From contig JBNKUM010000009.1 in NCBI GenBank assembly GCA_050298595.1, positions 53,882 to 117,881 on the forward strand: a DNA stretch of 64,000 nucleotides, given 5' to 3'. A program made the position numbers and the translations under genes. Each line of letters opens with the position of its first letter. Within the stretch, counting starts at the first letter, position 1. The notes beneath the pieces are model-generated. The model was not told the origin of the DNA, ran no database searches, and saw only the letters and a list, made by a program, of their open reading frames with translations. The DNA comes from Gammaproteobacteria bacterium. GTDB lineage: Bacteria; Pseudomonadota; Gammaproteobacteria; GCA-001735895. Below are positions 1 through 64,000 of the stretch, in pieces.

Positions 1-145
1 GGATGCAATTAAATCCAGATATAGCATGCACGAAGAGTATGAAATGTTTGACAATGTGATGAAGGGTGATGATGTGCGTGAAGCGGTGCGGAAATATTAT
101 GAAACCCATAAAGATGATCTCTCTGGAGACATCGAGTTCTTTTAA
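1..145 (+). CDS. 3' end of upstream chemotaxis-operon protein (possibly chemoreceptor-like), partial
   Basis: Frame from base 2 reads DAIKSRYSMHEEYEMF...DLSGDIEFF then TAA (143-145), which overlaps the cheR ATG; acidic-aromatic C-terminal pentapeptide. Confidence 0.6.
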   Translation, partial: DAIKSRYSMHEEYEMFDNVMKGDDVREAVRKYYETHKDDLSGDIEFF

Positions 146-987
146 TGTCTGTCAATGTGGAACAGGAAAAAGAGTTTAGTTTTTCGAGTAAGGATTTTGA
201 TTACCTGCGTAAACTGGTGACCGATACCACGGGTATTCTAGCTGGCGATGATAAGTACACAATGTACTATTCGAGGCTAGCGCGAAGGCTCAGAAAACTG
301 GGCCTGAAAGATTTTACTGCCTACCGCAAATATCTGAATGATCATCTGGATACGGAGCTTATTGAGCTGGTGAATGCCGTCACCACCAATCTGACTGCTT
401 TTTTTCGTGAAAACCACCATTTCGAATTCTTAAAGGATACGGTTGTCGCTAAACTAAAATCAAGAGGGGCTAGAAAGGTTCGTATCTGGTCTGCAGGCTG
501 TTCAACAGGTGAAGAACCTTATTCCATAGCGATTAGTCTGGCAGAAGCGATACCTGATTATAAAAGCTGGGATATCAGAATCTTTGCCACTGATCTGGAT
601 TCAAATGTGCTGCAAAAAGCATCTTCGGGTGTATACGATATAAGCCGGGTAGGAGGTATAGCAAAACCCCTGTTAAAAAAATATTTTCGCAAAGGGACTG
701 GTAGTAATTCAGGACTGGTCAGACTAAAGCCAGATATAATCAATCTAATTACTTTTGATCAGCTTAACCTGCTACATAGCTGGCCGATTAATTACATAAT
801 GGATTGTATATTCTGTAGAAATGTAGTCATTTATTTTGACAAGTCTACTAAAGTCAAGCTGGTGGAACGTTATGCAGAACAAATGGTTCCTGAAGGCTAT
901 TTATTTATGGGACATTCCGAATCATTGTATAAATCAACTGAAAGATTTCACTTAATTGGGCACACGATATACCAGAAAACGAGCTGA
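145..987 (+). CDS. cheR: Chemotaxis protein-glutamate methyltransferase CheR
   Basis: TTNLTAFFRE, RIWSAGCSTGEEPYSIA, IFCRNVVIYFD, GHSE motifs. Confidence 0.97.
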   Translation: MSVNVEQEKEFSFSSKDFDYLRKLVTDTTGILAGDDKYTMYYSRLARRLRKLGLKDFTAYRKYLNDHLDTELIELVNAVTTNLTAFFRENHHFEFLKDTVVAKLKSRGARKVRIWSAGCSTGEEPYSIAISLAEAIPDYKSWDIRIFATDLDSNVLQKASSGVYDISRVGGIAKPLLKKYFRKGTGSNSGLVRLKPDIINLITFDQLNLLHSWPINYIMDCIFCRNVVIYFDKSTKVKLVERYAEQMVPEGYLFMGHSESLYKSTERFHLIGHTIYQKTS

Positions 988-1024
988 TCAGGGAATAATC
1001 TGTGCTAGAGGCAGCTAATAGCAA

Positions 1025-1660
1025 ATGCAAAAACACGATTTTCCAAAACCCCTTCCAGGCTTTAGCCAGATCAATAGATTTTGGGATTATAAAAATCAGT
1101 CTATCTCCGCAAAAATCCTGCCGGGAGAATACTATGTCACCATTCATGATGAAATCATTGCGACGGTTTTAGGTTCCTGTGTGTCTGCCTGTGTGACTGA
1201 TATAAAGCATGGCATAGGTGGCATGAATCATTTTTTATTGCCCCTGCATAAGGGAGAAGAATGGTCAGAGAAATTGACTCCTGATAACCTGGCTACACGT
1301 TACGGGAATTTCGCTATGGAACATATGATAAACGATGTTTTGAAATATGGGGGGCGAAAACAAAATCTGGAATTTAAAATTTTTGGTGGATCAAGGATCA
1401 TCGGCAATATGGGTGATGTAGGAATTAATAATATTAAATTTGTACTAAACTATATTGAGGTCGAAGGATATACATTGGTCGCACAGAATGTTGGTGGAAT
1501 TAATCCCCGTAAGGTGTTGTATTACCCCAGGTCTGGCCGGGTTCGGGTAAAAAAGATCAGGGATCTGCATAATGACACCATTTTCCGACGTGAGTCTGAA
1601 TACATGCATCATCTGGACGAGCCCGAAGCTGTGACCGGCGAGATTGAATTATTTGATTAA
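1025..1660 (+). CDS. cheD: Chemoreceptor glutamine deamidase CheD
   Basis: TVLGSCVSAC and GGMNHFLLP motifs; lies between cheR and cheB. Confidence 0.96.
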   Translation: MQKHDFPKPLPGFSQINRFWDYKNQSISAKILPGEYYVTIHDEIIATVLGSCVSACVTDIKHGIGGMNHFLLPLHKGEEWSEKLTPDNLATRYGNFAMEHMINDVLKYGGRKQNLEFKIFGGSRIIGNMGDVGINNIKFVLNYIEVEGYTLVAQNVGGINPRKVLYYPRSGRVRVKKIRDLHNDTIFRRESEYMHHLDEPEAVTGEIELFD

Positions 1661-1678
1661 CATCACCCAGGAGTTTGC

Positions 1679-2725
1679 ATGATTAAGGTACTGGTTATCG
1701 ATGACTCAGCATTGATCAGGCAACTATTAACTGAAATCCTTAACAGTGACCCCGAAATTGAAGTGGTGGGCAGTGCGCAAGATCCTTATATGGCGCGCGA
1801 AAAAATAAAAAAGCTAAATCCAGATGTACTGACGCTAGATGTAGAAATGCCGAAGATGGATGGGGTGACCTTTCTTAGAAACCTGATGCGCTTACGCCCG
1901 ATGCCCGTGGTGATGGTTTCAACACTCACTGAATCTGGTGCCGATGTTACCCTGCAGGCGCTCGAACTGGGAGCGGTAGATTTTGTATCCAAACCCAGGG
2001 TAAATGTGCAGGAAGAGATGCAAAACTATGCAAAAGAAATTATTTCAAAAGTAAAAGCCGCATCGCATGCCAGGGTCAGGGGGGCGAGTTTACCTGCACT
2101 TAATAAAAAGTCCGCTGGCGAAATTGCTGCAATAAAGCACTTCAAAACCACCGATATGATAATTGCGATAGGTGCTTCAACGGGCGGTACCGAAGCACTT
2201 AAAGATGTACTGAGCCAATTGCCTACGAATACACCGGGTACAGTGATTACGCAGCACATCCCGGTCGCCTTCAGTAAACCCTTTTCAGAACGTTTGAATG
2301 CTAACAGTGCAATGACCGTAACCCAGGCTACCGATGGTCAGCAAATATTACCAGGCCATGCCTATGTGGCACCTGGAGACAGGCATTTACAGGTAGTCAG
2401 AGACGGCGCTCGTTTTATCTGTAGGTTGCTTGATACCGAGCCCGTTAATCGGCATAAACCCTCTGTTGAGGTAATGTTTAACTCTGTCGCCAGAAATGTA
2501 GGCTCTAATTCGCTGTGTGTACTACTCACAGGTATGGGGGATGATGGTTCTGATGCAATGGGTGAAATGAAAAAGGCCGGAGCCCCAACGATTGCTCAGG
2601 ATGAGGCTTCCAGTGTGGTATGGGGGATGCCGGGCGAGGCGGTTAAGCGAGGGCATGCTGATGAAGAGGTAGCCTTGCAGAATATCGCGCAGAGAATTGT
2701 TTACTATGCCTCCAGGCATGGTTAG
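1679..2725 (+). CDS. cheB: Chemotaxis response regulator methylesterase CheB
   Basis: Receiver domain (DVEMPKMDG) plus [18 protein letters not shown] esterase motifs. Confidence 0.97.
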
Positions 2726-2795
2726 CTGTAGAAATCTACCTCACACTACCCCTATAATTCTGCACACTAGTTATTTAAGCAATTCAAAAGAACTG

Positions 2796-3488
2796 ATGTT
2801 TGATTCGATAAAAGTGATCGCCTTCGATCTGGATGACACACTGTGGCCCTGCATGCCGACGATTGAGCGAGCAGAAGCGGCCACCTATCAATGGTTACAG
2901 CAAAGTTACCCGCGCGTGAGTGATGCTTTAGATGAACGAGGGTTGCTGGAATTTCGTAAGGCGGTTATGCGCAGTGATGATGTTTATCGTATAGATCTAT
3001 CGTTAATGCGGCGTGAGATGCTAGCTCAGCTGGCCAGTGAATTTGATTATGAAGTTGAGCCTATGGTTGAGCAGGGCTTTGAGCTATTTTATCGTCTAAG
3101 ACATGATGTCAGTTTTTATGAGGATGTGTTTCCAGTGCTCGACCAGCTCAAACCACTCTATAAACTGGGATCGATTAGTAACGGTAACGCGAGTGCCGGT
3201 CTTACCCCTTTAAATGACTATTTTGATTATTATCTGAATGCTTCGGATGTGATGGCGCGTAAACCCGATATCCGTATCTTCAGGCATTTCTGTGATCAAC
3301 TGGGAATTGCTCCTGAACAGTGCCTGTATGTCGGCGATGACCCTGTTTACGACGTGGTGGGTGCGCGTGAGTCAGGTATGCAGACCGTTTGGGTCAACAG
3401 GGATACACTCAGCTGGCCTGAAGAGTTAGAACCTGCACAGGCTGAGATAAGCGATCTATATCAGTTACTCGATCTGGTTGATATTTGA
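2796..3488 (+). CDS. HAD-superfamily hydrolase (YigB-like)
   Basis: FDLDDTLW, SNGNA, KPD, YVGDD motifs; start taken at ATG 2796. Confidence 0.88.
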   Translation: MFDSIKVIAFDLDDTLWPCMPTIERAEAATYQWLQQSYPRVSDALDERGLLEFRKAVMRSDDVYRIDLSLMRREMLAQLASEFDYEVEPMVEQGFELFYRLRHDVSFYEDVFPVLDQLKPLYKLGSISNGNASAGLTPLNDYFDYYLNASDVMARKPDIRIFRHFCDQLGIAPEQCLYVGDDPVYDVVGARESGMQTVWVNRDTLSWPEELEPAQAEISDLYQLLDLVDI

Positions 3489-4130
3489 TCAGTTCCCCAT
3501 CTCAAGAAATTTTTTCACCACTTTATCTGCCAGTATGGGTTGAGCTATCGCTGTTGGGTGGATGCCATCTGCCTGCATGTATTCCGGTTTGCTAGCTGCG
3601 ACACCTTCCAGAAATCGTGGTAGATAGCTGATTTTTTGCTCATCAGCAAGTTGTTGATAGATTTGCTGAAATCGCTGGTTATAGACGGGACCGAGGTTGG
3701 GAGGGAGCCTGACACCTATCATCAGTACCTTAATATTCTGCCCTAAGGCGAGTTTAATCATCTCGCGTAGATAGTTCTGTGTACGCCCGAATGGAAACCC
3801 TCTTAACCCATCGTTTCCACCAAGCTCAATAATCAGGTGACTGGGTTGATGTTGTTTTAATAAAGCAGGCAGTCGTTCCTGCCCGCCCTGAGTCGTTTCC
3901 CCGCTGATACTTACATTGATGACGGTAATATTTGACCCTTGCTGGTGCAACTTCTGCTCAAATAAAACCGGCCAGCTTTGTTCAATTGCAATATTATGAG
4001 CAGCACTTAAACTGTCGCCCAGAATCAGGATCTTCGCGTTAGATGATTGCCCCGCAGCCAGGCTTGAAGTCGACATCAGGCAACACCATATAGTGACCAC
4101 TATGGAAAAAAAACTAGAAGAATGCATCAT
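3489..4130 (-). CDS. tesA: Arylesterase / acyl-CoA thioesterase I (SGNH hydrolase)
   Basis: GDSLSA, SISGETT, ELGGNDGLRG, DGIHP motifs; signal peptide; divergent from and overlapping ybbA; start approximate. Confidence 0.9.
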   Translation of the reverse strand: MMHSSSFFSIVVTIWCCLMSTSSLAAGQSSNAKILILGDSLSAAHNIAIEQSWPVLFEQKLHQQGSNITVINVSISGETTQGGQERLPALLKQHQPSHLIIELGGNDGLRGFPFGRTQNYLREMIKLALGQNIKVLMIGVRLPPNLGPVYNQRFQQIYQQLADEQKISYLPRFLEGVAASKPEYMQADGIHPTAIAQPILADKVVKKFLEMGN

Positions 4131-4782
4131 TGTCTCGAATCTTGGTAAAAAGGTAAAAGCACCCGAAGGTGACCTGACCATATTGCAGGACATTAACCTG
4201 AATGTGAAGTCTGGAGAAGCTATAGTCATTACCGGTGAGAGTGGTTCAGGCAAAACCACCTTACTGGGCCTGATGGCTGGACTAGATAGCCCTGATCAGG
4301 GTGAGGTCACACTATTGGGTGAAGCCCTGTCCACTAAAAACGAGGAGCAACGTGCTCGTATACGCAACGGGCGTGTTGGCTTTGTGTTCCAGTCTTTTCA
4401 TCTGGTCACAGGTGCAACTGCACTGCAGAATGTTATGTTACCACTGGAACTGTCGGGTCATATGAAAGCCCGGCAGCATGCTAAAGAAGTGCTCTGCGAG
4501 GTAGGACTGGAACATCGAATGAATACAGCAGTCGAACGTTTATCAGGTGGTGAGCAACAGCGAGTTGCCATCGCCAGGGCCTATGCGGTACAGCCGGATA
4601 TCCTGTTTGCAGATGAACCTACAGGAAATCTGGATACACACACCGGTGCGCAGATTATCGATTTATTATTTAAATTACGTGACCAGCAGGGTAGCAGTCT
4701 GATACTGGTAACACATGAGCATCGGCTAGCTGAACGTGGAGATAGAGAAGTAAAAATGGCTAAGGGCAGTATTCTTGCCTAG
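4093..4782 (+). CDS. ybbA: ABC transporter ATP-binding protein (YbbA-like)
   Basis: GESGSGKT, LSGGEQQR, ADEPTGNLD; tesA-ybbA-ybbP synteny. Confidence 0.88.
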   Translation: MTTMEKKLEECIIVSNLGKKVKAPEGDLTILQDINLNVKSGEAIVITGESGSGKTTLLGLMAGLDSPDQGEVTLLGEALSTKNEEQRARIRNGRVGFVFQSFHLVTGATALQNVMLPLELSGHMKARQHAKEVLCEVGLEHRMNTAVERLSGGEQQRVAIARAYAVQPDILFADEPTGNLDTHTGAQIIDLLFKLRDQQGSSLILVTHEHRLAERGDREVKMAKGSILA

Positions 4783-7234
4783 ACCGATGAGAAATTTATT
4801 TCCTCAAATACATTCGTGGTGGTTGCTGTGGCTGGCCGCAGTGATCACTATGACTATAGTCGCAGCCAGTCAATTATTTACCGACCGTATCGGACAATTA
4901 CTGGATCAGCAAGCCAGTGAGTTACTAGCGGCTGATATGCTGGTTACTTCAAGCGAAAAACTCCCCGAATCCTTCACTGCATTGGCAGAACAATATGAAC
5001 TATTAACCGCGCAAACAGTAGAACTACGTAGTGCAATATTCATTGGCGATAACCCTCAACTGGTAGAGGTAAAGGCTGTCTCCAGCGGATACCCTCTGCG
5101 TGGCTCGCTGGAGCTGAAACGCGATTTATTAACTGAACCCAGAATAACTCGATCCGCGCCAGAGCGCGGTGAAATCTGGATAGATAACAAACTCAAAAGT
5201 GAATTGAATAAATCGATAACTCTGGGTCAAAGCAAATTAACTGCCAACTGGCTGGTGAGTTATGAACCGGATAGAGGTGGTAGCCTGTTTAATCTGGCAC
5301 CACGCATAATGATGAACCTGCTGGATCTTGAAGATACAGGCCTGCTAACCGAGGGGAGTCGAGCAAAATATAAGTTGCTGGTTGCCGGTGAACCGAAGTC
5401 TTTACAGGCTTTTAAGAAAGAAGTTGAAACCAGGCTGGAAGATGGTCAAAAGCTTCAATCACTGGATAATGCAAGGCCTGAAATGCGTAATGCATTGCAG
5501 CGCACCAAAAAGTTTTTTTCTATGTCGATCACCATGACACTGGTGATTGCCATGGTAGCCATTGCGATTACCGCACGCTATGCCGCGTCACAGGAGTCAA
5601 CCAAGGTATCAGTGATGCGCACCTTTGGGATTTCGAGCCGACGACTGATTTATTACTACGCCTGGCAGATAGGAAAAATCTGGATAATAGCCACACCGGT
5701 TGGGCTGTTTATCGGCCTGATGGCTCAATATCCACTGCAGTGGGCACTGGGTTTCTGGTTTTCCAGTAGTCTGCCTGATCCCACCTGGCAGCCTTTTGCG
5801 CTGTCGGGATTAGTGGGGTTGGTTAGCCTGCTTGGATTTAGTTTACCGCCTTTATTAAATGTGGTGGATACACCTCCCATGCAGGTATTGCGTCAGCTCA
5901 CGCTTAGAACCCGTAGCGCCAGGTCTCTGCTATTTTCATCCATAAGTCTGTTGACACTCTATCTGGTGCTGCTGCTCATAGTGCCCGATTTTAAGATGGC
6001 TACTCTGCTGTATTTACTGATTATCGCTATCGGCTTATTTATACCTGCTGTGTTACGTTTATTGCTATATCTCTATGCAAAAACCGTGCAGCAGCATTTC
6101 TGGCTGAAGAGTTATGCGCTGACTCGCTTGCTTAGCTATAATCGCAATGCATTATTTGTCATGTCAGGATTCAGTCTCACTCTATTATCGGTATTACTGA
6201 TTTCATTAGTTAAAGACCAGTTGATTCAGGAGTGGGAAACACAATTACCGGAAGACAAGCCAAATTATTTTCTGATTAATATCCCTACTACTGACGTGGA
6301 TGGGTTAACGCAGTTTTTACAGGAAAATGGAATATCTGCCTCAGGTGCTTATGCACTGGTTCGAGCGCGCCTGAAATCCATCAATGAAAAGGAAGTAAAG
6401 GAAATAAAGTTTGATAGCGAAAGGGGGGAGCACCTGTCTAACCATGTGTTCAATATCAGCTATAGTGAGAGTTTACCCGCCGATAATGAGGTTGTAGAAG
6501 GTGACTGGTTAGGGCAAAAACCTGATGGTAAAGAGTTTTCGGTGGAACAGGGCATGGCTGAGAGTCTGGGGTTAAAGCCTGGTGATACATTGACATTCTC
6601 TGTCGCCGGAGAAGAATTTGAAGGGCAGATTAGCAATATCCGCTCGGTAGTGTGGGAAAATTTCAGGCCCAATTTTTTTATCATCGGCACTCATAAAGTA
6701 CTGGCAGATAAACCGCAAACCTGGTTGATGAGTGCTCTGATAAAATCTGAGCAGAAACCTTATTTGAAGACGCTGGTGCAAAAATTTCCCAGTGTCACGC
6801 TGCTGGATATTAGCGAGGTTATGCAACGTATTAAAGGCATTATTGATCGAGCCAGTCTGGCATTACAGTTCTTTTTTATGTTTGCTATCCTCGCTGCTGT
6901 GATTGTATTACTTTCTGCGTTAAATACAGCCAATTCAGACCGCCAGATGGAAATCGCTCTATTGCAGTCTTTAGGTGCAACTAAGCGCGACAAACTATTT
7001 TCTCAGGTGTTCGAATTTGTATTGATGGGTATAGCTGTTGGTTTTTTTGCCGCGCTTTTTGCCACATTGACAGGTTATCTCGTAGGTGCCTATTTCTTTG
7101 ATTTGAGTTTTGTTTTCAAACCAGAGATATGGCTGTATAGCATTTCTGTAGCAGTAGCTTCGATTACACTATTGGGCACGCTGTTTATTTATCGTTCATT
7201 CAATGTCAGTCCTATGAGTCTGTTAAGAAGTTAA
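4775..7234 (+). CDS. ybbP: ABC transporter permease (YbbP/FtsX-like)
   Basis: YPLRG and PNYFLINI motifs, two FtsX-like TM blocks; follows ybbA. Confidence 0.85.
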   Translation: MPRPMRNLFPQIHSWWLLWLAAVITMTIVAASQLFTDRIGQLLDQQASELLAADMLVTSSEKLPESFTALAEQYELLTAQTVELRSAIFIGDNPQLVEVKAVSSGYPLRGSLELKRDLLTEPRITRSAPERGEIWIDNKLKSELNKSITLGQSKLTANWLVSYEPDRGGSLFNLAPRIMMNLLDLEDTGLLTEGSRAKYKLLVAGEPKSLQAFKKEVETRLEDGQKLQSLDNARPEMRNALQRTKKFFSMSITMTLVIAMVAIAITARYAASQESTKVSVMRTFGISSRRLIYYYAWQIGKIWIIATPVGLFIGLMAQYPLQWALGFWFSSSLPDPTWQPFALSGLVGLVSLLGFSLPPLLNVVDTPPMQVLRQLTLRTRSARSLLFSSISLLTLYLVLLLIVPDFKMATLLYLLIIAIGLFIPAVLRLLLYLYAKTVQQHFWLKSYALTRLLSYNRNALFVMSGFSLTLLSVLLISLVKDQLIQEWETQLPEDKPNYFLINIPTTDVDGLTQFLQENGISASGAYALVRARLKSINEKEVKEIKFDSERGEHLSNHVFNISYSESLPADNEVVEGDWLGQKPDGKEFSVEQGMAESLGLKPGDTLTFSVAGEEFEGQISNIRSVVWENFRPNFFIIGTHKVLADKPQTWLMSALIKSEQKPYLKTLVQKFPSVTLLDISEVMQRIKGIIDRASLALQFFFMFAILAAVIVLLSALNTANSDRQMEIALLQSLGATKRDKLFSQVFEFVLMGIAVGFFAALFATLTGYLVGAYFFDLSFVFKPEIWLYSISVAVASITLLGTLFIYRSFNVSPMSLLRS

Positions 7235-7245
7235 TATATAAAAAT

Positions 7246-9378
7246 ATGTCAGAAAAAGATTTTGAATTCTATCGTCAGATCATTTCCAGAAAAATGCAGT
7301 GGGATGATGATCTGCAACAGGCATTAGAACTCGCCTATCATGCCGAATCAGTTGATAAATGCAGGCCTCGCGCACTGAATGCCATAGAGCGTCTGATGGA
7401 GTTTGAGGTTGATAAGGATACGGTAGTGGCGACGCTGGTAACGGACAGGGGGTTACACAATAGTATTACTGAGCAGGATATTAAAACTCGCTTTGGTGAA
7501 AAGGTTGCTTCGCTGGCACACGGAATTCTGGTCATTAATGATATGAAAGAGTGTAGCGAGCTCAGCTTCAATACCCCGGAACAGGCTGAAAAATTGCGCC
7601 GCCTTTTGATGGCAATAGTCAAAGATGTGCGCGTTATGCTGGTCAAGTTATGCTATCGCGTTAGTCGTATGCATCTGTTGAAGCATTGTAGCTATGAGCA
7701 ACGTCAGTGTATTGCCCGTGAAACACTGGATATTTATGCACCGCTGGCCAATCGCCTCGGCATAGGTAAGATAAAATGGGAAATGGAAGACCTTGCTTTC
7801 AGGGCTCTGGAGCCTTTAACCTTCAAGCGCATAGCTACCTTACTGGAAGAACGTCGCGCTGACCGCGAACAGTTTATCCAGCAATTTACTGCAAATCTAA
7901 AACAACAGATTTCTAGTCACGGCATAAAGGGTGAAGTCACTGGCCGAGTGAAACATATAGTCAGTATCTGGCGCAAGATGCAACGCAAACAACTGGAGTT
8001 TCATCAATTATTTGATGTGCGTGCTGTTAGAGTATTGGTTGATAGTATTGCTGATTGTTATGCCGTACTCGGTATTGTGCATACAGGCTGGCATACCGTC
8101 CCGGATGAATTTGATGACTATATCGCAAACCCGAAGGATAATGGTTATCAATCGTTGCATACTGCAGTAATCACCGATGATGGCAAGGTGGTTGAGGTAC
8201 AGATTCGTACCCATGAAATGCATTCCAAATCCGAGTTTGGCGTGGCTGCACACTGGCGATATAAGGAAGGTGTTGGTCTGGATGAACGGATGGAAAAAAG
8301 TATCGCGATGATGCGCGAACTACTGGAAGGGTCGGATGAAACTGCTACTGATCTGTTGTCAGGGCTGTCTACCGAGTTGTCTACCGACCGTGTGTATGTG
8401 TTTACTCCCAAGGGAAATGTGATCGATCTGCCCTATGGTGCGACACCGCTGGATTTTGCTTATTCGGTACATTCCTCGATTGGGCACAGGTGCCGCGGAG
8501 CCAAAGTTAATGGTCGTATAGTGAATTTAACCTATACCCTGCAAACCGGAGAGCAGGTTGAAATTCTGACCGCAAAAGAAGGCAGCCCCAGTCGTGACTG
8601 GATGAATAAAAACAGTGGTTTTCTGAAATCATCAGGTAATCGTGCCAAGGTAAGAAACTGGTTTAACCATCTGGATTTTGAACAGAATGTGATGGATGGG
8701 CATGCGCTGTATGAACGAGAGCTGAGCAAGTATAACTTTCAAAATGCAGACCTGAGCGACATCATTGCTCATTTTAAGCGCAAGGAAAAAGAGCAGTTCT
8801 TTGCGGATATAGGCCGGGGGATTATAACGCCGGCGCAGATTATCGGTTATCTGCAGCACATGGAAAGCAGCAAGGATGAAGACCCATTTAAAAATGTTAA
8901 GAAAGCAGAAAGCTCTAAAAAGCATCAGAAGGATGATATTGTCATTCAGGGCGTTGGAAACCTGCTGACACAATTTGCCAAGTGTTGTAAACCGTTGCCG
9001 GGTGATGATGTGATCGGATTTATTACCATTGGGTCTGGAGTTACTATTCATAAGCGTGAATGCAATAATATGCTTTCACTGCCTGATGATAAAAAGGCAC
9101 GCTTAATTGAAGTAGAGTGGGGCGCGGGAAATGGATCTTCTTTTCCTGCTGAAATTTCAGTCATGGCCTATGATCGAACTGGGCTACTACGCGATATCAG
9201 TAGTGTGCTTGCCAACGAAAAAATTAATCTTATTGATATTCGTTCGACTACAGACCGAGCAGAACAGACGGTGCATTCCAAACTAAATATCGAAGTTGCC
9301 AGTGTTGACCAGTTGATCCTGGTGATTGATAAGTTATCTCAGATCCCAAATGTTCATACCGTCAAGCGTATTAGCTAA
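7246..9378 (+). CDS. relA: (p)ppGpp synthetase RelA
   Basis: YAPLANRLG, NGYQSLHT, EVQIRT, AAHWRYKE, TGS (DFAY), CCKPLPGD and ACT domains; degenerate HD domain. Confidence 0.93.
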   Translation: MSEKDFEFYRQIISRKMQWDDDLQQALELAYHAESVDKCRPRALNAIERLMEFEVDKDTVVATLVTDRGLHNSITEQDIKTRFGEKVASLAHGILVINDMKECSELSFNTPEQAEKLRRLLMAIVKDVRVMLVKLCYRVSRMHLLKHCSYEQRQCIARETLDIYAPLANRLGIGKIKWEMEDLAFRALEPLTFKRIATLLEERRADREQFIQQFTANLKQQISSHGIKGEVTGRVKHIVSIWRKMQRKQLEFHQLFDVRAVRVLVDSIADCYAVLGIVHTGWHTVPDEFDDYIANPKDNGYQSLHTAVITDDGKVVEVQIRTHEMHSKSEFGVAAHWRYKEGVGLDERMEKSIAMMRELLEGSDETATDLLSGLSTELSTDRVYVFTPKGNVIDLPYGATPLDFAYSVHSSIGHRCRGAKVNGRIVNLTYTLQTGEQVEILTAKEGSPSRDWMNKNSGFLKSSGNRAKVRNWFNHLDFEQNVMDGHALYERELSKYNFQNADLSDIIAHFKRKEKEQFFADIGRGIITPAQIIGYLQHMESSKDEDPFKNVKKAESSKKHQKDDIVIQGVGNLLTQFAKCCKPLPGDDVIGFITIGSGVTIHKRECNNMLSLPDDKKARLIEVEWGAGNGSSFPAEISVMAYDRTGLLRDISSVLANEKINLIDIRSTTDRAEQTVHSKLNIEVASVDQLILVIDKLSQIPNVHTVKRIS

Positions 9379-9379
9379 T

Positions 9380-10696
9380 TCAGTAATGATCCACATCTGT
9401 TAGAGGTAGCTTAACCTTAACTTTCAATCCTCCTAATTCTGATTTCGAGAATGAAATATCACCTTTATAACTGTCCAGGATTGCGCTACATATACTCAGC
9501 CCAAGGCCGTGACCAGCCTGAGTTTCATCCAGTCTGACACCACGTTTTTGTATGCTTTCGATTTTCTGAGATTGAATTCCCTGACCATCGTCGTCAAAAA
9601 TAATAATAAGTTGTTGTTCCAGCATGGACATAGTCAAACCAACCTGATGATTTGAGAATTTACAGGCATTATCCAGCAGGTTTCCAACCAGTTCTAGCAT
9701 ATCATCACGATCAAAGTCGATGTTGCCTATTTCTTCTGGATGCTTGAAATTGATTTTTACATTGGGATAGATTTTATTCATGATTTCAATCATGAAGGGA
9801 ATCTCTTCAGCAATATTGAACACGCCGCTACTGTGTTTTGATCCCGAGATTTTCGCGCGTTTTAATTCGCGCTCAACGATATGTTGTATCTCATCCAGTG
9901 GTTCAATCATCTCTGGTATTCTTTTCTGCTCCTGCTGTAATGATAATAACTGAATAGGGCGTTTTAATTCATGTGCAAGATTACCTATAGCGTGACGAGT
10001 ACGCTCGATACGATTACGCAACTGATCAACTAGCATCTCAATTTCATTCACAAGTGGCATGATTTCCAAAGGTACCTGTAGACCGGTTTTATCCTGCTCG
10101 AGATGTCTAATCGATGAAATGTTTCTTCTTAATAGTTCAAAAATATGGAAGGCTTTATTTAAGGTCTGTTGCTGTAACAAAACCAGGGTCAGAGAAAGTA
10201 ATACCACTAGAGCAATGGCATACAAACTATAACGGAATAATTGTTCCTGTAGTGGTTGAATATCTTCAGCTATCCAGATCTCCATAGCCTGTTTTTGTTT
10301 AACGACTACCTGATACCATATAAGCCAGGTTTCATTACCCGGTCCATCTACTTTTGAATAGCTACCTTTATCTTTCTGCTGTTCAATGAGTGGAAATTTT
10401 GTATCAAAAAGAGAACGTGACGTTAGTATCTGACGGTTGATTCTGACTTTGTAATAATGCCCTGACCTTACCCGGTTATATACTCGGGACAAATGTGCAG
10501 GGTTTATTTCCCATGTATTATGGTTGTTTCTCTGGATCACGCTAACCAGGCTCTCAGCGTCATGCTGTAATCGAGTTAACACATAGTCCTGTAATATACG
10601 TTCCACAGAAAAGCGCATGATCACCAGCAAACCACACATCACTAGCAGCATATTTATGATGAGATTACGAGTTACTTTTTTTTTTAATGAATACAT
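9380..10696 (-). CDS. Sensor histidine kinase (BqsS/CarS/PhoQ-like)
   Basis: Two TM segments; AHELKRP H-box, GNLLDNACK N-box, DDDGQG, GHGLGL. Confidence 0.92.
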   Translation of the reverse strand: MYSLKKKVTRNLIINMLLVMCGLLVIMRFSVERILQDYVLTRLQHDAESLVSVIQRNNHNTWEINPAHLSRVYNRVRSGHYYKVRINRQILTSRSLFDTKFPLIEQQKDKGSYSKVDGPGNETWLIWYQVVVKQKQAMEIWIAEDIQPLQEQLFRYSLYAIALVVLLSLTLVLLQQQTLNKAFHIFELLRRNISSIRHLEQDKTGLQVPLEIMPLVNEIEMLVDQLRNRIERTRHAIGNLAHELKRPIQLLSLQQEQKRIPEMIEPLDEIQHIVERELKRAKISGSKHSSGVFNIAEEIPFMIEIMNKIYPNVKINFKHPEEIGNIDFDRDDMLELVGNLLDNACKFSNHQVGLTMSMLEQQLIIIFDDDGQGIQSQKIESIQKRGVRLDETQAGHGLGLSICSAILDSYKGDISFSKSELGGLKVKVKLPLTDVDHY

Positions 10697-10707
10697 AGAC
10701 TGATTAT

Positions 10708-11370
10708 TTATTCATTAATTATGCGATAACCTTGACCACGGAAAGTTTTAATCCAGTCTTTTCCTAAAATTGCTCTTAAGCGATTAACGTAGACCTCTAT
10801 TACATTACTATCTTTGAGTTGCTCCTCCTGGTAGACGTGTTCACTCAGCTCCGTTTTTGAAATAATTTTATCAGGATGTAACATGAAGTATCGTAACAGG
10901 CGGAATTCTATCGCAGTGAGCTGTACGGTATCTTTGTCAGGAATCGATACCGTTTGCTGGTCAAGATTAAGTACTACGTTTAAGTGTTGTAGAGTATTAT
11001 CCGACAGGCCAAACTGGCGACGTAAAACCGCTTCAAGGCGAGCAGATAACTCTTCAAAATGAAAGGGTTTGCCAACATAATCATCAGCCCCAGCTTTCAA
11101 TCCATCGACCCGTTCCTGCCAGGAGTCTCTTGCTGTTAGAATTAAAACTGGCGTAGTTAATTTCTTTGAGCGCCAGGATTTCAATACCTCAAGCCCCGGT
11201 TTCTGTGGCAGGCCAAGGTCGAGAATAATGCCATCAAAATTTTCTTCCAGAGCCAGAAATTCTGCATCGACCCCATTATCAGCCCATTCGACGACATAGC
11301 CTGCGCGCTGCAATCTGGGTCGTAAATTTTGAACCAGAGCTTCATCATCTTCGGCTAGAAGTATTTTCAA
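10708..11370 (-). CDS. OmpR/PhoB-family response regulator (BqsR/CarR/PhoP-like)
   Basis: LDLGLP, LTARDSWQERVDGLKAGADDY, SNVIEVYVNRLR, RGQGY; downstream of a PepSY gene. Confidence 0.93.
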   Translation of the reverse strand: MKILLAEDDEALVQNLRPRLQRAGYVVEWADNGVDAEFLALEENFDGIILDLGLPQKPGLEVLKSWRSKKLTTPVLILTARDSWQERVDGLKAGADDYVGKPFHFEELSARLEAVLRRQFGLSDNTLQHLNVVLNLDQQTVSIPDKDTVQLTAIEFRLLRYFMLHPDKIISKTELSEHVYQEEQLKDSNVIEVYVNRLRAILGKDWIKTFRGQGYRIINE

Positions 11371-11666
11371 TCTTTAAACTCCTGTTTCAGTATCTGGCCA
11401 TTACTGGCGTCGATTTTCAGCTCAATAACCCTTCCATCCTTATGTAAAAATTCGAGTTCATATTTAATGAGATGATGTTTTCTTTCTACTTCAAGGTCAA
11501 GTAGTTTTCCATATTGATTTTCCGGGTATTGAGTAAGAATAGTTTGCAACGAGAGTATCTTACCCTGCTCGACGAGATACATGATCTCGTCACGATCAAT
11601 CTCATCCGCTTTGAGCGGGGTACTAATCCCAGCGACCAACGCCAGGAATAGATACGTTATCTTCAT
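11367..11666 (-). CDS. Secreted PepSY-domain protein
   Basis: GAGG RBS then MKITYLFLALVAGISTPLKADE signal peptide; GKLLDLEVE...YELEFL..DGRVIELKIDASNG PepSY pattern. Confidence 0.85.
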   Translation of the reverse strand: MKITYLFLALVAGISTPLKADEIDRDEIMYLVEQGKILSLQTILTQYPENQYGKLLDLEVERKHHLIKYELEFLHKDGRVIELKIDASNGQILKQEFKD

Positions 11667-12225
11667 CAAAATTACCTCGTTCTGCCCCTCTATGACAGGC
11701 ATTACATTGACTCAGTGAGCCTACTTTATCATTTCCCCTGATATATCTTGAGGGGATTTCGTCATGTTTGCGTATGAAAAAAGGCAGTTCAGTGATTCGC
11801 GTAGGGATTTTATTACCTGAATTTCTAAGTAATCTACGATAATTCATCGATGAGCTTACTTCGATTAGATATTGTTGTATGGCCACACGGGTGGTCTCAT
11901 CCAGTTCAGCATTTTCACCAAAATGCTCATCTAGTCCTGACATGATGCTGACCCATGAGGGTACTGGCAATAACTGTGGAGGATAAGCCATGTGACAACT
12001 CCCGCATTCCTCAATATATTGAGGGTAACTATTGCTAGTAATCCGGGTAAAATTCCTGTTTTCACGATAATTTCCCCTTTCCCGGTATTCGTGCTCACGC
12101 TCATGTTCATGTTCACCGTATTCAAAATCACTATCTGCCATAGCTTTACCTACTCCATAGACACTGCTAAGCAGTACGCCACCTAATAACAGATAAGCAA
12201 ATATATTAATTTTGCTTTGTTTCAT
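11623..12225 (-). CDS. Dihaem cytochrome c (DHC)
   Basis: ECGSCHMAYPP, HFGENAEL, CNACH; two CxxCH motifs; N-terminal signal/anchor. Confidence 0.9.
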   Translation of the reverse strand: MKQSKINIFAYLLLGGVLLSSVYGVGKAMADSDFEYGEHEHEREHEYRERGNYRENRNFTRITSNSYPQYIEECGSCHMAYPPQLLPVPSWVSIMSGLDEHFGENAELDETTRVAIQQYLIEVSSSMNYRRLLRNSGNKIPTRITELPFFIRKHDEIPSRYIRGNDKVGSLSQCNACHRGAERGNFDEDNVSIPGVGRWD

Positions 12226-12243
12226 AATCTCTCCTCAGGTTGA

Positions 12244-12636
12244 CTATTGAGTGGCTAACCAGGATAAAATATCTGCTTTTTCCTGAACTGTGCAGGTGCG
12301 ATTGAATGTCCACTTACAGTTACGTAAAAACCATTTCTCGATTTTTTTACTCTTCTGAAATCGAGCTGGATTTACGCTCATTGCCATAGGTTTAATCACC
12401 TTGCCAGTTTTTTGATGTTTACCGTTCATCGTCAGGTCTGTTCCATGGCAACTTGTACAGCTCCTGTCGCCTACTTTGGAATTAAATAACTGTCGACCCT
12501 TTTCGATATCGATCTGAGTTACACCTTGCTGCTTATATCCATCGATATGTGCCTGAGGATTTGCTCCAGCCTGAACATTGCTCGTTAGAATCACAAGGCT
12601 GCCTAATACAATAAGTTTACGTAGTTGATGTTTCAT
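12244..12636 (-). CDS. SHP-like monohaem cytochrome c (DUF1924, sphaeroides haem protein)
   Basis: SCTSCH, GKHQKTGKVIKPMA.SVNP.RF, KWFLRNCKW...R.CT; signal peptide. Confidence 0.88.
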   Translation of the reverse strand: MKHQLRKLIVLGSLVILTSNVQAGANPQAHIDGYKQQGVTQIDIEKGRQLFNSKVGDRSCTSCHGTDLTMNGKHQKTGKVIKPMAMSVNPARFQKSKKIEKWFLRNCKWTFNRTCTVQEKADILSWLATQ

Positions 12637-12641
12637 ATGAT

Positions 12642-13253
12642 TTATTCTCCAGATTGTTGATCGTTTACATCCTGCCATTGGGCACGATATTTTTTTCTGC
12701 CGGTTACCATCGCCCTGGCCAGGTTTTCTCCTTCCATGAAGCTACTGAATACAACACCAGCCAGGTGGGTAATCACCAGAAGTAAAGTGAAATTAGCAAA
12801 AAACTCATGAACTTCACCCATCCACTCGCCATTCCAGCCAGCTAAAAATGTATTAGCCAGAGGTCCGCTGCCTTCGCTAGCAATAGTGACCATTCCGGTG
12901 AAGGCGGTCATGCTAATGCTGAGTAATAATGCAATAATCATCACTGCTGCGACAGGGTTGTGTCCCAGATAATGGGGTGCATTAAAGCTCAGCATGCTCT
13001 TTAAATGAGAGATTACGGTGCTGGGTGATTTTACAAAGGTGAGAAACCTGGCGTAGCGTGTCCCCACCAGACCCCAGAACAGACGAAAGCCTACAAGCAT
13101 CGAGACTGCATAGCCTGCCTGGACATGTACGCTTAACCAGTCATCTTCGGTTATAAATGCGAGTAAAAAGAAAAAAACAAGGCTCCAGTGGAACACTCGA
13201 ACCAGTGGATCCCAGACCTTTACGCCGTGGGAAGTTTCGTTTTGAGCGGTCAT
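12642..13253 (-). CDS. Cytochrome b/b6 domain membrane protein
   Basis: VWDPLVRVFHW, HVQAGY, GHNP, HEFFAN, HLAGV haem-His pattern. Confidence 0.9.
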   Translation of the reverse strand: MTAQNETSHGVKVWDPLVRVFHWSLVFFFLLAFITEDDWLSVHVQAGYAVSMLVGFRLFWGLVGTRYARFLTFVKSPSTVISHLKSMLSFNAPHYLGHNPVAAVMIIALLLSISMTAFTGMVTIASEGSGPLANTFLAGWNGEWMGEVHEFFANFTLLLVITHLAGVVFSSFMEGENLARAMVTGRKKYRAQWQDVNDQQSGE

Positions 13254-13281
13254 TAAATGGTACCTGATAAAAATTTTGGGT

Positions 13282-13314
13282 AGTTTAGGGCCATAGTATT
13301 AATTGAAACTTAAA
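13282..13314 (-). promoter_or_regulatory. BqsR/PmrA-type box plus -10 for the cytb-SHP-DHC-PepSY-TCS operon
   Basis: Minus strand reads TTTAAG-tttca-ATTAAT-actatggccc-TAAACT, ending 29 nt upstream of the cytb ATG. Confidence 0.7.
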
Positions 13315-13518
13315 AAAATTAAAGGGTGCAAAATCTGCGCATTATCTTTTGTTTTAATCATGATGCTACTCCTCATGGATTTGAGGAAGTCTACTTTAGG
13401 ATTCGTTAAGTTATTGTTAGAAAAAAATATTATTTGTTGTTGACTGCTTTAAGTAATAAATTCACGAGTTTCTCACTATCAGATAGTTAAAGAGGGATTT
13501 AAGTTAATTCAGTTTAAA

Positions 13519-13551
13519 TTTAAGTTTGTATTAAGGTGAGCAGGATATATT
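13519..13551 (+). promoter_or_regulatory. BqsR/PmrA-type box plus -10 (divergent promoter)
   Basis: TTTAAG-tttgt-ATTAAG-gtgagcagga-TATATT; further half-sites upstream (TTTAAG 13498, ATTCAG 13507). Confidence 0.7.
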
Positions 13552-13554
13552 GTG

Positions 13555-13650
13555 ATGCCTCACTAATTGATTGATTTCTCGGGCATTGAAGTTATTCGCC
13601 CTAACTTCTCTCGATAAATGGCAGATAAATCTGTTTAGCTTCCATTTTTA
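13555..13650 (+). ncRNA. Candidate sRNA, copy 1 (or structured leader)
   Basis: Follows the boxed promoter; hairpins ATGCCT/GGGCAT and GAAGTTA/TAACTTC; imperfect terminator ATGG...CCAT+TTTT; collinear similarity to 24717-24821. Confidence 0.5.
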
Positions 13651-13764
13651 TTATCAAAGATCATGTTACAATACGACGACCCCCTGATGGTTTTCCCTGG
13701 ATAGTTATGATATGTATTCAGGGGATAAGGAATGTTTTTAGACTTAGATTATTAAGGTTAAAAT

Positions 13765-14208
13765 ATGGATCATCATATAGTTTCATTTCTTCAGGAGTGT
13801 GTCGTCGGTGTGCTTTCTACCTATAACCATGGAGAAATCCATTCAGTGCCCGTCTATTATTATCATGATGAAACTGAAAATGCGTTTTATTTCATTACCA
13901 AGTCTAAATCAAGCAAAGTAACCAATATCCAAAAGAGTAAAAAGGCATCATTTTCGATCTATTCTGAAGCCTTACCCAGAGTTTTCAATGCAAAATGTTC
14001 TGCAGAAATCTTCGATGTTAATAATAATTCACAGAGCATAGAAATTATCAGGAAACTGGCTGAGGTTCATTCGACGCGTGAATATTACCCATCACCAATC
14101 TCAACAATTAAGGATGGTGATTTAAAGCTGGTGAAACTTACTGTTCTTGATTATCAGTATAAGTCTTATACCGCTGCTATTGATGAGAAGATGCAAAAAA
14201 GGGCTTAA
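13765..14208 (+). CDS. Pyridoxamine 5'-phosphate oxidase-like (split-barrel flavin/haem-binding) protein
   Basis: GVLST...IHSVPVYY...FYFITKSKSSKVTNI pattern. Confidence 0.7.
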   Translation: MDHHIVSFLQECVVGVLSTYNHGEIHSVPVYYYHDETENAFYFITKSKSSKVTNIQKSKKASFSIYSEALPRVFNAKCSAEIFDVNNNSQSIEIIRKLAEVHSTREYYPSPISTIKDGDLKLVKLTVLDYQYKSYTAAIDEKMQKRA

Positions 14209-14267
14209 ATCTCATGATCACCTTATACCTTAATTAATGTTTTAATTTTGTCTTCTTTAGAAGAACT

Positions 14268-14762
14268 CTAAAGATATTCGATTTTACAAATTAGATAGAG
14301 GGCGCTGCCTCCCGGCACTTCAATACGTACTTCTTCTCCTAATTCACGTTTTAACAACCCTCGAGCCAGTGGTGAATCAACGCTAATATAGTAATCCTTA
14401 TGATCAAATTCGTCTGGGCCAACTATTCGGTAGCGTTTAACCTCACCCTGTTCATCCTCAAGGTGTACTGTTGCTCCGAAGTAAATCTGATCTGGATTAC
14501 TGGGTGTAGTATTGACGACTTTCAGCGCAGGTAATCGTTTTTGTAAGTATCGTATTCGACGGTCAATTTCTCGTAATTCTTTTTTGCGGTAAATATATTC
14601 AGCATTTTCTGAACGGTCTCCTTCTGCGGCGGCAGCTGATAAGGCGCTAACCACCTCTCGCCTGTGTGGCCATATCGCCTTTTCTTCCTGCTGTAGAGAG
14701 CGCATACCCTCGGCCGTGATATAGGGTGATTTGGGTGCTGCGGGGGGGCGATATCTGCTCAT
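14268..14762 (-). CDS. greB: Transcription elongation factor GreB
   Basis: YITAEG, AAAEGDRSENAEYIYRKKELREIDRRIRYL, ISVDSPLAR; start ATG 14762. Confidence 0.95.
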   Translation of the reverse strand: MSRYRPPAAPKSPYITAEGMRSLQQEEKAIWPHRREVVSALSAAAAEGDRSENAEYIYRKKELREIDRRIRYLQKRLPALKVVNTTPSNPDQIYFGATVHLEDEQGEVKRYRIVGPDEFDHKDYYISVDSPLARGLLKRELGEEVRIEVPGGSALYLICKIEYL

Positions 14763-14862
14763 ATAAAAATGGCTATAAAATACCCATTCTATCAGACAGA
14801 CGGGCTGTCTGAATGTAGGAAAATTTTGAATAAGGTTGATATTTAAAACGATATATTCAAAA

Positions 14863-14912
14863 AACTGTGCTGTATTCAATAATTATTAACTGTAACTGTT
14901 ATTAATACAGAT
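14863..14912. promoter_or_regulatory. Putative operator (AACTGT repeats and CTGTATT/AATACAG inverted repeat) upstream of the DUF1127 gene
   Basis: AACTGT at 14863, 14888 and 14894; CTGTATT at 14870 and AATACAG at 14904. Confidence 0.45.
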
Positions 14913-14970
14913 GTGCGTTTATTCTAGCTATTATCCTATGAAGCGTAAATCGTTATAACTGGAGGAAGCT

Positions 14971-15174
14971 ATGTCGATGTCAACAATTACTTTTCAGATC
15001 AAGCAGAAGTCCGTTCTCGCCAGGCTGAACTCTTTTTCTCTGCAATTACAGTTAATGATGAGGAAACACGAACAGCGTAAGCAACTGGCTCAACTTAGTA
15101 TTGATCAATTGATCGACATGGGCATAGATCCTGCCGATGCTCAGACAGAAATAAGTAAACCTTTCTGGAAATAA
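14971..15174 (+). CDS. DUF1127 (YjiS-like) small protein
   Basis: RKQLAQLS.DQL.DMGI...A..E.SKPFWK; strong GGAGG RBS. Confidence 0.88.
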   Translation: MSMSTITFQIKQKSVLARLNSFSLQLQLMMRKHEQRKQLAQLSIDQLIDMGIDPADAQTEISKPFWK

Positions 15175-15211
15175 CGCCAGAACCTCAGTACATTAGCGCT
15201 TTTTTGCGCTA

Positions 15212-16189
15212 ATGAATGCTATGCCTGAAGTAAATCGACGATTCTGTATTGCTCCGATGATGGATTGTACCGATCGTCATGACCGGTATTTTCTACGACT
15301 ATTTTCACCGCATATGCTTTTGTATAGCGAAATGGTAACAGCTCAAGCCATTATTCATGGTGATCGCGATTATCTATTAGGCTTTGATCAGGCTGAGCAT
15401 CCACTAGCGATACAGTTGGGGGGATCTAACCCAACGCAATTAGCAGAGGCTGCCAGGATATGTGAAGGCTATGGCTACGACGAAATTAACCTGAATGTCG
15501 GTTGCCCCAGTGATCGTGTGAAATCCGGATTTTTCGGAGCCTGTCTGATGGCGGAACCGGAGCTTGTAGCAGACTGTGTTTCTGCAATGAAAGCTGTAGT
15601 CAAAGTACCGGTTACGGTTAAACATCGAACAGGTATAGATGACCAGGATTCCTGGCAAGAGTTGATTCGTTTCATGCGCTGCCAGATCGATGCAGGTAGT
15701 GATGCGATGATTGTTCATGCGCGTAAAGCCTGGCTGCAAGGTTTAAGTCCGAAGCAGAATCGGGATATTCCTCCTTTGCAATACGAATGGGTCTACCGAT
15801 TAAAACAGGAATTTCCTGATATGCAGATTATCCTCAATGGCGGCATCAGCACGCTGGAAGCATGCGAACAACATTTGCAAAAAGTTGATGGCGTGATGCT
15901 GGGTCGTGAACCCTATGCTAATCCTTATATGCTGGCTGAACTGGACGCTAGATTGTTTAATGATGATCATCCAGTGCCTGACCGATTTGAGATATTACAG
16001 CGATTCTATCCCTATCTTGAACAGAACATGTCACAGGGAATGCCTATCTCCAAAGTGGTTCGGCATATTATCGGGCTGTTCCATGCTCAGCCCAATGGTA
16101 AACAGTGGAGACGCTATCTCAGCAATCATGCATTTAAAAGAGATGCTGGTATTGAGGTGATCCGTCAGGCTGAGAATTTGTTGAGATAA
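15212..16189 (+). CDS. dusA: tRNA dihydrouridine(20/20a) synthase DusA
   Basis: APMMDCTDRH, NLNVGCPSDRV, HARKAWLQGLSPKQNR. Confidence 0.95.
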   Translation: MNAMPEVNRRFCIAPMMDCTDRHDRYFLRLFSPHMLLYSEMVTAQAIIHGDRDYLLGFDQAEHPLAIQLGGSNPTQLAEAARICEGYGYDEINLNVGCPSDRVKSGFFGACLMAEPELVADCVSAMKAVVKVPVTVKHRTGIDDQDSWQELIRFMRCQIDAGSDAMIVHARKAWLQGLSPKQNRDIPPLQYEWVYRLKQEFPDMQIILNGGISTLEACEQHLQKVDGVMLGREPYANPYMLAELDARLFNDDHPVPDRFEILQRFYPYLEQNMSQGMPISKVVRHIIGLFHAQPNGKQWRRYLSNHAFKRDAGIEVIRQAENLLR

Positions 16190-16192
16190 ATA

Positions 16193-17731
16193 TTATTTCT
16201 TTTTAATAAAGACTCTATCTTTATCCAGAATATCGGTTTCTATAGAAAACAGGCTTAGTACGGTATCGTATACATCTTGTTGACCATATTCCTCACGTTC
16301 CACAACTGAGATTGGTACAGAAGATTTTACAATCAATGGAATCTCGGCTTGTTCTGGAGGCAGCGATATACCTGGAGGCATGCCATGAAAAATACGACCA
16401 TCTTCCAGTAATGATTCGCCATGATCCGATAAATAAATAAATACATAGGGAACAGATGAGTTATCAAGAGTCTCAATCACTTTACCCAATACGTGATCCA
16501 CATACAGAATAGTGTTGTCGTAAGAGTTATAAAGTTCGTCTTTGGTGCAGTAATTTACAACATCTGCTTCCAGGCACTGGGGGTTAAAAAGCTGAAACTC
16601 CGGGGGGTATCTATCCCGATACTTTGGTCCATGACTGCCACCACCTGCATGTAAAACTATAAATCTATATCCAGACTGGTAGGTTTGCAGATTTTTAGCC
16701 AGTAGCGGAATTAAGTCTTCATCGTAGCATTCCCCATCATGCCCACAATTGTTAACCTTTATCTCGCCAACAGATTTGCAATTATCATACAGGGTGTAGT
16801 TAACATAACATGAAGTATCTATCCCCAATTTTGAAGTAATTGCTGGCAGTTTAACTTCTTTTTTTTCTAAAATTTCTGGTAAGGCAAATAAGGTTGAACC
16901 AATACGAGCTATGCCAGTGAGAAGGTGAAGGTCACTGTATCTGGACAGCACTGGATTGGTATTGTGCTTATCATAACCATAAAGACTAAAGCTTTTTTTC
17001 CTGGATGCCTCACCAACTAGAAGCACCACCACTAAATCATCCTGCGAGGTAACCTGTCCAGTAATCACCACAGGATTTTTATTTTTCTTGAAATAGGGTT
17101 TCACCGCGTTCTGAATGACACTGGCTATGCTGATAATATAATTAACGGGTACCAGTGAATGTACTATGTATTTATTAGATAGATTGGCTGCACGATGAAT
17201 GCTGTTATATTTTAGATATACCATCCCTATAGCGATGGATATCGCTAGTACGAATATTGTTAATGTTGTTGCTATATGCCTTAACGGTCTATGGAAAGTA
17301 ATCCTGATTTTAGAGAGTACGATGATGGGCAATATGACAAGGAATATCAGATACGGGATCATCTGTACGGATAATAACCCGCTCGCTTCAACAGGATCTG
17401 TATTAATGGTATTTAATACCATAGTCCCATCAATGGCCACGTTATATTTAGCGATAAAATATGACGCTGTTGCGCTAACAATAATGAAAAATATTGCAAC
17501 AGGTTTAGTTGTCCAGCGATGAGCAAAAAGTACAAAGAACGCTATGAAAAAGCATAGGCCAAAGGTTAAAAATGCTAACAGGCTGCTATAGTCAATCTCA
17601 TTTCCAAGATGAAACCATTTGTCAATTTTGTCTATATTTATCGAATTCCAGATTACATATAGTAATGTGGTAAACAACAGAGAAAACGATGTATAGGAAA
17701 GGTTAAGTTTTTTACTTTGAGTGCGGGCCAT
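16193..17731 (-). CDS. Phosphoethanolamine transferase (EptA/MCR-like, sulfatase fold)
   Basis: Five TM segments, then VGEASR, GSHGP.Y..RYP, YDNTILYVD, SDHGESL, HG motifs. Confidence 0.87.
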   Translation of the reverse strand: MARTQSKKLNLSYTSFSLLFTTLLYVIWNSINIDKIDKWFHLGNEIDYSSLLAFLTFGLCFFIAFFVLFAHRWTTKPVAIFFIIVSATASYFIAKYNVAIDGTMVLNTINTDPVEASGLLSVQMIPYLIFLVILPIIVLSKIRITFHRPLRHIATTLTIFVLAISIAIGMVYLKYNSIHRAANLSNKYIVHSLVPVNYIISIASVIQNAVKPYFKKNKNPVVITGQVTSQDDLVVVLLVGEASRKKSFSLYGYDKHNTNPVLSRYSDLHLLTGIARIGSTLFALPEILEKKEVKLPAITSKLGIDTSCYVNYTLYDNCKSVGEIKVNNCGHDGECYDEDLIPLLAKNLQTYQSGYRFIVLHAGGGSHGPKYRDRYPPEFQLFNPQCLEADVVNYCTKDELYNSYDNTILYVDHVLGKVIETLDNSSVPYVFIYLSDHGESLLEDGRIFHGMPPGISLPPEQAEIPLIVKSSVPISVVEREEYGQQDVYDTVLSLFSIETDILDKDRVFIKKK

Positions 17732-17911
17732 GAATTAACGAGATTGATTTTTGGGAAATAAAACAGTAAGTGCGATTATTTTTACAGAGCCTGAGAGAAT
17801 GTCCAGGGATTAATGCCTATGATTGAGAGATACGGGGCCTTTTAGTTCAGGAGCCTGGGCAATAATAACGAATACCAGCATTTAGAGCTCCAAAATACTC
17901 TAAAACATGAA

Positions 17912-17955
17912 ATTATATACCATAGTTATTAAGAATAATCCCTGGAAAATCTAAG
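17912..17955 (-). promoter_or_regulatory. Putative promoter of the EptA-like gene with a partial TTAAK box
   Basis: Minus strand CTTAAT-aactatggta-TATAAT, with a CTTAGA half-site 22 bp upstream. Confidence 0.5.
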
Positions 17956-18055
17956 GTAAATATACGGGTCTTGATAGTTTAATAATATTCGACATAAGAT
18001 TTTCCTTGTTAACAGCAACTTCTGACCACGTATCGACAACCAGGCTGCTCGTCTT

Positions 18056-18775
18056 CTAGCTCAACAGGTCAGCCACACGCATCTGCTGGCGCGTTAAGGG
18101 CCCATAGGGCTCATCACGGGTTTTATCATGCACATGCAAGCGATAATTCACAAACGAATCCTCATCCTCAAAATGCATAAATGGATTACCTTCAAGCTGT
18201 TCAGCCATGGTTGCAGTCTCTTTTTCTGAATAGTTATGCCCAGGGTGTATGACCATGTCGCCTGCCAGGCGCTGCTTCATGTCTTTAAGTGTGTTAAACA
18301 TCTGTTGTGGATTTCCCCCATGTAGATCGCAGCGTCCACAACCGAACACAAACAGGGTATCGCCAGTGATTATTTCATTCTCTATCTGGTAACAAGCTGA
18401 TCCTGGTGTGTGTCCGGGGGTATGCAGCATACTGATTTCGCTTTCACCCAGCATGATTCGGTCACCGCCATGGTGCAGGCAGGGTTTATCGAGTTGCTGA
18501 CTCCAGAATTCGTATTCGGGTTTGAGCAGGTGGATTTTCGCATGACTATGTTCGAGCATGCCGCTAATACCATTGATGTGGTCGTGATGGCTGTGAGTCA
18601 GCAGAATGTCGGTGATTTTTAGTCCTAATTCCTCAGCTTTGCTGGTGATAGCGGGAACATCCCAGGCTGGATCAACTACAGCGGCCTGATGGGTTGCAGT
18701 ATCCTCTATCAGGTAAATAAAGTTTTCCATTGGGCCTAGTTCAAGAGTGTGTATACGGGTTTTAGGTTGTGTCAT
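18056..18775 (-). CDS. Metallo-beta-lactamase-fold hydrolase (glyoxalase II / persulfide dioxygenase-like)
   Basis: THSHHDH, HTPGHTPGS, TGDTLFVFGCGRCD, PGHNY. Confidence 0.88.
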   Translation of the reverse strand: MTQPKTRIHTLELGPMENFIYLIEDTATHQAAVVDPAWDVPAITSKAEELGLKITDILLTHSHHDHINGISGMLEHSHAKIHLLKPEYEFWSQQLDKPCLHHGGDRIMLGESEISMLHTPGHTPGSACYQIENEIITGDTLFVFGCGRCDLHGGNPQQMFNTLKDMKQRLAGDMVIHPGHNYSEKETATMAEQLEGNPFMHFEDEDSFVNYRLHVHDKTRDEPYGPLTRQQMRVADLLS

Positions 18776-18847
18776 GATCCCCTCGGTACTTTTGCTAAAG
18801 ATCTTGGTATTATACGCATCTTTTTTCGGCACATGGGTGCGGTAACT

Positions 18848-20263
18848 ATGGAAAAATTAGTCGATGTAGCGATTATTGGCGCAGGTACTGCGGGCCTTAA
18901 TGCAATGTCTCAGGTAAAAAAAGCGGGTAAATCATTTATCCTGATCAATGGTGGGTTCTGGGGAACGACCTGCGCACGAGTTGGATGTATGCCCTCCAAG
19001 GCATTCATCCAGGTGGCAGAAGATTACCACCGGCGTGAGATTTTTGACCGTCATGGTATCGCAGGCGACGAGCAGATCAGTCTGGATATTCCCGAAGGCA
19101 TGGAACATGTACGCGATATGCGCGATATCTTTGTTGATCGGGTTCTGGGTTCAAGTACTGATGAATTGCCTGAGGAGATGAAGCTTGAGGGCTATGCACG
19201 GTTTATCGAACCGGATGCGGTTCAGGTTGGTGATACAATTATTCGTGCCAAAAGCTTTATTATCGCTACTGGCACCAGGCCGATAGTTCCTGAGTCATGG
19301 AAACAATATGGTGATCGCATCATCACAACTGACCAGTTTTTTGAGCAGGAAGATTTTCCAGAAACAATGGCTGTCATCGGTTTGGGTGTTATAGGTCTTG
19401 AACTCGGTCAGGCACTGGCACGCAAGGGTATTAAGATAACCGGCATTGAAGGTAGTGAACGTATTGCCGGGCTGTCTGATGATGTCGCACATCAGGTGCT
19501 GCTGGATTTAATGAGTAAAGAAATGGATATCTGGCTGGGCCAACAGGCCAAATTATCCAGCAGTGGCGATAAAATTCTGATCACTGTCGGGGAGAAAAGC
19601 GTAGAAGTTGACAAGGTGCTGGTTGCTATTGGACGTAAGCCTAATCTGGATAATCTGGGGCTGGATAAGCTCGACCTGGCGCTGGATGATGAAGGCATGC
19701 CGGTTTTTGATCCGAACACGATGCAATTGGGTGATTTACCAATTTATCTGGCGGGTGATGCTAATGGCAGCAAACAGATCCTGCACGAGGCGGGTGACGA
19801 AGGAAAGATCGCTGGATATAACGCGGCTCACCATTGCTCGGATGCATTTAAACGCAAAACCCATCTGGGTATTACTTTCTGTGATCCTAATGTGGCCACG
19901 GTTGGGCAATCCTGGTCCGAACTTTCACAAAACGAAGATGTCGTCGTCGGTGAAATGAGCATGGGTCCGGTAGGGCGTGCACTGATTATGGGTAAGAATA
20001 AAGGCATCATGCGCGTTTATGTGGACAAGAATACAGCAGCCATTCTGGGTGGCACGCTAGTTTCAACCAGAGGTGAGAATGTGGCTCATTTGCTGGCATG
20101 GGCCATCCAGCTAGGCTTGACGGTATATGATGTACTCCGGTTACCTTTTTACCATCCAGTTATAGAAGAGGCGCTGCAGGCCTGTTTTTATGATGCGCTG
20201 AAAAAGCTGGAAGTTAAATCTTCAGCCAAAATTTTAGAATTGGGAGAGATAACCAGTGAATGA
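18848..20263 (+). CDS. Dihydrolipoyl dehydrogenase-family pyridine nucleotide-disulfide oxidoreductase
   Basis: GAGTAG, GTTCARVGCMPSK redox disulfide, GLGVIG, YHPVIEE. Confidence 0.9.
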   Translation: MEKLVDVAIIGAGTAGLNAMSQVKKAGKSFILINGGFWGTTCARVGCMPSKAFIQVAEDYHRREIFDRHGIAGDEQISLDIPEGMEHVRDMRDIFVDRVLGSSTDELPEEMKLEGYARFIEPDAVQVGDTIIRAKSFIIATGTRPIVPESWKQYGDRIITTDQFFEQEDFPETMAVIGLGVIGLELGQALARKGIKITGIEGSERIAGLSDDVAHQVLLDLMSKEMDIWLGQQAKLSSSGDKILITVGEKSVEVDKVLVAIGRKPNLDNLGLDKLDLALDDEGMPVFDPNTMQLGDLPIYLAGDANGSKQILHEAGDEGKIAGYNAAHHCSDAFKRKTHLGITFCDPNVATVGQSWSELSQNEDVVVGEMSMGPVGRALIMGKNKGIMRVYVDKNTAAILGGTLVSTRGENVAHLLAWAIQLGLTVYDVLRLPFYHPVIEEALQACFYDALKKLEVKSSAKILELGEITSE

Positions 20264-20552
20264 TAAAAACCACAGCGAATCACAGGACGAAAAAGTGATG
20301 GAGAAACGTATCATGGTCATGATGCGACAGGTATTGTCCGCAGTAGCACGGGACACCGTGCCACCACCGGGTATGAAACATCCCTTGTCTGATACGACTA
20401 TTGAAGGTATTCGAGATTGTCTGGCACTGATCTCGGCCCGTGAACGCGAATTGAATATCGACCTGGATGAAGAAAGCCTGAAGCGACCGCGTTATATTGA
20501 TGACCCTCAGGCCAATAAGGTCGTTTCTCTGGATTCGATCACCAAAAAATAG
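20256..20552 (+). CDS. Hypothetical protein
   Basis: 98-aa ORF overlapping the lpd-like stop; GGAG upstream; PPPGMKHPLSDTTIEGIRDCLALISARE. Confidence 0.7.
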   Translation: MNDKNHSESQDEKVMEKRIMVMMRQVLSAVARDTVPPPGMKHPLSDTTIEGIRDCLALISARERELNIDLDEESLKRPRYIDDPQANKVVSLDSITKK

Positions 20553-20630
20553 CAGTTAAACCTGAAGCCACGGATTCAGGTTAAAATGAACAACCTTGAA
20601 CTTAAATTCAATAATCTTTGAGTATTTATC

Positions 20631-21845
20631 ATGAGCAAACAATCAGTTAAAAAAGTAGTGCTGGCCTATTCAGGCGGTCTTGATACTTCTGTTATCCTAA
20701 AGTGGCTAGAAGATGAATATAATTGCGAAGTCGTCACCTTTACCGCCGATGTAGGGCAGGGCGAAGAGGTTGAGCCTGCACGTGAAAAGGCACGACAATA
20801 CGGTATTAAGGAAATCTACATCGAAGATCTGAAAGAAGAGTTCGTGAGAGATTATGTATTCCCTATGTTCCGTGCCAATACCATCTACGAAGGTGAATAT
20901 CTGCTCGGCACATCGATTGCCCGTCCACTGATTGCCAAACGACTGGTTGAGATAGCTCGTGAAACCGGTGCCGATGCCATCTCCCACGGTGCCACCGGAA
21001 AAGGTAACGATCAGGTGCGTTTTGAACTCGGTGCCTATGCTCTAAACCCTGATATCAAGGTGATTGCCCCCTGGCGTGAATGGGACTTAACCTCACGTGC
21101 GACACTGATGGCCTATGCTGAAAAAGCCGGTATTCAGATAGAACAAAAACGCGGTACTAAATCACCCTACTCAATGGATGCCAACCTGCTGCACATTTCT
21201 TACGAAGGTGACATTCTGGAAGATCCATGGAGTGAAGCAGAAGAAGATATGTGGCGCTGGAGTGTTTCTCCAGAATCTGCTCCCGACCAACCTACTTATA
21301 TCGTACTTACTTTTGAAAAAGGTGATGTTGTCGCCATCAATGGTGAAGCCATGACTCCGGCAACCGTATTGGCTACCCTGAACAAGATTGGCGGTGACAA
21401 TGGTATTGGTCGATCTGATATCGTAGAAAATCGCTATGTTGGTATGAAGTCTCGTGGCTGTTACGAAACCCCTGGAGGCACCATCCTGTTGAAAGCGCAT
21501 CGCGCTATGGAATCGTTAACACTGGATCGTGAAGTAGCTCATCTTAAAGATGAACTTATGCCACGCTATGCCACATTGATTTATAACGGTTACTGGTGGA
21601 GCCCTGAGCGCAAGATGATGCAACAAATGATTGATGCCTCACAGGCGACGGTCAATGGCGATGTAAGGCTGAAACTTTATAAGGGCAATGTGATAGTGGT
21701 AGGTCGTCAGTCTGCCACAGACAGCCTGTTCGATGAATCTATTGCAACCTTTGAAGATGATGCCGGTGCCTATAACCAGAAGGATGCAGAAGGCTTCATC
21801 AAGCTGAACGCATTGCGTTTACGTATTGCAGGCAAGAAGAAGTAA
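20631..21845 (+). CDS. argG: Argininosuccinate synthase
   Basis: [35 protein letters not shown]. Confidence 0.98.
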
Positions 21846-22294
21846 TGAATATGCAGTTAGTCAGAAAGGGATTTCTGCCGCTGCTGCTAGTGTTTTTGTT
21901 AAACGCCTGCGAGAGCGAAAAAATACAGCAAACCGAGTTCAGTATTCAGCAGAATTATTTTCTGCAATCTATAGAGCTGGTGGAGTCTGCTGGCTTAAAA
22001 CTACAGGCGCCTGAGTTGAAAAAGCAGGATGTAGAGCAGGCCATTCAACAGATGGATCAGGGTTTGCGGCAGGCATTTGAAGTCGAACGTAAGTTTCTAC
22101 GCAAACTTGATTTAAGGCTACCCAAATTCTATAACGAGCTGTTTATCCCTGGTGTTGAACAATATCGATTGGGTATGGAAACGGCTAATCGTCAGCAACA
22201 ATTGCAAGGGCTGGAGTTATTAAGTCGCTGGGGGCAATACTGGATTCAGGAAAAGTCGAATATTCAGCAAAAGCTGGTGAGTTTAAATGGCTGA
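21845..22294 (+). CDS. Hypothetical lipoprotein
   Basis: Lipobox LNAC after a hydrophobic stretch; TAATG coupling to argG. Confidence 0.7.
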   Translation: MNMQLVRKGFLPLLLVFLLNACESEKIQQTEFSIQQNYFLQSIELVESAGLKLQAPELKKQDVEQAIQQMDQGLRQAFEVERKFLRKLDLRLPKFYNELFIPGVEQYRLGMETANRQQQLQGLELLSRWGQYWIQEKSNIQQKLVSLNG

Positions 22295-22493
22295 TACACA
22301 CCTGCTAGTGTGCGTAAATAAACGATCAGGCCTGCAACAACAATTCTGTGCTGGTCTTTACTGAAGTGACTGAACTGGATTTAGATTCGATTATCCAGGC
22401 CGTGCAGGATTTTAAACCGAACCTATCTTAGCCTGCTATCTGTAGGCTATACACAGTTAATGGTGAGCTTTGTCGACTGACAACAATAATCAC

Positions 22494-23555
22494 ATGCGAA
22501 AAATTATCCATATAGATATGGATGCATTTTTCGCATCGGTTGAACAACGAGATAACCCAGATCTGAAAGGAAAACCCGTGGCGGTTGGAGGTTCGGCCAA
22601 ACGTGGTGTGGTTGCCGCCGCGAGCTACGAAGCACGAGAGTTTGGCGTTTATTCTGCTATGCCATCGGTCACGGCTTTAAGGAAATGCCCGCAACTGATA
22701 TTTGTCCCCCCCAGATTTGATGTGTATAAATCAGTATCACAACAGATTCATCAGGTTTTTAAAAAACATACTGATCTCATAGAGCCCTTATCTCTGGATG
22801 AAGCCTATCTGGATGTAACGCAGAATAAACAGGGTATTGCATCCGCTACTGAGATTGCTCGGCTGATCAAGAATGAAATCAAACAGCAGACTAGATTAAC
22901 CGCCTCGGCTGGTGTCTCGATGAATAAATTCCTGGCTAAGGTAGCTTCCGATGTTGATAAGCCTGATGGACTGTTTGTGATTCGACCACAACAAGCACAG
23001 GATTTCATCGATCAGTTACCAATAGAACGTTTTTTTGGAGTAGGGAGAGTGACCGCTAAAAAGATGAAAGCGCTGGGTATTTTCAATGGAGAAACTTTAA
23101 AGCAATGGTCACGGGAAGATCTGTTACAGCAATTTGGAAAATCAGGATTATATTTTTATCAGGTCGCGCATGGTCAGGATGAGCGCCCCGTGCAGTCACA
23201 TCGTATTCGTAAGTCTCTGGGTGCAGAGCGTACCTTTGCTGATGATTTGACATCTCTAACAGACATGGATACTCAGTTGCAACTGATCTCTGAAGAAGTC
23301 GCGATCAGGTTATCTCGAGCTGCAAAGCAGGGGCGAACTATTACTTTAAAAGTAAAATTTGCAGACTTTAGTCAAATTACTCGTAGTCAATCATTGAATG
23401 ATTTAGTTACCGATGCCGAGTCTATATTCCAGGTTGCCAGCCATTTGCTACACACTGAATTTGTAGAAGGGTTTCGGATAAGACTGTTGGGGATTACGCT
23501 TTCGAACTTATCTACATCAAACGATAAGACACATCAGTTAAGTCTTGGAATATAA
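22494..23555 (+). CDS. dinB: DNA polymerase IV
   Basis: RKIIHIDMDAFFASVE, SYEAR, SLDEAYLD, KVASD..KPDG. Confidence 0.96.
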   Translation: MRKIIHIDMDAFFASVEQRDNPDLKGKPVAVGGSAKRGVVAAASYEAREFGVYSAMPSVTALRKCPQLIFVPPRFDVYKSVSQQIHQVFKKHTDLIEPLSLDEAYLDVTQNKQGIASATEIARLIKNEIKQQTRLTASAGVSMNKFLAKVASDVDKPDGLFVIRPQQAQDFIDQLPIERFFGVGRVTAKKMKALGIFNGETLKQWSREDLLQQFGKSGLYFYQVAHGQDERPVQSHRIRKSLGAERTFADDLTSLTDMDTQLQLISEEVAIRLSRAAKQGRTITLKVKFADFSQITRSQSLNDLVTDAESIFQVASHLLHTEFVEGFRIRLLGITLSNLSTSNDKTHQLSLGI

Positions 23556-23626
23556 TTCGAAAAACCTGTTAAAAGTAGCTGCTATCTTAAAAACGCGCTC
23601 TAGGGGCAATCATTGGGAATGAAGGG

Positions 23627-24590
23627 ATGAAGTTTTTCCCCACTCCTGGCAATAGGCTATGTCGCATTGATTGCTGCATGATTACCGCACTCGCCTATCT
23701 GTATTTTAATTCAACCCAGCTGGCTCAACATGGGTTTACCTCGCCATTTCAACTCACATAGGTAGCCGGGATTTATTTCTCCAATATGCTGGCGATCCTA
23801 TTTAGTTTTGGACTACTGATCCTCTGGGCTCAGGTTAGAATGGCTCGTCACTGTGCAGAATGCCTGACAATGCAGGTAGAAAGCTCATTGGATGATTTTG
23901 TCACTGCCTCTTTGATCGCAAAATTATTATCTGAGGCTACCTCACAATATCTGGGTCAGGGTAGTCTTGAGATCATGGATAAATCTGTATTTGAGCCTGG
24001 TGAGCCTGATCCACAGCGCAAGCATGATTTACAGGTATTGTTTGATCAGTATGCAGAACCCTGTCGGCAATACTCGGTAATTGTATTATTTCGAAAATTT
24101 GATGATATAGGGCCAAAGCCGTGGCCTTGCCCGATGGACATATTATTTTCACCGATGCGATGGTAAATCTGGCAAACCAGAATGAGGAGTTGATTGCTAT
24201 TTTCGGGCATGAAGTCGGACACCTGGCACATCAACATATGTTAAGACGAGTGATTCAGGATTCGATGTTCACTCTGGTTCTGGTACTGGTTACGGGTGAT
24301 GCATCCTCAGCGCTTGTTAGCGCGATTCCAGCGGTGCTACTTGAGCTTGCCTATTCGTGAGAATTTGAACGGGAAGCCGATGATTTTGCCTATGAATTCC
24401 TGTTACAAAACAATCTATCCACCGTGTATTTTGCTAATATTATGCAGCGCCTGGAATAACTGCGAAGATATCCCAAATCAAAAGATGATATTGAAAGGCA
24501 CAGCAATCAAGAAGAAGGGTATTCCTCCTATCTTTCAACCCATCCGGCAACTGAACAACGGATGCAGGGGGTTTTAGGCCTGAGCAATAG
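23627..24590 (+). pseudogene. M48-family metallopeptidase pseudogene
   Basis: ALPDGHII..D, HEVGH (HExxH), AYS*EFEREAD and YLSTHPATEQR pieces split by frameshifts and in-frame TGA/TAA; boundaries approximate. Confidence 0.85.
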
Positions 24591-24679
24591 TTAGTTAAGA
24601 CATCTTGTAGACTCCCTGAGGGGGATTTTTGATATGTGAAATCCTGAGTTTATGAATCAAATTCAAGTCAGAGGGGGGT

Positions 24680-24712
24680 TTTAAGCTTCAATTAAGGTTA
24701 AAACCCTATAGT
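24680..24712 (+). promoter_or_regulatory. BqsR/PmrA-type box plus -10 driving a candidate sRNA
   Basis: TTTAAG-cttca-ATTAAG-gttaaaaccc-TATAGT; no CDS downstream on this strand. Confidence 0.7.
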
Positions 24713-24716
24713 AGGG

Positions 24717-24821
24717 AATCCTTCCGGTGTTTAGAAGGATTTGAGATTAATAATACTTACTTCTCAACTCAGATGGCGGCTATATTCACCCCCCCCCCGA
24801 CTGTAGCCGCCATTTTTTTTT
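24717..24821 (+). ncRNA. Candidate sRNA, copy 2
   Basis: Promoter, then hairpins AATCCTTC/GAAGGATT and TTGAGA/TCTCAA, then terminator ATGGCGGCTA/TAGCCGCCAT with a C10-containing loop and T tract. Confidence 0.65.
24773..24821 (+). terminator. Rho-independent terminator
   Basis: 10-bp stem ATGGCGGCTA...TAGCCGCCAT followed by a T run. Confidence 0.85.
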
Positions 24822-24840
24822 CATAGATAGAATTATCAAA

Positions 24841-25329
24841 TCATCTGGTAAGTATTCTATATGTTAAGTACATTACATCAAACGGCAGATGTTGAAATGA
24901 TCTTGTCTCGCCTTCAATAAACCCCAGCTTTATGTACCAGTCTTTAAGTTCTGAAAATTTTGCAATGATTCCGATACTGACAAGATAGATTTCCTGATTC
25001 TTTGAGTATTCAATCACGTGGCGTACCAGTTTTTCGCCGATACCTCTACACCTATATTTGGGTAATACCGATAAGCGGTTCAGATAGGATATGGAAGGAT
25101 CAGGGCTTTCAAAAGCAACACAGCCTATAAAAATACCATCTAGCTGGGCAAGAAAATATTTTTCACCACGATCAAAATCTGATCTTGCCCAGTCCTCAGT
25201 GTAAAAGGAGGGGTGTTTTGGGTTATTTTGCCGAGTTAAATCAAATCGTTCTGCTACGTCTTTATTCGACTCACTTATGATATTTGCTAAAACGGCAGAA
25301 TCTTTTTTGGTTGCGTTAATTATTTTCAT
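24841..25329 (-). CDS. GNAT-family N-acetyltransferase
   Basis: RLSVLPKYRCRGIGEKLV acetyl-CoA motif; WYIKLGF. Confidence 0.88.
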   Translation of the reverse strand: MKIINATKKDSAVLANIISESNKDVAERFDLTRQNNPKHPSFYTEDWARSDFDRGEKYFLAQLDGIFIGCVAFESPDPSISYLNRLSVLPKYRCRGIGEKLVRHVIEYSKNQEIYLVSIGIIAKFSELKDWYIKLGFIEGETRSFQHLPFDVMYLTYRILTR

Positions 25330-25692
25330 GACCCCGTATTTAAAAACTGTCATTTGAGAATGTCTACATCAAAGGTGCTAAGAAATCCTGTTTAACCTAT
25401 ATTTCTACTCTTCTATTGCTACTTTCTTGCTGACTGCTTTATGGTTTCGCCATCTGGGGCTTTTAGGGCGATGTGTACTCTGTGTTACCACTTCTTGCCG
25501 GTAGACTTATGCCTGTAAGGTTGCGCCTTTATTGTGCATCAGCCAGCACCGGTGATACAAGATTATTGCTTTCTGCCAATATGGCACCAAAACTATTATC
25601 AATTCCAATAAGTTAATAACTAGTTCTACTTGTATTAGTTCGTCAATAGCTGCAAAAATATCAGCCTAATTTCCAAGCTGGAGTCGTATAAA

Positions 25693-26016
25693 ATGACAAA
25701 ACTGTGCCAATCCCTTTTCCTTTTTTCTGCTCTTTTTGTATCTGCCTGTAGTTGGGTTGATCTGTCAAAGGAGGGAGAGAAGATTCGTGTACTGGAAACT
25801 TCTGAGGTATCCACATGTAAACATCTGGGCCAGACCACAGCAAACACTCAGGAAAAAGCGTTAGGGGTTAGACGGCATGATAAAGCGATTAATCAGGAAC
25901 TCACTGCCCTGGCACGTAATGCTGCGGCTAAGATGGGTGGAGATACTATCGTTGCCGATGGTCCAGAGGTCGGGGCCAAGCAGACTTTTCTCATCTATAA
26001 GTGCGTCGGTCAATAA
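25693..26016 (+). CDS. DUF4156-family lipoprotein
   Basis: Lipobox VSAC; C..LG; ARNAAAKMGGDTIV; terminal YKC. Confidence 0.8.
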   Translation: MTKLCQSLFLFSALFVSACSWVDLSKEGEKIRVLETSEVSTCKHLGQTTANTQEKALGVRRHDKAINQELTALARNAAAKMGGDTIVADGPEVGAKQTFLIYKCVGQ

Positions 26017-26073
26017 ACGCGCTCTAATCTGATACCATTAACTCGGTGGTAATATATGTATCCGCCGGGTGAA

Positions 26074-28740
26074 TCAAATAGTCAATTCAACAGGTTCGGA
26101 TGATTCCTGATCGAGTGACTGGATGATGTTCGTCTCCAGTTTATTAAGTAGGTCCTCATCGCGTACGGCATTCTGATTTTCATCGGTGAGATAAAAGATA
26201 TCCTCAATCTTTTCACCCAGAGTGGAAATCTTGGCATGCGATACTTCCAGTCCAACCTCGGCGATGAGGTTTGATATGGTATATAGCAGACCGGGGCGAT
26301 CGATACTGATGATTTCCATGATGGTTCGGTGGTTGAGTATGTCCTGAGTGAAGGTGACTTCGGTAGGGAATTTAAACGACTTAAGCTGGCGGGGCATGCG
26401 TTGCGAAATCTTGATCTTGGGCTTTTCCTGGAACTGCAGGACTTTCATCAGATTGCTACGGATCATTTCAATATCTCTGACTTCGGATAGAGGAGATCCA
26501 TTCGAGTCCTGAATGACAAAGGTATCTAGCGTCTGGCCACCACTAGTGGTGTAAATATCGGCATATAATATATCCATATTCATACTGCTTAGTACGCCGA
26601 CAACTCGAGAAAAAACATGCTGAACATCCTGCGTATAAATGAAAATCTCGGTAGATTTTGAACGAATAGACTGTCGAATATTAACCACTGATGGGGTTTC
26701 AAGATTATCCATTATCGAGGTGACATGCCAGACGATCTGTTCTGCTTTGTTATGCAGAAAGTAATCACCAGGAAAGTCTCCGCACAGGGCTTCGATTTCT
26801 GCTCGGCTATAGTTGGCCTGGCTGATCAGTTCACAGGCTACCTCGCGATTTTCGCTGATGATTTCTTCTATGTCCTGAGGTTGCTCTATACCCTGACGTA
26901 TCACTTTTTTGGCGCCCAGATATAGTTCGCGCAGTAAGGTGTCTTTCCAGTTATTCCATTGATGAGGATTGGTTGCGCGGATATCTGCCACTGTCAACAG
27001 GTATAGATAGTTCAACATGCTTTCGCTACCTACTTCGCGCGCAAATTTATGCACAACATCTGGATCGCTTACGTCCTTGCGCTGTGCAGTCGTTGACATC
27101 AGTAGATGCATGCGTACCAGTTGCGAAACTACGCGCGTATCTTTACGGTTCATACCATGTTGTAAACAAAATTGTTCGGCATCTTCCGCGCCTAGTACCG
27201 AGTGATCACCACCACGACCCTTGGCTATATCATGAAACAGACCGGCCAGATAGAGTAATTCGGGTTTTTCCAGTTCTTCGTGAATGGCATTACACAGGGG
27301 TAATTCGTGACGGTGTTCATCGACCGAGAAACGACGCAGGTTTCGTATCACGAACAGGGTGTGCTGGTCTACCGTATAAGCGTGAAACAGATCGTATTGC
27401 ATGCGGCCGACTATTTTTTCAAATACCGGAATATAGGCTGCCAGTACACCATAACGATTCATCCGACGGAGCTGATGAATGATACCAGTCGGTTTGCGAA
27501 TGAATGACATGAATAGTTCGGTGTTTTTAGGGTCAGAGCGAAAGTTGTCATCGATCAGAGGCAGGCTTTGACGAATCAGGCGTATGGTCGCTGAAGATGC
27601 GCCCAGGATGTCCTTGCGAGTTTGCATGAGTACGAAGATTTCGATCAATGCAGAAGGGTTGTTGATGAAGACCTGGTCATTGACCGCTTCAACATAGCCG
27701 TTGCGAAGAATGAAGTCCTCATTGAGCTTTTCTTTTCGATTGAAGAAAGGCTTGAACAGAATTTCCTGGCGTAACAGCTGTAACAGCATTTCATTTAAGC
27801 GCTCCAGTTTCATGATGGTGCGATAGTATTGCTGCATAAAGAGTTCAATCGCCAGGTTGTTTTCACCTGCTTCGTAACCAAAGATTTCGGCAAGCTGGCG
27901 TTGATAATCGAATAATAAGCGGTCTTCGCGTCGCCCGGTCAGGCGGTGCAGTGCAAATCGAACCCGCCATAAATGTGTCTGACCATCAATTAGAGCCTTG
28001 TATTCTCTCTCGGTAATAAACTCGTGGGTGACCAGTTCCTGTAACGTGCGCGCGCCGTAATGCCTTTTAGCTACCCAGCCGATCAACTGGATATCGCGCA
28101 ATCCACCGGGGCCTTCCTTGACATTGGGCTCCAGGTTATAGGCTGTGTCATTAAAACGTAGATGGCGATTTTTCTGCTCTTCCAGTTTGGCTTCGAAGAA
28201 TTGTTTGGAGGGCCATATCTTTTTGGTAGAAATGGCTTTTTCGTAGTTTTCGTAAAGACTCTGGCTGCCGGTGATCAGTCGAGACTCGATCATGTTGGTC
28301 ATCACGGTGACATCCAGGCGTCCTTCTTTCGCGCAATCTTTCACTGTGCGCACACTGGATCCGACCTCTAGTCCAATATCCCACAGAAAAGTGACGAGCG
28401 CAGCGATTTTCTGCTCCATCTCTTTGCTGGGTTTTTTAACTAGCAGCAACATCAGGTCAATATCCGATGCGGGCAATAGTTCTCCGCGGCCATAACCACC
28501 GACTGCCAATAATGCGTTGTTTTGCTGGTCAGAAGGGGAAAAGAACTGTTGATAGCAGTGCGTTAAAACGTGGTCGACAAAACGCGATTTCTGGCGTACC
28601 AGTAAATCTGCCGAGGCGTCCGGCGTAAATGAGTCGAACAGGATCTGGGTCGCTTTATTCAGCGCCCCAGCGATAGGTTCAATTTGGGTTCCTGCGTGTT
28701 CGAGAATCTCATCCAACCAGTTCAAAGAACTTAGTGGCAT
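26074..28740 (-). CDS. glnD: [Protein-PII] uridylyltransferase
   Basis: AVGGYGRGEL.P.SDIDL, LEPNVKEGPGGLRD, HD domain (LFHDIAKGRGGDHS), two ACT domains. Confidence 0.97.
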   Translation of the reverse strand: MPLSSLNWLDEILEHAGTQIEPIAGALNKATQILFDSFTPDASADLLVRQKSRFVDHVLTHCYQQFFSPSDQQNNALLAVGGYGRGELLPASDIDLMLLLVKKPSKEMEQKIAALVTFLWDIGLEVGSSVRTVKDCAKEGRLDVTVMTNMIESRLITGSQSLYENYEKAISTKKIWPSKQFFEAKLEEQKNRHLRFNDTAYNLEPNVKEGPGGLRDIQLIGWVAKRHYGARTLQELVTHEFITEREYKALIDGQTHLWRVRFALHRLTGRREDRLLFDYQRQLAEIFGYEAGENNLAIELFMQQYYRTIMKLERLNEMLLQLLRQEILFKPFFNRKEKLNEDFILRNGYVEAVNDQVFINNPSALIEIFVLMQTRKDILGASSATIRLIRQSLPLIDDNFRSDPKNTELFMSFIRKPTGIIHQLRRMNRYGVLAAYIPVFEKIVGRMQYDLFHAYTVDQHTLFVIRNLRRFSVDEHRHELPLCNAIHEELEKPELLYLAGLFHDIAKGRGGDHSVLGAEDAEQFCLQHGMNRKDTRVVSQLVRMHLLMSTTAQRKDVSDPDVVHKFAREVGSESMLNYLYLLTVADIRATNPHQWNNWKDTLLRELYLGAKKVIRQGIEQPQDIEEIISENREVACELISQANYSRAEIEALCGDFPGDYFLHNKAEQIVWHVTSIMDNLETPSVVNIRQSIRSKSTEIFIYTQDVQHVFSRVVGVLSSMNMDILYADIYTTSGGQTLDTFVIQDSNGSPLSEVRDIEMIRSNLMKVLQFQEKPKIKISQRMPRQLKSFKFPTEVTFTQDILNHRTIMEIISIDRPGLLYTISNLIAEVGLEVSHAKISTLGEKIEDIFYLTDENQNAVRDEDLLNKLETNIIQSLDQESSEPVELTI

Positions 28741-28756
28741 AACATTAGATATCCAT

Positions 28757-29524
28757 TCAGAGTGGGTAGTCAGGATGTAATGTTAACACTTCGAAGCCAT
28801 CTTCGGTGACTAGATTAGTATGTTCCCATTGCGCTGATAGACTGTGATCCTTGGTGACTACGGTCCAGTCATCGGGTAGCAATTTAACATGACGTTTGCC
28901 AAGATTGACCATGGGCTCGATGGTAAAGGTCATGCCTGGTTTCAGAGTTATACCACTACCAGCAGGGCCGTAATGCAGGACCTGAGGCTCTTCATGAAAT
29001 ACCTTACCTATGCCATGCCCACAGTATTCGCGCACAATGCTGCAATGATTTTTTTCGGCATAAGTTTGAATAGCGTGGCCTATATCGCCCAGTTTTATGC
29101 CGGGCTTTATCATTTCTATGCCGATTTTCATGCAATCATAGGCCACCTGAGACAGGCGCTGACCCTGAATTTTCGGCTTGCCAACCAGAAACATACGACT
29201 GGTGTCTCCATGATAGCCATCCTTGATTACGGTAATATCGATATTGACGATATCGCCATCTTTTAGAACCCGATCAGAAGGGATGCCATGACACACCTGA
29301 TGATTGACGGAGGTGCAGATGGATTTGGGGTAGCCCCGGTAGTTAAGTGGAGCAGGTATCACCTGTTGCTCGTTAACCATATAGTCATGACAGAGTCGAT
29401 CCAGTTCGCCAGTAGTGACACCAGGCACTACGTGCGGTTCGATCATTTTCAGTACATCGGCCGCCAATCTTCCTGCTATACGCATTTTGTCGATTTCTAC
29501 TGCCGTTTTCAGCGTAATAGCCAT
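28757..29524 (-). CDS. map: Methionine aminopeptidase type I
   Basis: CTSVN..VCHGIP, DGYHGDTS, GHGIG..FHEEP, SAQWEH. Confidence 0.98.
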   Translation of the reverse strand: MAITLKTAVEIDKMRIAGRLAADVLKMIEPHVVPGVTTGELDRLCHDYMVNEQQVIPAPLNYRGYPKSICTSVNHQVCHGIPSDRVLKDGDIVNIDITVIKDGYHGDTSRMFLVGKPKIQGQRLSQVAYDCMKIGIEMIKPGIKLGDIGHAIQTYAEKNHCSIVREYCGHGIGKVFHEEPQVLHYGPAGSGITLKPGMTFTIEPMVNLGKRHVKLLPDDWTVVTKDHSLSAQWEHTNLVTEDGFEVLTLHPDYPL

Positions 29525-29634
29525 ATATTTCTCGATATCTTATTGTTGAAAAGGTGCGATTATGGTATAAAGCGCGCGCCTTAAGCAACATTGCTTAAGG
29601 GTTATTATTTTAAACCGCCTTTGGGCGGTAATTT

Positions 29635-29720
29635 CACACACTTACCGACACATTATTTATGGGTGCCGTAATTTTACCAGAGTTTCGGTCTTAATAATGG
29701 GGTAAGTGGAGGCTCAACCC
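29635..29720 (+). promoter_or_regulatory. rpsB 5' leader (S2 autoregulatory structure, t44-like)
   Basis: CACACA...CGACAC...GGGTGCC...TCGGT...ATGGG...TGGAGGC..AACCC pattern directly upstream of rpsB. Confidence 0.75.
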
Positions 29721-29784
29721 AAAGTGTATTGTTGCTGGTCAATGACCTGGCCGTGCACTTTATATGACATCTGGAGATATCATT

Positions 29785-30738
29785 ATGTCTAACATCACTA
29801 TGCGTGAAATGTTGGAAGCGGGCGTTCATTTTGGACACCAAACCCGTTTCTGGAATCCTAAAATGGCACCGTACATTTTCGGTGAGCGCAACAAAATTCA
29901 TATTATCAATCTGGAAAAATCATTACCTATGTGTAATGAGGCAACTTCCTATCTGGGTAAGATTGCAGCTAAAAAAGGTAAAATCATGTTTGTCGGCACC
30001 AAGCGCGCGGCACGTGATGCAGTCGAAAAAGCCGCTCAAAGCTGTAATATGCCTTACGTCAATCACCGCTGGTTAGGTGGTATGTTGACTAATTTCCGCA
30101 CAGTACGTCAGTCGATCCGTCGACTGAAAGAACTGGAAGAAATGGAAGAAAATAATTCTTACGATGTTAAAAATAAGAAAGAAATCCTCAACCTGCAACG
30201 CGAGCAGGAAAAACTGAATAAAACTCTGGGCGGTATCAAGGATATGAACGGTCTGCCAGATGCTATTTTTGTTATTGATGTAGGCTACGAAAAAATTGCC
30301 ATTCAGGAAGCTACCAAGCTAGGCATTCCTGTCGTTGGTGTTGTAGATACCAATAATTCTCCTAAAGATGTCGAATACATCGTTCCTGGTAATGATGATT
30401 CTATGCGCGCAATTGCCTTATACCTTCGTGTGGCTGCTGAAGCTATCAATGATGGAAAAGCTTCAATTACCACTGCTGCGGCCGATGATGAATTTATCGA
30501 AGTAGTTGAAGAAGAAGCGGTAGTTGCGCCTGCTGCTGATAAAAAAGCAGCACCTAAAAAGGTATCTATCACTAAAAAAGCTGAAGCCACTGAAGAAGCT
30601 GTTGAAGCAGTAGAAGCAGAGCCTGTTGAAGCTGAAAAGTCGACTGAAAAGGCTGCACCTAAAAAAGCGGCGACCAAAAAGGCTGCCACCAAAAAGGCGG
30701 CTCCTAAAAAGGCCGCTGATGAGTCAGATGCCGAGTAA
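29785..30738 (+). CDS. rpsB: 30S ribosomal protein S2 with long C-terminal tail
   Basis: [33 protein letters not shown]; GGAG RBS before ATG 29785. Confidence 0.98.
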
Positions 30739-30771
30739 TTTTTTGATACTGAATTTAAAGAGGAAAATATA

Positions 30772-31644
30772 GTGGCTATTACAGCATCCTTAGTTAAAGA
30801 GCTGCGCGAGCGCACTGGCGCAGGCATGATGGAGTGCAAGAAAGCACTGGTTGAATGTGATGGTGATATCGAAGCAGCAGCGGAGCTGATGCGTAAATCA
30901 GGTGCTGCGAAAGCGGATAAGAAGTCTGGCCGTGTTGCTGCAGATGGTGCAGTTAAAATCAAGGTATCCGACGACGGCAAAAAAGCGGCTGTAGTTGAGA
31001 TCAACAGCGAAACTGACTTCGTTGCCAAAGATGACAACTTCCAGTCTTTTGCAGACGCGGTAACGGATATTATCTTTGATCAACAGCCTGCAGATGTTGC
31101 AGCGCTAGCAGATATGAAAACCGCTTCTGGTGATACTGTTGAGCAGGCACGTCAGGCCCTGATTGCCAAGATTGGTGAGAATATTCAGGTTAGACGTTTT
31201 GAAATTGTCAATACTGAAGATAGTCTGGTTTCCTACCAGCATGGTGCGCGCATCGGTGTTCTGGTGAATTCTTCTGCGAACAGTGAAATGGCTCGTGATA
31301 TTGCAATGCATATTGCAGCGGCTAATCCAAAGTATATTCAGGAATCTGATGTGCCTGCTGATTTCATTGAGAAGGAAAAAGAGATATTGATCGCTCAGGC
31401 CGAATCTAGTGGTAAACCTCGTGAAATCATCGAAAAAATGATTCAGGGTCGTCTGAAGAAATACCTTGGCGAAATCACATTGCTGGGGCAGCCTTTTGTT
31501 AAAGATCCTGATCAAACGGTCGGTAAATTGCTGTCTTCAGCAAATGCTGCTGTTAATAGCTTCATTCGCTACGAAGTGGGTGAAGGTATCGAAAAGAAAC
31601 AGGAAGACTTCGCGGCTGAAGTTATGGCCCAGGTGAAGGGCTAG
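30772..31644 (+). CDS. tsf: Elongation factor Ts
   Basis: [24 protein letters not shown]; GTG start. Confidence 0.98.
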
Positions 31645-31654
31645 TACCATATCT

Positions 31655-31681
31655 AAAAGGCCGCTAACGCGGCCTTTTTTT
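31655..31681 (+). terminator. Rho-independent terminator after tsf
   Basis: AAAAGGCCGC-taac-GCGGCCTTTTTTT. Confidence 0.9.
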
Positions 31682-31737
31682 GATTGACTCAGCGAGTGAA
31701 TCTAACTCGTTAAAAAATTTAACAGTCTGGAAAATCC

Positions 31738-32454
31738 ATGCCAAATTTAAAATACAAACGACTGTTGGTAAAACTCAGTGGTGAAGCGCTGATGGGGCAA
31801 TACGATTTTGGAATCGATCCGCAAATGATTTCCGATATGGCAGTCGAGATGCAAAATCTGCAACAGGCCGGTGTTGAGATAGGTATCGTCATTGGTGGCG
31901 GCAATATCTTCCGTGGTGCCGGGCTTGCTAAAGCAGGCCTGGACCGTGTTGCTGGTGACCACATGGGTATGCTGGCCACAGTCATGAACTCGCTTGCTCT
32001 GAAAGATGGTCTTGAGAAAAAGGGGCTGAAAGTCAGTGTGATGTCAGGGCTGTCTATGCCAGAAGTCTGTGAACCTTATACCCAGCGTGGTGCTCGCGCG
32101 AAGATCGCTAGTGGTGAAATCGTTATTTTCGCTGGTGGAACAGGTAACCCTTATTTTACTACCGATACTGCGGCCAGTTTACGGGCCATAGAAATACAGG
32201 CTGACCTGATGATCAAAGCCACCAAGGTTGATGGTATCTACGATGCTGATCCTGTGAAAAATCCTTCAGCGGTAAAATACGACCAGTTAACTTATCAGCA
32301 AGCGATAGATCAGCGTCTGGCGGTAATGGATATTACTGCGATGGTGTTATGCCATGAGAATGACCTGGATATGTCGGTGTGCAATATCAGCCAATCGAAT
32401 GCAATTCTGGCTCTGGCTCAGGGTGAGAACCTGGGCACCAGAGTGACCAATTAG
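31738..32454 (+). CDS. pyrH: UMP kinase
   Basis: KLSGEAL, GGGNIFRG, GNPYFTTDTAA. Confidence 0.97.
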   Translation: MPNLKYKRLLVKLSGEALMGQYDFGIDPQMISDMAVEMQNLQQAGVEIGIVIGGGNIFRGAGLAKAGLDRVAGDHMGMLATVMNSLALKDGLEKKGLKVSVMSGLSMPEVCEPYTQRGARAKIASGEIVIFAGGTGNPYFTTDTAASLRAIEIQADLMIKATKVDGIYDADPVKNPSAVKYDQLTYQQAIDQRLAVMDITAMVLCHENDLDMSVCNISQSNAILALAQGENLGTRVTN

Positions 32455-32465
32455 AGGAAAACTAG

Positions 32466-33023
32466 ATGATAAATGATATCCAGAAGGACGCTTTGTCCCG
32501 TATGAATAAAAGTATCGAAGCCTATAAGGTGGAACTGACAAAGATCCGTACTGGGCGAGCTCATCCCAGTCTGCTGGACCATATAACAGTAGAATATTAC
32601 GGTAGTCAGGTACCGATCTCTCAGGCTGCCAATATTACCGCAGAAGACTCGCGCACCCTGGCTGTGACCGCATGGGATAGCAGCATGGTACCCGCCATAG
32701 AAAAGGCGATTATGACCTCTGATCTGGGCTTGAATCCAAATTCAGCTGGGACTGTGATTCGCGTTCCTATGCCGCCTTTAACCGAAGAACGCCGTCGTGA
32801 TCTGGTAAAGGTCGTTAAGGAGTTAACCGAAAACGCACGTGTTGCTGTGCGTAATATTCGTCGTGATGCAAATAGCGAATTAAAGATGCTGCAAAAGGAA
32901 AAAGAGATTTCCGAAGACGATGAACGTAAGGGCCAGGATCTGATTCAAAAGGTAACCGATCAATCCATCGCAAAACTGGAAGAATTGCTGCAGGAAAAAG
33001 ACAGAGAACTGATGGAAATCTGA
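32466..33023 (+). CDS. frr: Ribosome recycling factor
   Basis: [27 protein letters not shown]. Confidence 0.98.
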
Positions 33024-33057
33024 TTTCGGTCAGAATCCAGGTTTAGTCATTAGTTTC

Positions 33058-33804
33058 ATGCAGGATCAAAGTAACAACGAATCCGCTATCCCCAAGCACA
33101 TTGCCATCATTATGGATGGCAATGGGCGATGGGCGAAACAGCGCCATATGCCCAGGACCTATGGTCATAAAAAGGGCGTTGATGCGACTCGCAGATCGAT
33201 CTCATTTTTTGCTCAAGCAGGTGTTAAGCACCTAACCCTGTTTGCCTTTAGCAGTGAAAACTGGAATCGCCCACAGGAAGAGGTTTCTACCTTAATGGGG
33301 TTGTTTGTGACCTCATTACAGAAAAATACCAGAGAATTACACAGCAATGGCATTCGTATTCGTTTCATTGGTGACCGTAGAGCTTTCAGTGCCAGGCTGG
33401 TGGCTCAAATTGAAGAGTCCGAATCACTGACAGCGAATAACACACAAATGACACTCAATGTGGCGGCAAATTACGGTGGTCAATGGGATATTCTGCAGGC
33501 CGTGCAAAAGCTGGCACAACAGGTTGAAGGTCAACAATTGAGAGCCGATGAAATTAATGCCGAGATGCTCGCCGCGCATTTAAGCCTTGCCGATTCACCA
33601 GATCCTGATTTATTTATACGTACCGGTGGTGAAACCCGCATCAGTAATTTTCTACTCTGGCAGCTGGCCTATAGCGAGCTGTTTTTTACTGATGTGCTGT
33701 GGCCTGATTTTTCTGAGCAAGAGATGCAGATGGCACTGGACAACTATGCCGGACGTCAGCGACGATTCGGTAAAACCGGCGATCAGCTTTCATCGGCGAG
33801 TTGA
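33058..33804 (+). CDS. uppS: Undecaprenyl diphosphate synthase
   Basis: HIAIIMDGNGRWA, FSSENWNRP, RTGGETRISNF. Confidence 0.97.
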   Translation: MQDQSNNESAIPKHIAIIMDGNGRWAKQRHMPRTYGHKKGVDATRRSISFFAQAGVKHLTLFAFSSENWNRPQEEVSTLMGLFVTSLQKNTRELHSNGIRIRFIGDRRAFSARLVAQIEESESLTANNTQMTLNVAANYGGQWDILQAVQKLAQQVEGQQLRADEINAEMLAAHLSLADSPDPDLFIRTGGETRISNFLLWQLAYSELFFTDVLWPDFSEQEMQMALDNYAGRQRRFGKTGDQLSSAS

Positions 33805-33812
33805 GAATTGAT

Positions 33813-34634
33813 ATGCTAAAACAGAGAATCCTTACCGCCATTCCCCTGGCCCTGGTCGTTCTTGGAACTATTGTGTATCTGGATACCCAATATGCGGCTT
33901 ACCTGTTCGGGCTGATTCTAGTGGTATCGATATTTGAACTGGCTAATCTGGTCGGTATTCACAATAAAATCATACAGTGGGGGCTTGCTGTGCTGATGTT
34001 AGCCAGCTTTTTTCTACTACTACCGCAGATGGGCATACGTTCCCTGTTTTATCACAGCTATCTGGGCCTGCTGCTGTGGATTGGAATTCTACTATCGATG
34101 ATGGAGTACCGTTTTTCAGGCGAGTGGAGTCAGGGCAGGCGTCTGGCTACAGGGCTGTTATCCGCCCTGTTGATATGGATATGCGTGAATGGACTGATGT
34201 TTATACTTTCACATTTTACAAATGGCGGCTGGCTGCTGATGTATCTACTTACTCTAGTCTGGGTGGCCGATATTGGCGCTTATTTTTCGGGCAAAAAATT
34301 TGGCAAGCACAAGCTTGCTCCCGGTATCAGTCCAGGCAAAACCTGGGAAGGCGTAATCGGCGGTTTACTGCTGAATGTGATCTGGATTTCACTGGTGTAT
34401 ACGCTGTCACAGGGCTGGGGGCTCAACTATATCTGGTTCCTGATACTGGGGCTTTTGACATCAGCATTATCGGTAGTGGGGGATCTGTTCGAAAGCATTC
34501 TCAAACGCGAAGCTGGAATGAAGGATAGTGGCAAAATGCTTCCCGGACATGGCGGTATACTGGATCGTATCGATTCGGTGATAGCTGCGACTCCGGTTTA
34601 TCTGGCAGGTCTTTATATGCTAGGTGCAATTTAA
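33813..34634 (+). CDS. cdsA: Phosphatidate cytidylyltransferase
   Basis: [35 protein letters not shown]. Confidence 0.96.
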
Positions 34635-35800
34635 TGAAATCAATTTCAATTCTGGGCGCTACCGGTTCTATCGGCCAGAGTACTCTGGATGTTATCTCCC
34701 GACATCCGGACAAGTTTCGTTTATTTGCAGTCACAGCTAATACTCAGGTCGATAAAATGGCGCAAATCTGTCGACAGTTTCAGCCAGAAGTGGCAGTTAT
34801 GGCTGACGAAGACAGTGCTACAGCCTTACATCAGCAGATTAAGGATCTTACCAATATCACCATACTATCCGGTGAGTCAGGGCTGATACAGGTCGCCAGC
34901 GATACACAGGTCGATGTAGTGATGGCAGCCATAGTTGGCTCGGTAGGATTAATGCCGACCTTATCAGCAGTCAGAGCAGGCAAGCGCGTACTTTTGGCCA
35001 ATAAAGAAAGTCTGGTGATGGCTGGACATTTGTTCATGCAGGAAGTAAACGAGCATAAAGCCGAGTTATTACCCATCGATAGCGAGCATAATGCTATTTT
35101 CCAATGCCTGCCTACAGATTATGCAACCGGGTTAGCGAATAAAGGGGTGAGTAAGATTCTGTTGACCGGCTCAGGTGGACCGTTTAGAGAGACTCCTCTG
35201 GATCAGTTTGCCAGTATTACTCCTGAGCAGGCGATTGCCCACCCCAACTGGAGTATGGGGCCGAAAATCTCGGTTGACTCAGCAACTATGATGAACAAAG
35301 GTCTGGAATTAATTGAAGCCTGCTGGCTATTCGATGTCGATGAAAGCTTTGTCCAGATTGTTTTACACCCGCAGAGTATTATTCATTCCATGGTGGCTTA
35401 TAATGATGGTTCGGTACTCGCGCAGATGGGTAATCCGGATATGCGTACACCCATAGCCAATGCACTGGGATGGCCGCAAAGAATTGTAAGTGGGGTTGAA
35501 CCACTTGACCTGATAGCGGTCAGTACACTAGATTTCGCTGACGCTGATGAAAATCGATTTCCCTGCCTGCGTCTGGCGCGTCAGGCGATACTACAGGGTG
35601 GGACTAGCACTGCAATATTAAATGCTGCAAATGAAATGGCGGTAGCTGCCTTTTTGCAGAAGAAAATTCCATTTATACGGATACCTGAAATTATTAAACT
35701 CACCATGGATTCAATCTCCTCACATGCCAGCGATAATCTGCAACAGATTTTGCTTGATGATCGGGCTGCGCGTGACTTTGTCGATCAACAGATAGGCTGA
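34634..35800 (+). CDS. dxr: 1-deoxy-D-xylulose-5-phosphate reductoisomerase
   Basis: [43 protein letters not shown]. Confidence 0.98.
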
Positions 35801-35810
35801 TGATCTGATT

Positions 35811-37190
35811 ATGGATGTAGCTACTTTTATCACTAGTGCATTCGCCTTTGTTGCTGCCATCGGCATATTGGTGACCATTCATGAATTTGGTCATTACTGG
35901 GTGGCACGACTGTGTGGCGTTAAGGTCCTGCGTTTTTCGGTAGGCTTTGGTAAGCCTCTATGGCTGAAAAAAGCCGGTGAAGATCAGATCGAATACGTAT
36001 TGGCAGCAATCCCACTGGGCGGTTACGTTAAGATGCTGGATGAGCGTGAAGGTGAGGTACCCGAAGCTGAAAAACATCGTGCTTTTAATCGTCAATCGGT
36101 AAGCAAACGATTTGCTATCGTTTTAGCAGGGCCCGCTTTTAATTTTATCTTTGCTATCATAGCTTACAGCCTGATGTATATGAATGGTGTCTCGGGCCTG
36201 AAACCATTTATCGGTAACATCCAGACAGAGAGTGTGGCTGCACAGGCAGATCTCAGAGAAAAGGATCTTATTATTTCAGTGAATGGGGTAGCAACACCTA
36301 GTTGGGAAAAGGCCCGTTTTCAGTTATTACAACAATCGGTAGATAATAGCCTGCTGACTTTAGAGGTTCAGGGTGCTAACTATCAAAACCGTGAAGTCAC
36401 TCTGGATATCCGCGATCAGGCAATACTTGAGGATGAAGGTACGGATGTGCTGGAATTACTCGGTTTTTCCATGTGGCGCCCGCAGTTACCACCGAAGATC
36501 GATGAAGTCATTGCTGGTGGAGCCGCCGAAGCCGCTGGAATTAAGGCTGGAGATCTGATTCAGTCGCTAAATGGGCAAACAATCGAAAATGTTCACCAAT
36601 GGGTAGACACTATCCGGGCACATCCATTAGAGACTATGGATCTGATCGTATTACGCGATGGGGTAAATAAGCGACTGTCGCTAACCCCAAATAGCAAACA
36701 GGATGATGGTGAAACCATCGGTTATATTGGAGTTAAAAATGTAGTAGTGATTCCTGAGACTGTACGCCAGGAAATGCGCTCTTTAGAAAAGTATGGTGTT
36801 TTCGAGTCTGTCGCAGAATCGATTAATAAAACCTGGCAAATGTCAGCATTGACGCTCAAGGTTCTTGGTAAACTTGTCATAGGTGAAGCAAGTCTGAAAA
36901 ATTTATCGGGTCCTATTACCATTGCCAAATACGCTGGGCTTTCCGCGAGTATTGGTGCCGAACAGTTTTTCTCGTTTCTGGCCATTATCAGTATCAGTCT
37001 GGGTGTATTAAACCTGTTACCCGTGCCAATGCTGGATGGTGGGCATTTGATGTACTACCTGATAGAAATTCTAAAAGGCAGCCCGGTATCCGAAGCTGTG
37101 GAATCCTTTGGTCAACGGATAGGCATTGCGATTTTGCTATTATTAATGACCGTTGCCATATATAACGATTTATTGCGTCTGGTGAATTAG
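35811..37190 (+). CDS. rseP: RIP metalloprotease RseP
   Basis: HEFGH, two PDZ domains, NLLPVPMLDGGH. Confidence 0.96.
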   Translation: MDVATFITSAFAFVAAIGILVTIHEFGHYWVARLCGVKVLRFSVGFGKPLWLKKAGEDQIEYVLAAIPLGGYVKMLDEREGEVPEAEKHRAFNRQSVSKRFAIVLAGPAFNFIFAIIAYSLMYMNGVSGLKPFIGNIQTESVAAQADLREKDLIISVNGVATPSWEKARFQLLQQSVDNSLLTLEVQGANYQNREVTLDIRDQAILEDEGTDVLELLGFSMWRPQLPPKIDEVIAGGAAEAAGIKAGDLIQSLNGQTIENVHQWVDTIRAHPLETMDLIVLRDGVNKRLSLTPNSKQDDGETIGYIGVKNVVVIPETVRQEMRSLEKYGVFESVAESINKTWQMSALTLKVLGKLVIGEASLKNLSGPITIAKYAGLSASIGAEQFFSFLAIISISLGVLNLLPVPMLDGGHLMYYLIEILKGSPVSEAVESFGQRIGIAILLLLMTVAIYNDLLRLVN

Positions 37191-37191
37191 A

Positions 37192-39492
37192 TTGAAGTTA
37201 CTCCAAGTTGTTTTATTGTGTGGCCTGCTCATAGTTGCCAAATCTGTTTTCGCAGTATCTTTTGTGGTGGAAGATATTGAGGTCAGAGGCATTAAAAAGA
37301 TTTCAGTTGGAACGGTTTTAAATTATCTGCCAGTGAAAGCCGGTGATTCATTTGACTACACTGAGGCTCCTAAAGTCATCAAGGAGTTATATAAAACTGG
37401 CTTTTTTAACAATATCACTCTATTACAGGAAAATAATTCCCTGATTATTGAAGTTGAAGAACGTCCGGCGATTGCCGAGGTGAATTTTGACGGCAATAAG
37501 GAATTGAATGATGATGTGATGAAGGATGCCCTTAAACAGACTGGCATGACCAAGGGTAAAATCTACAATCCAAAGCTGCTGGAAAAACTGGAACAGGAAT
37601 TACAACAGTTATATTACTCATTGGGTAAATACTCTGCGAGGGTGAGTGTTAAGGCTACTCAACTGGATGCAGATAGAGTGCAGGTCGATATAGAAATATC
37701 TGAAGGTGCCCCAGCCAAGATCCGTAGTATTAATTTAATTGGAAATCATGATTTTAGTGACCAGGATTTACTGGATAAATTCGATTTAGTACCTACCGAT
37801 GACGCCTGGTTTGGTTCAGATAAGTATTCCAGTACCAAATTATCCGGTGATCTGGAATCTTTGAAGTCATTTTATCTGGATCAGGGTTATGTACGTTTCA
37901 ATGTGGCGTCCAAACAGGTTTCTATCACGCCTGATAAGAAAGATATTAATATCGCTATCAATATGCAGGAGGGTGATCAGTATAAGATCAAAGAGATCAA
38001 GTTGACGGGTGATTTGATTGTGCCAGAGGATGAATTGAAGGCATTGTTGACTTTACGCAGCGGAGATGTTTTTTCGAGAAAAAATATCACTGCTTCTATT
38101 AAGCGGATGAATCGTAGGCTAGGTGATGAAGGCTATGCGTTTGCAAATGTAAGATCTATACCTGAAATAGATGATGAAAGTAAAACTGTGACTTTAACTC
38201 TGCTGGTTGATCCAGGTAAAAAAATGATGGTCAGGCAAATTGTTTTTGAGGGCAATGCGCAGACCAGAGAAACAGTGTTGAGACGTGAATTACGCCAGTT
38301 CGAAGGGACTCAGTACTCCGAGACTCTGATGGATAGATCGAGGATTCGTTTACAGCGCCTGAAGTATATCAGTGCTGTGGATATGCGGAACGTTAAAGTC
38401 CCGGGTGAACCTGATCAAATGGATGTGATATTTAATGTCACCGAACGCTTTTCAGGTAGCTTCACCGTAGGGCTGGGTTATTCTCAGTCGCAGGGAACAT
38501 TATTTAATATTGGTTTGACTCATGACAATATTTTTGGCTCTGGAAATCAACTGGGATTTGTATTCAACAATAGCTCGGCTGAAGAGCAGTATGAATTTAC
38601 CTATCTAAACCCTTATTACACTCCGGATGGCATCAGTCGAGGATTCAGTGCAACATATACCAAAACCGATGCCAGTGAAGCTAATATTACCAATTATCTA
38701 CTCGATAAAGTCCAGCTGTCTGTTAACTATGGAATTCCTCTATCTGAATATAACAAGGTACATTTTAGTCTAGGCCTGGTGAGAAATGATCTGTCAATTT
38801 CAACTTCCAGCTCAGATGAAGTGAAAAACTTTATTGTTGATAATAATGACAGTATTACCTCAACAACGGATCTCTCTGGAGATGTGTACGACGATGCCTT
38901 CGTCAGTGTCAGTTTAAGCAAGGATAGTCGCAATCGATCAATATTCCCGGATACTGGTTTCTTAAACAGCATTGGTGTAGAGGTCTATGGCGGCGATCTG
39001 GATTTCTATAAAGCCCTCTATCGACACCAGACGGTATTTCCAGTGGGAGCAGGTGTCACATTCTCGTTTAAGGGACGGCTGGGGTATGGTGAAGCCTTTG
39101 GTGACACAACAGACTTACCATTTTTCACTAAATATACGGCGGGTGGTGTGCGAACTGTGCGTGGTTATGATTACAACAGTTTAGGACCCAGGGACTCCAA
39201 AAATCAGATTTTTGGTGGCAATTTTCAGGTTGTAACCAATTCAGAATTTTTGTTACCGCTTGATGCATTAGGTGGTGCAGAAAGTTTTCGCCTTGGGTTA
39301 TACTTCGACGCTGGTAATGTATTTGCTGAGTCTAGTGACTATGACTCTGCAGAGTTAAGAACTTCTGTGGGCATATCAGCAAAATGGTTTACTCTTATAG
39401 GTCCGATTGAACTGAGTTATGCAGTTCCATTGAACGATAAGCCTGGTGATAAAACGAAAAACTTCCAGTTCTCATTAGGTGCTCCGTTTTAA
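37192..39492 (+). CDS. bamA: Outer membrane protein assembly factor BamA
   Basis: POTRA repeats, VRGY motif, C-terminal FQFSLG..F; TTG start. Confidence 0.96.
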   Translation: MKLLQVVLLCGLLIVAKSVFAVSFVVEDIEVRGIKKISVGTVLNYLPVKAGDSFDYTEAPKVIKELYKTGFFNNITLLQENNSLIIEVEERPAIAEVNFDGNKELNDDVMKDALKQTGMTKGKIYNPKLLEKLEQELQQLYYSLGKYSARVSVKATQLDADRVQVDIEISEGAPAKIRSINLIGNHDFSDQDLLDKFDLVPTDDAWFGSDKYSSTKLSGDLESLKSFYLDQGYVRFNVASKQVSITPDKKDINIAINMQEGDQYKIKEIKLTGDLIVPEDELKALLTLRSGDVFSRKNITASIKRMNRRLGDEGYAFANVRSIPEIDDESKTVTLTLLVDPGKKMMVRQIVFEGNAQTRETVLRRELRQFEGTQYSETLMDRSRIRLQRLKYISAVDMRNVKVPGEPDQMDVIFNVTERFSGSFTVGLGYSQSQGTLFNIGLTHDNIFGSGNQLGFVFNNSSAEEQYEFTYLNPYYTPDGISRGFSATYTKTDASEANITNYLLDKVQLSVNYGIPLSEYNKVHFSLGLVRNDLSISTSSSDEVKNFIVDNNDSITSTTDLSGDVYDDAFVSVSLSKDSRNRSIFPDTGFLNSIGVEVYGGDLDFYKALYRHQTVFPVGAGVTFSFKGRLGYGEAFGDTTDLPFFTKYTAGGVRTVRGYDYNSLGPRDSKNQIFGGNFQVVTNSEFLLPLDALGGAESFRLGLYFDAGNVFAESSDYDSAELRTSVGISAKWFTLIGPIELSYAVPLNDKPGDKTKNFQFSLGAPF

Positions 39493-39504
39493 TTTGAGGT
39501 TGGT

Positions 39505-40035
39505 TTGAAAAATCTGACACTATTACTAATCACTTTAATTGGCAGCCTGATAATTAGTCCGGCAGCATTCTCTGCTGCGCAGCCCTATAAAATCGGTTTT
39601 GTGAATACAGGTACGGTACTCAAGGAAGCTCCGCAAGCGCGCAAGGTGGAAGAGCGCCTGAAAGCCCAGTTTGAGGCACGCGAAAAAGTGTTGCTCAAAA
39701 AGCAGGAAGAGTTACTTCAGATCGAGCAGAAAATGAAGGACGATGCTGAAATCATGTCTCAGGCTACTCAGCGCAAGCTGGAGCGTGAATTACGACTCAA
39801 ATTAAGTCAGCTTAAATTTGAGCAACAGGAGTTCAGAGAAGATCAAAACTTAAGGCGTAATGAGGAAATTCGAAATCTGCAATCGGTCATAGCTGGGGTA
39901 TTGAAACAACTGGGTGATAATGAGAAGTTTGATTTGATTCTAACGGAAGGCGTTAGCTATGTATCAGATGCTGTCGATATCACACCAAAGATTATTGAAA
40001 TGCTGAAAAACCTGCCGGAGCAGGGTACCAAATAG
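39505..40035 (+). CDS. skp: Periplasmic chaperone Skp/OmpH
   Basis: Signal peptide, KIGFVN, coiled coil, DIT; synteny. Confidence 0.92.
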   Translation: MKNLTLLLITLIGSLIISPAAFSAAQPYKIGFVNTGTVLKEAPQARKVEERLKAQFEAREKVLLKKQEELLQIEQKMKDDAEIMSQATQRKLERELRLKLSQLKFEQQEFREDQNLRRNEEIRNLQSVIAGVLKQLGDNEKFDLILTEGVSYVSDAVDITPKIIEMLKNLPEQGTK

Positions 40036-40103
40036 CTATGCGGCATGCTTCGCGCTCTCAATCCTGTCAATAATTCCCTCAGGTTCTTGTTGGGAAGCTG
40101 TTT

Positions 40104-41147
40104 ATGTTGAATCAGCAATCATCTGGAATAACCGTTGCCGAACTTGCTAATCGTTTAGCTATTGAATTTCAGGGAGATGGTGATCAGCGAATTCTTTCAG
40201 TTGCTTCTTTCAGTTCAGCGACTAACAGTGACCTTTGCTTCCTGCAATCTGAAACTTATTTACCTCAGCTACTCAGCAGTCAATGCGGTGCAGTCATTGT
40301 TGGCCAGGGATTTGCTCAGGAAATAGCTACTGCAGCTCGATTGATTGCTAAAAACCCGCATAAAGCCTTCGTCGAAGCGATATACCTTTTAAAGCCAGAA
40401 TTATCACCTGATGTTATCAAGGATAGCAATATCCATCCATCTGCTCAGGTCGATGATAGTGCAGAGCTGGGAAAGAATATTCAGATTGCAGCAAATTGTG
40501 TCATCGGTAAGCGCGTCAAAATCGGCGATTATGTTCGAATAGGTGCGGGTTGTATTGTTGAAGATGATGTTTACATTGGAGACCGAAGCCATCTGCTAAG
40601 TAATGTCACCTTATGCCATGACGTCTCGCTCGGTGAACGGGTGATCTTACATCCAGGTGTGGTGATAGGGTCTGATGGGTTTGGCCTGGTTTACGATGAA
40701 GGTCACTGGGTTAAAATACCGCATCTAGGCGGTGTCATAATTGGTGATCGGGTCGAAATAGGTGCAAATACCACTGTAGATCGTGGTGCACTTGATAATA
40801 CGGAGATCGAGAATGGGGTCAAGCTGGATAATCTCATTCAGGTTGCCCATAACGTACGTATCGGTGAAAACACCGCAATTGCTGCGTGCGTAGGCATTGC
40901 AGGAAGTGCAATTATCGGTAAAAACTGTAGAATCTCGGGGGCCGCAGTAGTACTGGGGCATTTAACAATTACTGATAATGTTACCATCACAGCGATGTCG
41001 CTGGTGACAAAAAGTATAAAACAAAGCGGTACCTATTCTTCCGGAACCCCATTAATGGAAAACCATCTTTGGCATCGCAATAATGTGCGATATAAATCGC
41101 TCGATAAACTGGCCAGAACTATTTCTCGGCTAGAAAAAACATCTTAA
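40104..41147 (+). CDS. lpxD: UDP-3-O-acyl-glucosamine N-acyltransferase
   Basis: Hexapeptide repeats, [21 protein letters not shown]. Confidence 0.96.
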
Positions 41148-41159
41148 CTAAGAGAGCTT

Positions 41160-41606
41160 ATGATCGAATTTGATATTCAACAGGTGATGAAGTATCTGCC
41201 TCACCGATTTCCCTTCTTACTCATTGACCGTGTAATAGAATGTACTGCTGGTGAACATTTAACTGCTCTTAAAAATGTCACTATCAATGAGCCATTTTTT
41301 CAGGGGCACTTCCCTGAGCAACCTATTATGCCCGGTGTGCTGGTCATAGAAGCATTAGCACAGGCAACTGGCTTATTGTCTTTTTGTAGCATGCAGGCAG
41401 ACCATAATCAAAAGCTGTATGTGTTGGTCGGTATAGATAAAGCGCGTTTTAGAGGGCAGGTCTTGCCTGGTGATCAATTGCATTTACAGGTTAGCTTAAA
41501 ACGAAATATGCGCGGCATATTGATGTTTCAGGGAAAAGCTCTGGTAGATGGTAAGGTAGTGGCCGAGGCCGAACTGATGTGCAGCGCACAGGACAGAAAG
41601 ATATGA
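41160..41606 (+). CDS. fabZ: 3-hydroxyacyl-ACP dehydratase
   Basis: [30 protein letters not shown]. Confidence 0.97.
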
Positions 41607-42373
41607 TACACCCTACGGCAATTATCGACCCCTCTGCCCAATTGGGCAAAGATGTGAGTATAGGTGCCTATAGTGTTATTGGAGCAGATGTCAGTATTGG
41701 AGACTTAACCTGGGTTGGCCCGCATGTGGTCATCTCAGGACCTACCATCATAGGAAAGCATAATAAAATTTATCAATTCAGCTCTTTGGGCGAAGCGCCT
41801 CAAGATTTGAAATACGGAGGAGAACCGACGAAGTTAAGCGTTGGTGATCATAATGTAATCCGTGAATATGTAACCTTTAATCGAGGTACCGTAGATGGCA
41901 CTGGCGTAACTCGAATTGGTAGTAACAACCTGTTTATGGCCTATTGTCATGTTGCACATGATTGTCGTGTGGGTGATCACACGGTTTTTGCTAATGCAGC
42001 CTCTTTGGCTGGTCATGTAGAGGTTGGAGATTACGCGACGTTAGGAGGATTTACTTCGGTTCATCAGTTTTCCCGCCTCGGTACTCGCTGTTTTACCGGG
42101 CTTGGCTCCGTCATTACTCAGGATATTCCTCCGTATTCAACGGCAGCTGGTAATCGAGCAAGAGCCATTGCAATTAATAAGGTGGGCTTAAGCAGGAAAG
42201 GGTTTTCCAGTGACTTAATTGCCGCTTTACATAAGAGCTTCCGCTTGTTAATAAAATCAAAAAAATCGCAACAAGATGCACTTGCTGAACTGCAGCCCTT
42301 TATGGCTTTATATCCTGAAGTAAAAATGTTTGTTGAATTCGTCATCAGCAGCAAGCGTGGAATAGCCCGCTAA
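41603..42373 (+). CDS. lpxA: UDP-N-acetylglucosamine O-acyltransferase
   Basis: [24 protein letters not shown]; ATGA overlap with fabZ. Confidence 0.97.
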
Positions 42374-42418
42374 CTTCTACCTTAATCGATAATCAATCAC
42401 ATTTAGCCTATTGTTAAA

Positions 42419-43108
42419 TTGAATATAATCGCCATTGAAACCTCTACCGAGGCATGCTCGGTAGCTTTACTACGTGATGATGACAAGCTATTCAGTGAGT
42501 TTGAGATTACCCCGCGAGAACATACTCGATATCTTCCAGTAATGCTCGACTCAGTTTATAAACGAGCGGGTATCAATCGTAATCAAACAAATGCTGTTGC
42601 TTATAGCAGTGGCCCAGGAGCCTTTACCGGAGTCCGTATAGCGGCTGCAACTGCTCAGGGATTAGCAATTGGTTTTAATGTTCCTCTTATTCCGATTTCT
42701 ACCTTAGCTGTATTGGCACAACAATCCTGTGATGAGCACGATGTTGATAATGTGTTAAGCGCTCTGGATGCGCGCATGGGTGAAACCTATTGTGCTCATT
42801 ACCTGCGCAAAGGGCAGGGGCTGGTAGAATTACAGGGCGAAGAACAATTAATCAAACTGGATCTTTTAGAAATACCTGAAAAAGCTGTTGGCGCTGGGTC
42901 AGGATTTCAGGCCTGTCAACAAGCTGGAAAGCAATTTTCTTCAAACCTGATAATCTATGCTGATATCTATCCAACGGCAGTTGCATTGGTAAAGCTGGCG
43001 AAAAATGCTGCAGATAAAAATCAGCAGGTAAGCGTAGCTCAAACCCATATCAACTATATCCGCAACAAGGTCGCGGAAAAAAAATCAACACCATCGTTAA
43101 GCTTCTAA
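42419..43108 (+). CDS. tsaB: t6A biosynthesis protein TsaB
   Basis: AIETSTEACSVAL, GPGAFTGVRI, DARMGE. Confidence 0.94.
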   Translation: MNIIAIETSTEACSVALLRDDDKLFSEFEITPREHTRYLPVMLDSVYKRAGINRNQTNAVAYSSGPGAFTGVRIAAATAQGLAIGFNVPLIPISTLAVLAQQSCDEHDVDNVLSALDARMGETYCAHYLRKGQGLVELQGEEQLIKLDLLEIPEKAVGAGSGFQACQQAGKQFSSNLIIYADIYPTAVALVKLAKNAADKNQQVSVAQTHINYIRNKVAEKKSTPSLSF

Positions 43109-43110
43109 AA

Positions 43111-44127
43111 GTGACAACTCTAATCTACCCCTATGGGACGCCAGCGCTGAGTGGTGTTATTAAACAGAACCCTGAAGATTTTGAGGTTCATGAGCAACTG
43201 GGTTTTGAGTTTAGCGGAGAGGGTGAACATTTATTTATAGAGGTCGAGAAAACCGAACTCACCACTTTCCGGCTTATCGAGATTATCGCAAAACACTGTG
43301 GTGTAGCTGCCAAACAGATTGGCTATTCGGGATTAAAAGATAAACAGGCCGTCACCCGTCAGTGGTTGAGTATTCAGTTGCCGGGTTGTAAACAAATGCC
43401 TGATATTCCAGATGGAGAGCAATATCGTATTCTGGATAAGCAATGGCATGATAAAAAACTGCGAGTGGGTGTACATAGATTCAATGATTTCGAAATCACA
43501 ATTCGAGACATCGAAGGCAATGTTGAGCAACTCACTTCAACTGTGGAACAGATAAAGAAATCTGGATTTGCTAACTATTTTGGACAGCAACGTTTCGGGG
43601 TAAATCAGGATAACGTCTCACAGGCGATAAGGATGCTAGGTAATCGACATAAGTGCAAGCGCCTCAGTCGTCAAAAAAAGAGTCTTTATCTATCCGCATT
43701 ACGCAGCGAGTTATTTAATCAGATTTTAACTCGCAGGATTCATCAAAATATCTGGATGCAACCGATAGATGGAGATTTATTTATGCTATGCGGGACTCAA
43801 TCCATGTTTGCAGAACCCCTCAACGATGCATTAATACAGCGCTATCAGGAGCTGGATATACATAGCACCGTAAGTTTGATGGGTAGTGGGGAAAATCGAC
43901 TTTCGGGTCAGGCGTTAGCTATAGAAAATGAGCTGCTGAATGATTCTTCCGAAATTATTGAAATTCTGAATCAGCAGGACGTTAAAAGAGCATATAGATC
44001 AAATCGGGCGCTAGCTTACCAGATGGCTATAGAGTTTCTTGATACATCCACTCTTTTTCTCAAGGTCAGACTGGAAAGAGGTGTTTTCCTGACATCGTTA
44101 TTGAGCCACTTTATCTCAATCCAATAA
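43111..44127 (+). CDS. truD: tRNA pseudouridine(13) synthase
   Basis: GEGEH, GLKDKQAVTRQW, NYFGQQRFG. Confidence 0.94.
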   Translation: MTTLIYPYGTPALSGVIKQNPEDFEVHEQLGFEFSGEGEHLFIEVEKTELTTFRLIEIIAKHCGVAAKQIGYSGLKDKQAVTRQWLSIQLPGCKQMPDIPDGEQYRILDKQWHDKKLRVGVHRFNDFEITIRDIEGNVEQLTSTVEQIKKSGFANYFGQQRFGVNQDNVSQAIRMLGNRHKCKRLSRQKKSLYLSALRSELFNQILTRRIHQNIWMQPIDGDLFMLCGTQSMFAEPLNDALIQRYQELDIHSTVSLMGSGENRLSGQALAIENELLNDSSEIIEILNQQDVKRAYRSNRALAYQMAIEFLDTSTLFLKVRLERGVFLTSLLSHFISIQ

Positions 44128-44181
44128 TTGACATAACTATTCGCTTATTTTGTAACGAGCTACGAATGATCAGCGGTTATC

Positions 44182-44865
44182 TTAATGATCATGCATCATA
44201 AAAGTAGAGAAACCGGCAACCTGAGTCACTCCATAGATTATAAGTAGAAGCCCCAATACAATTCGGAATGTCTTATTTTGTAGAATAATTTTTATGTTCT
44301 GTGCGAAATGCCCGATAAGAAGCAGAGTAGGCAAGGTACCCAGGCCGAATACCAGCATTGTCAGCGCTGAATGTAGCGGGTTGATCTGTGTCATGGCTAA
44401 TGCAAGTGCTGAATAAACCAGCCCACAAGGTAGCCAGCCCCAGACCAGGCCAAGCTTCCAGGCATCAAAAGGGGTTTGAGCGGGTAAATATTTTCTACCA
44501 AAAGGTTCAATCTTCAGCCACAGCTTTTGTCCACTTAACTCCAGGTATTTAAAACTGTTCAGTAACTGGCTGATGTAAAGTCCAAGTAAAATAAAAAACA
44601 CCCCAGATACCTTCATCGAGAAAGCGTGGGGGTTTGGCAGCATTTCTATTAACCGGCTGGAAAAAAAACCTATTAATAAACCGAAAAAACTGTAGCTGGT
44701 AATTCGCCCAATATTGTAGAACAACTGAATCCAGAAAGATTGATTGCTGGTTTTTCCGCTAAAGTTGGTGCTTAAGGTGCTGATAATACCGCCACACATG
44801 CCTACACAGTGAGTTGAACCAATCAGCCCCATTAAGAGCGCTGAAAGCAAGGTGGCGATATTCAT
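44182..44865 (-). CDS. DsbD_2 / TauE-like membrane protein (cbb3 oxidase copper/biogenesis factor)
   Basis: HCVGMCGG, YNIGRITSY, GWLPCGLVY, FGLGTLP. Confidence 0.85.
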   Translation of the reverse strand: MNIATLLSALLMGLIGSTHCVGMCGGIISTLSTNFSGKTSNQSFWIQLFYNIGRITSYSFFGLLIGFFSSRLIEMLPNPHAFSMKVSGVFFILLGLYISQLLNSFKYLELSGQKLWLKIEPFGRKYLPAQTPFDAWKLGLVWGWLPCGLVYSALALAMTQINPLHSALTMLVFGLGTLPTLLLIGHFAQNIKIILQNKTFRIVLGLLLIIYGVTQVAGFSTFMMHDH

Positions 44866-44878
44866 ACAAACTGCTTTA

Positions 44879-45400
44879 TCAGGAAGTAATATTTAACAGA
44901 ATATGCTGTGCATCTTTGGTTTTGAGGTCTTGCTTTAAACGCCAGCTTTTATCCGCGATGATTTGAATGGTCCAGCGACCCTCGATTACCGGTGGCTTGA
45001 TATAGCCACGGTAATCGGGTTTATTTTCGAGACGGTTCAAGGTAGTCGTCTGATCGGCACCAGAGAGAGTCCGGTGAATCAGTTTAAAGGTGATTTCTGG
45101 AGTCAACTCATAACTCTTAGCAGATGACATGGAAACCAGCACTTCACCTGTCTCAGCATTAACATCAACAAGTGCGGATAAACCAAGCTCAGTAGATTTC
45201 CGGTCACGACTCAATTCCTGATTAATTGCCTGTCCCTCTTTATAGTAGTCATCAACTACCAGGCTATCCTGATTAGCAACTGCGATGTAAACAGTAAGTA
45301 ACCCGGCTACTACCGCAGTAGCAGGCAGAGCAATTACCATCCAGACCATGGGGTTACGGTACCATGGCTGATTTTCTACTTGATTTGGGTTGGTGGGCAT
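44879..45400 (-). CDS. ccoH: FixH/CcoH family protein
   Basis: PWYRNP..W...LP, DSLVVDDYYKEGQAIN; follows ccoG. Confidence 0.88.
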   Translation of the reverse strand: MPTNPNQVENQPWYRNPMVWMVIALPATAVVAGLLTVYIAVANQDSLVVDDYYKEGQAINQELSRDRKSTELGLSALVDVNAETGEVLVSMSSAKSYELTPEITFKLIHRTLSGADQTTTLNRLENKPDYRGYIKPPVIEGRWTIQIIADKSWRLKQDLKTKDAQHILLNITS

Positions 45401-45405
45401 ATTTT

Positions 45406-46824
45406 CTATTTTCCGGGTTTAGGGCCTATGAATCGGGCTTCTTCTACCACGCTGAGATCAGTGTCATCTGCTTTTATGGTAAAGAAAACCTGCGAAGTTT
45501 TCCTTTCCAGGTCTTCAGGGTCTACTTCGATACTTACTGGTACTTCGACAACTGCTCCAGATTCTACCAGCACATGGTTCTTGGGAATGTTAAGTTTCAT
45601 TCCATCCAGCCCATCAATACTGATGAGGAAGTTATGCCCACTCATATCTTTGTTAATGAGTTTGAGGGTGTATACATTCTCAATAAGACCCATGCCAGTT
45701 TCTCTATACAGTGAATTTCTATCACGAATGATATCCAGTTCAAGCATTGGTCGAGTGTAAATACCGATAGCTGTACCGATAGTAATAGCCATTAAAATAA
45801 TGGCATATACGATAATCCGAGGGCGTAGAAAGTTGGTATGTGCACCTTCAAGCATATTCTCGGTGGTGTATTTAATCAGACCTTTTGCATCACCGATTTT
45901 TTCCATTACTTCATCACAGGCATCGATACAGGCGGCACAACCGATACACTGATATTGCAGGCCGTCTCTGATATCTATACCAGTTGGGCATACCTGAACG
46001 CAGATTGAGCAATCGATGCAACTCCCAAGATTAGCCTGCTCAGGTGAAACACCGCGCTTACGAGCACCACGAGGTTCGCCGCGCTTTTCATCATAGGAAA
46101 TAACCAGTGTGTTTTTATCAAACATAGCGCTCTGAAATCTGGCGTAAGGGCACATATAAATACAAACCTGTTCACGCAACCAGCCTGCATTACCATAGGT
46201 GGCAAAGCCATAAAATATGATCCAGAATATTTCCCATGGCCCAAAAGCCAGGGTAGGTATAGCAGCTGCTAAGTCATAGATAGGACTGAAGTAACCGACA
46301 AAGGTAAAGCCGGTAAACAAAGAGAATATTCCCCATAGAAAATGCTTGATGGCTTTTTTTGTGAACTTCTTACCGCTCATAGGCATTCCATCAAGCTTCA
46401 TCTGTTGCTGACGAGTACCTTCTACTTTGCGTTCAATCCATAAAAAAGCTTCAGTCCAGACGGTTTGCGGACAGGCGTAACCACACCATAGGCGTCCAGC
46501 CAGTGCAGTAAAAAAGAACAGAGATAATGCTGCGATAACCAGCAACATAGTCAGATAGATGAAATCCTGTGGCCAGAAAACCATGCCCAGGATGTAGAAT
46601 TTTCGAGCCGGTAAGTCAAATAAAATTGCCTGACGACCATCCCACATGATCCACGGCATGATGTAGTAGATGCCAAGTAGTGTCGTCATCCCCGACCCCC
46701 TTAACAGGGCAAAAAGACCATGAACCTGTCGCGGGTAGATTTTTTTACGTTTTTGATAAAGATCTTGCTCAATAGGCATCTTTTCCGCTACATCAGCTGT
46801 AGCAGCCTGCTTGTTTTCAGTCAT
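45406..46824 (-). CDS. ccoG: cbb3 oxidase accessory 4Fe-4S protein CcoG/FixG
   Basis: GRLWCGYACPQ, CIYMCPY, CIDCSICVQVCP, CIGCAACIDAC. Confidence 0.96.
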   Translation of the reverse strand: MTENKQAATADVAEKMPIEQDLYQKRKKIYPRQVHGLFALLRGSGMTTLLGIYYIMPWIMWDGRQAILFDLPARKFYILGMVFWPQDFIYLTMLLVIAALSLFFFTALAGRLWCGYACPQTVWTEAFLWIERKVEGTRQQQMKLDGMPMSGKKFTKKAIKHFLWGIFSLFTGFTFVGYFSPIYDLAAAIPTLAFGPWEIFWIIFYGFATYGNAGWLREQVCIYMCPYARFQSAMFDKNTLVISYDEKRGEPRGARKRGVSPEQANLGSCIDCSICVQVCPTGIDIRDGLQYQCIGCAACIDACDEVMEKIGDAKGLIKYTTENMLEGAHTNFLRPRIIVYAIILMAITIGTAIGIYTRPMLELDIIRDRNSLYRETGMGLIENVYTLKLINKDMSGHNFLISIDGLDGMKLNIPKNHVLVESGAVVEVPVSIEVDPEDLERKTSQVFFTIKADDTDLSVVEEARFIGPKPGK

Positions 46825-46863
46825 GATATACGTCTTACTAAAAGTTAAAAAATCGGTAAAGCC

Positions 46864-47160
46864 TCATTCCGTGCTGTGTCCGACTACATCCTTATGTGCG
46901 GCAGAAGGTGTACACGGTTTTGCAAAATATAGAGTCAGCATACTGGGCAGAATAGCAAATGCCCAGAACAGGAAGAAACCAATCGAATAGGCTCCTGTTC
47001 TGGATATCTCGATTTCTGCAAATACAAAATGGGGATCAAACAGGGTGAAAAAAATAACCGTTTCTACACTTGCTACCAGAAAGGATGGCCACAATATTGC
47101 AATCCATTTCTGAGCAGTTGGAATTTTTTTATTTTCACTATTCGTGTTTTGATCATCCAT
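46864..47160 (-). CDS. Small membrane protein between ccoP and ccoG
   Basis: Two TM segments; ILWPSFLVA...FFTLFDP...YSIGFFLFW. Confidence 0.75.
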   Translation of the reverse strand: MDDQNTNSENKKIPTAQKWIAILWPSFLVASVETVIFFTLFDPHFVFAEIEISRTGAYSIGFFLFWAFAILPSMLTLYFAKPCTPSAAHKDVVGHSTE

Positions 47161-47196
47161 ATTTTTTGTCCCCCAGGGCTTGTTGGTATATAAGTA

Positions 47197-48099
47197 TTAC
47201 TTTTGACTTAATCCGTAAACATATGCAGCTAGAATATGTACCTTTTCTTCTCCAAGTAGATCTTTATGGGCGGGCATGACGCCTCTTCTGCCATTAGCTA
47301 TAGATTGTTCAATCACTGCGCGTGTTGAGCCATATAGCCATATGTTATCAGTAAGGTTTGGAGCTCCAAGAGCAGTCATTCCCTTTCCATCGGGCTGGTG
47401 ACAGGCTGCACATATGGTTGTAAAGGTTTTTTTACCTTCAGTAACTTCATCAGCAGGCACTTCCCGGCCCGAAAGGCTTAAGATATAGGAGGCTACATTT
47501 TTAACGCCTGCATCACCAAGCGTTGCATGCCAGGCTGGCATACTACCATTTCTACCAGCCAATATCGTAGTTTTTATCTGCTCAGGGGAGCCACCATACA
47601 ACCAGTCATTATCAGTCAAATTTGGAAATCCTCTTGCACCTTTAGCATCAGATCCATGACAAACTGCACAATTATTGGCGAATAAGCGACCACCAGTGCG
47701 AATAGCATTTTCATTTTTCGACAACTCAGGAATCGGGATGCTGGCGTATTCCTTATACAATGGCTCGTATTGTTCCTTTGCTATCTTAACTTCTTCACTA
47801 TGAGCACCAGCACTGGACCAGCCTAACACGCCTTTGGCAGTACCCAGTCCTGGATAAAGCACCAGATAACCAAGACCAAATGCGATAGTGATATAAAACA
47901 TCGCGACCCACCAGAATGGCAGGGGGGTATTTAATTCTTCAATTCCATCCCATTCGTGACCGGTAGATTTAACCTTTTCTCCTGTTTGAACAGCTATGGT
48001 TTTAGAATTTGAAATAAGTAAGTATACCAACCAGGCAATGCCGCCAAGGGTGCCGGTGGAAATAAAAAACGTCCAGAATGAACTAAAAAAATCTGACAT
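47197..48099 (-). CDS. ccoP: cbb3-type cytochrome c oxidase subunit III
   Basis: GHEWDGIEELNTPLP.WW; CAVCH and CAACH. Confidence 0.97.
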   Translation of the reverse strand: MSDFFSSFWTFFISTGTLGGIAWLVYLLISNSKTIAVQTGEKVKSTGHEWDGIEELNTPLPFWWVAMFYITIAFGLGYLVLYPGLGTAKGVLGWSSAGAHSEEVKIAKEQYEPLYKEYASIPIPELSKNENAIRTGGRLFANNCAVCHGSDAKGARGFPNLTDNDWLYGGSPEQIKTTILAGRNGSMPAWHATLGDAGVKNVASYILSLSGREVPADEVTEGKKTFTTICAACHQPDGKGMTALGAPNLTDNIWLYGSTRAVIEQSIANGRRGVMPAHKDLLGEEKVHILAAYVYGLSQK

Positions 48100-48105
48100 C
48101 AGAGA

Positions 48106-48276
48106 TTACTCCTCTGTTTTATGTGGGGTAGTTTTTGAATTATCGTCGTCGTCAAGTGCCAGCCTGGCAGCTTCATCGAAATCTTTTTTGCGCTTGCCGC
48201 TAAAAGCCCATAGCACAATGCCGATAAAGATAATAAAAACGATAACCGTCCAGATTGAATGACCTAAGCTAGACAT
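48106..48276 (-). CDS. ccoQ: cbb3-type oxidase subunit IV (56 aa, absent from ORF track)
   Basis: Translated by hand: MSSLGHSIWTVIVFIIFIGIVLWAFSGKRKKDFDEAARLALDDDD...; lies between ccoO and ccoP. Confidence 0.92.
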   Translation of the reverse strand: MSSLGHSIWTVIVFIIFIGIVLWAFSGKRKKDFDEAARLALDDDDNSKTTPHKTEE

Positions 48277-48278
48277 AA

Positions 48279-48887
48279 TCAAATACCCTTTAATGATGTG
48301 CCAAGTGACTGAAGGTAAGCGACAACGGCATCCTGTTCACTTTTTCCTGCAAGATCTTTGGCAGCATTATTAATTTGTTCATCCGTATAGGGATGACCCA
48401 GATAGCGTAACCCCTCCATCCTTTGTTTAATCTGTGTGGTATCCAGTTTATTCTTCGCCAGCCAGGGATAGGATGGCATGATGGACTCAGGAACCACGTC
48501 GCGCGGATTGTTCAGATGCGCTCTGTGCCAGTCATCGGAATAACGTCCACCGACCCGATGCAAATCAGGCCCTGTACGTTTTGACCCCCACAGGAATGGG
48601 CGATCATAGATGAATTCACCCGCAGTAGAATAATGGCCATAACGTTCGGTTTCTGCACGAAAAGGACGGATCATCTGTGAATGACAGCTCACACAGCCTT
48701 CGCGGATATAGATATCACGCCCTGACAGTTGTAAAGCTGTGTAGGGTTTTAAGCCTTCAACCGGCAATGTAGTACTGGTCTGGAAAAATAGAGGCACAAT
48801 TTGAACCAGGCCGCCAACACTGATGGCACAGATGACCAATATAATCAGCAGGCCGATATTCTTTTCAACTTTATCTTGAATTGACAT
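48279..48887 (-). CDS. ccoO: cbb3-type oxidase subunit II
   Basis: [30 protein letters not shown]. Confidence 0.98.
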
Positions 48888-48898
48888 GTGATTATCTC

Positions 48899-50326
48899 CT
48901 AATGCGCAGCGGGGACAGGGATTAAAGATTCAGCAGGTTTGGCACCTGCGATAGTTTTAATCAGGTTATAAGCCATAATAAACATACCCGACAGGAAGAA
49001 AATCCCACCTAGAAGACGAATCACATAAAATGGATGCATCGCCTGTACAGATTCGACAAAGCTATAAGTAAGCGTACCGTCATCGTTAACCGCACGCCAC
49101 ATCAGGCCCTGCATAATGCCTGAAATCCACATAGAGGTTATGTATAGCACTACACCGATAGTTGATATCCAGAAATGAGTTTCTATTAGCCTGGGGCTAT
49201 AGACTTCACGACCAAACAGGCGAGGAATCAGATAGTACATAGAACCGATTGAGATGAAGGCCACCCAACCTAAGGCACCAGAATGCACATGTCCAACTGT
49301 CCAGTCGGTGTAATGAGATAGTGCATTTACCGTTTTGATAGCCATCATCGGGCCTTCAAATGTAGACATGCCGTAAAAAGATACCGAAACAATCAGGAAT
49401 TTCAAAATAGGATCAGAGCGTAATTTCTCCCAGCTGCCGGATAGAGTCATGATGCCGTTAATCATTCCGCCCCAACTTGGTGCCAGCAGGATCAAAGACA
49501 TCACCATGCCCAGTGACTGAGTCCAGTCAGGTAGCGCGGTGTAATGAAGATGATGAGGACCTGCCCAGATATAGGTAAATGACAGTGCCCAGAAATGCAC
49601 AACGGATAAACGATAGGAATAAACCGGGCGGTTAGCCTGTTTGGGGATAAAGTAATACATGATGCCAAGGAAGCCAGCAGTCAGAAAGAACCCCACTGCA
49701 TTATGTCCATACCACCATTGAACCATCGCATCCTGAACCCCTGAGTACATGGAGTAAGACTTGAAAAAACCAACAGGTAAAGCCATGCTGTTAAAGATAT
49801 GTAGAACAGCAATGGTTATAATGAAACTGCCATAAAACCAGTTCGCTACATAGATATGTTTGACCTTACGTTTCGCGATAGTGCCGAAAAAGACAACTGC
49901 GTAAGACACCCAAACTGCACCAATCAGTAGATCGATCGGCCATTCCAGTTCTGCATACTCCTTACTGGAGGTATAGCCCAGTGGCAGAGTGATTACGGCA
50001 GAAACGATAACAGCCTGCCAGCCCCAGAAAGTAAAACTCGCCAGTTTTGGCGAGAACAGAGCTGCGTAGCAGGTACGCTGAACCACGTAATACGACGTCG
50101 CGAATAGTGCCGAACCACCAAAGGCGAAAACCACAGCATTGGTATGCAAGGGTCTGAGACGACCGAATGAAAACCACGGTAGATCAAAGTTTAAAGCAGG
50201 CCAGGCCAGCTGGGCTGCGATGGTGACTCCAACAGTCATACCAATTATGCCCCATATAATGGTCATAATTGAAAACTGTCGAACCACCTTATAATTATAT
50301 AGCTCGGTTGTAGGTTGGTTAGACAT
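48899..50326 (-). CDS. ccoN: cbb3-type oxidase subunit I
   Basis: [33 protein letters not shown]. Confidence 0.98.
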
Positions 50327-50396
50327 ATTGATTCCAGGTTAATAGATAAGAAATTGCTAATATGGTTATTTATTGTCGAATGTTTCATCTCAAAAA

Positions 50397-50430
50397 GCAA
50401 AAAAAAATGGCTAACTTGAGTTAACCATTT
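50397..50430 (-). terminator. Rho-independent terminator between the Yip1 pseudogene and ccoN
   Basis: Minus strand AAATGGTTAACT-ca-AGTTAGCCATTT followed by a long T run. Confidence 0.7.
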
Positions 50431-50480
50431 CGTGGCACAGGTATGATATCAATACCTGATGAGTTTGTAATTTAAAAATC

Positions 50481-51082
50481 TCAATTTGTAAACTGGGGAT
50501 GCAAACCACAGCCCAACATTAGAGCAGTTATAGTCAACAGCCTCACCAGAACGACCAGTCCGAGTAAGGCACTGGACATCAGGAAGCCCTTATCTTCAGA
50601 GGTATTCATTAAAACCGGTACGCCTGTGTAAAGCAGGAAAACGCAATGGGCCAATGCTATCAGACCCAGCTACAGGTTAACCCGGAGTACCGGATAAAAT
50701 TCGACAAAGCCGACCAGAAAAAAATAGGGGTGGATACACAGGCCGACAATGCGATACAACGATTAAGCGAGGTGTTTCCACCATAGGTTTTGTATATCCA
50801 GCGCACTATCAGACCAAGTCCAGCTACTGCCGTGACTACCGCGATGTAATACAATACTGTTAAGGTTATCGTGCTTTCGCTGGTTAATTTCACGGTTTCG
50901 CGTCCACCGATTTGCCAACCGGATGTGGTAGTGCCATAGTATCCGGCTACTGGGCCGATCAACGCCAGAATCAGGACATAGCCATATAGCAAGCCGGGAA
51001 TATTATTATCTTCCCGGCTTATTTTTTGTCATTCCTGTTTTGGGTTGATGATAAGGCCCGGAGCGTGGGTAAGATTGAACAT
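50481..51082 (-). pseudogene. Yip1/DUF1282 (YohC-like) membrane protein pseudogene
   Basis: GAGGAGG RBS, MFNLTHAPGLIINPKQE* (TGA 51031-51029 where Trp is expected), later frameshift/TAG; C-terminal LLYTGVPVLM...KGFLMSS retained. Confidence 0.82.
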
Positions 51083-51133
51083 ATTGCCTCCTCATTTATA
51101 TTTTTTATTGTAAGATTTATGGTTATTTTTTAG

Positions 51134-53575
51134 ATGTCCCAAGACACCGAAGTTAAGATAATGCAAGGCCTGACAAATAGCCAGCAAAGCTGCTTTCATT
51201 GCGGATTACCATTGAATGGTAGTGAACTCACTGTAGAAATAGATCATCAGCAGCAACCCATGTGCTGTGGTGGCTGCCAGGCAGTAGCGGATGCCATTAT
51301 CAAATCTGGCAATGAAGACTATTACCGATTTCGCGAAGAAAAATCTGCTACCGGTCAGGAACTGGTGCCAGAATTTCTGAATAAGATAAAGGTATACGAT
51401 CATCCCGCCGTTCAGCAACAATTTGTTCATAATCAGTCTGAGCACATTAAACAGGTTTCGTTAATCATTGAAGGGATCGTATGCGCAGCCTGTATCTGGT
51501 TGAATGAACAATACCTCAATCAGTTACCCGGTATCACCCAGGTTAGCATCAATTACTCTACCCACCGCGCGAATGTAGAGTGGGATGATACAAAAATTCA
51601 GCTCAGCGATATTCTGCAGGCGATCTCCAGTATTGGTTACCTGGCGCATCCCTACGATCCTGCCACACAACAACAAATCTACGAAAATCAACGTAAACAA
51701 CTGATACGTCAAATCGGTATTGCTGGCTTATTTGGTATGCAAATTATGATGTTTGCACTAGCTCTGTATGGCGGAGACTGGTGGGGTATTAGCGATAGTT
51801 TCAAATCCTTCTTTCGCTGGCTTAGCCTGTTACTGACATTGCCTGTCATCGGTTTTTCCGCACAGCCATTTTTTAAAGGTGCCTGGACCGACATAAAACA
51901 TAAACGTGCTGGAATGGATGTGCCAGTGACATTAGGCATGTCGCTAGCGTTCTGTGCCAGTCTCTACAATACCTGGACAGGGGAATCGGATGTGTATTTT
52001 GACTCTATCGCGATGTTTGTTTTCCTGTTGCTGTCGGTACGGCTTTTTGAATTATCAGCACGTAAGAATGCTGCTGAAAAGATAGAATCTCTGACCAATT
52101 TAACCCCCACCATGACAAACCGCTTAAATGATGATGGCAGCATAGAGGTCGTGCCAACGGTAGAGCTTAAGCTGGATGATCGATTCTTGGTGAAACCTGG
52201 TGAAATTATTCCAACCGATGGTATTTTGCTCTCACCAAATGCGCTGGTAGATGAAGCGTTGCTTACTGGAGAGCAACACGCACTGGCCAAGCAGGCTGGG
52301 GATGTGCTGATTGGAGGTAGCTATAATCTTGAGCAACCGGTGCAATTAAAGGTGCATCAACTGGGTCAGGATACGGTGCTATCCGGGATTAAGCGGCTGA
52401 TAGAAAAGGCCCAGGGATTCAAGCCCAGAGTCGCGCTTATGGCGGACAGGGTAGCAACCGTATTTGTTGGTGTATTGTTACTACTGGTTGCTGTGGCAGG
52501 TATTTACTGGTGGCAGGTAGACCCGCAGCGAATGTTGCCAATACTGGTAGCCACACTTGTTGTCACCTGCCCCTGTGCCTTATCTCTAGCGACCCCCGCC
52601 TCACTGTCGGCAGCCATTGGCTCATTAACACGACATGGTATGTTGGTGGCTCGTTCACACGCGCTGGAAGTCATGCCACAGATAGACACGGTGATATTCG
52701 ATAAAACCGGAACCCTGACCACCGGTGTATTAAGTTTGCAACTTCAGCTCAGCGAAGATGATAGTAAGGCTGTTCTCTATCGTCAGATCGCTCACAGCCT
52801 GGAATTACAGTCAGAGCATCCGGTGGCGCGTGCACTGGTAAGTGCTGAGATAGAAAACCTGCAGGTGGACAACTTCCACAACCTGGCAGGGCAGGGTATA
52901 CGCGGGGATATAGATGGCATTACCTATTATCTCGGCAATCAATCCTATATCGCTGAATTTGCGACGGTCCCGCAACAACAGCTGGATAAACAGTTACAGG
53001 CTGTTCATTTGGCCAAATCAGGTCAATGGTTGGCGAGTTTCTGTTTTTCTGATCCGTTGAAAGATGATGCCATACAAACCGTGCAGCAGCTCCAGGGCAG
53101 CGGAATCGATGTGAGGATTTTGAGTGGTGACCGCTTTGCCTATGTGGAATCCATTGCTCAACAACTGGGGATCAGCCATTTTGATGCTGAACAGTTTCCT
53201 GACGATAAATTGAATGTGATGAAACAGCTGCAATCTGCAGGGCACAAGGTGGCGATGGTTGGTGATGGTATCAACGATGCACCCGTACTCGCCGCTGCAG
53301 ATCTTTCAATTTCGCTATCGGTAGGTACCGATCTGGCAAGAGCTTCATCGGATATGATCATTAATGGTGGTTTGCTATCCCCACTTGGGGATGCCATGCG
53401 AATTACTCGAAAGATGATGTCGATAATTAGACAGAACTTTACCTGGGCGATCACATATAATATTGTTGCTGTTCCTTTCTCCATGGCCGGACTGGTTCAA
53501 CCGTGGCTGGCAGCGATAGGCATGTCGCTGAGTTCATTGTTCGTGGTTTTAAATGCTCTAAGATTGAGAAACTAA
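51134..53575 (+). CDS. ccoI: Copper-translocating P1B-ATPase CcoI/FixI
   Basis: CFHCG...CCGGC, CAACIWL, TGE, CPCALSLA, DKTGTLT, GDGINDAP, YN, MSLSS. Confidence 0.94.
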   Translation: MSQDTEVKIMQGLTNSQQSCFHCGLPLNGSELTVEIDHQQQPMCCGGCQAVADAIIKSGNEDYYRFREEKSATGQELVPEFLNKIKVYDHPAVQQQFVHNQSEHIKQVSLIIEGIVCAACIWLNEQYLNQLPGITQVSINYSTHRANVEWDDTKIQLSDILQAISSIGYLAHPYDPATQQQIYENQRKQLIRQIGIAGLFGMQIMMFALALYGGDWWGISDSFKSFFRWLSLLLTLPVIGFSAQPFFKGAWTDIKHKRAGMDVPVTLGMSLAFCASLYNTWTGESDVYFDSIAMFVFLLLSVRLFELSARKNAAEKIESLTNLTPTMTNRLNDDGSIEVVPTVELKLDDRFLVKPGEIIPTDGILLSPNALVDEALLTGEQHALAKQAGDVLIGGSYNLEQPVQLKVHQLGQDTVLSGIKRLIEKAQGFKPRVALMADRVATVFVGVLLLLVAVAGIYWWQVDPQRMLPILVATLVVTCPCALSLATPASLSAAIGSLTRHGMLVARSHALEVMPQIDTVIFDKTGTLTTGVLSLQLQLSEDDSKAVLYRQIAHSLELQSEHPVARALVSAEIENLQVDNFHNLAGQGIRGDIDGITYYLGNQSYIAEFATVPQQQLDKQLQAVHLAKSGQWLASFCFSDPLKDDAIQTVQQLQGSGIDVRILSGDRFAYVESIAQQLGISHFDAEQFPDDKLNVMKQLQSAGHKVAMVGDGINDAPVLAAADLSISLSVGTDLARASSDMIINGGLLSPLGDAMRITRKMMSIIRQNFTWAITYNIVAVPFSMAGLVQPWLAAIGMSLSSLFVVLNALRLRN

Positions 53576-53576
53576 A

Positions 53577-53780
53577 TTGGAAATCCTTTACCTTTTAATC
53601 CCGCTGGCGATGGTTTTGCTGGTCATTATTGCAGCCTTTTTCTTCTGGTCGGTTAAATCTGGTCAGATGGATGACCTGGAAGGCCCTGCTTATCGAATCC
53701 TGATGGATGATGATCTGCCCAAGCCTGAAAAGAAGCCTGACCCAGAGCAACCAGCGTCGACAAAGGACGAAAAGTCCTGA
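53577..53780 (+). CDS. ccoS: cbb3 oxidase assembly protein CcoS/FixS
   Basis: LYLLIPL...FFWSVKSGQMDDLEGPAYRILMDD. Confidence 0.93.
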   Translation: MEILYLLIPLAMVLLVIIAAFFFWSVKSGQMDDLEGPAYRILMDDDLPKPEKKPDPEQPASTKDEKS

Positions 53781-53783
53781 TTA

Positions 53784-54296
53784 TCAACACTTGCTTTTTA
53801 GATACACATAACTTGCACCGCCACCGCCATGTACAGGTTGTGCCGGGCACCAGGCAAGTACCGCTGGCTGCTCGCTTAACCAATGTTGTACCAGTGGTCT
53901 GAGTACAGGATTATGGTTTGATCCATATCCTTTGCCATGTACGATTAATAGCATTCGGGCCGCATGTTGAAGTGAGTATTGAAGTAATGATTCAAGCTCA
54001 TGTAATGCTTCCTTCTGGCGATAACCATGCAGGTCCAGTGTGGCATCTATGGGGATCTGCGCCAGCTTGATCTTACGTTGGAGTTTTTTCTGTAAGCCAT
54101 GATGAAACCAGCTTTGCAGGGTAGATTCGGGTGTGCTGACAATGCCTGATGCTGAGTTTTTATTAGGCTCAGGGGCTTTGGATAATACACGAGCTGCCTT
54201 CTTTGGTCGATCCTGCTGAGGATCGATACGATCCTGTTTTAGCTTGCGGATTCCTCCGATGGATTCCATAAATCCCGGTTTTTCCTGATTCTTCAT
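53784..54296 (-). CDS. Smr/MutS2-domain endonuclease
   Basis: LDLHG, IVHGKG, GGGGASYV. Confidence 0.9.
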   Translation of the reverse strand: MKNQEKPGFMESIGGIRKLKQDRIDPQQDRPKKAARVLSKAPEPNKNSASGIVSTPESTLQSWFHHGLQKKLQRKIKLAQIPIDATLDLHGYRQKEALHELESLLQYSLQHAARMLLIVHGKGYGSNHNPVLRPLVQHWLSEQPAVLAWCPAQPVHGGGGASYVYLKSKC

Positions 54297-54506
54297 GATT
54301 TAGTTGGTTGAAGCTTAGTTATTTTGCATGATAGAGCAAAATAATTCCTGCGTCCCTCTAATATGGTTTATCATTCTGCGCTGGAAATTCAGGTCAACGC
54401 AGTTCTCTTTGGACGCGATTTCCCGAACATAATCTCTGTTATAATCCCAAAGTTTTAAAATTAGGTCTGACCATTTTTGGCGGCCAGCGAAAAAATTGTC
54501 AGTTAA

Positions 54507-55268
54507 ATGCATATTTTAATCAGTAATGACGACGGTTACCTGGCACCGGGTCTACAAACTATACAACAGGAACTGGAAAAGATTGCCCAGGTGACAGTGG
54601 TTGCGCCTGATCGCAATCGAAGTGGTGCGAGTAACTCACTGACCCTGCAAAGGCCATTGCGTGCCGAAATGACACCTCAGGGATACTACAAGGTGGATGG
54701 CACACCTACAGATTGTGTGCACCTGGCCCTTACCGGGTTACTGGAACAGGAACCTGATATGGTTGTTTCCGGGATCAATTCAGGTGCCAACCTGGGTGAT
54801 GATGTGATCTATTCAGGTACGGTTGCCGCCGCCACCGAAGGGCGCTTTCTGGGGCTCCCTGCTATCGCAGTCTCCTTAGCCAGTTATACTGATCACATGT
54901 TTGAAACCGCAGCCATCGCTACGCGCAAAATCGTCGAACATCTAATCAAGCATCCTCTGGCCGATGACACTATTCTCAATATCAATGTGCCGAATAAGGC
55001 CTGGACAGAAATTAAAGGGTTTAAATCAACTCGCCTGGGGTTTCGCCATCGCGCCGAATCCGCAGTGCGTCAACAGGATCCTTATGGTCATGATGTTTTT
55101 TGGGTGGGCCCTCCCGGTTCAGCTCAGGATGCGGGTCTGGGTACCGACTTTTATGCCGTAGACAATGATTATGTATCTGTGACCCCTTTACAGATTGACT
55201 TAACCCGTCACGAAGGTGTGAAACCTTTGGCTACATGGTTGAGTGAGCTTGATAAAAATGAAGAATAA
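54507..55268 (+). CDS. surE: 5'/3'-nucleotidase SurE
   Basis: SNDDG, NRSGASNSLT, GTPTDCV, GINSGANLGDDVIYSGT. Confidence 0.97.
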   Translation: MHILISNDDGYLAPGLQTIQQELEKIAQVTVVAPDRNRSGASNSLTLQRPLRAEMTPQGYYKVDGTPTDCVHLALTGLLEQEPDMVVSGINSGANLGDDVIYSGTVAAATEGRFLGLPAIAVSLASYTDHMFETAAIATRKIVEHLIKHPLADDTILNINVPNKAWTEIKGFKSTRLGFRHRAESAVRQQDPYGHDVFWVGPPGSAQDAGLGTDFYAVDNDYVSVTPLQIDLTRHEGVKPLATWLSELDKNEE

Positions 55269-55935
55269 TCTTTCTAACAGTCAGCTACGGGGCATAGGTA
55301 TGACCTCACAGCGTACGCGAGACAGATTGATTGAGCGCTTGAGGCAACAGGGAATAGACAATCAAAAAGTGCTGGAAGTGATACGCAATACGCCTCGCCA
55401 TCTGTTTGTTGATGAAGCCATTTCGCATCGCGCCTATGAAGATACAGCATTACCAATTGGTTTTGGGCAAACCATATCACAACCTTATATCGTGGCTCGT
55501 ATGACGTCTATGCTGGTGGAAACTGGCAATCCTTCTTCAGTACTTGAAATCGGTACCGGTTGCGGTTATCAAACGGCTGTTCTGGCACAGTTATTTCCTC
55601 AGGTTTATAGTGTTGAACGTATTGGAGGTTTACTTCAACAGGCCAAAAATCGTCTAAAAAGTCTGGAGTTTTATAACGTAGAACTCAGGCATACTGATGG
55701 CAATGGTGGTTGGCCGAATATCAATTACCACTTCGACCGCATCATCATGACAGCAGCCTGTAAGGATGTGCCTTTAAAATTACTGGATCAGTTAAATCAG
55801 CGTGGGTTTATGGTTCTTCCATACGATAATGGGGAAGAACAGATATTACTCAAAATAACCCGTATTGAAGATGAGTATAAAACAGAGGCTTTTGAGCAGG
55901 TATCTTTTGTCCCACTATTACCAGGCGTTAGTTAA
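55258..55935 (+). CDS. pcm: Protein-L-isoaspartate O-methyltransferase
   Basis: AYEDTALPIGFGQTISQP, VLEIGTGCGYQ, FVPL; start uncertain (55258 or 55300). Confidence 0.95.
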   Translation: MKNNLSNSQLRGIGMTSQRTRDRLIERLRQQGIDNQKVLEVIRNTPRHLFVDEAISHRAYEDTALPIGFGQTISQPYIVARMTSMLVETGNPSSVLEIGTGCGYQTAVLAQLFPQVYSVERIGGLLQQAKNRLKSLEFYNVELRHTDGNGGWPNINYHFDRIIMTAACKDVPLKLLDQLNQRGFMVLPYDNGEEQILLKITRIEDEYKTEAFEQVSFVPLLPGVS

Positions 55936-55941
55936 AAAACG

Positions 55942-56526
55942 ATGAAACTTTTCGAAAATCTCTACAATTCAGTGATAACTGCAGCAAGCAGCCCTAAAGC
56001 TCCAGTCGTTTTAACGTTTCTCAGCTTTGTTGAATCCTTTATTCTGCCTTTTCCTCCACCGGATGTCATGTTGGCCCCAATGTCTTTGGCAAAGCCTAAA
56101 AGTGCACTGTTTTTTGCGACTTTGACACTCATCGCTTCTTTAATTGGAGGTATTGTCGGATATTTGATCGGAGCCTATGGGTTTGACCTGGTCGAGCCTT
56201 ATATCCAGCAATGGGGTTATCAGGTGGTTTTTGACCGGGCAGTGGAGTGGTTTAAGGTATGGGGGTTCTGGGCGGTGCTGGTCGCTGGGTTCTCGCCGGT
56301 TCCCTATAAAATATTCACCATATCAGCTGGCTTGCTTAGTCTGGCATTTGTTCCTTTTATGCTGGCTTCATTTATTGGTCGCGGTGCCAGGTTTTTTGTA
56401 GTCGCTCTGATACTGGCTCATTTTGGCCCTGCTATCGAAAAGCGATTGATGCGCTATATCGAATATATTGGTTGGGCCATAGTCATATTACTATGCATAG
56501 CTATTCTGTATTACAGCTTTTTCTAA
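55942..56526 (+). CDS. YqaA/DedA-family membrane protein
   Basis: ESFILPFPPPD, FSPVPYK, GRGARFF. Confidence 0.88.
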   Translation: MKLFENLYNSVITAASSPKAPVVLTFLSFVESFILPFPPPDVMLAPMSLAKPKSALFFATLTLIASLIGGIVGYLIGAYGFDLVEPYIQQWGYQVVFDRAVEWFKVWGFWAVLVAGFSPVPYKIFTISAGLLSLAFVPFMLASFIGRGARFFVVALILAHFGPAIEKRLMRYIEYIGWAIVILLCIAILYYSFF

Positions 56527-56537
56527 ACGCTATAACG

Positions 56538-57275
56538 TTGCGTAAGCTGTATCACGCTACGCTTTTTATAGCGCTGTGTGGTTGTGCGTCAAACCATCCC
56601 TATCACGCCAAAGGACCTGGTTGGTATCTGGTGAAACCAACGGATACGCTGTATTCGATTTCATGGAGATATGGCCTGGATTATCATGATATTGCACGTT
56701 GGAATGGATTGAATGATGAATACCTGATTTTTCCTGGGCAGCAGTTGATTCTGATCGAGCCAGATAGAATTCCAGATCAACAAGTAGCAACAGCGACCAG
56801 TGATAGTGAAATCACACAAGTGTCAACCCAAAAACCGGCGGTAGCGACTCCTCTCCCTAATCCAGAAAAGATCACCAGTAATCCATCCATAGACAGCAAT
56901 AAGAATATAAAGTGGAGCTGGCCAACCGATGGAAAAGTTAAAAATTACTTTTCAATTAAAAATCTGGATCGACGTGGTATTGATATTGCAGGTAAAATAG
57001 GGCAACCTGTGTATGCAGTTGCAGCAGGGAAGGTGGTATATAGCGGTACTGGTTTAGCAGGATATGGTAATTTGATCATTATTAAGCATAATGACACCTT
57101 TTTAAGTGCATATGCCTACAATCGAAACCGGCTTGTAGCGGAAGGTATGCAGGTAAAACAGGGGGGACTTATTGCTGAAATGGGTCAGGACAAAGAAAAT
57201 AAACCCGTATTGCATTTTCAGATTCGAAAGAAAGGTAAACCAGTAGATCCTTTGAGCTACTTACCCGAACTATAA
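56538..57275 (+). CDS. nlpD: LysM/M23 lipoprotein NlpD
   Basis: Lipobox LCGC, LysM (DTLYSI), [15 protein letters not shown]; TTG start inferred. Confidence 0.9.
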
Positions 57276-58369
57276 TGGTTAAAAAAAAGAAAACTAAAAT
57301 CATGACTAAATCAAACGATCCTACATTGATTGATGATACCGAAATTCCTGCTGAAGATATTTCTGAATCTATGGTTGAAGAAAAGGGAGAACAGGATGAT
57401 CTGGTCGATATAACTGCCTTAGGTGGTGAACTTGATAGCGATGATGAGATTGAACTGCAGGTTAACGAGGTTGCTGAAGGCTTTGTCGAGCGTCGTCGTC
57501 CAGAAGATAGACGTAGGCCATTAAACCGTCGTTCTACTGATGCAGATCCTACCAGGATGTACCTGAGTGAGATAGAAGTCTCACCGCTGTTAACGGCTGA
57601 AGAAGAAGTTCATTATTCGCGCCTGGCACAAAAAGGTGACCACACTGCGCGAGATAAAATGATTGAGTGCAATCTTCGTCTAGTAGTCAAGATTGCGCGT
57701 CGTTATATGAACCGAGGTCTGCCTTTACTTGATTTAATCGAAGAGGGTAATCTGGGTCTCATCCGAGCTGTAGAAAAATTCGATCCGGAACGAGGCTTTC
57801 GTTTCTCAACCTATGCCACCTGGTGGATACGCCAGACCATTGAACGTGGCTTAATGAATCAAACCCGAACCATTCGATTACCCATTCATGTCATTAAAGA
57901 ATTAAACACCTATCTACGCGCTGCTAGACAGTTGACTCAGGATATGAAGCAGGAAGCGACAGCTGAAGATGTCGCCAGGTTACTCCACAAACCCATAGCA
58001 GACGTTGAGAAAATGCTCGGGCTTGCTGATCGAGTAGCCTCTTTTGATACTCCGATGTCAGGTGATGGAGAACGGCCATTGCTGGATATCATTCCCGATG
58101 ATAATAATCCTGACCCTTCAAGTATTTTGCAGGACGAATCGGTTATGGAACATCTGGATACCTGGCTGGATGAGCTAGATCCAAAGCAGCGCGAAGTGGT
58201 GGTCAGACGTTTTGGTTTACGCAATCATCCCAGAGGTACTCTGGAAGAGGTTGGGAAGGAGCTGGGTGTAACACGCGAACGAGTTCGTCAGGTACAGATG
58301 GATGCGTTAAGACGTTTACGGCGTATTCTGGAAAATAGTGGATACTCGCGCGAAAATATTCTGCAGTAA
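57275..58369 (+). CDS. rpoS: RNA polymerase sigma factor RpoS
   Basis: [50 protein letters not shown]; follows nlpD. Confidence 0.95.
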
Positions 58370-58387
58370 TTATAGGTTTACCAGATA

Positions 58388-58410
58388 GTGATTTGAATTA
58401 ATCAAATCAC
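58388..58410. terminator. Inverted repeat after rpoS (possible terminator)
   Basis: GTGATTTGA-attaa-TCAAATCAC; no clear U tract. Confidence 0.4.
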
Positions 58411-58997
58411 AACTCCTAATCAGAGCTTCTCATTTTCAACCAGTTTTGGGTAGCATACAAGTTTTGAACTTCATGCCATTTACGGGAAAAACAAACTCTT
58501 AAAATTTACTAACGAGTGAGTTTGCGAAATAAAACAATACAACACAAAATACTCAGGAAGAATATCCATGTGGTTGGGCTGATACTGTAAATCCGACTGA
58601 TTATTGACTCAAAAATCGTATCCATAGAAATGCTCCGATACAAAACAAAATAATTAACTGATCTGAAATATGTAGGAGTAAACCTGCAATTGCAACGCAT
58701 AAAGTAGGGTTATGTGATCAGGGTCACCAGTTCTAGAAAAAATATTTTAAATCAAGTACTTATATTTAAAGTTTGAGTTGGGAGATGTAATTAATCGATG
58801 TCAATAAGAGGTAAGTTGCTGTCATTGCATTGATAAATGTCATACATGGCTCAAAGAGTATGCAGTTACCCATAGAGGCTGTGTTATTGGTTGACCTTGT
58901 GTTGATATTTGTCATGCTAAGGCTCAAAAAAACATCAGGTTGCTGCTTTTGGATTGAAGCGCTTATTGTTTGTATATGACGGTATTGTGAGGGGAAG

Positions 58998-60962
58998 TTA
59001 TTTCGGATGGTAACTGCACACCCTGTTGCGGCCCTCACTTTTGGCCTGGTATAGAGACTGATCGGCCTGATTGAGCAATATGTCGATGTTATCGCTCTCG
59101 TTGTTCAGGGTTGCAACCCCGAAAGAAGCAGTAAAATGAAATGGTTCTACTGCACCGGGTTCCATCTTTGTAGAGGCTATGGCAGCACGCATACGTTTGG
59201 CAGCCTGTCTCGCTTGTTCTATTCCTGTATCAGGCATTAGTACGGCAAACTCTTCGCCACCAATCCTGGCCACAATGTCTAAATCGCGTATAGTAGAGAG
59301 ACAGAGTCCCGCTAGCTGTTTTAGCACTGTGTCACCTATCTTGTGTCCATAGCTGTCGTTGATTTTTTTGAAATGATCAATATCCAGCATAATAATTGAC
59401 AGTTTTCCTCCATGTCGATGTACTCGTTTAAGTTCTTTTTCTGCCTGTTCCAGAAAATAGCGACGATTAGCCAGATTGGTCAGATAATCCGAGTAGGCAC
59501 GACGTTCCAGCTCATCGCGGGTATATCGGTTTTCTATGGCGATACCAGCGAGGTTTGCAGCGAAGCTTAAACGTTTGATGTCATCAGTAAGCGGACTTTT
59601 AGGTTCAGTATGGTATACGGCAAATGTGCCTAGAACCTTACCCTGTGAGGAAATGATGGGTTCTGACCAGCATGCACCCAGGTTGGCCTGCTTTGCCAGT
59701 TGGGTATAGGGTTTCCAGTAATCATGAGTCTGGATATCTTCAACGATTACACGCTTCCCCAGATACGCTGCGGTACCGCAGGACCCTTTACCTATGCCTA
59801 TCTCGAGTCCATCAACAGCCTGGTTATAAAACTCCGGTAAATTGGGAGCAGCGCCATTGTGTAGATGCTTGCCATCTGAGTCCAGCAATAGAATGCTGCA
59901 TTTCAGGGACATATCTTCGTGCTCTATCTGTAGCACAATGGCATTCAGTATTTCAGGTAAGCCAGCTCCTCGCGCCACTTTTTCAAGTATTGCATCGCGT
60001 GCCTGTGTGCGTTTCTCCAGCTGCCAGCGTTCGGTAATGTCAGAGAAACTGATTAATCTACGTCGGCCAACCCAGGTGGGATGTATGATGATTCGACGGA
60101 TGTCTCCATTTTTGCATGTTATGTCTGTTTCGAGTTCAGGTGGAAGAGAGCCGTTATCTCGAGCCTTGTTTACCTGCTCACTCCATTCACGGACCACGCT
60201 GTCGCGGTAGAGTGCATCGGGATGGGCTACTCGATACCAGGATTCAAGATCCGGTAAATCATCCAGTGTGTAGCCGAATAACTCGGTGAACATGTGGTTG
60301 ATATACTCGATGCGTTTTTCGTCATTGGACCAGCCGATAGCGACCGGGGAGAAGTTCAGGATATCTTCCAGTTGAATGCGTCTTTCAGTGTGTTCGCTGA
60401 GATCCTTCTCCAGTGAGTTCTGGCGGATTCTGGCAAGTCCACTGGCCACTAGCATTTTTGCTATTTCGACCATGACTGCCATATGAGACTCAATGCGTTC
60501 CTTGCTTATTACGGGGATAGCTGCGATAGAATCCAGATAGGCTTTCTCATCAAAGCCAAATCGTTCTGCCTGGGCCTTGAAAAAGGCCATATCCGGGGGT
60601 GTGTGTAGTACCTGCCCGAGAAACAGGGTCGCCAGTTGCTGTCCTTCGATGATCACTGGAGTCGCGTAGTCCATCAAGCCATTTTTACATAACCCACCGG
60701 CTACGTGACCTTCACTAAGATTACTCATAATAATCAGATTGCTTTCACGACATAGCTTTTCTGCTTCAGGCTGACAACGATGAAATTGTGAACAGACGTT
60801 ATCCCCACTGGAGAGGGATAATAATTCACCGTTTGCTTCTACTACACCATTAGGTATACCAGTAGCCTGGAAGAAACTCTCCAGCATGCGAGCGAATGCA
60901 GGCATATCAACAAGATCGCGAAAGCAATAAGTGGTATTATTTTCTGTAGAAACTGAATTCAT
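58998..60962 (-). CDS. Diguanylate cyclase with PocR, PAS and GAF domains
   Basis: PocR Cys pattern (C..FHR...C...CKNGL.DYA.PV), PAS, GAF (GSCGTAA, ACWSEPI), RDLD I-site, GGEEF. Confidence 0.92.
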   Translation of the reverse strand: MNSVSTENNTTYCFRDLVDMPAFARMLESFFQATGIPNGVVEANGELLSLSSGDNVCSQFHRCQPEAEKLCRESNLIIMSNLSEGHVAGGLCKNGLMDYATPVIIEGQQLATLFLGQVLHTPPDMAFFKAQAERFGFDEKAYLDSIAAIPVISKERIESHMAVMVEIAKMLVASGLARIRQNSLEKDLSEHTERRIQLEDILNFSPVAIGWSNDEKRIEYINHMFTELFGYTLDDLPDLESWYRVAHPDALYRDSVVREWSEQVNKARDNGSLPPELETDITCKNGDIRRIIIHPTWVGRRRLISFSDITERWQLEKRTQARDAILEKVARGAGLPEILNAIVLQIEHEDMSLKCSILLLDSDGKHLHNGAAPNLPEFYNQAVDGLEIGIGKGSCGTAAYLGKRVIVEDIQTHDYWKPYTQLAKQANLGACWSEPIISSQGKVLGTFAVYHTEPKSPLTDDIKRLSFAANLAGIAIENRYTRDELERRAYSDYLTNLANRRYFLEQAEKELKRVHRHGGKLSIIMLDIDHFKKINDSYGHKIGDTVLKQLAGLCLSTIRDLDIVARIGGEEFAVLMPDTGIEQARQAAKRMRAAIASTKMEPGAVEPFHFTASFGVATLNNESDNIDILLNQADQSLYQAKSEGRNRVCSYHPK

Positions 60963-61081
60963 GGTAGCTTCTAAAAAGTTAAATTCTACAGACTTCATTT
61001 TAGCAGGTCGTGGGGGTAGTAACCGCTGGTAGCAGGTGGAATTTAGACCCCAATCAAAGAAATGTCGATATAAGGGGATAC

Positions 61082-61107
61082 TCTAGGGCCTGTTAACAGG
61101 CCCTAGA
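61082..61107. repeat. 26-bp perfect palindrome, possible IS/MITE footprint
   Basis: TCTAGGGCCTGTTAACAGGCCCTAGA equals its own reverse complement. Confidence 0.8.
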
Positions 61108-61915
61108 ATACTGACGAGCTGAGTTCATTGATCGCTGCCAGCATTTCGCTATCATCGGTTAGTGTTTGCGAAATAGAACTGGTGCAGGCGCTCACAGGAT
61201 CGATACCACTATTAATCAACTTGCCTGCATGGACTAGCAGGCGGGTGCTTGCACCCTCATCCAGACCACTGCCTTTGAGGTTACGTGTAAGACGAGCAAA
61301 TTTCACCAGTTGTTTTGCTGTTTGAGTGTCCAGGCCAGCTTCTGTTTCAACGATCTTCTGTTCAATCGCCGCATGCGGATAATCAAATTCAAGGCTGATA
61401 AAGCGCTGTCGGGTGCTTTGTTTTAAATCCTTTAATACTGATTGATAGCCAGGATTATAAGAGATCGCCATACAGAATTCGTCGGGAGCCTGTAGCATTT
61501 CACCCAGCTTTTCCATCGGTAACACACGCCGGTCATCAGCCAAGGGATGGATCACCACGGTGGTATCTGAGCGTGCTTCAACAATTTCATCCAGATAACA
61601 GATTGCTCCAGCTCGCACCGCTGCAGCTAACGGACCATCAATCCATACCGTTTGATTGTCGGTAATCAGATAACGTCCAATCAGATCAGAGGCGGTCAGG
61701 TCATCGTGACAGGACACCGTAATCAATGGCCTTTTCAGGCGCCAGGCCATGTGTTCCATAAAGCGAGTCTTGCCACATCCGGTGGGACCTTTGAGCGAAA
61801 TAGGGAGTTTGTTGTGATATGCAGCCTGAAAGATTTCTATCTCATTGGTGATAGGCTCATAATAAGGTTCTTCGGTGATAAAGTTTTCGCTCGGTTTAAG
61901 CACTTTCGCCAGCAT
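61103..61915 (-). CDS. CbbQ/NirQ/NorQ-family MoxR AAA+ ATPase
   Basis: [50 protein letters not shown]. Confidence 0.93.
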
Positions 61916-62113
61916 AAAAATTTCCTGATAAATCAATGTGATAGACGTTACAAAGATCCAGGTCAAGTTGCAAGCATATAATTTGTTATATAGAGGTCAG
62001 AAATTTTTATCACGACATAAAAAATGGTAACTGGATATCCAGAGTCGATGAGGGTATGGTCCAACCGTTTAAATTTTAGTGTCTTTTACTGGCTTTTCGC
62101 CGGAGGATGAATA

Positions 62114-63406
62114 ATGACCGAAGTGGTAGCTACCAATCAGACCATACTCGTGGTTGGTGCAGGTATCAGCGGAATTACCGCAGCTGTAGAAGCAGCTGAA
62201 ACAGGTAAGAACGTGGTACTTGTCGAAAAACGACCTTATATGGGTGGACGAATCTCCCAACTGTATAAATACTTTCCTAAATTGTGTTTTCCTACCTGCG
62301 GTCTGGAAATAAACCAGCGTCGCCTGAGTGCACAACCCGGGATTACTGTATTGACTATGGCCGAAGTGACCAATGTCAGTGGTACCGAAGGGAATTACAC
62401 AGCCAGTGTAAAAATTACACCACGCTATGTTAATGAAAACTGTACCGCATGTGGCGCCTGTTCAGAAGCGGTAGAAGCAGAGTTTGATAACGAACATAAC
62501 TATGGTCTAAACAAGAGAAAGGGTGCTTACCTTCCTTATATGATGGCGAAGCCCGCGCGTTATGTGATCGATCCTCGCATCATCGGTACTGAAGATGCAG
62601 ATAAGGCAAAAGCTGCCTGTAAATTCGATGCCATTGATCTGGATATGCAGGAAGAGACTGTAGAATTCCAGGCTGGTGCAATTATCTGGGCTACCGGTTG
62701 GCAGCCTTATGATGCAAACAAGATTCAGCCCTACGGCTATGACCGTTTCAAGAACGTCATCACCAGCGTTGAATTCGAACGTATGATGGATAAGTTCGGC
62801 CCGACCGGCGGTAAGATTCTGCGTCCTTCAGACAATAAAGAAGCCAAAAACATTGCATTTATCCAGTGTGCCGGTTCACGAGATCGTAACTATCTGAAGC
62901 ATTGTTCACGCATCTGCTGCATGGCATCGCTCAAGCAAAGTACCTACATCACTGAGCAATATGGTGTTGAAGATGAAGATGCGAAAGGCACTATCTACTA
63001 CATCGATATTCGTTCAATCGATCGTTTTGAAGATTTCTATCGCAAGGTTCAGGAAGATCCAAAGATTACTTTTGTTAAATCCAAGGTTGCCAACGTGATT
63101 CAGGATAAGGATGAAAATCCTGTCTGTCGCGGTGTGGATACCGAGGGTTATCACCGTTATGAAAACACTCATGATCTGGTTGTTCTGGCTGTAGGCATGG
63201 AACCCAGTGTAAATAAAGACGCCTTCCCAGTGGAAGTCGTGATCAACGAGCATGGATTTATCGAAGCAGATGAAGCTAATGGTGGAATTTTTGCAGCGGG
63301 TTGTGCTTCCGACGCACTGGATGTAAACCGCTCAGTTCAAAATGCAACAGCAGCAGCGTTACGCGCGATTCAGATCGTTAATAAAGCAGCTGGAGTGGAG
63401 GCATAA
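62114..63406 (+). CDS. qmoA: HdrA-like flavoprotein QmoA
   Basis: GAGISG FAD site, KYFPKLC.PTCGLEIN, CTACGAC, QCAGSRD....CSRICC. Confidence 0.88.
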   Translation: MTEVVATNQTILVVGAGISGITAAVEAAETGKNVVLVEKRPYMGGRISQLYKYFPKLCFPTCGLEINQRRLSAQPGITVLTMAEVTNVSGTEGNYTASVKITPRYVNENCTACGACSEAVEAEFDNEHNYGLNKRKGAYLPYMMAKPARYVIDPRIIGTEDADKAKAACKFDAIDLDMQEETVEFQAGAIIWATGWQPYDANKIQPYGYDRFKNVITSVEFERMMDKFGPTGGKILRPSDNKEAKNIAFIQCAGSRDRNYLKHCSRICCMASLKQSTYITEQYGVEDEDAKGTIYYIDIRSIDRFEDFYRKVQEDPKITFVKSKVANVIQDKDENPVCRGVDTEGYHRYENTHDLVVLAVGMEPSVNKDAFPVEVVINEHGFIEADEANGGIFAAGCASDALDVNRSVQNATAAALRAIQIVNKAAGVEA

Positions 63407-63407
63407 A

Positions 63408-64000
63408 ATGGCAGATGAAAAGAAATTAGGTGCTTACCTCTGCACAGGGTGTGGCATTGGCGACAGACTGGATACCAGTCAACTGGAATCAACAGCTACC
63501 CGCGACGGGAAAGCTAAATTCTGTAAAGCTCATGACTTTCTGTGCTCTAAAGCGGGTGTAGAAATGATCCAGAAGGATATAGATGATTGTGAAGTGAATC
63601 ATGTCATCATTGCCGCCTGTTCACGTCGTGCTAAGACGGAAGCCTTCCGCTTTGACAATGTAGCCCTATCTCGCGCAAACCTGCGTGAAGGCGTTATCTG
63701 GGTACGTCCGAATACGGATGAAGCACAGGAAACTACACAGGAAATGGCAGACGATTATATTCGTATGGCCTGTGCTGAAAGCAAGCACATGAATATCCCA
63801 ACACCTTCTGAAGAGCGGTCACTGAATAAAACCGTGCTAGTTGTTGGTGGTGGTATTACGGGTATGACTTCTGCGATTGAAACCGCAAAGGCTGGATATA
63901 AGGTTGAGCTGGTTGAAAAAACTGGCGAACTGGGTGGCTGGATGACGAAGATGCATAAAGCTATCCCAACTCGTTCACCATTTGCTGAACCACAGGATAC
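63408..64000 (+). CDS. qmoB: QmoB (HdrA/MvhD-like), partial, runs off the window
   Basis: Translated by hand: MADEKKLGAYLCTGCGIG...AACSRRAK...RANLREGVIW...VLVVGGGITGMTSA. Confidence 0.85.
   Translation, partial: MADEKKLGAYLCTGCGIGDRLDTSQLESTATRDGKAKFCKAHDFLCSKAGVEMIQKDIDDCEVNHVIIAACSRRAKTEAFRFDNVALSRANLREGVIWVRPNTDEAQETTQEMADDYIRMACAESKHMNIPTPSEERSLNKTVLVVGGGITGMTSAIETAKAGYKVELVEKTGELGGWMTKMHKAIPTRSPFAEPQD

Follow-up and report, generated by a model that had tools for sequence, protein, structure and literature searches.

Among the closest described counterparts of the two RNA units analysed here are OmrA and OmrB of enterobacteria, which likewise form a pair of paralogous sRNAs of ~90-100 nt, are driven, as is proposed here, by an OmpR-family two-component regulator (EnvZ-OmpR), carry intrinsic terminators and repress at ribosome-binding sites, the last of which would be expected here (PMC13473878, in part). 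The two pairs are without sequence or Rfam relation. OmrA and OmrB stand in tandem, whereas the present copies lie 11 kb apart, and their regulator is OmpR, whereas a BqsR/CarR/PmrA-like protein is found here. The seed of OmrA and OmrB is located at the 5' end, whereas the conserved part of the present RNAs is an internal hairpin and its loop. MgrR, a PhoP-dependent sRNA of enterobacteria, is under the direct control of a regulator of the PhoP/PmrA class, as is proposed for the present RNAs, but it is a single-copy RNA of unrelated sequence and is connected with lipid A modification. C-rich loops, which every present member carries, are also found in RsaE/RoxS of Firmicutes and RepG of Helicobacter, and they could pair with Shine-Dalgarno regions that are rich in G. 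RoxS is under ResDE, a redox-linked two-component control that resembles the present system. These RNAs differ from the present pair in that there is no Rfam match and that the present host is a gammaproteobacterium.

The system of control resembles that of BqsR (CarR) in Pseudomonas aeruginosa. The BqsR operon is autoregulated and has, as here, a PepSY protein encoded upstream of the regulator and kinase; bqsP and bqsQ presumably carry the PepSY domains. The present operon differs by the addition of genes for cytochrome b561, DUF1924 and a dihaem cytochrome c. The binding repeat of BqsR, TTAAG(N)6TTAAG, which is identical to that found here, overlaps the polymerase site (PMC4358008, in part). 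No BqsR-dependent sRNA is described in the passages of PMC4358008 consulted, and the word PepSY does not occur in that paper.

Two paralogous RNA units

The window, the whole 64,000-nucleotide stretch of DNA that was analysed, contains two short units, whose anatomy, paralogy and conservation, together with the covariation of their fold and the distribution of their box, are established by sequence analysis. The features of the units and of the genes that follow them are:

13520..13535, + strand: response-regulator box of copy 1, TTAAGTTTGTATTAAG, a direct repeat with an 11-nt period (exact TTAAG-N6-TTAAG)
13546..13551, + strand: predicted -10 element of copy 1, TATATT, 10 nt past the box
13556..13649, + strand: predicted sRNA copy 1, ~94 nt (fold, consensus structure and compensatory changes; 5' end predicted)
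13556-13585, + strand: hairpin 1 of copy 1 (fold)
13588-13608, + strand: hairpin 2 of copy 1, loop UUCGCCC (fold)
13616-13647, + strand: terminator of copy 1, followed by a U5 tail (fold)
13765..14208, + strand: PNPOx-like gene, separated from the end of copy 1 by 115 nt (Pfam)
24681..24696, + strand: response-regulator box of copy 2, TTAAGCTTCAATTAAG (exact TTAAG-N6-TTAAG)
24707..24712, + strand: predicted -10 element of copy 2, TATAGT, 10 nt past the box
24717..24821, + strand: predicted sRNA copy 2, ~105 nt (fold energy -33.6 kcal/mol; start predicted)
24718-24740, + strand: hairpin 1 of copy 2 (fold)
24741-24767, + strand: hairpin 2 of copy 2 (fold)
24771-24815, + strand: terminator of copy 2 with a C10 loop, followed by a U9 tail (fold)
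24841-25353, - strand: GNAT gene, next after copy 2 and convergent with it

The 45-mers that start at positions 13586 and 24741 are identical at 28 of 45 positions without gaps and are reciprocal best non-self matches on both strands of the window. When 200,000 pairs of 45-mers were drawn at random from the window, the maximum was 27 matches and none reached 28. In both 45-mers, ACTTCTC starts 18 nt past TTGA and ATGGC starts at offset 32; a recount thus returned the values given in an earlier note on this DNA. The units end with TAGCTTCCATTTTT (copy 1) and TAGCCGCCATTTTTTTTT (copy 2). Plain BLAST found no link between the copies. A nhmmer profile of the relatives' copy 1 alone retrieved the window's copy 2 as the second-best match in the 5.49 Mb genome (E 0.0037), which agrees with the paralogy that had been claimed, and the E-value was 2.2e-4 when the promoter was included. 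In the reverse search, the profile of copy 2 with its promoter retrieved copy 1 at E 7.2e-5, and that of the RNA alone only at E 3.6.

Both units fold into three hairpins, as the earlier note had described, and the boxed promoter to which it referred is in both cases an exact TTAAG-N6-TTAAG. Copy 2 folds much better than its shuffled sequences (z -6.1), whereas the z of the window's copy 1 is -0.96 because its terminator stem has two mismatches that the relatives lack; the copy 1 terminators of four relatives are perfect stems of 10-14 bp with U6-U7 tails. Neither locus matches any family at the Rfam 15 gathering scores, the sole match within the window being t44 (29617-29718), and neither locus exceeded 23.7 bits in relaxed searches, compared with gathering scores of 40-100. 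The lack of a match to a known Rfam family is thus supported in silico, with no relaxed match above 24 bits. A repeat of the REP/MITE type or a mobile element was rejected, since the genome holds two copies only; no additional box-bearing member emerged when the 5.49 Mb were searched by BLAST and with covariance models.

A search of the genome and its relatives, which the earlier note had proposed, identified 12 members in 7 of the 14 genomes of one uncultured genus; no member was found in 65 other genomes of the same taxonomic family and 150 other genomes of the class. Both copies are syntenic in five genomes, each of a different species, and the in silico evidence supports the conservation and synteny of the units in relatives. 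The 27-nt core of copy 1, ATTGAAGTTATTCGCCCTAACTTCTCT, is invariant in five genomes, although the flanking proteins are only 61-90% identical across them. Hairpin 2 of copy 2 diverges fast between sister species, whereas the copy 1 core is frozen. In all 12 members, a promoter of their own and an intrinsic terminator with a U5-U9 tail are predicted to bound a short non-coding unit. No conserved open reading frame was found in the units; the copy 1 terminator contains an ATG frame of six codons, which G001 and G012 have lost.

Compensatory changes were also sought, as had been suggested. In an alignment of the 12 members that was fitted to the model itself, on which this count rests, double changes occur at 16 of the 25 predicted pairs, a number equalled by none of 500 shuffles; 91.3% of the cells are paired, compared with 25-52% when the partners are slid. 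The unfitted MAFFT alignment has double changes at 9 of the 25 pairs.

Promoter box, regulator and regulon

The genes upstream of copy 1 form an operon on the opposite strand, which encodes the response regulator:

9380..13253, - strand: six-gene operon (Pfam, NCBIfam and PDB sequence search)
12642-13253, - strand: cytochrome b561
12244-12678, - strand: DUF1924
11623-12225, - strand: dihaem cytochrome c
11367-11702, - strand: PepSY protein
10708-11370, - strand: OmpR-family response regulator
9380-10696, - strand: histidine kinase
13298..13313, - strand: operon box TTAAGTTTCAATTAAT, with TAAACT 10 nt past it, 60 nt ahead of the start of cytochrome b561

Exact TTAAG-N6-TTAAG sequences occur in the window only at 13520-13535 and 24681-24696, and the 5.49 Mb genome has 11 such sites when both strands are counted. 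The boxes of copy 1 and copy 2 are kept in their orthologues. In all eight sequences first collected, the box starts exactly 32 nt before the end of the TATA(T/G)T hexamer, and the box, 10 nt and TATAnT are found at identical spacing in the four members identified later. The copy 1 promoter has no -35 element, and we read it as an activator-dependent promoter. At both RNAs, a direct repeat covers the -35 position and ends 10 nt before the -10 element, as is characteristic of BqsR/CarR-type regulation. The composite motif TTAA[GT]-N6-TTAA[GT]-N10-TAnnnT has five sites in the 5.49 Mb, all intergenic. Four of these belong to the two RNA copies, the operon that encodes the regulator and a cytochrome c peroxidase gene (CCP_MauG). 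The box at 13298..13313 is presumed to be the autoregulated promoter of the operon. The same arrangement precedes the orthologous operon in six relatives (G002, G006, G007, G009, G011 and G013), and the box is the published one of BqsR (PMC4358008, in part), which supports the proposed BqsR-like link in silico.

In a PDB sequence search, the regulator matched BasR over its full length with 147 bits, and the receiver and DNA-binding domain of CarR with 141 and 87 bits, respectively. Among solved structures, it is thus nearest to BasR/PmrA and P. aeruginosa CarR. Its best NCBIfam model is PmrA, with 198.6 bits, which is under the cut-off of 330. RExxE is an Fe(II)-sensing motif and part of the BqsR (CarR) system; none was seen on reading the translation of the present kinase. 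The "cation" half of the "cation/redox regulon" put forward in the earlier note is therefore unsupported, whereas the redox half agrees with the cytochromes and the cytochrome c peroxidase, and the regulon looks periplasmic and redox-related. The EptA-like gene (16193-17731) has no upstream box within one mismatch.

Pairing regions and candidate targets

The sequence ACUUCUC, previously proposed as the seed, is the 3' arm of hairpin 2 and not a free single strand, and it is not present in all copies. Copy 1 and the G011 and G013 copies retain it, whereas the copy 2 orthologues of G010 and G001 do not. C-rich loops are found in every member: loop 2 is UCGCCC or UCACCC, loop 1 of the G011 and G013 copies contains C4-C6, and the terminator loop of copy 2 contains C6-C10. 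Judged by this distribution, the C-rich loops are better seed candidates than ACUUCUC. A gene for an RNA chaperone, hfq, is present at G000:C68:29668-29853 (100 bits, cut-off 27).

The invariant core of copy 1 is complementary to the site AUCGGGAGAGUUAGGGUGAC, which lies at G000:C75:37747 and spans both the Shine-Dalgarno sequence of a cytochrome c gene and its GUG start, and is predicted to pair with it. The site is invariant in the five genomes with copy 1 and absent from the orthologue in seven other genomes examined; these five genomes are each other's closest relatives, and the co-occurrence is therefore confounded by descent. The target prediction that had been recommended gave no target significant on energy for either copy: the best value for copy 1, -31.6 kcal/mol, is within the range of four shuffled seeds (-27.3 to -32.2 kcal/mol), and both copy 2 seeds performed no better than shuffles. 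A pattern search of G011 and G013 with their variant found the RNA genes only, and no matching extended target site. The G-rich Shine-Dalgarno sequence of coxB fits the C-rich loop of copy 2, and it is also kept in three genomes without the RNA. The membrane-anchored c-type cytochrome is the best candidate target of copy 1, and we regard it as a lead.

Proposed mechanism and its alternatives

We consider it likely that the two copies are paralogous sRNA genes (~94 and ~105 nt) activated by a BqsR/CarR/PmrA-like regulator, with base pairing in trans as the most probable mode of action of their RNAs. We infer the transcription of both sRNAs, its dependence on the regulator, the action in trans and the existence of a target from the features described above. 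TTAAG-N6-TTAAG would replace the -35 element and be bound by the response regulator, whose gene lies 2 kb away. Upon activation of the kinase, the regulator would turn on its own cytochrome/PepSY operon, the cytochrome c peroxidase gene and both sRNAs, each transcript of which would stop at its intrinsic terminator. The sRNAs would most likely pair in trans via the C-rich loops and via the 3' arm of hairpin 2, which resembles an anti-Shine-Dalgarno sequence, and would reduce translation where they pair at ribosome-binding sites.

It is unlikely, though less so than the other alternatives, that copy 1 serves the PNPOx-like gene as a 5' leader or attenuator that depends on the regulator, with a terminator that tunes read-through, and that copy 2 is a functionless duplicated remnant. 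The PNPOx-like gene lies co-directionally 110-115 nt downstream of copy 1 in all five copy 1 genomes, and this neighbour is a possible read-through target; the mismatched terminator of the window's copy 1 and another conserved hairpin in the spacer before the PNPOx-like gene also fit a leader. However, copy 2 is conserved in five genomes, has a perfect terminator and faces the convergent GNAT gene, so that it cannot be a leader; the G011 copy likewise faces a convergent gene (ABC-2). The perfect terminator stems of copy 1 in four relatives speak against tuned read-through. A -10-like element (TACAAT, TACTAT or TATAAT) ~20 nt past the terminator in four of five genomes is a weak indication of a separate promoter for the PNPOx-like gene.

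That the RNAs are made but act by protein binding, as sponges or in cis only, instead of repressing distant mRNAs, is quite improbable. Such a role would account for the lack of a statistically significant target and the quick divergence of hairpin 2 of copy 2 between species. However, the units contain no repeated protein-binding motifs such as GGA, and neither overlaps another transcript; the box of the operon is ~240 nt from the predicted copy 1 start and in the opposite orientation. Furthermore, some bases of the invariant copy 1 core lie in stems and yet never covary, as would fit a sequence constrained as a pairing surface. It is very improbable that the units are regulator-bound promoters and terminators with functionless short products, serving as decoy sites or left from a rearranged operon promoter, as might be suggested by the restriction of the family to half of one genus and by the operon's own promoter box being the nearest resemblance, because compensatory changes maintain all three helices, the core has outlasted the divergence of the flanking proteins, and both copies are syntenic in five species.

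Returning to a pair of regulator-activated, trans-acting sRNAs, we speculate, with considerable doubt, that these genus-specific siblings are the post-transcriptional arm of a BqsR/CarR-like sensor of periplasmic redox state and constitute half of its direct regulon. The regulator would activate the b561/dihaem-cytochrome module and the cytochrome c peroxidase. Copy 1 would block translation of the membrane-anchored cytochrome c by pairing over the Shine-Dalgarno sequence and GUG start, and the poly-C terminator loop of copy 2 would target G-rich ribosome-binding sites of respiratory genes. Periplasmic electrons may thus be diverted from an oxidase branch to a peroxidase branch.

The pair is a plausible new example, of narrow distribution, of a familiar type of bacterial regulator. 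Because such systems are well known and the family occurs in only seven species, represented by MAGs, the general impact is modest. If the RNAs are real, the two copies provide a clean case in which an sRNA has recently been duplicated and has diverged, and the class of BqsR/CarR/PmrA regulators would gain an sRNA arm, of which we found none in the literature searched. They would also define a compact and fully enumerable two-component regulon of four promoters, two of which drive sRNAs, in an uncultured lineage, with its binding site, fold and a candidate target defined from sequence alone.

Architecture and common origin of the two units

The source genome (G000, with the window at C9:53882–117881) is a 5.49-Mb draft of 119 contigs with a G+C content of 45%. 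The features of the window on which the argument rests are the following.

9380–13253 (−), operon encoding cytochrome b561, DUF1924, dihaem cytochrome c and PepSY proteins, a regulator and a kinase
13520–13535, exact TTAAG-N6-TTAAG repeat of copy 1
13556–13649 (+), copy 1, predicted sRNA
24681–24696, exact TTAAG-N6-TTAAG repeat of copy 2
24717–24821 (+), copy 2, predicted sRNA

The exact repeat, hereafter the box, occurs in the window only at these two sites, one per unit. In both units the box is followed after 10 nt by a −10 element (TATATT or TATAGT) and, about 5 nt further on, by three hairpins, the third of which is a terminator that ends in five or nine T. The transcription start sites of both units are predicted positions. 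The earlier note had aligned the 45-mers starting at 13586 and 24741 without gaps, and the recount agrees with it: 28 of the 45 positions are identical and the internal landmarks are present. None of 200,000 random 45-mer pairs drawn from the window reached 28 matches, and the best non-self match of either 45-mer within the window is the other one. Neither locus matches an Rfam 15 family, even at E ≤ 10. Readings of the units as small-peptide genes and as antisense RNAs were rejected, the former as no open reading frame is conserved and the latter as neither unit overlaps another transcript.

The fold of copy 2 (−33.6 kcal/mol, z −6.1) is far better than those of shuffled sequences. The fold of the window's copy 1 is no better than shuffles (z −0.96), because its terminator stem contains two mismatches that are absent from the orthologues. 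The terminator loop of copy 2 contains a run of ten C (24787–24796, +) versus five to seven C in the four orthologues, which could point to a tract prone to slippage or to a mistake in assembly.

With each copy as query, BLAST against the whole genome missed the other copy at E ≤ 10; profiles were needed to detect the relationship. An nhmmer profile built exclusively from the copy 1 sequences of relatives gave the window's copy 2 as its second-best match genome-wide (E 0.0037), and the inclusion of the promoter improved this to E 2.2e-4. The reciprocal search, from copy 2 to copy 1, gave E 7.2e-5 with the promoter and E 3.6 with the RNA part alone. The parts common to both copies are the promoter, the segment from TTGA through hairpin 2 to UC, and the terminator stem GGC(A/G)GCUA, which includes a compensatory change from A-U to G-C.

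RNAalifold predicted the three helices from an unfitted MAFFT alignment of eight members, in which double changes preserve 9 of 25 pairs. In the alignment of all twelve members fitted to the covariance model, which is biased towards that model, 91.3% of the cells are paired versus 25–52% with slid partners, double changes occur at 16 of 25 pairs, and none of 500 shuffles reached the observed values. The sequence-only alignment of the twelve members (A4) yielded just the terminator with RNAalifold, so the three-helix counts derive from the MAFFT alignment of eight and the model-fitted alignment of twelve.

Distribution and genomic neighbourhood of the family

BLAST identified copy 1 in four other genomes of the genus (G001, G004, G010 and G012) and copy 2 in two of them (G010 and G012). 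A first covariance model, built from the eight sequences of the BLAST-found set, contributed four more members, namely the copy 2 sequences of G001 and G004 and single copies in G011 and G013, all with the box and −10 element at the same spacing. The family thus comprises twelve members, distributed over 7 of the 14 genomes in this genus. A second covariance model, built from all twelve, was run on the 65 other genomes of the family and on a sample of 150 other genomes of the class, and gave no box-bearing member in either set.

The remaining matches were rejected. Covariance-model matches in G002, G006 and G008 and at three sites of the window's genome lack the box and look driven by the terminator alone; those in G083, in contig C103 of G010, and in G134 and G211 also lack the box and were judged in the same way. 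A doubtful BLAST match in G011 (locus L023) has no box, was not recovered by the covariance models and was left out of all alignments. In a metagenome scan, the hairpin 2 motif turned up in a single contig, which at 25,328 bases has the length of contig C94 of G013 and thus adds nothing new. The cytochrome b561 protein scan of genome contigs returned three loci, which are contigs of G001, G012 and G010, and no new member.

Synteny is preserved in the five genomes carrying both copies. In each of them copy 1 separates the cytochrome b561 operon from a PNPOx-like gene, and copy 2, located 10–13.5 kb from copy 1, has glnD as one neighbour and dinB with small open reading frames as the other. The single copy of G011 occupies a different locus, facing a convergent ABC-2 gene.

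Transcription from copy 1 could partially read through into the PNPOx-like gene. A −10-like element after the copy 1 terminator in four of the five genomes suggests that the gene has its own promoter. The spacer between the two contains a second conserved hairpin (13681–13727, +; CCCCTGA...TCAGGGG), whose stem sequence differs in relatives and which has GGAATGTTTTT after it; this hairpin may act as a leader element of the PNPOx-like gene in its own right.

Just upstream of copy 2, a 126-residue open reading frame (23786–24166, +) matches Pfam DUF898 with its first 42 residues only. The match falls on the C-terminal end of the DUF898 model, and relatives show the similarity as two separate segments; truncation or rearrangement of a gene may explain the frame. 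The window also contains an ordinary known element, a t44 RNA (RF00127, 64.5 bits; 29617–29718, +), located between a map-like open reading frame (28757–29524, −) and a plus-strand one (29764–30738).

The box and its predicted regulator

The operon divergent from copy 1 encodes cytochrome b561, a DUF1924 protein, a dihaem cytochrome c, a PepSY protein, an OmpR-family regulator and a histidine kinase. A box with one mismatch, followed by 10 nt and TAAACT, lies 60 nt before its first gene, and orthologues of the operon in six further genomes of this genus are preceded by the same layout. The simplest reading is therefore that the box is the binding site of the operon's own regulator. The best NCBIfam model for the regulator is PmrA, under the cut-off, and among solved structures the regulator is closest to BasR and to the two domains of CarR. 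The box is identical to that of BqsR from Pseudomonas aeruginosa, TTAAG(N)6TTAAG, which overlaps the polymerase site (PMC4358008).

The genome contains eleven exact boxes. The composite of box, 10 nt and TAnnnT has five occurrences, all of them intergenic: before the two RNAs, the operon and a di-haem cytochrome c peroxidase gene, and at one A+T-rich site that may be a chance match. The third exact box, TTAAGTTTGAATTAAG (G000:C8:25680, +; positions 4681–4696 of locus L058), lies 124 nt upstream of the peroxidase gene; a paralogous cluster with genes for a dihaem cytochrome c, a cytochrome c' and a cytochrome b561 is oriented divergently from this gene. The window also encodes an EptA-like phosphoethanolamine transferase (16193–17731, −; under NCBIfam cut-offs). 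No TTAAG-N6-TTAAG within one mismatch was found upstream of it, so the gene does not appear to belong to the predicted regulon, despite the PmrA-like regulator.

Candidate targets and place among known systems

The earlier note had proposed ACUUCUC as a possible seed. This assignment is corrected here: the segment forms the 3' arm of hairpin 2 and is not a free strand, and it is not conserved in copy 2 of G010 and G001. Every member has at least one C-rich loop. Across the five genomes, a 27-nt core of copy 1 that takes in loop 2 does not vary, compared with 61–90% identity for the PNPOx-like protein encoded next to it. The genome contains an hfq gene.

Duplexes were calculated over 4,424 crude translation start regions, genome-wide. 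The top duplex of copy 1 involves the gene of a membrane-anchored cytochrome c (CVACH; Cytochrome_CBB3 domain), and its energy of −31.6 kcal/mol is not significant alone, as four shuffled seeds gave −27.3 to −32.2. The candidate site AUCGGGAGAGUUAGGGUGAC covers the Shine-Dalgarno sequence together with the GUG start codon. All five copy 1 genomes have the site unchanged, although the leader and codons around it vary, and it is missing from the orthologue in the seven other genomes examined. The core duplex is predicted again when the RNA of each species is used. The five genomes form the closest clade, so the co-occurrence of site and RNA is confounded by descent.

The genome-wide scan as a whole did no better than shuffled seeds, and nothing comparable emerged for copy 2. 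CGGGGGG in the Shine-Dalgarno position, a possible fit to the copy 2 loop, or the shorter CGGGGG precedes genes including the following.

G000:C107:38065, coxB (fused cytochrome c domain)
G000:C91:6484, SCO1/SenC
window 45406–46689 (−), FixG-like gene

The coxB motif is conserved across the genus whether or not the sRNAs are present, and the SCO1 motif is variable, so no conclusion on copy 2 targets can be drawn from these motifs. As local targets, the operon genes and the PNPOx-like, EptA-like and GNAT genes gave nothing. The one low value among local genes, for the copy 2 loop with a GreA/GreB-like gene, was disregarded, as it lies at a doubtful TTG start that precedes the likely ATG. In the segment 14730–14760 (−), this gene probably starts at an ATG near 14760 and not at the TTG at 14879 of the open reading frame list, and it has a run of seven C within its first codons. 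The search for a site matching the G011/G013 variant returned only the RNA genes themselves.

The literature searched on BqsR, PmrA and CarSR together with sRNAs, and on sibling sRNAs under two-component systems, which included PMC4358008 and PMC9178039, yielded no regulator-dependent sRNA of this class; the supplementary RNA-seq tables of PMC4358008 that list sRNAs might bear on this. Regulated sibling sRNAs are, as a general kind of system, already well known. The in silico evidence largely supports reading the two units as sibling sRNAs of a new family, which is confined to one genus and apparently depends on a two-component system.
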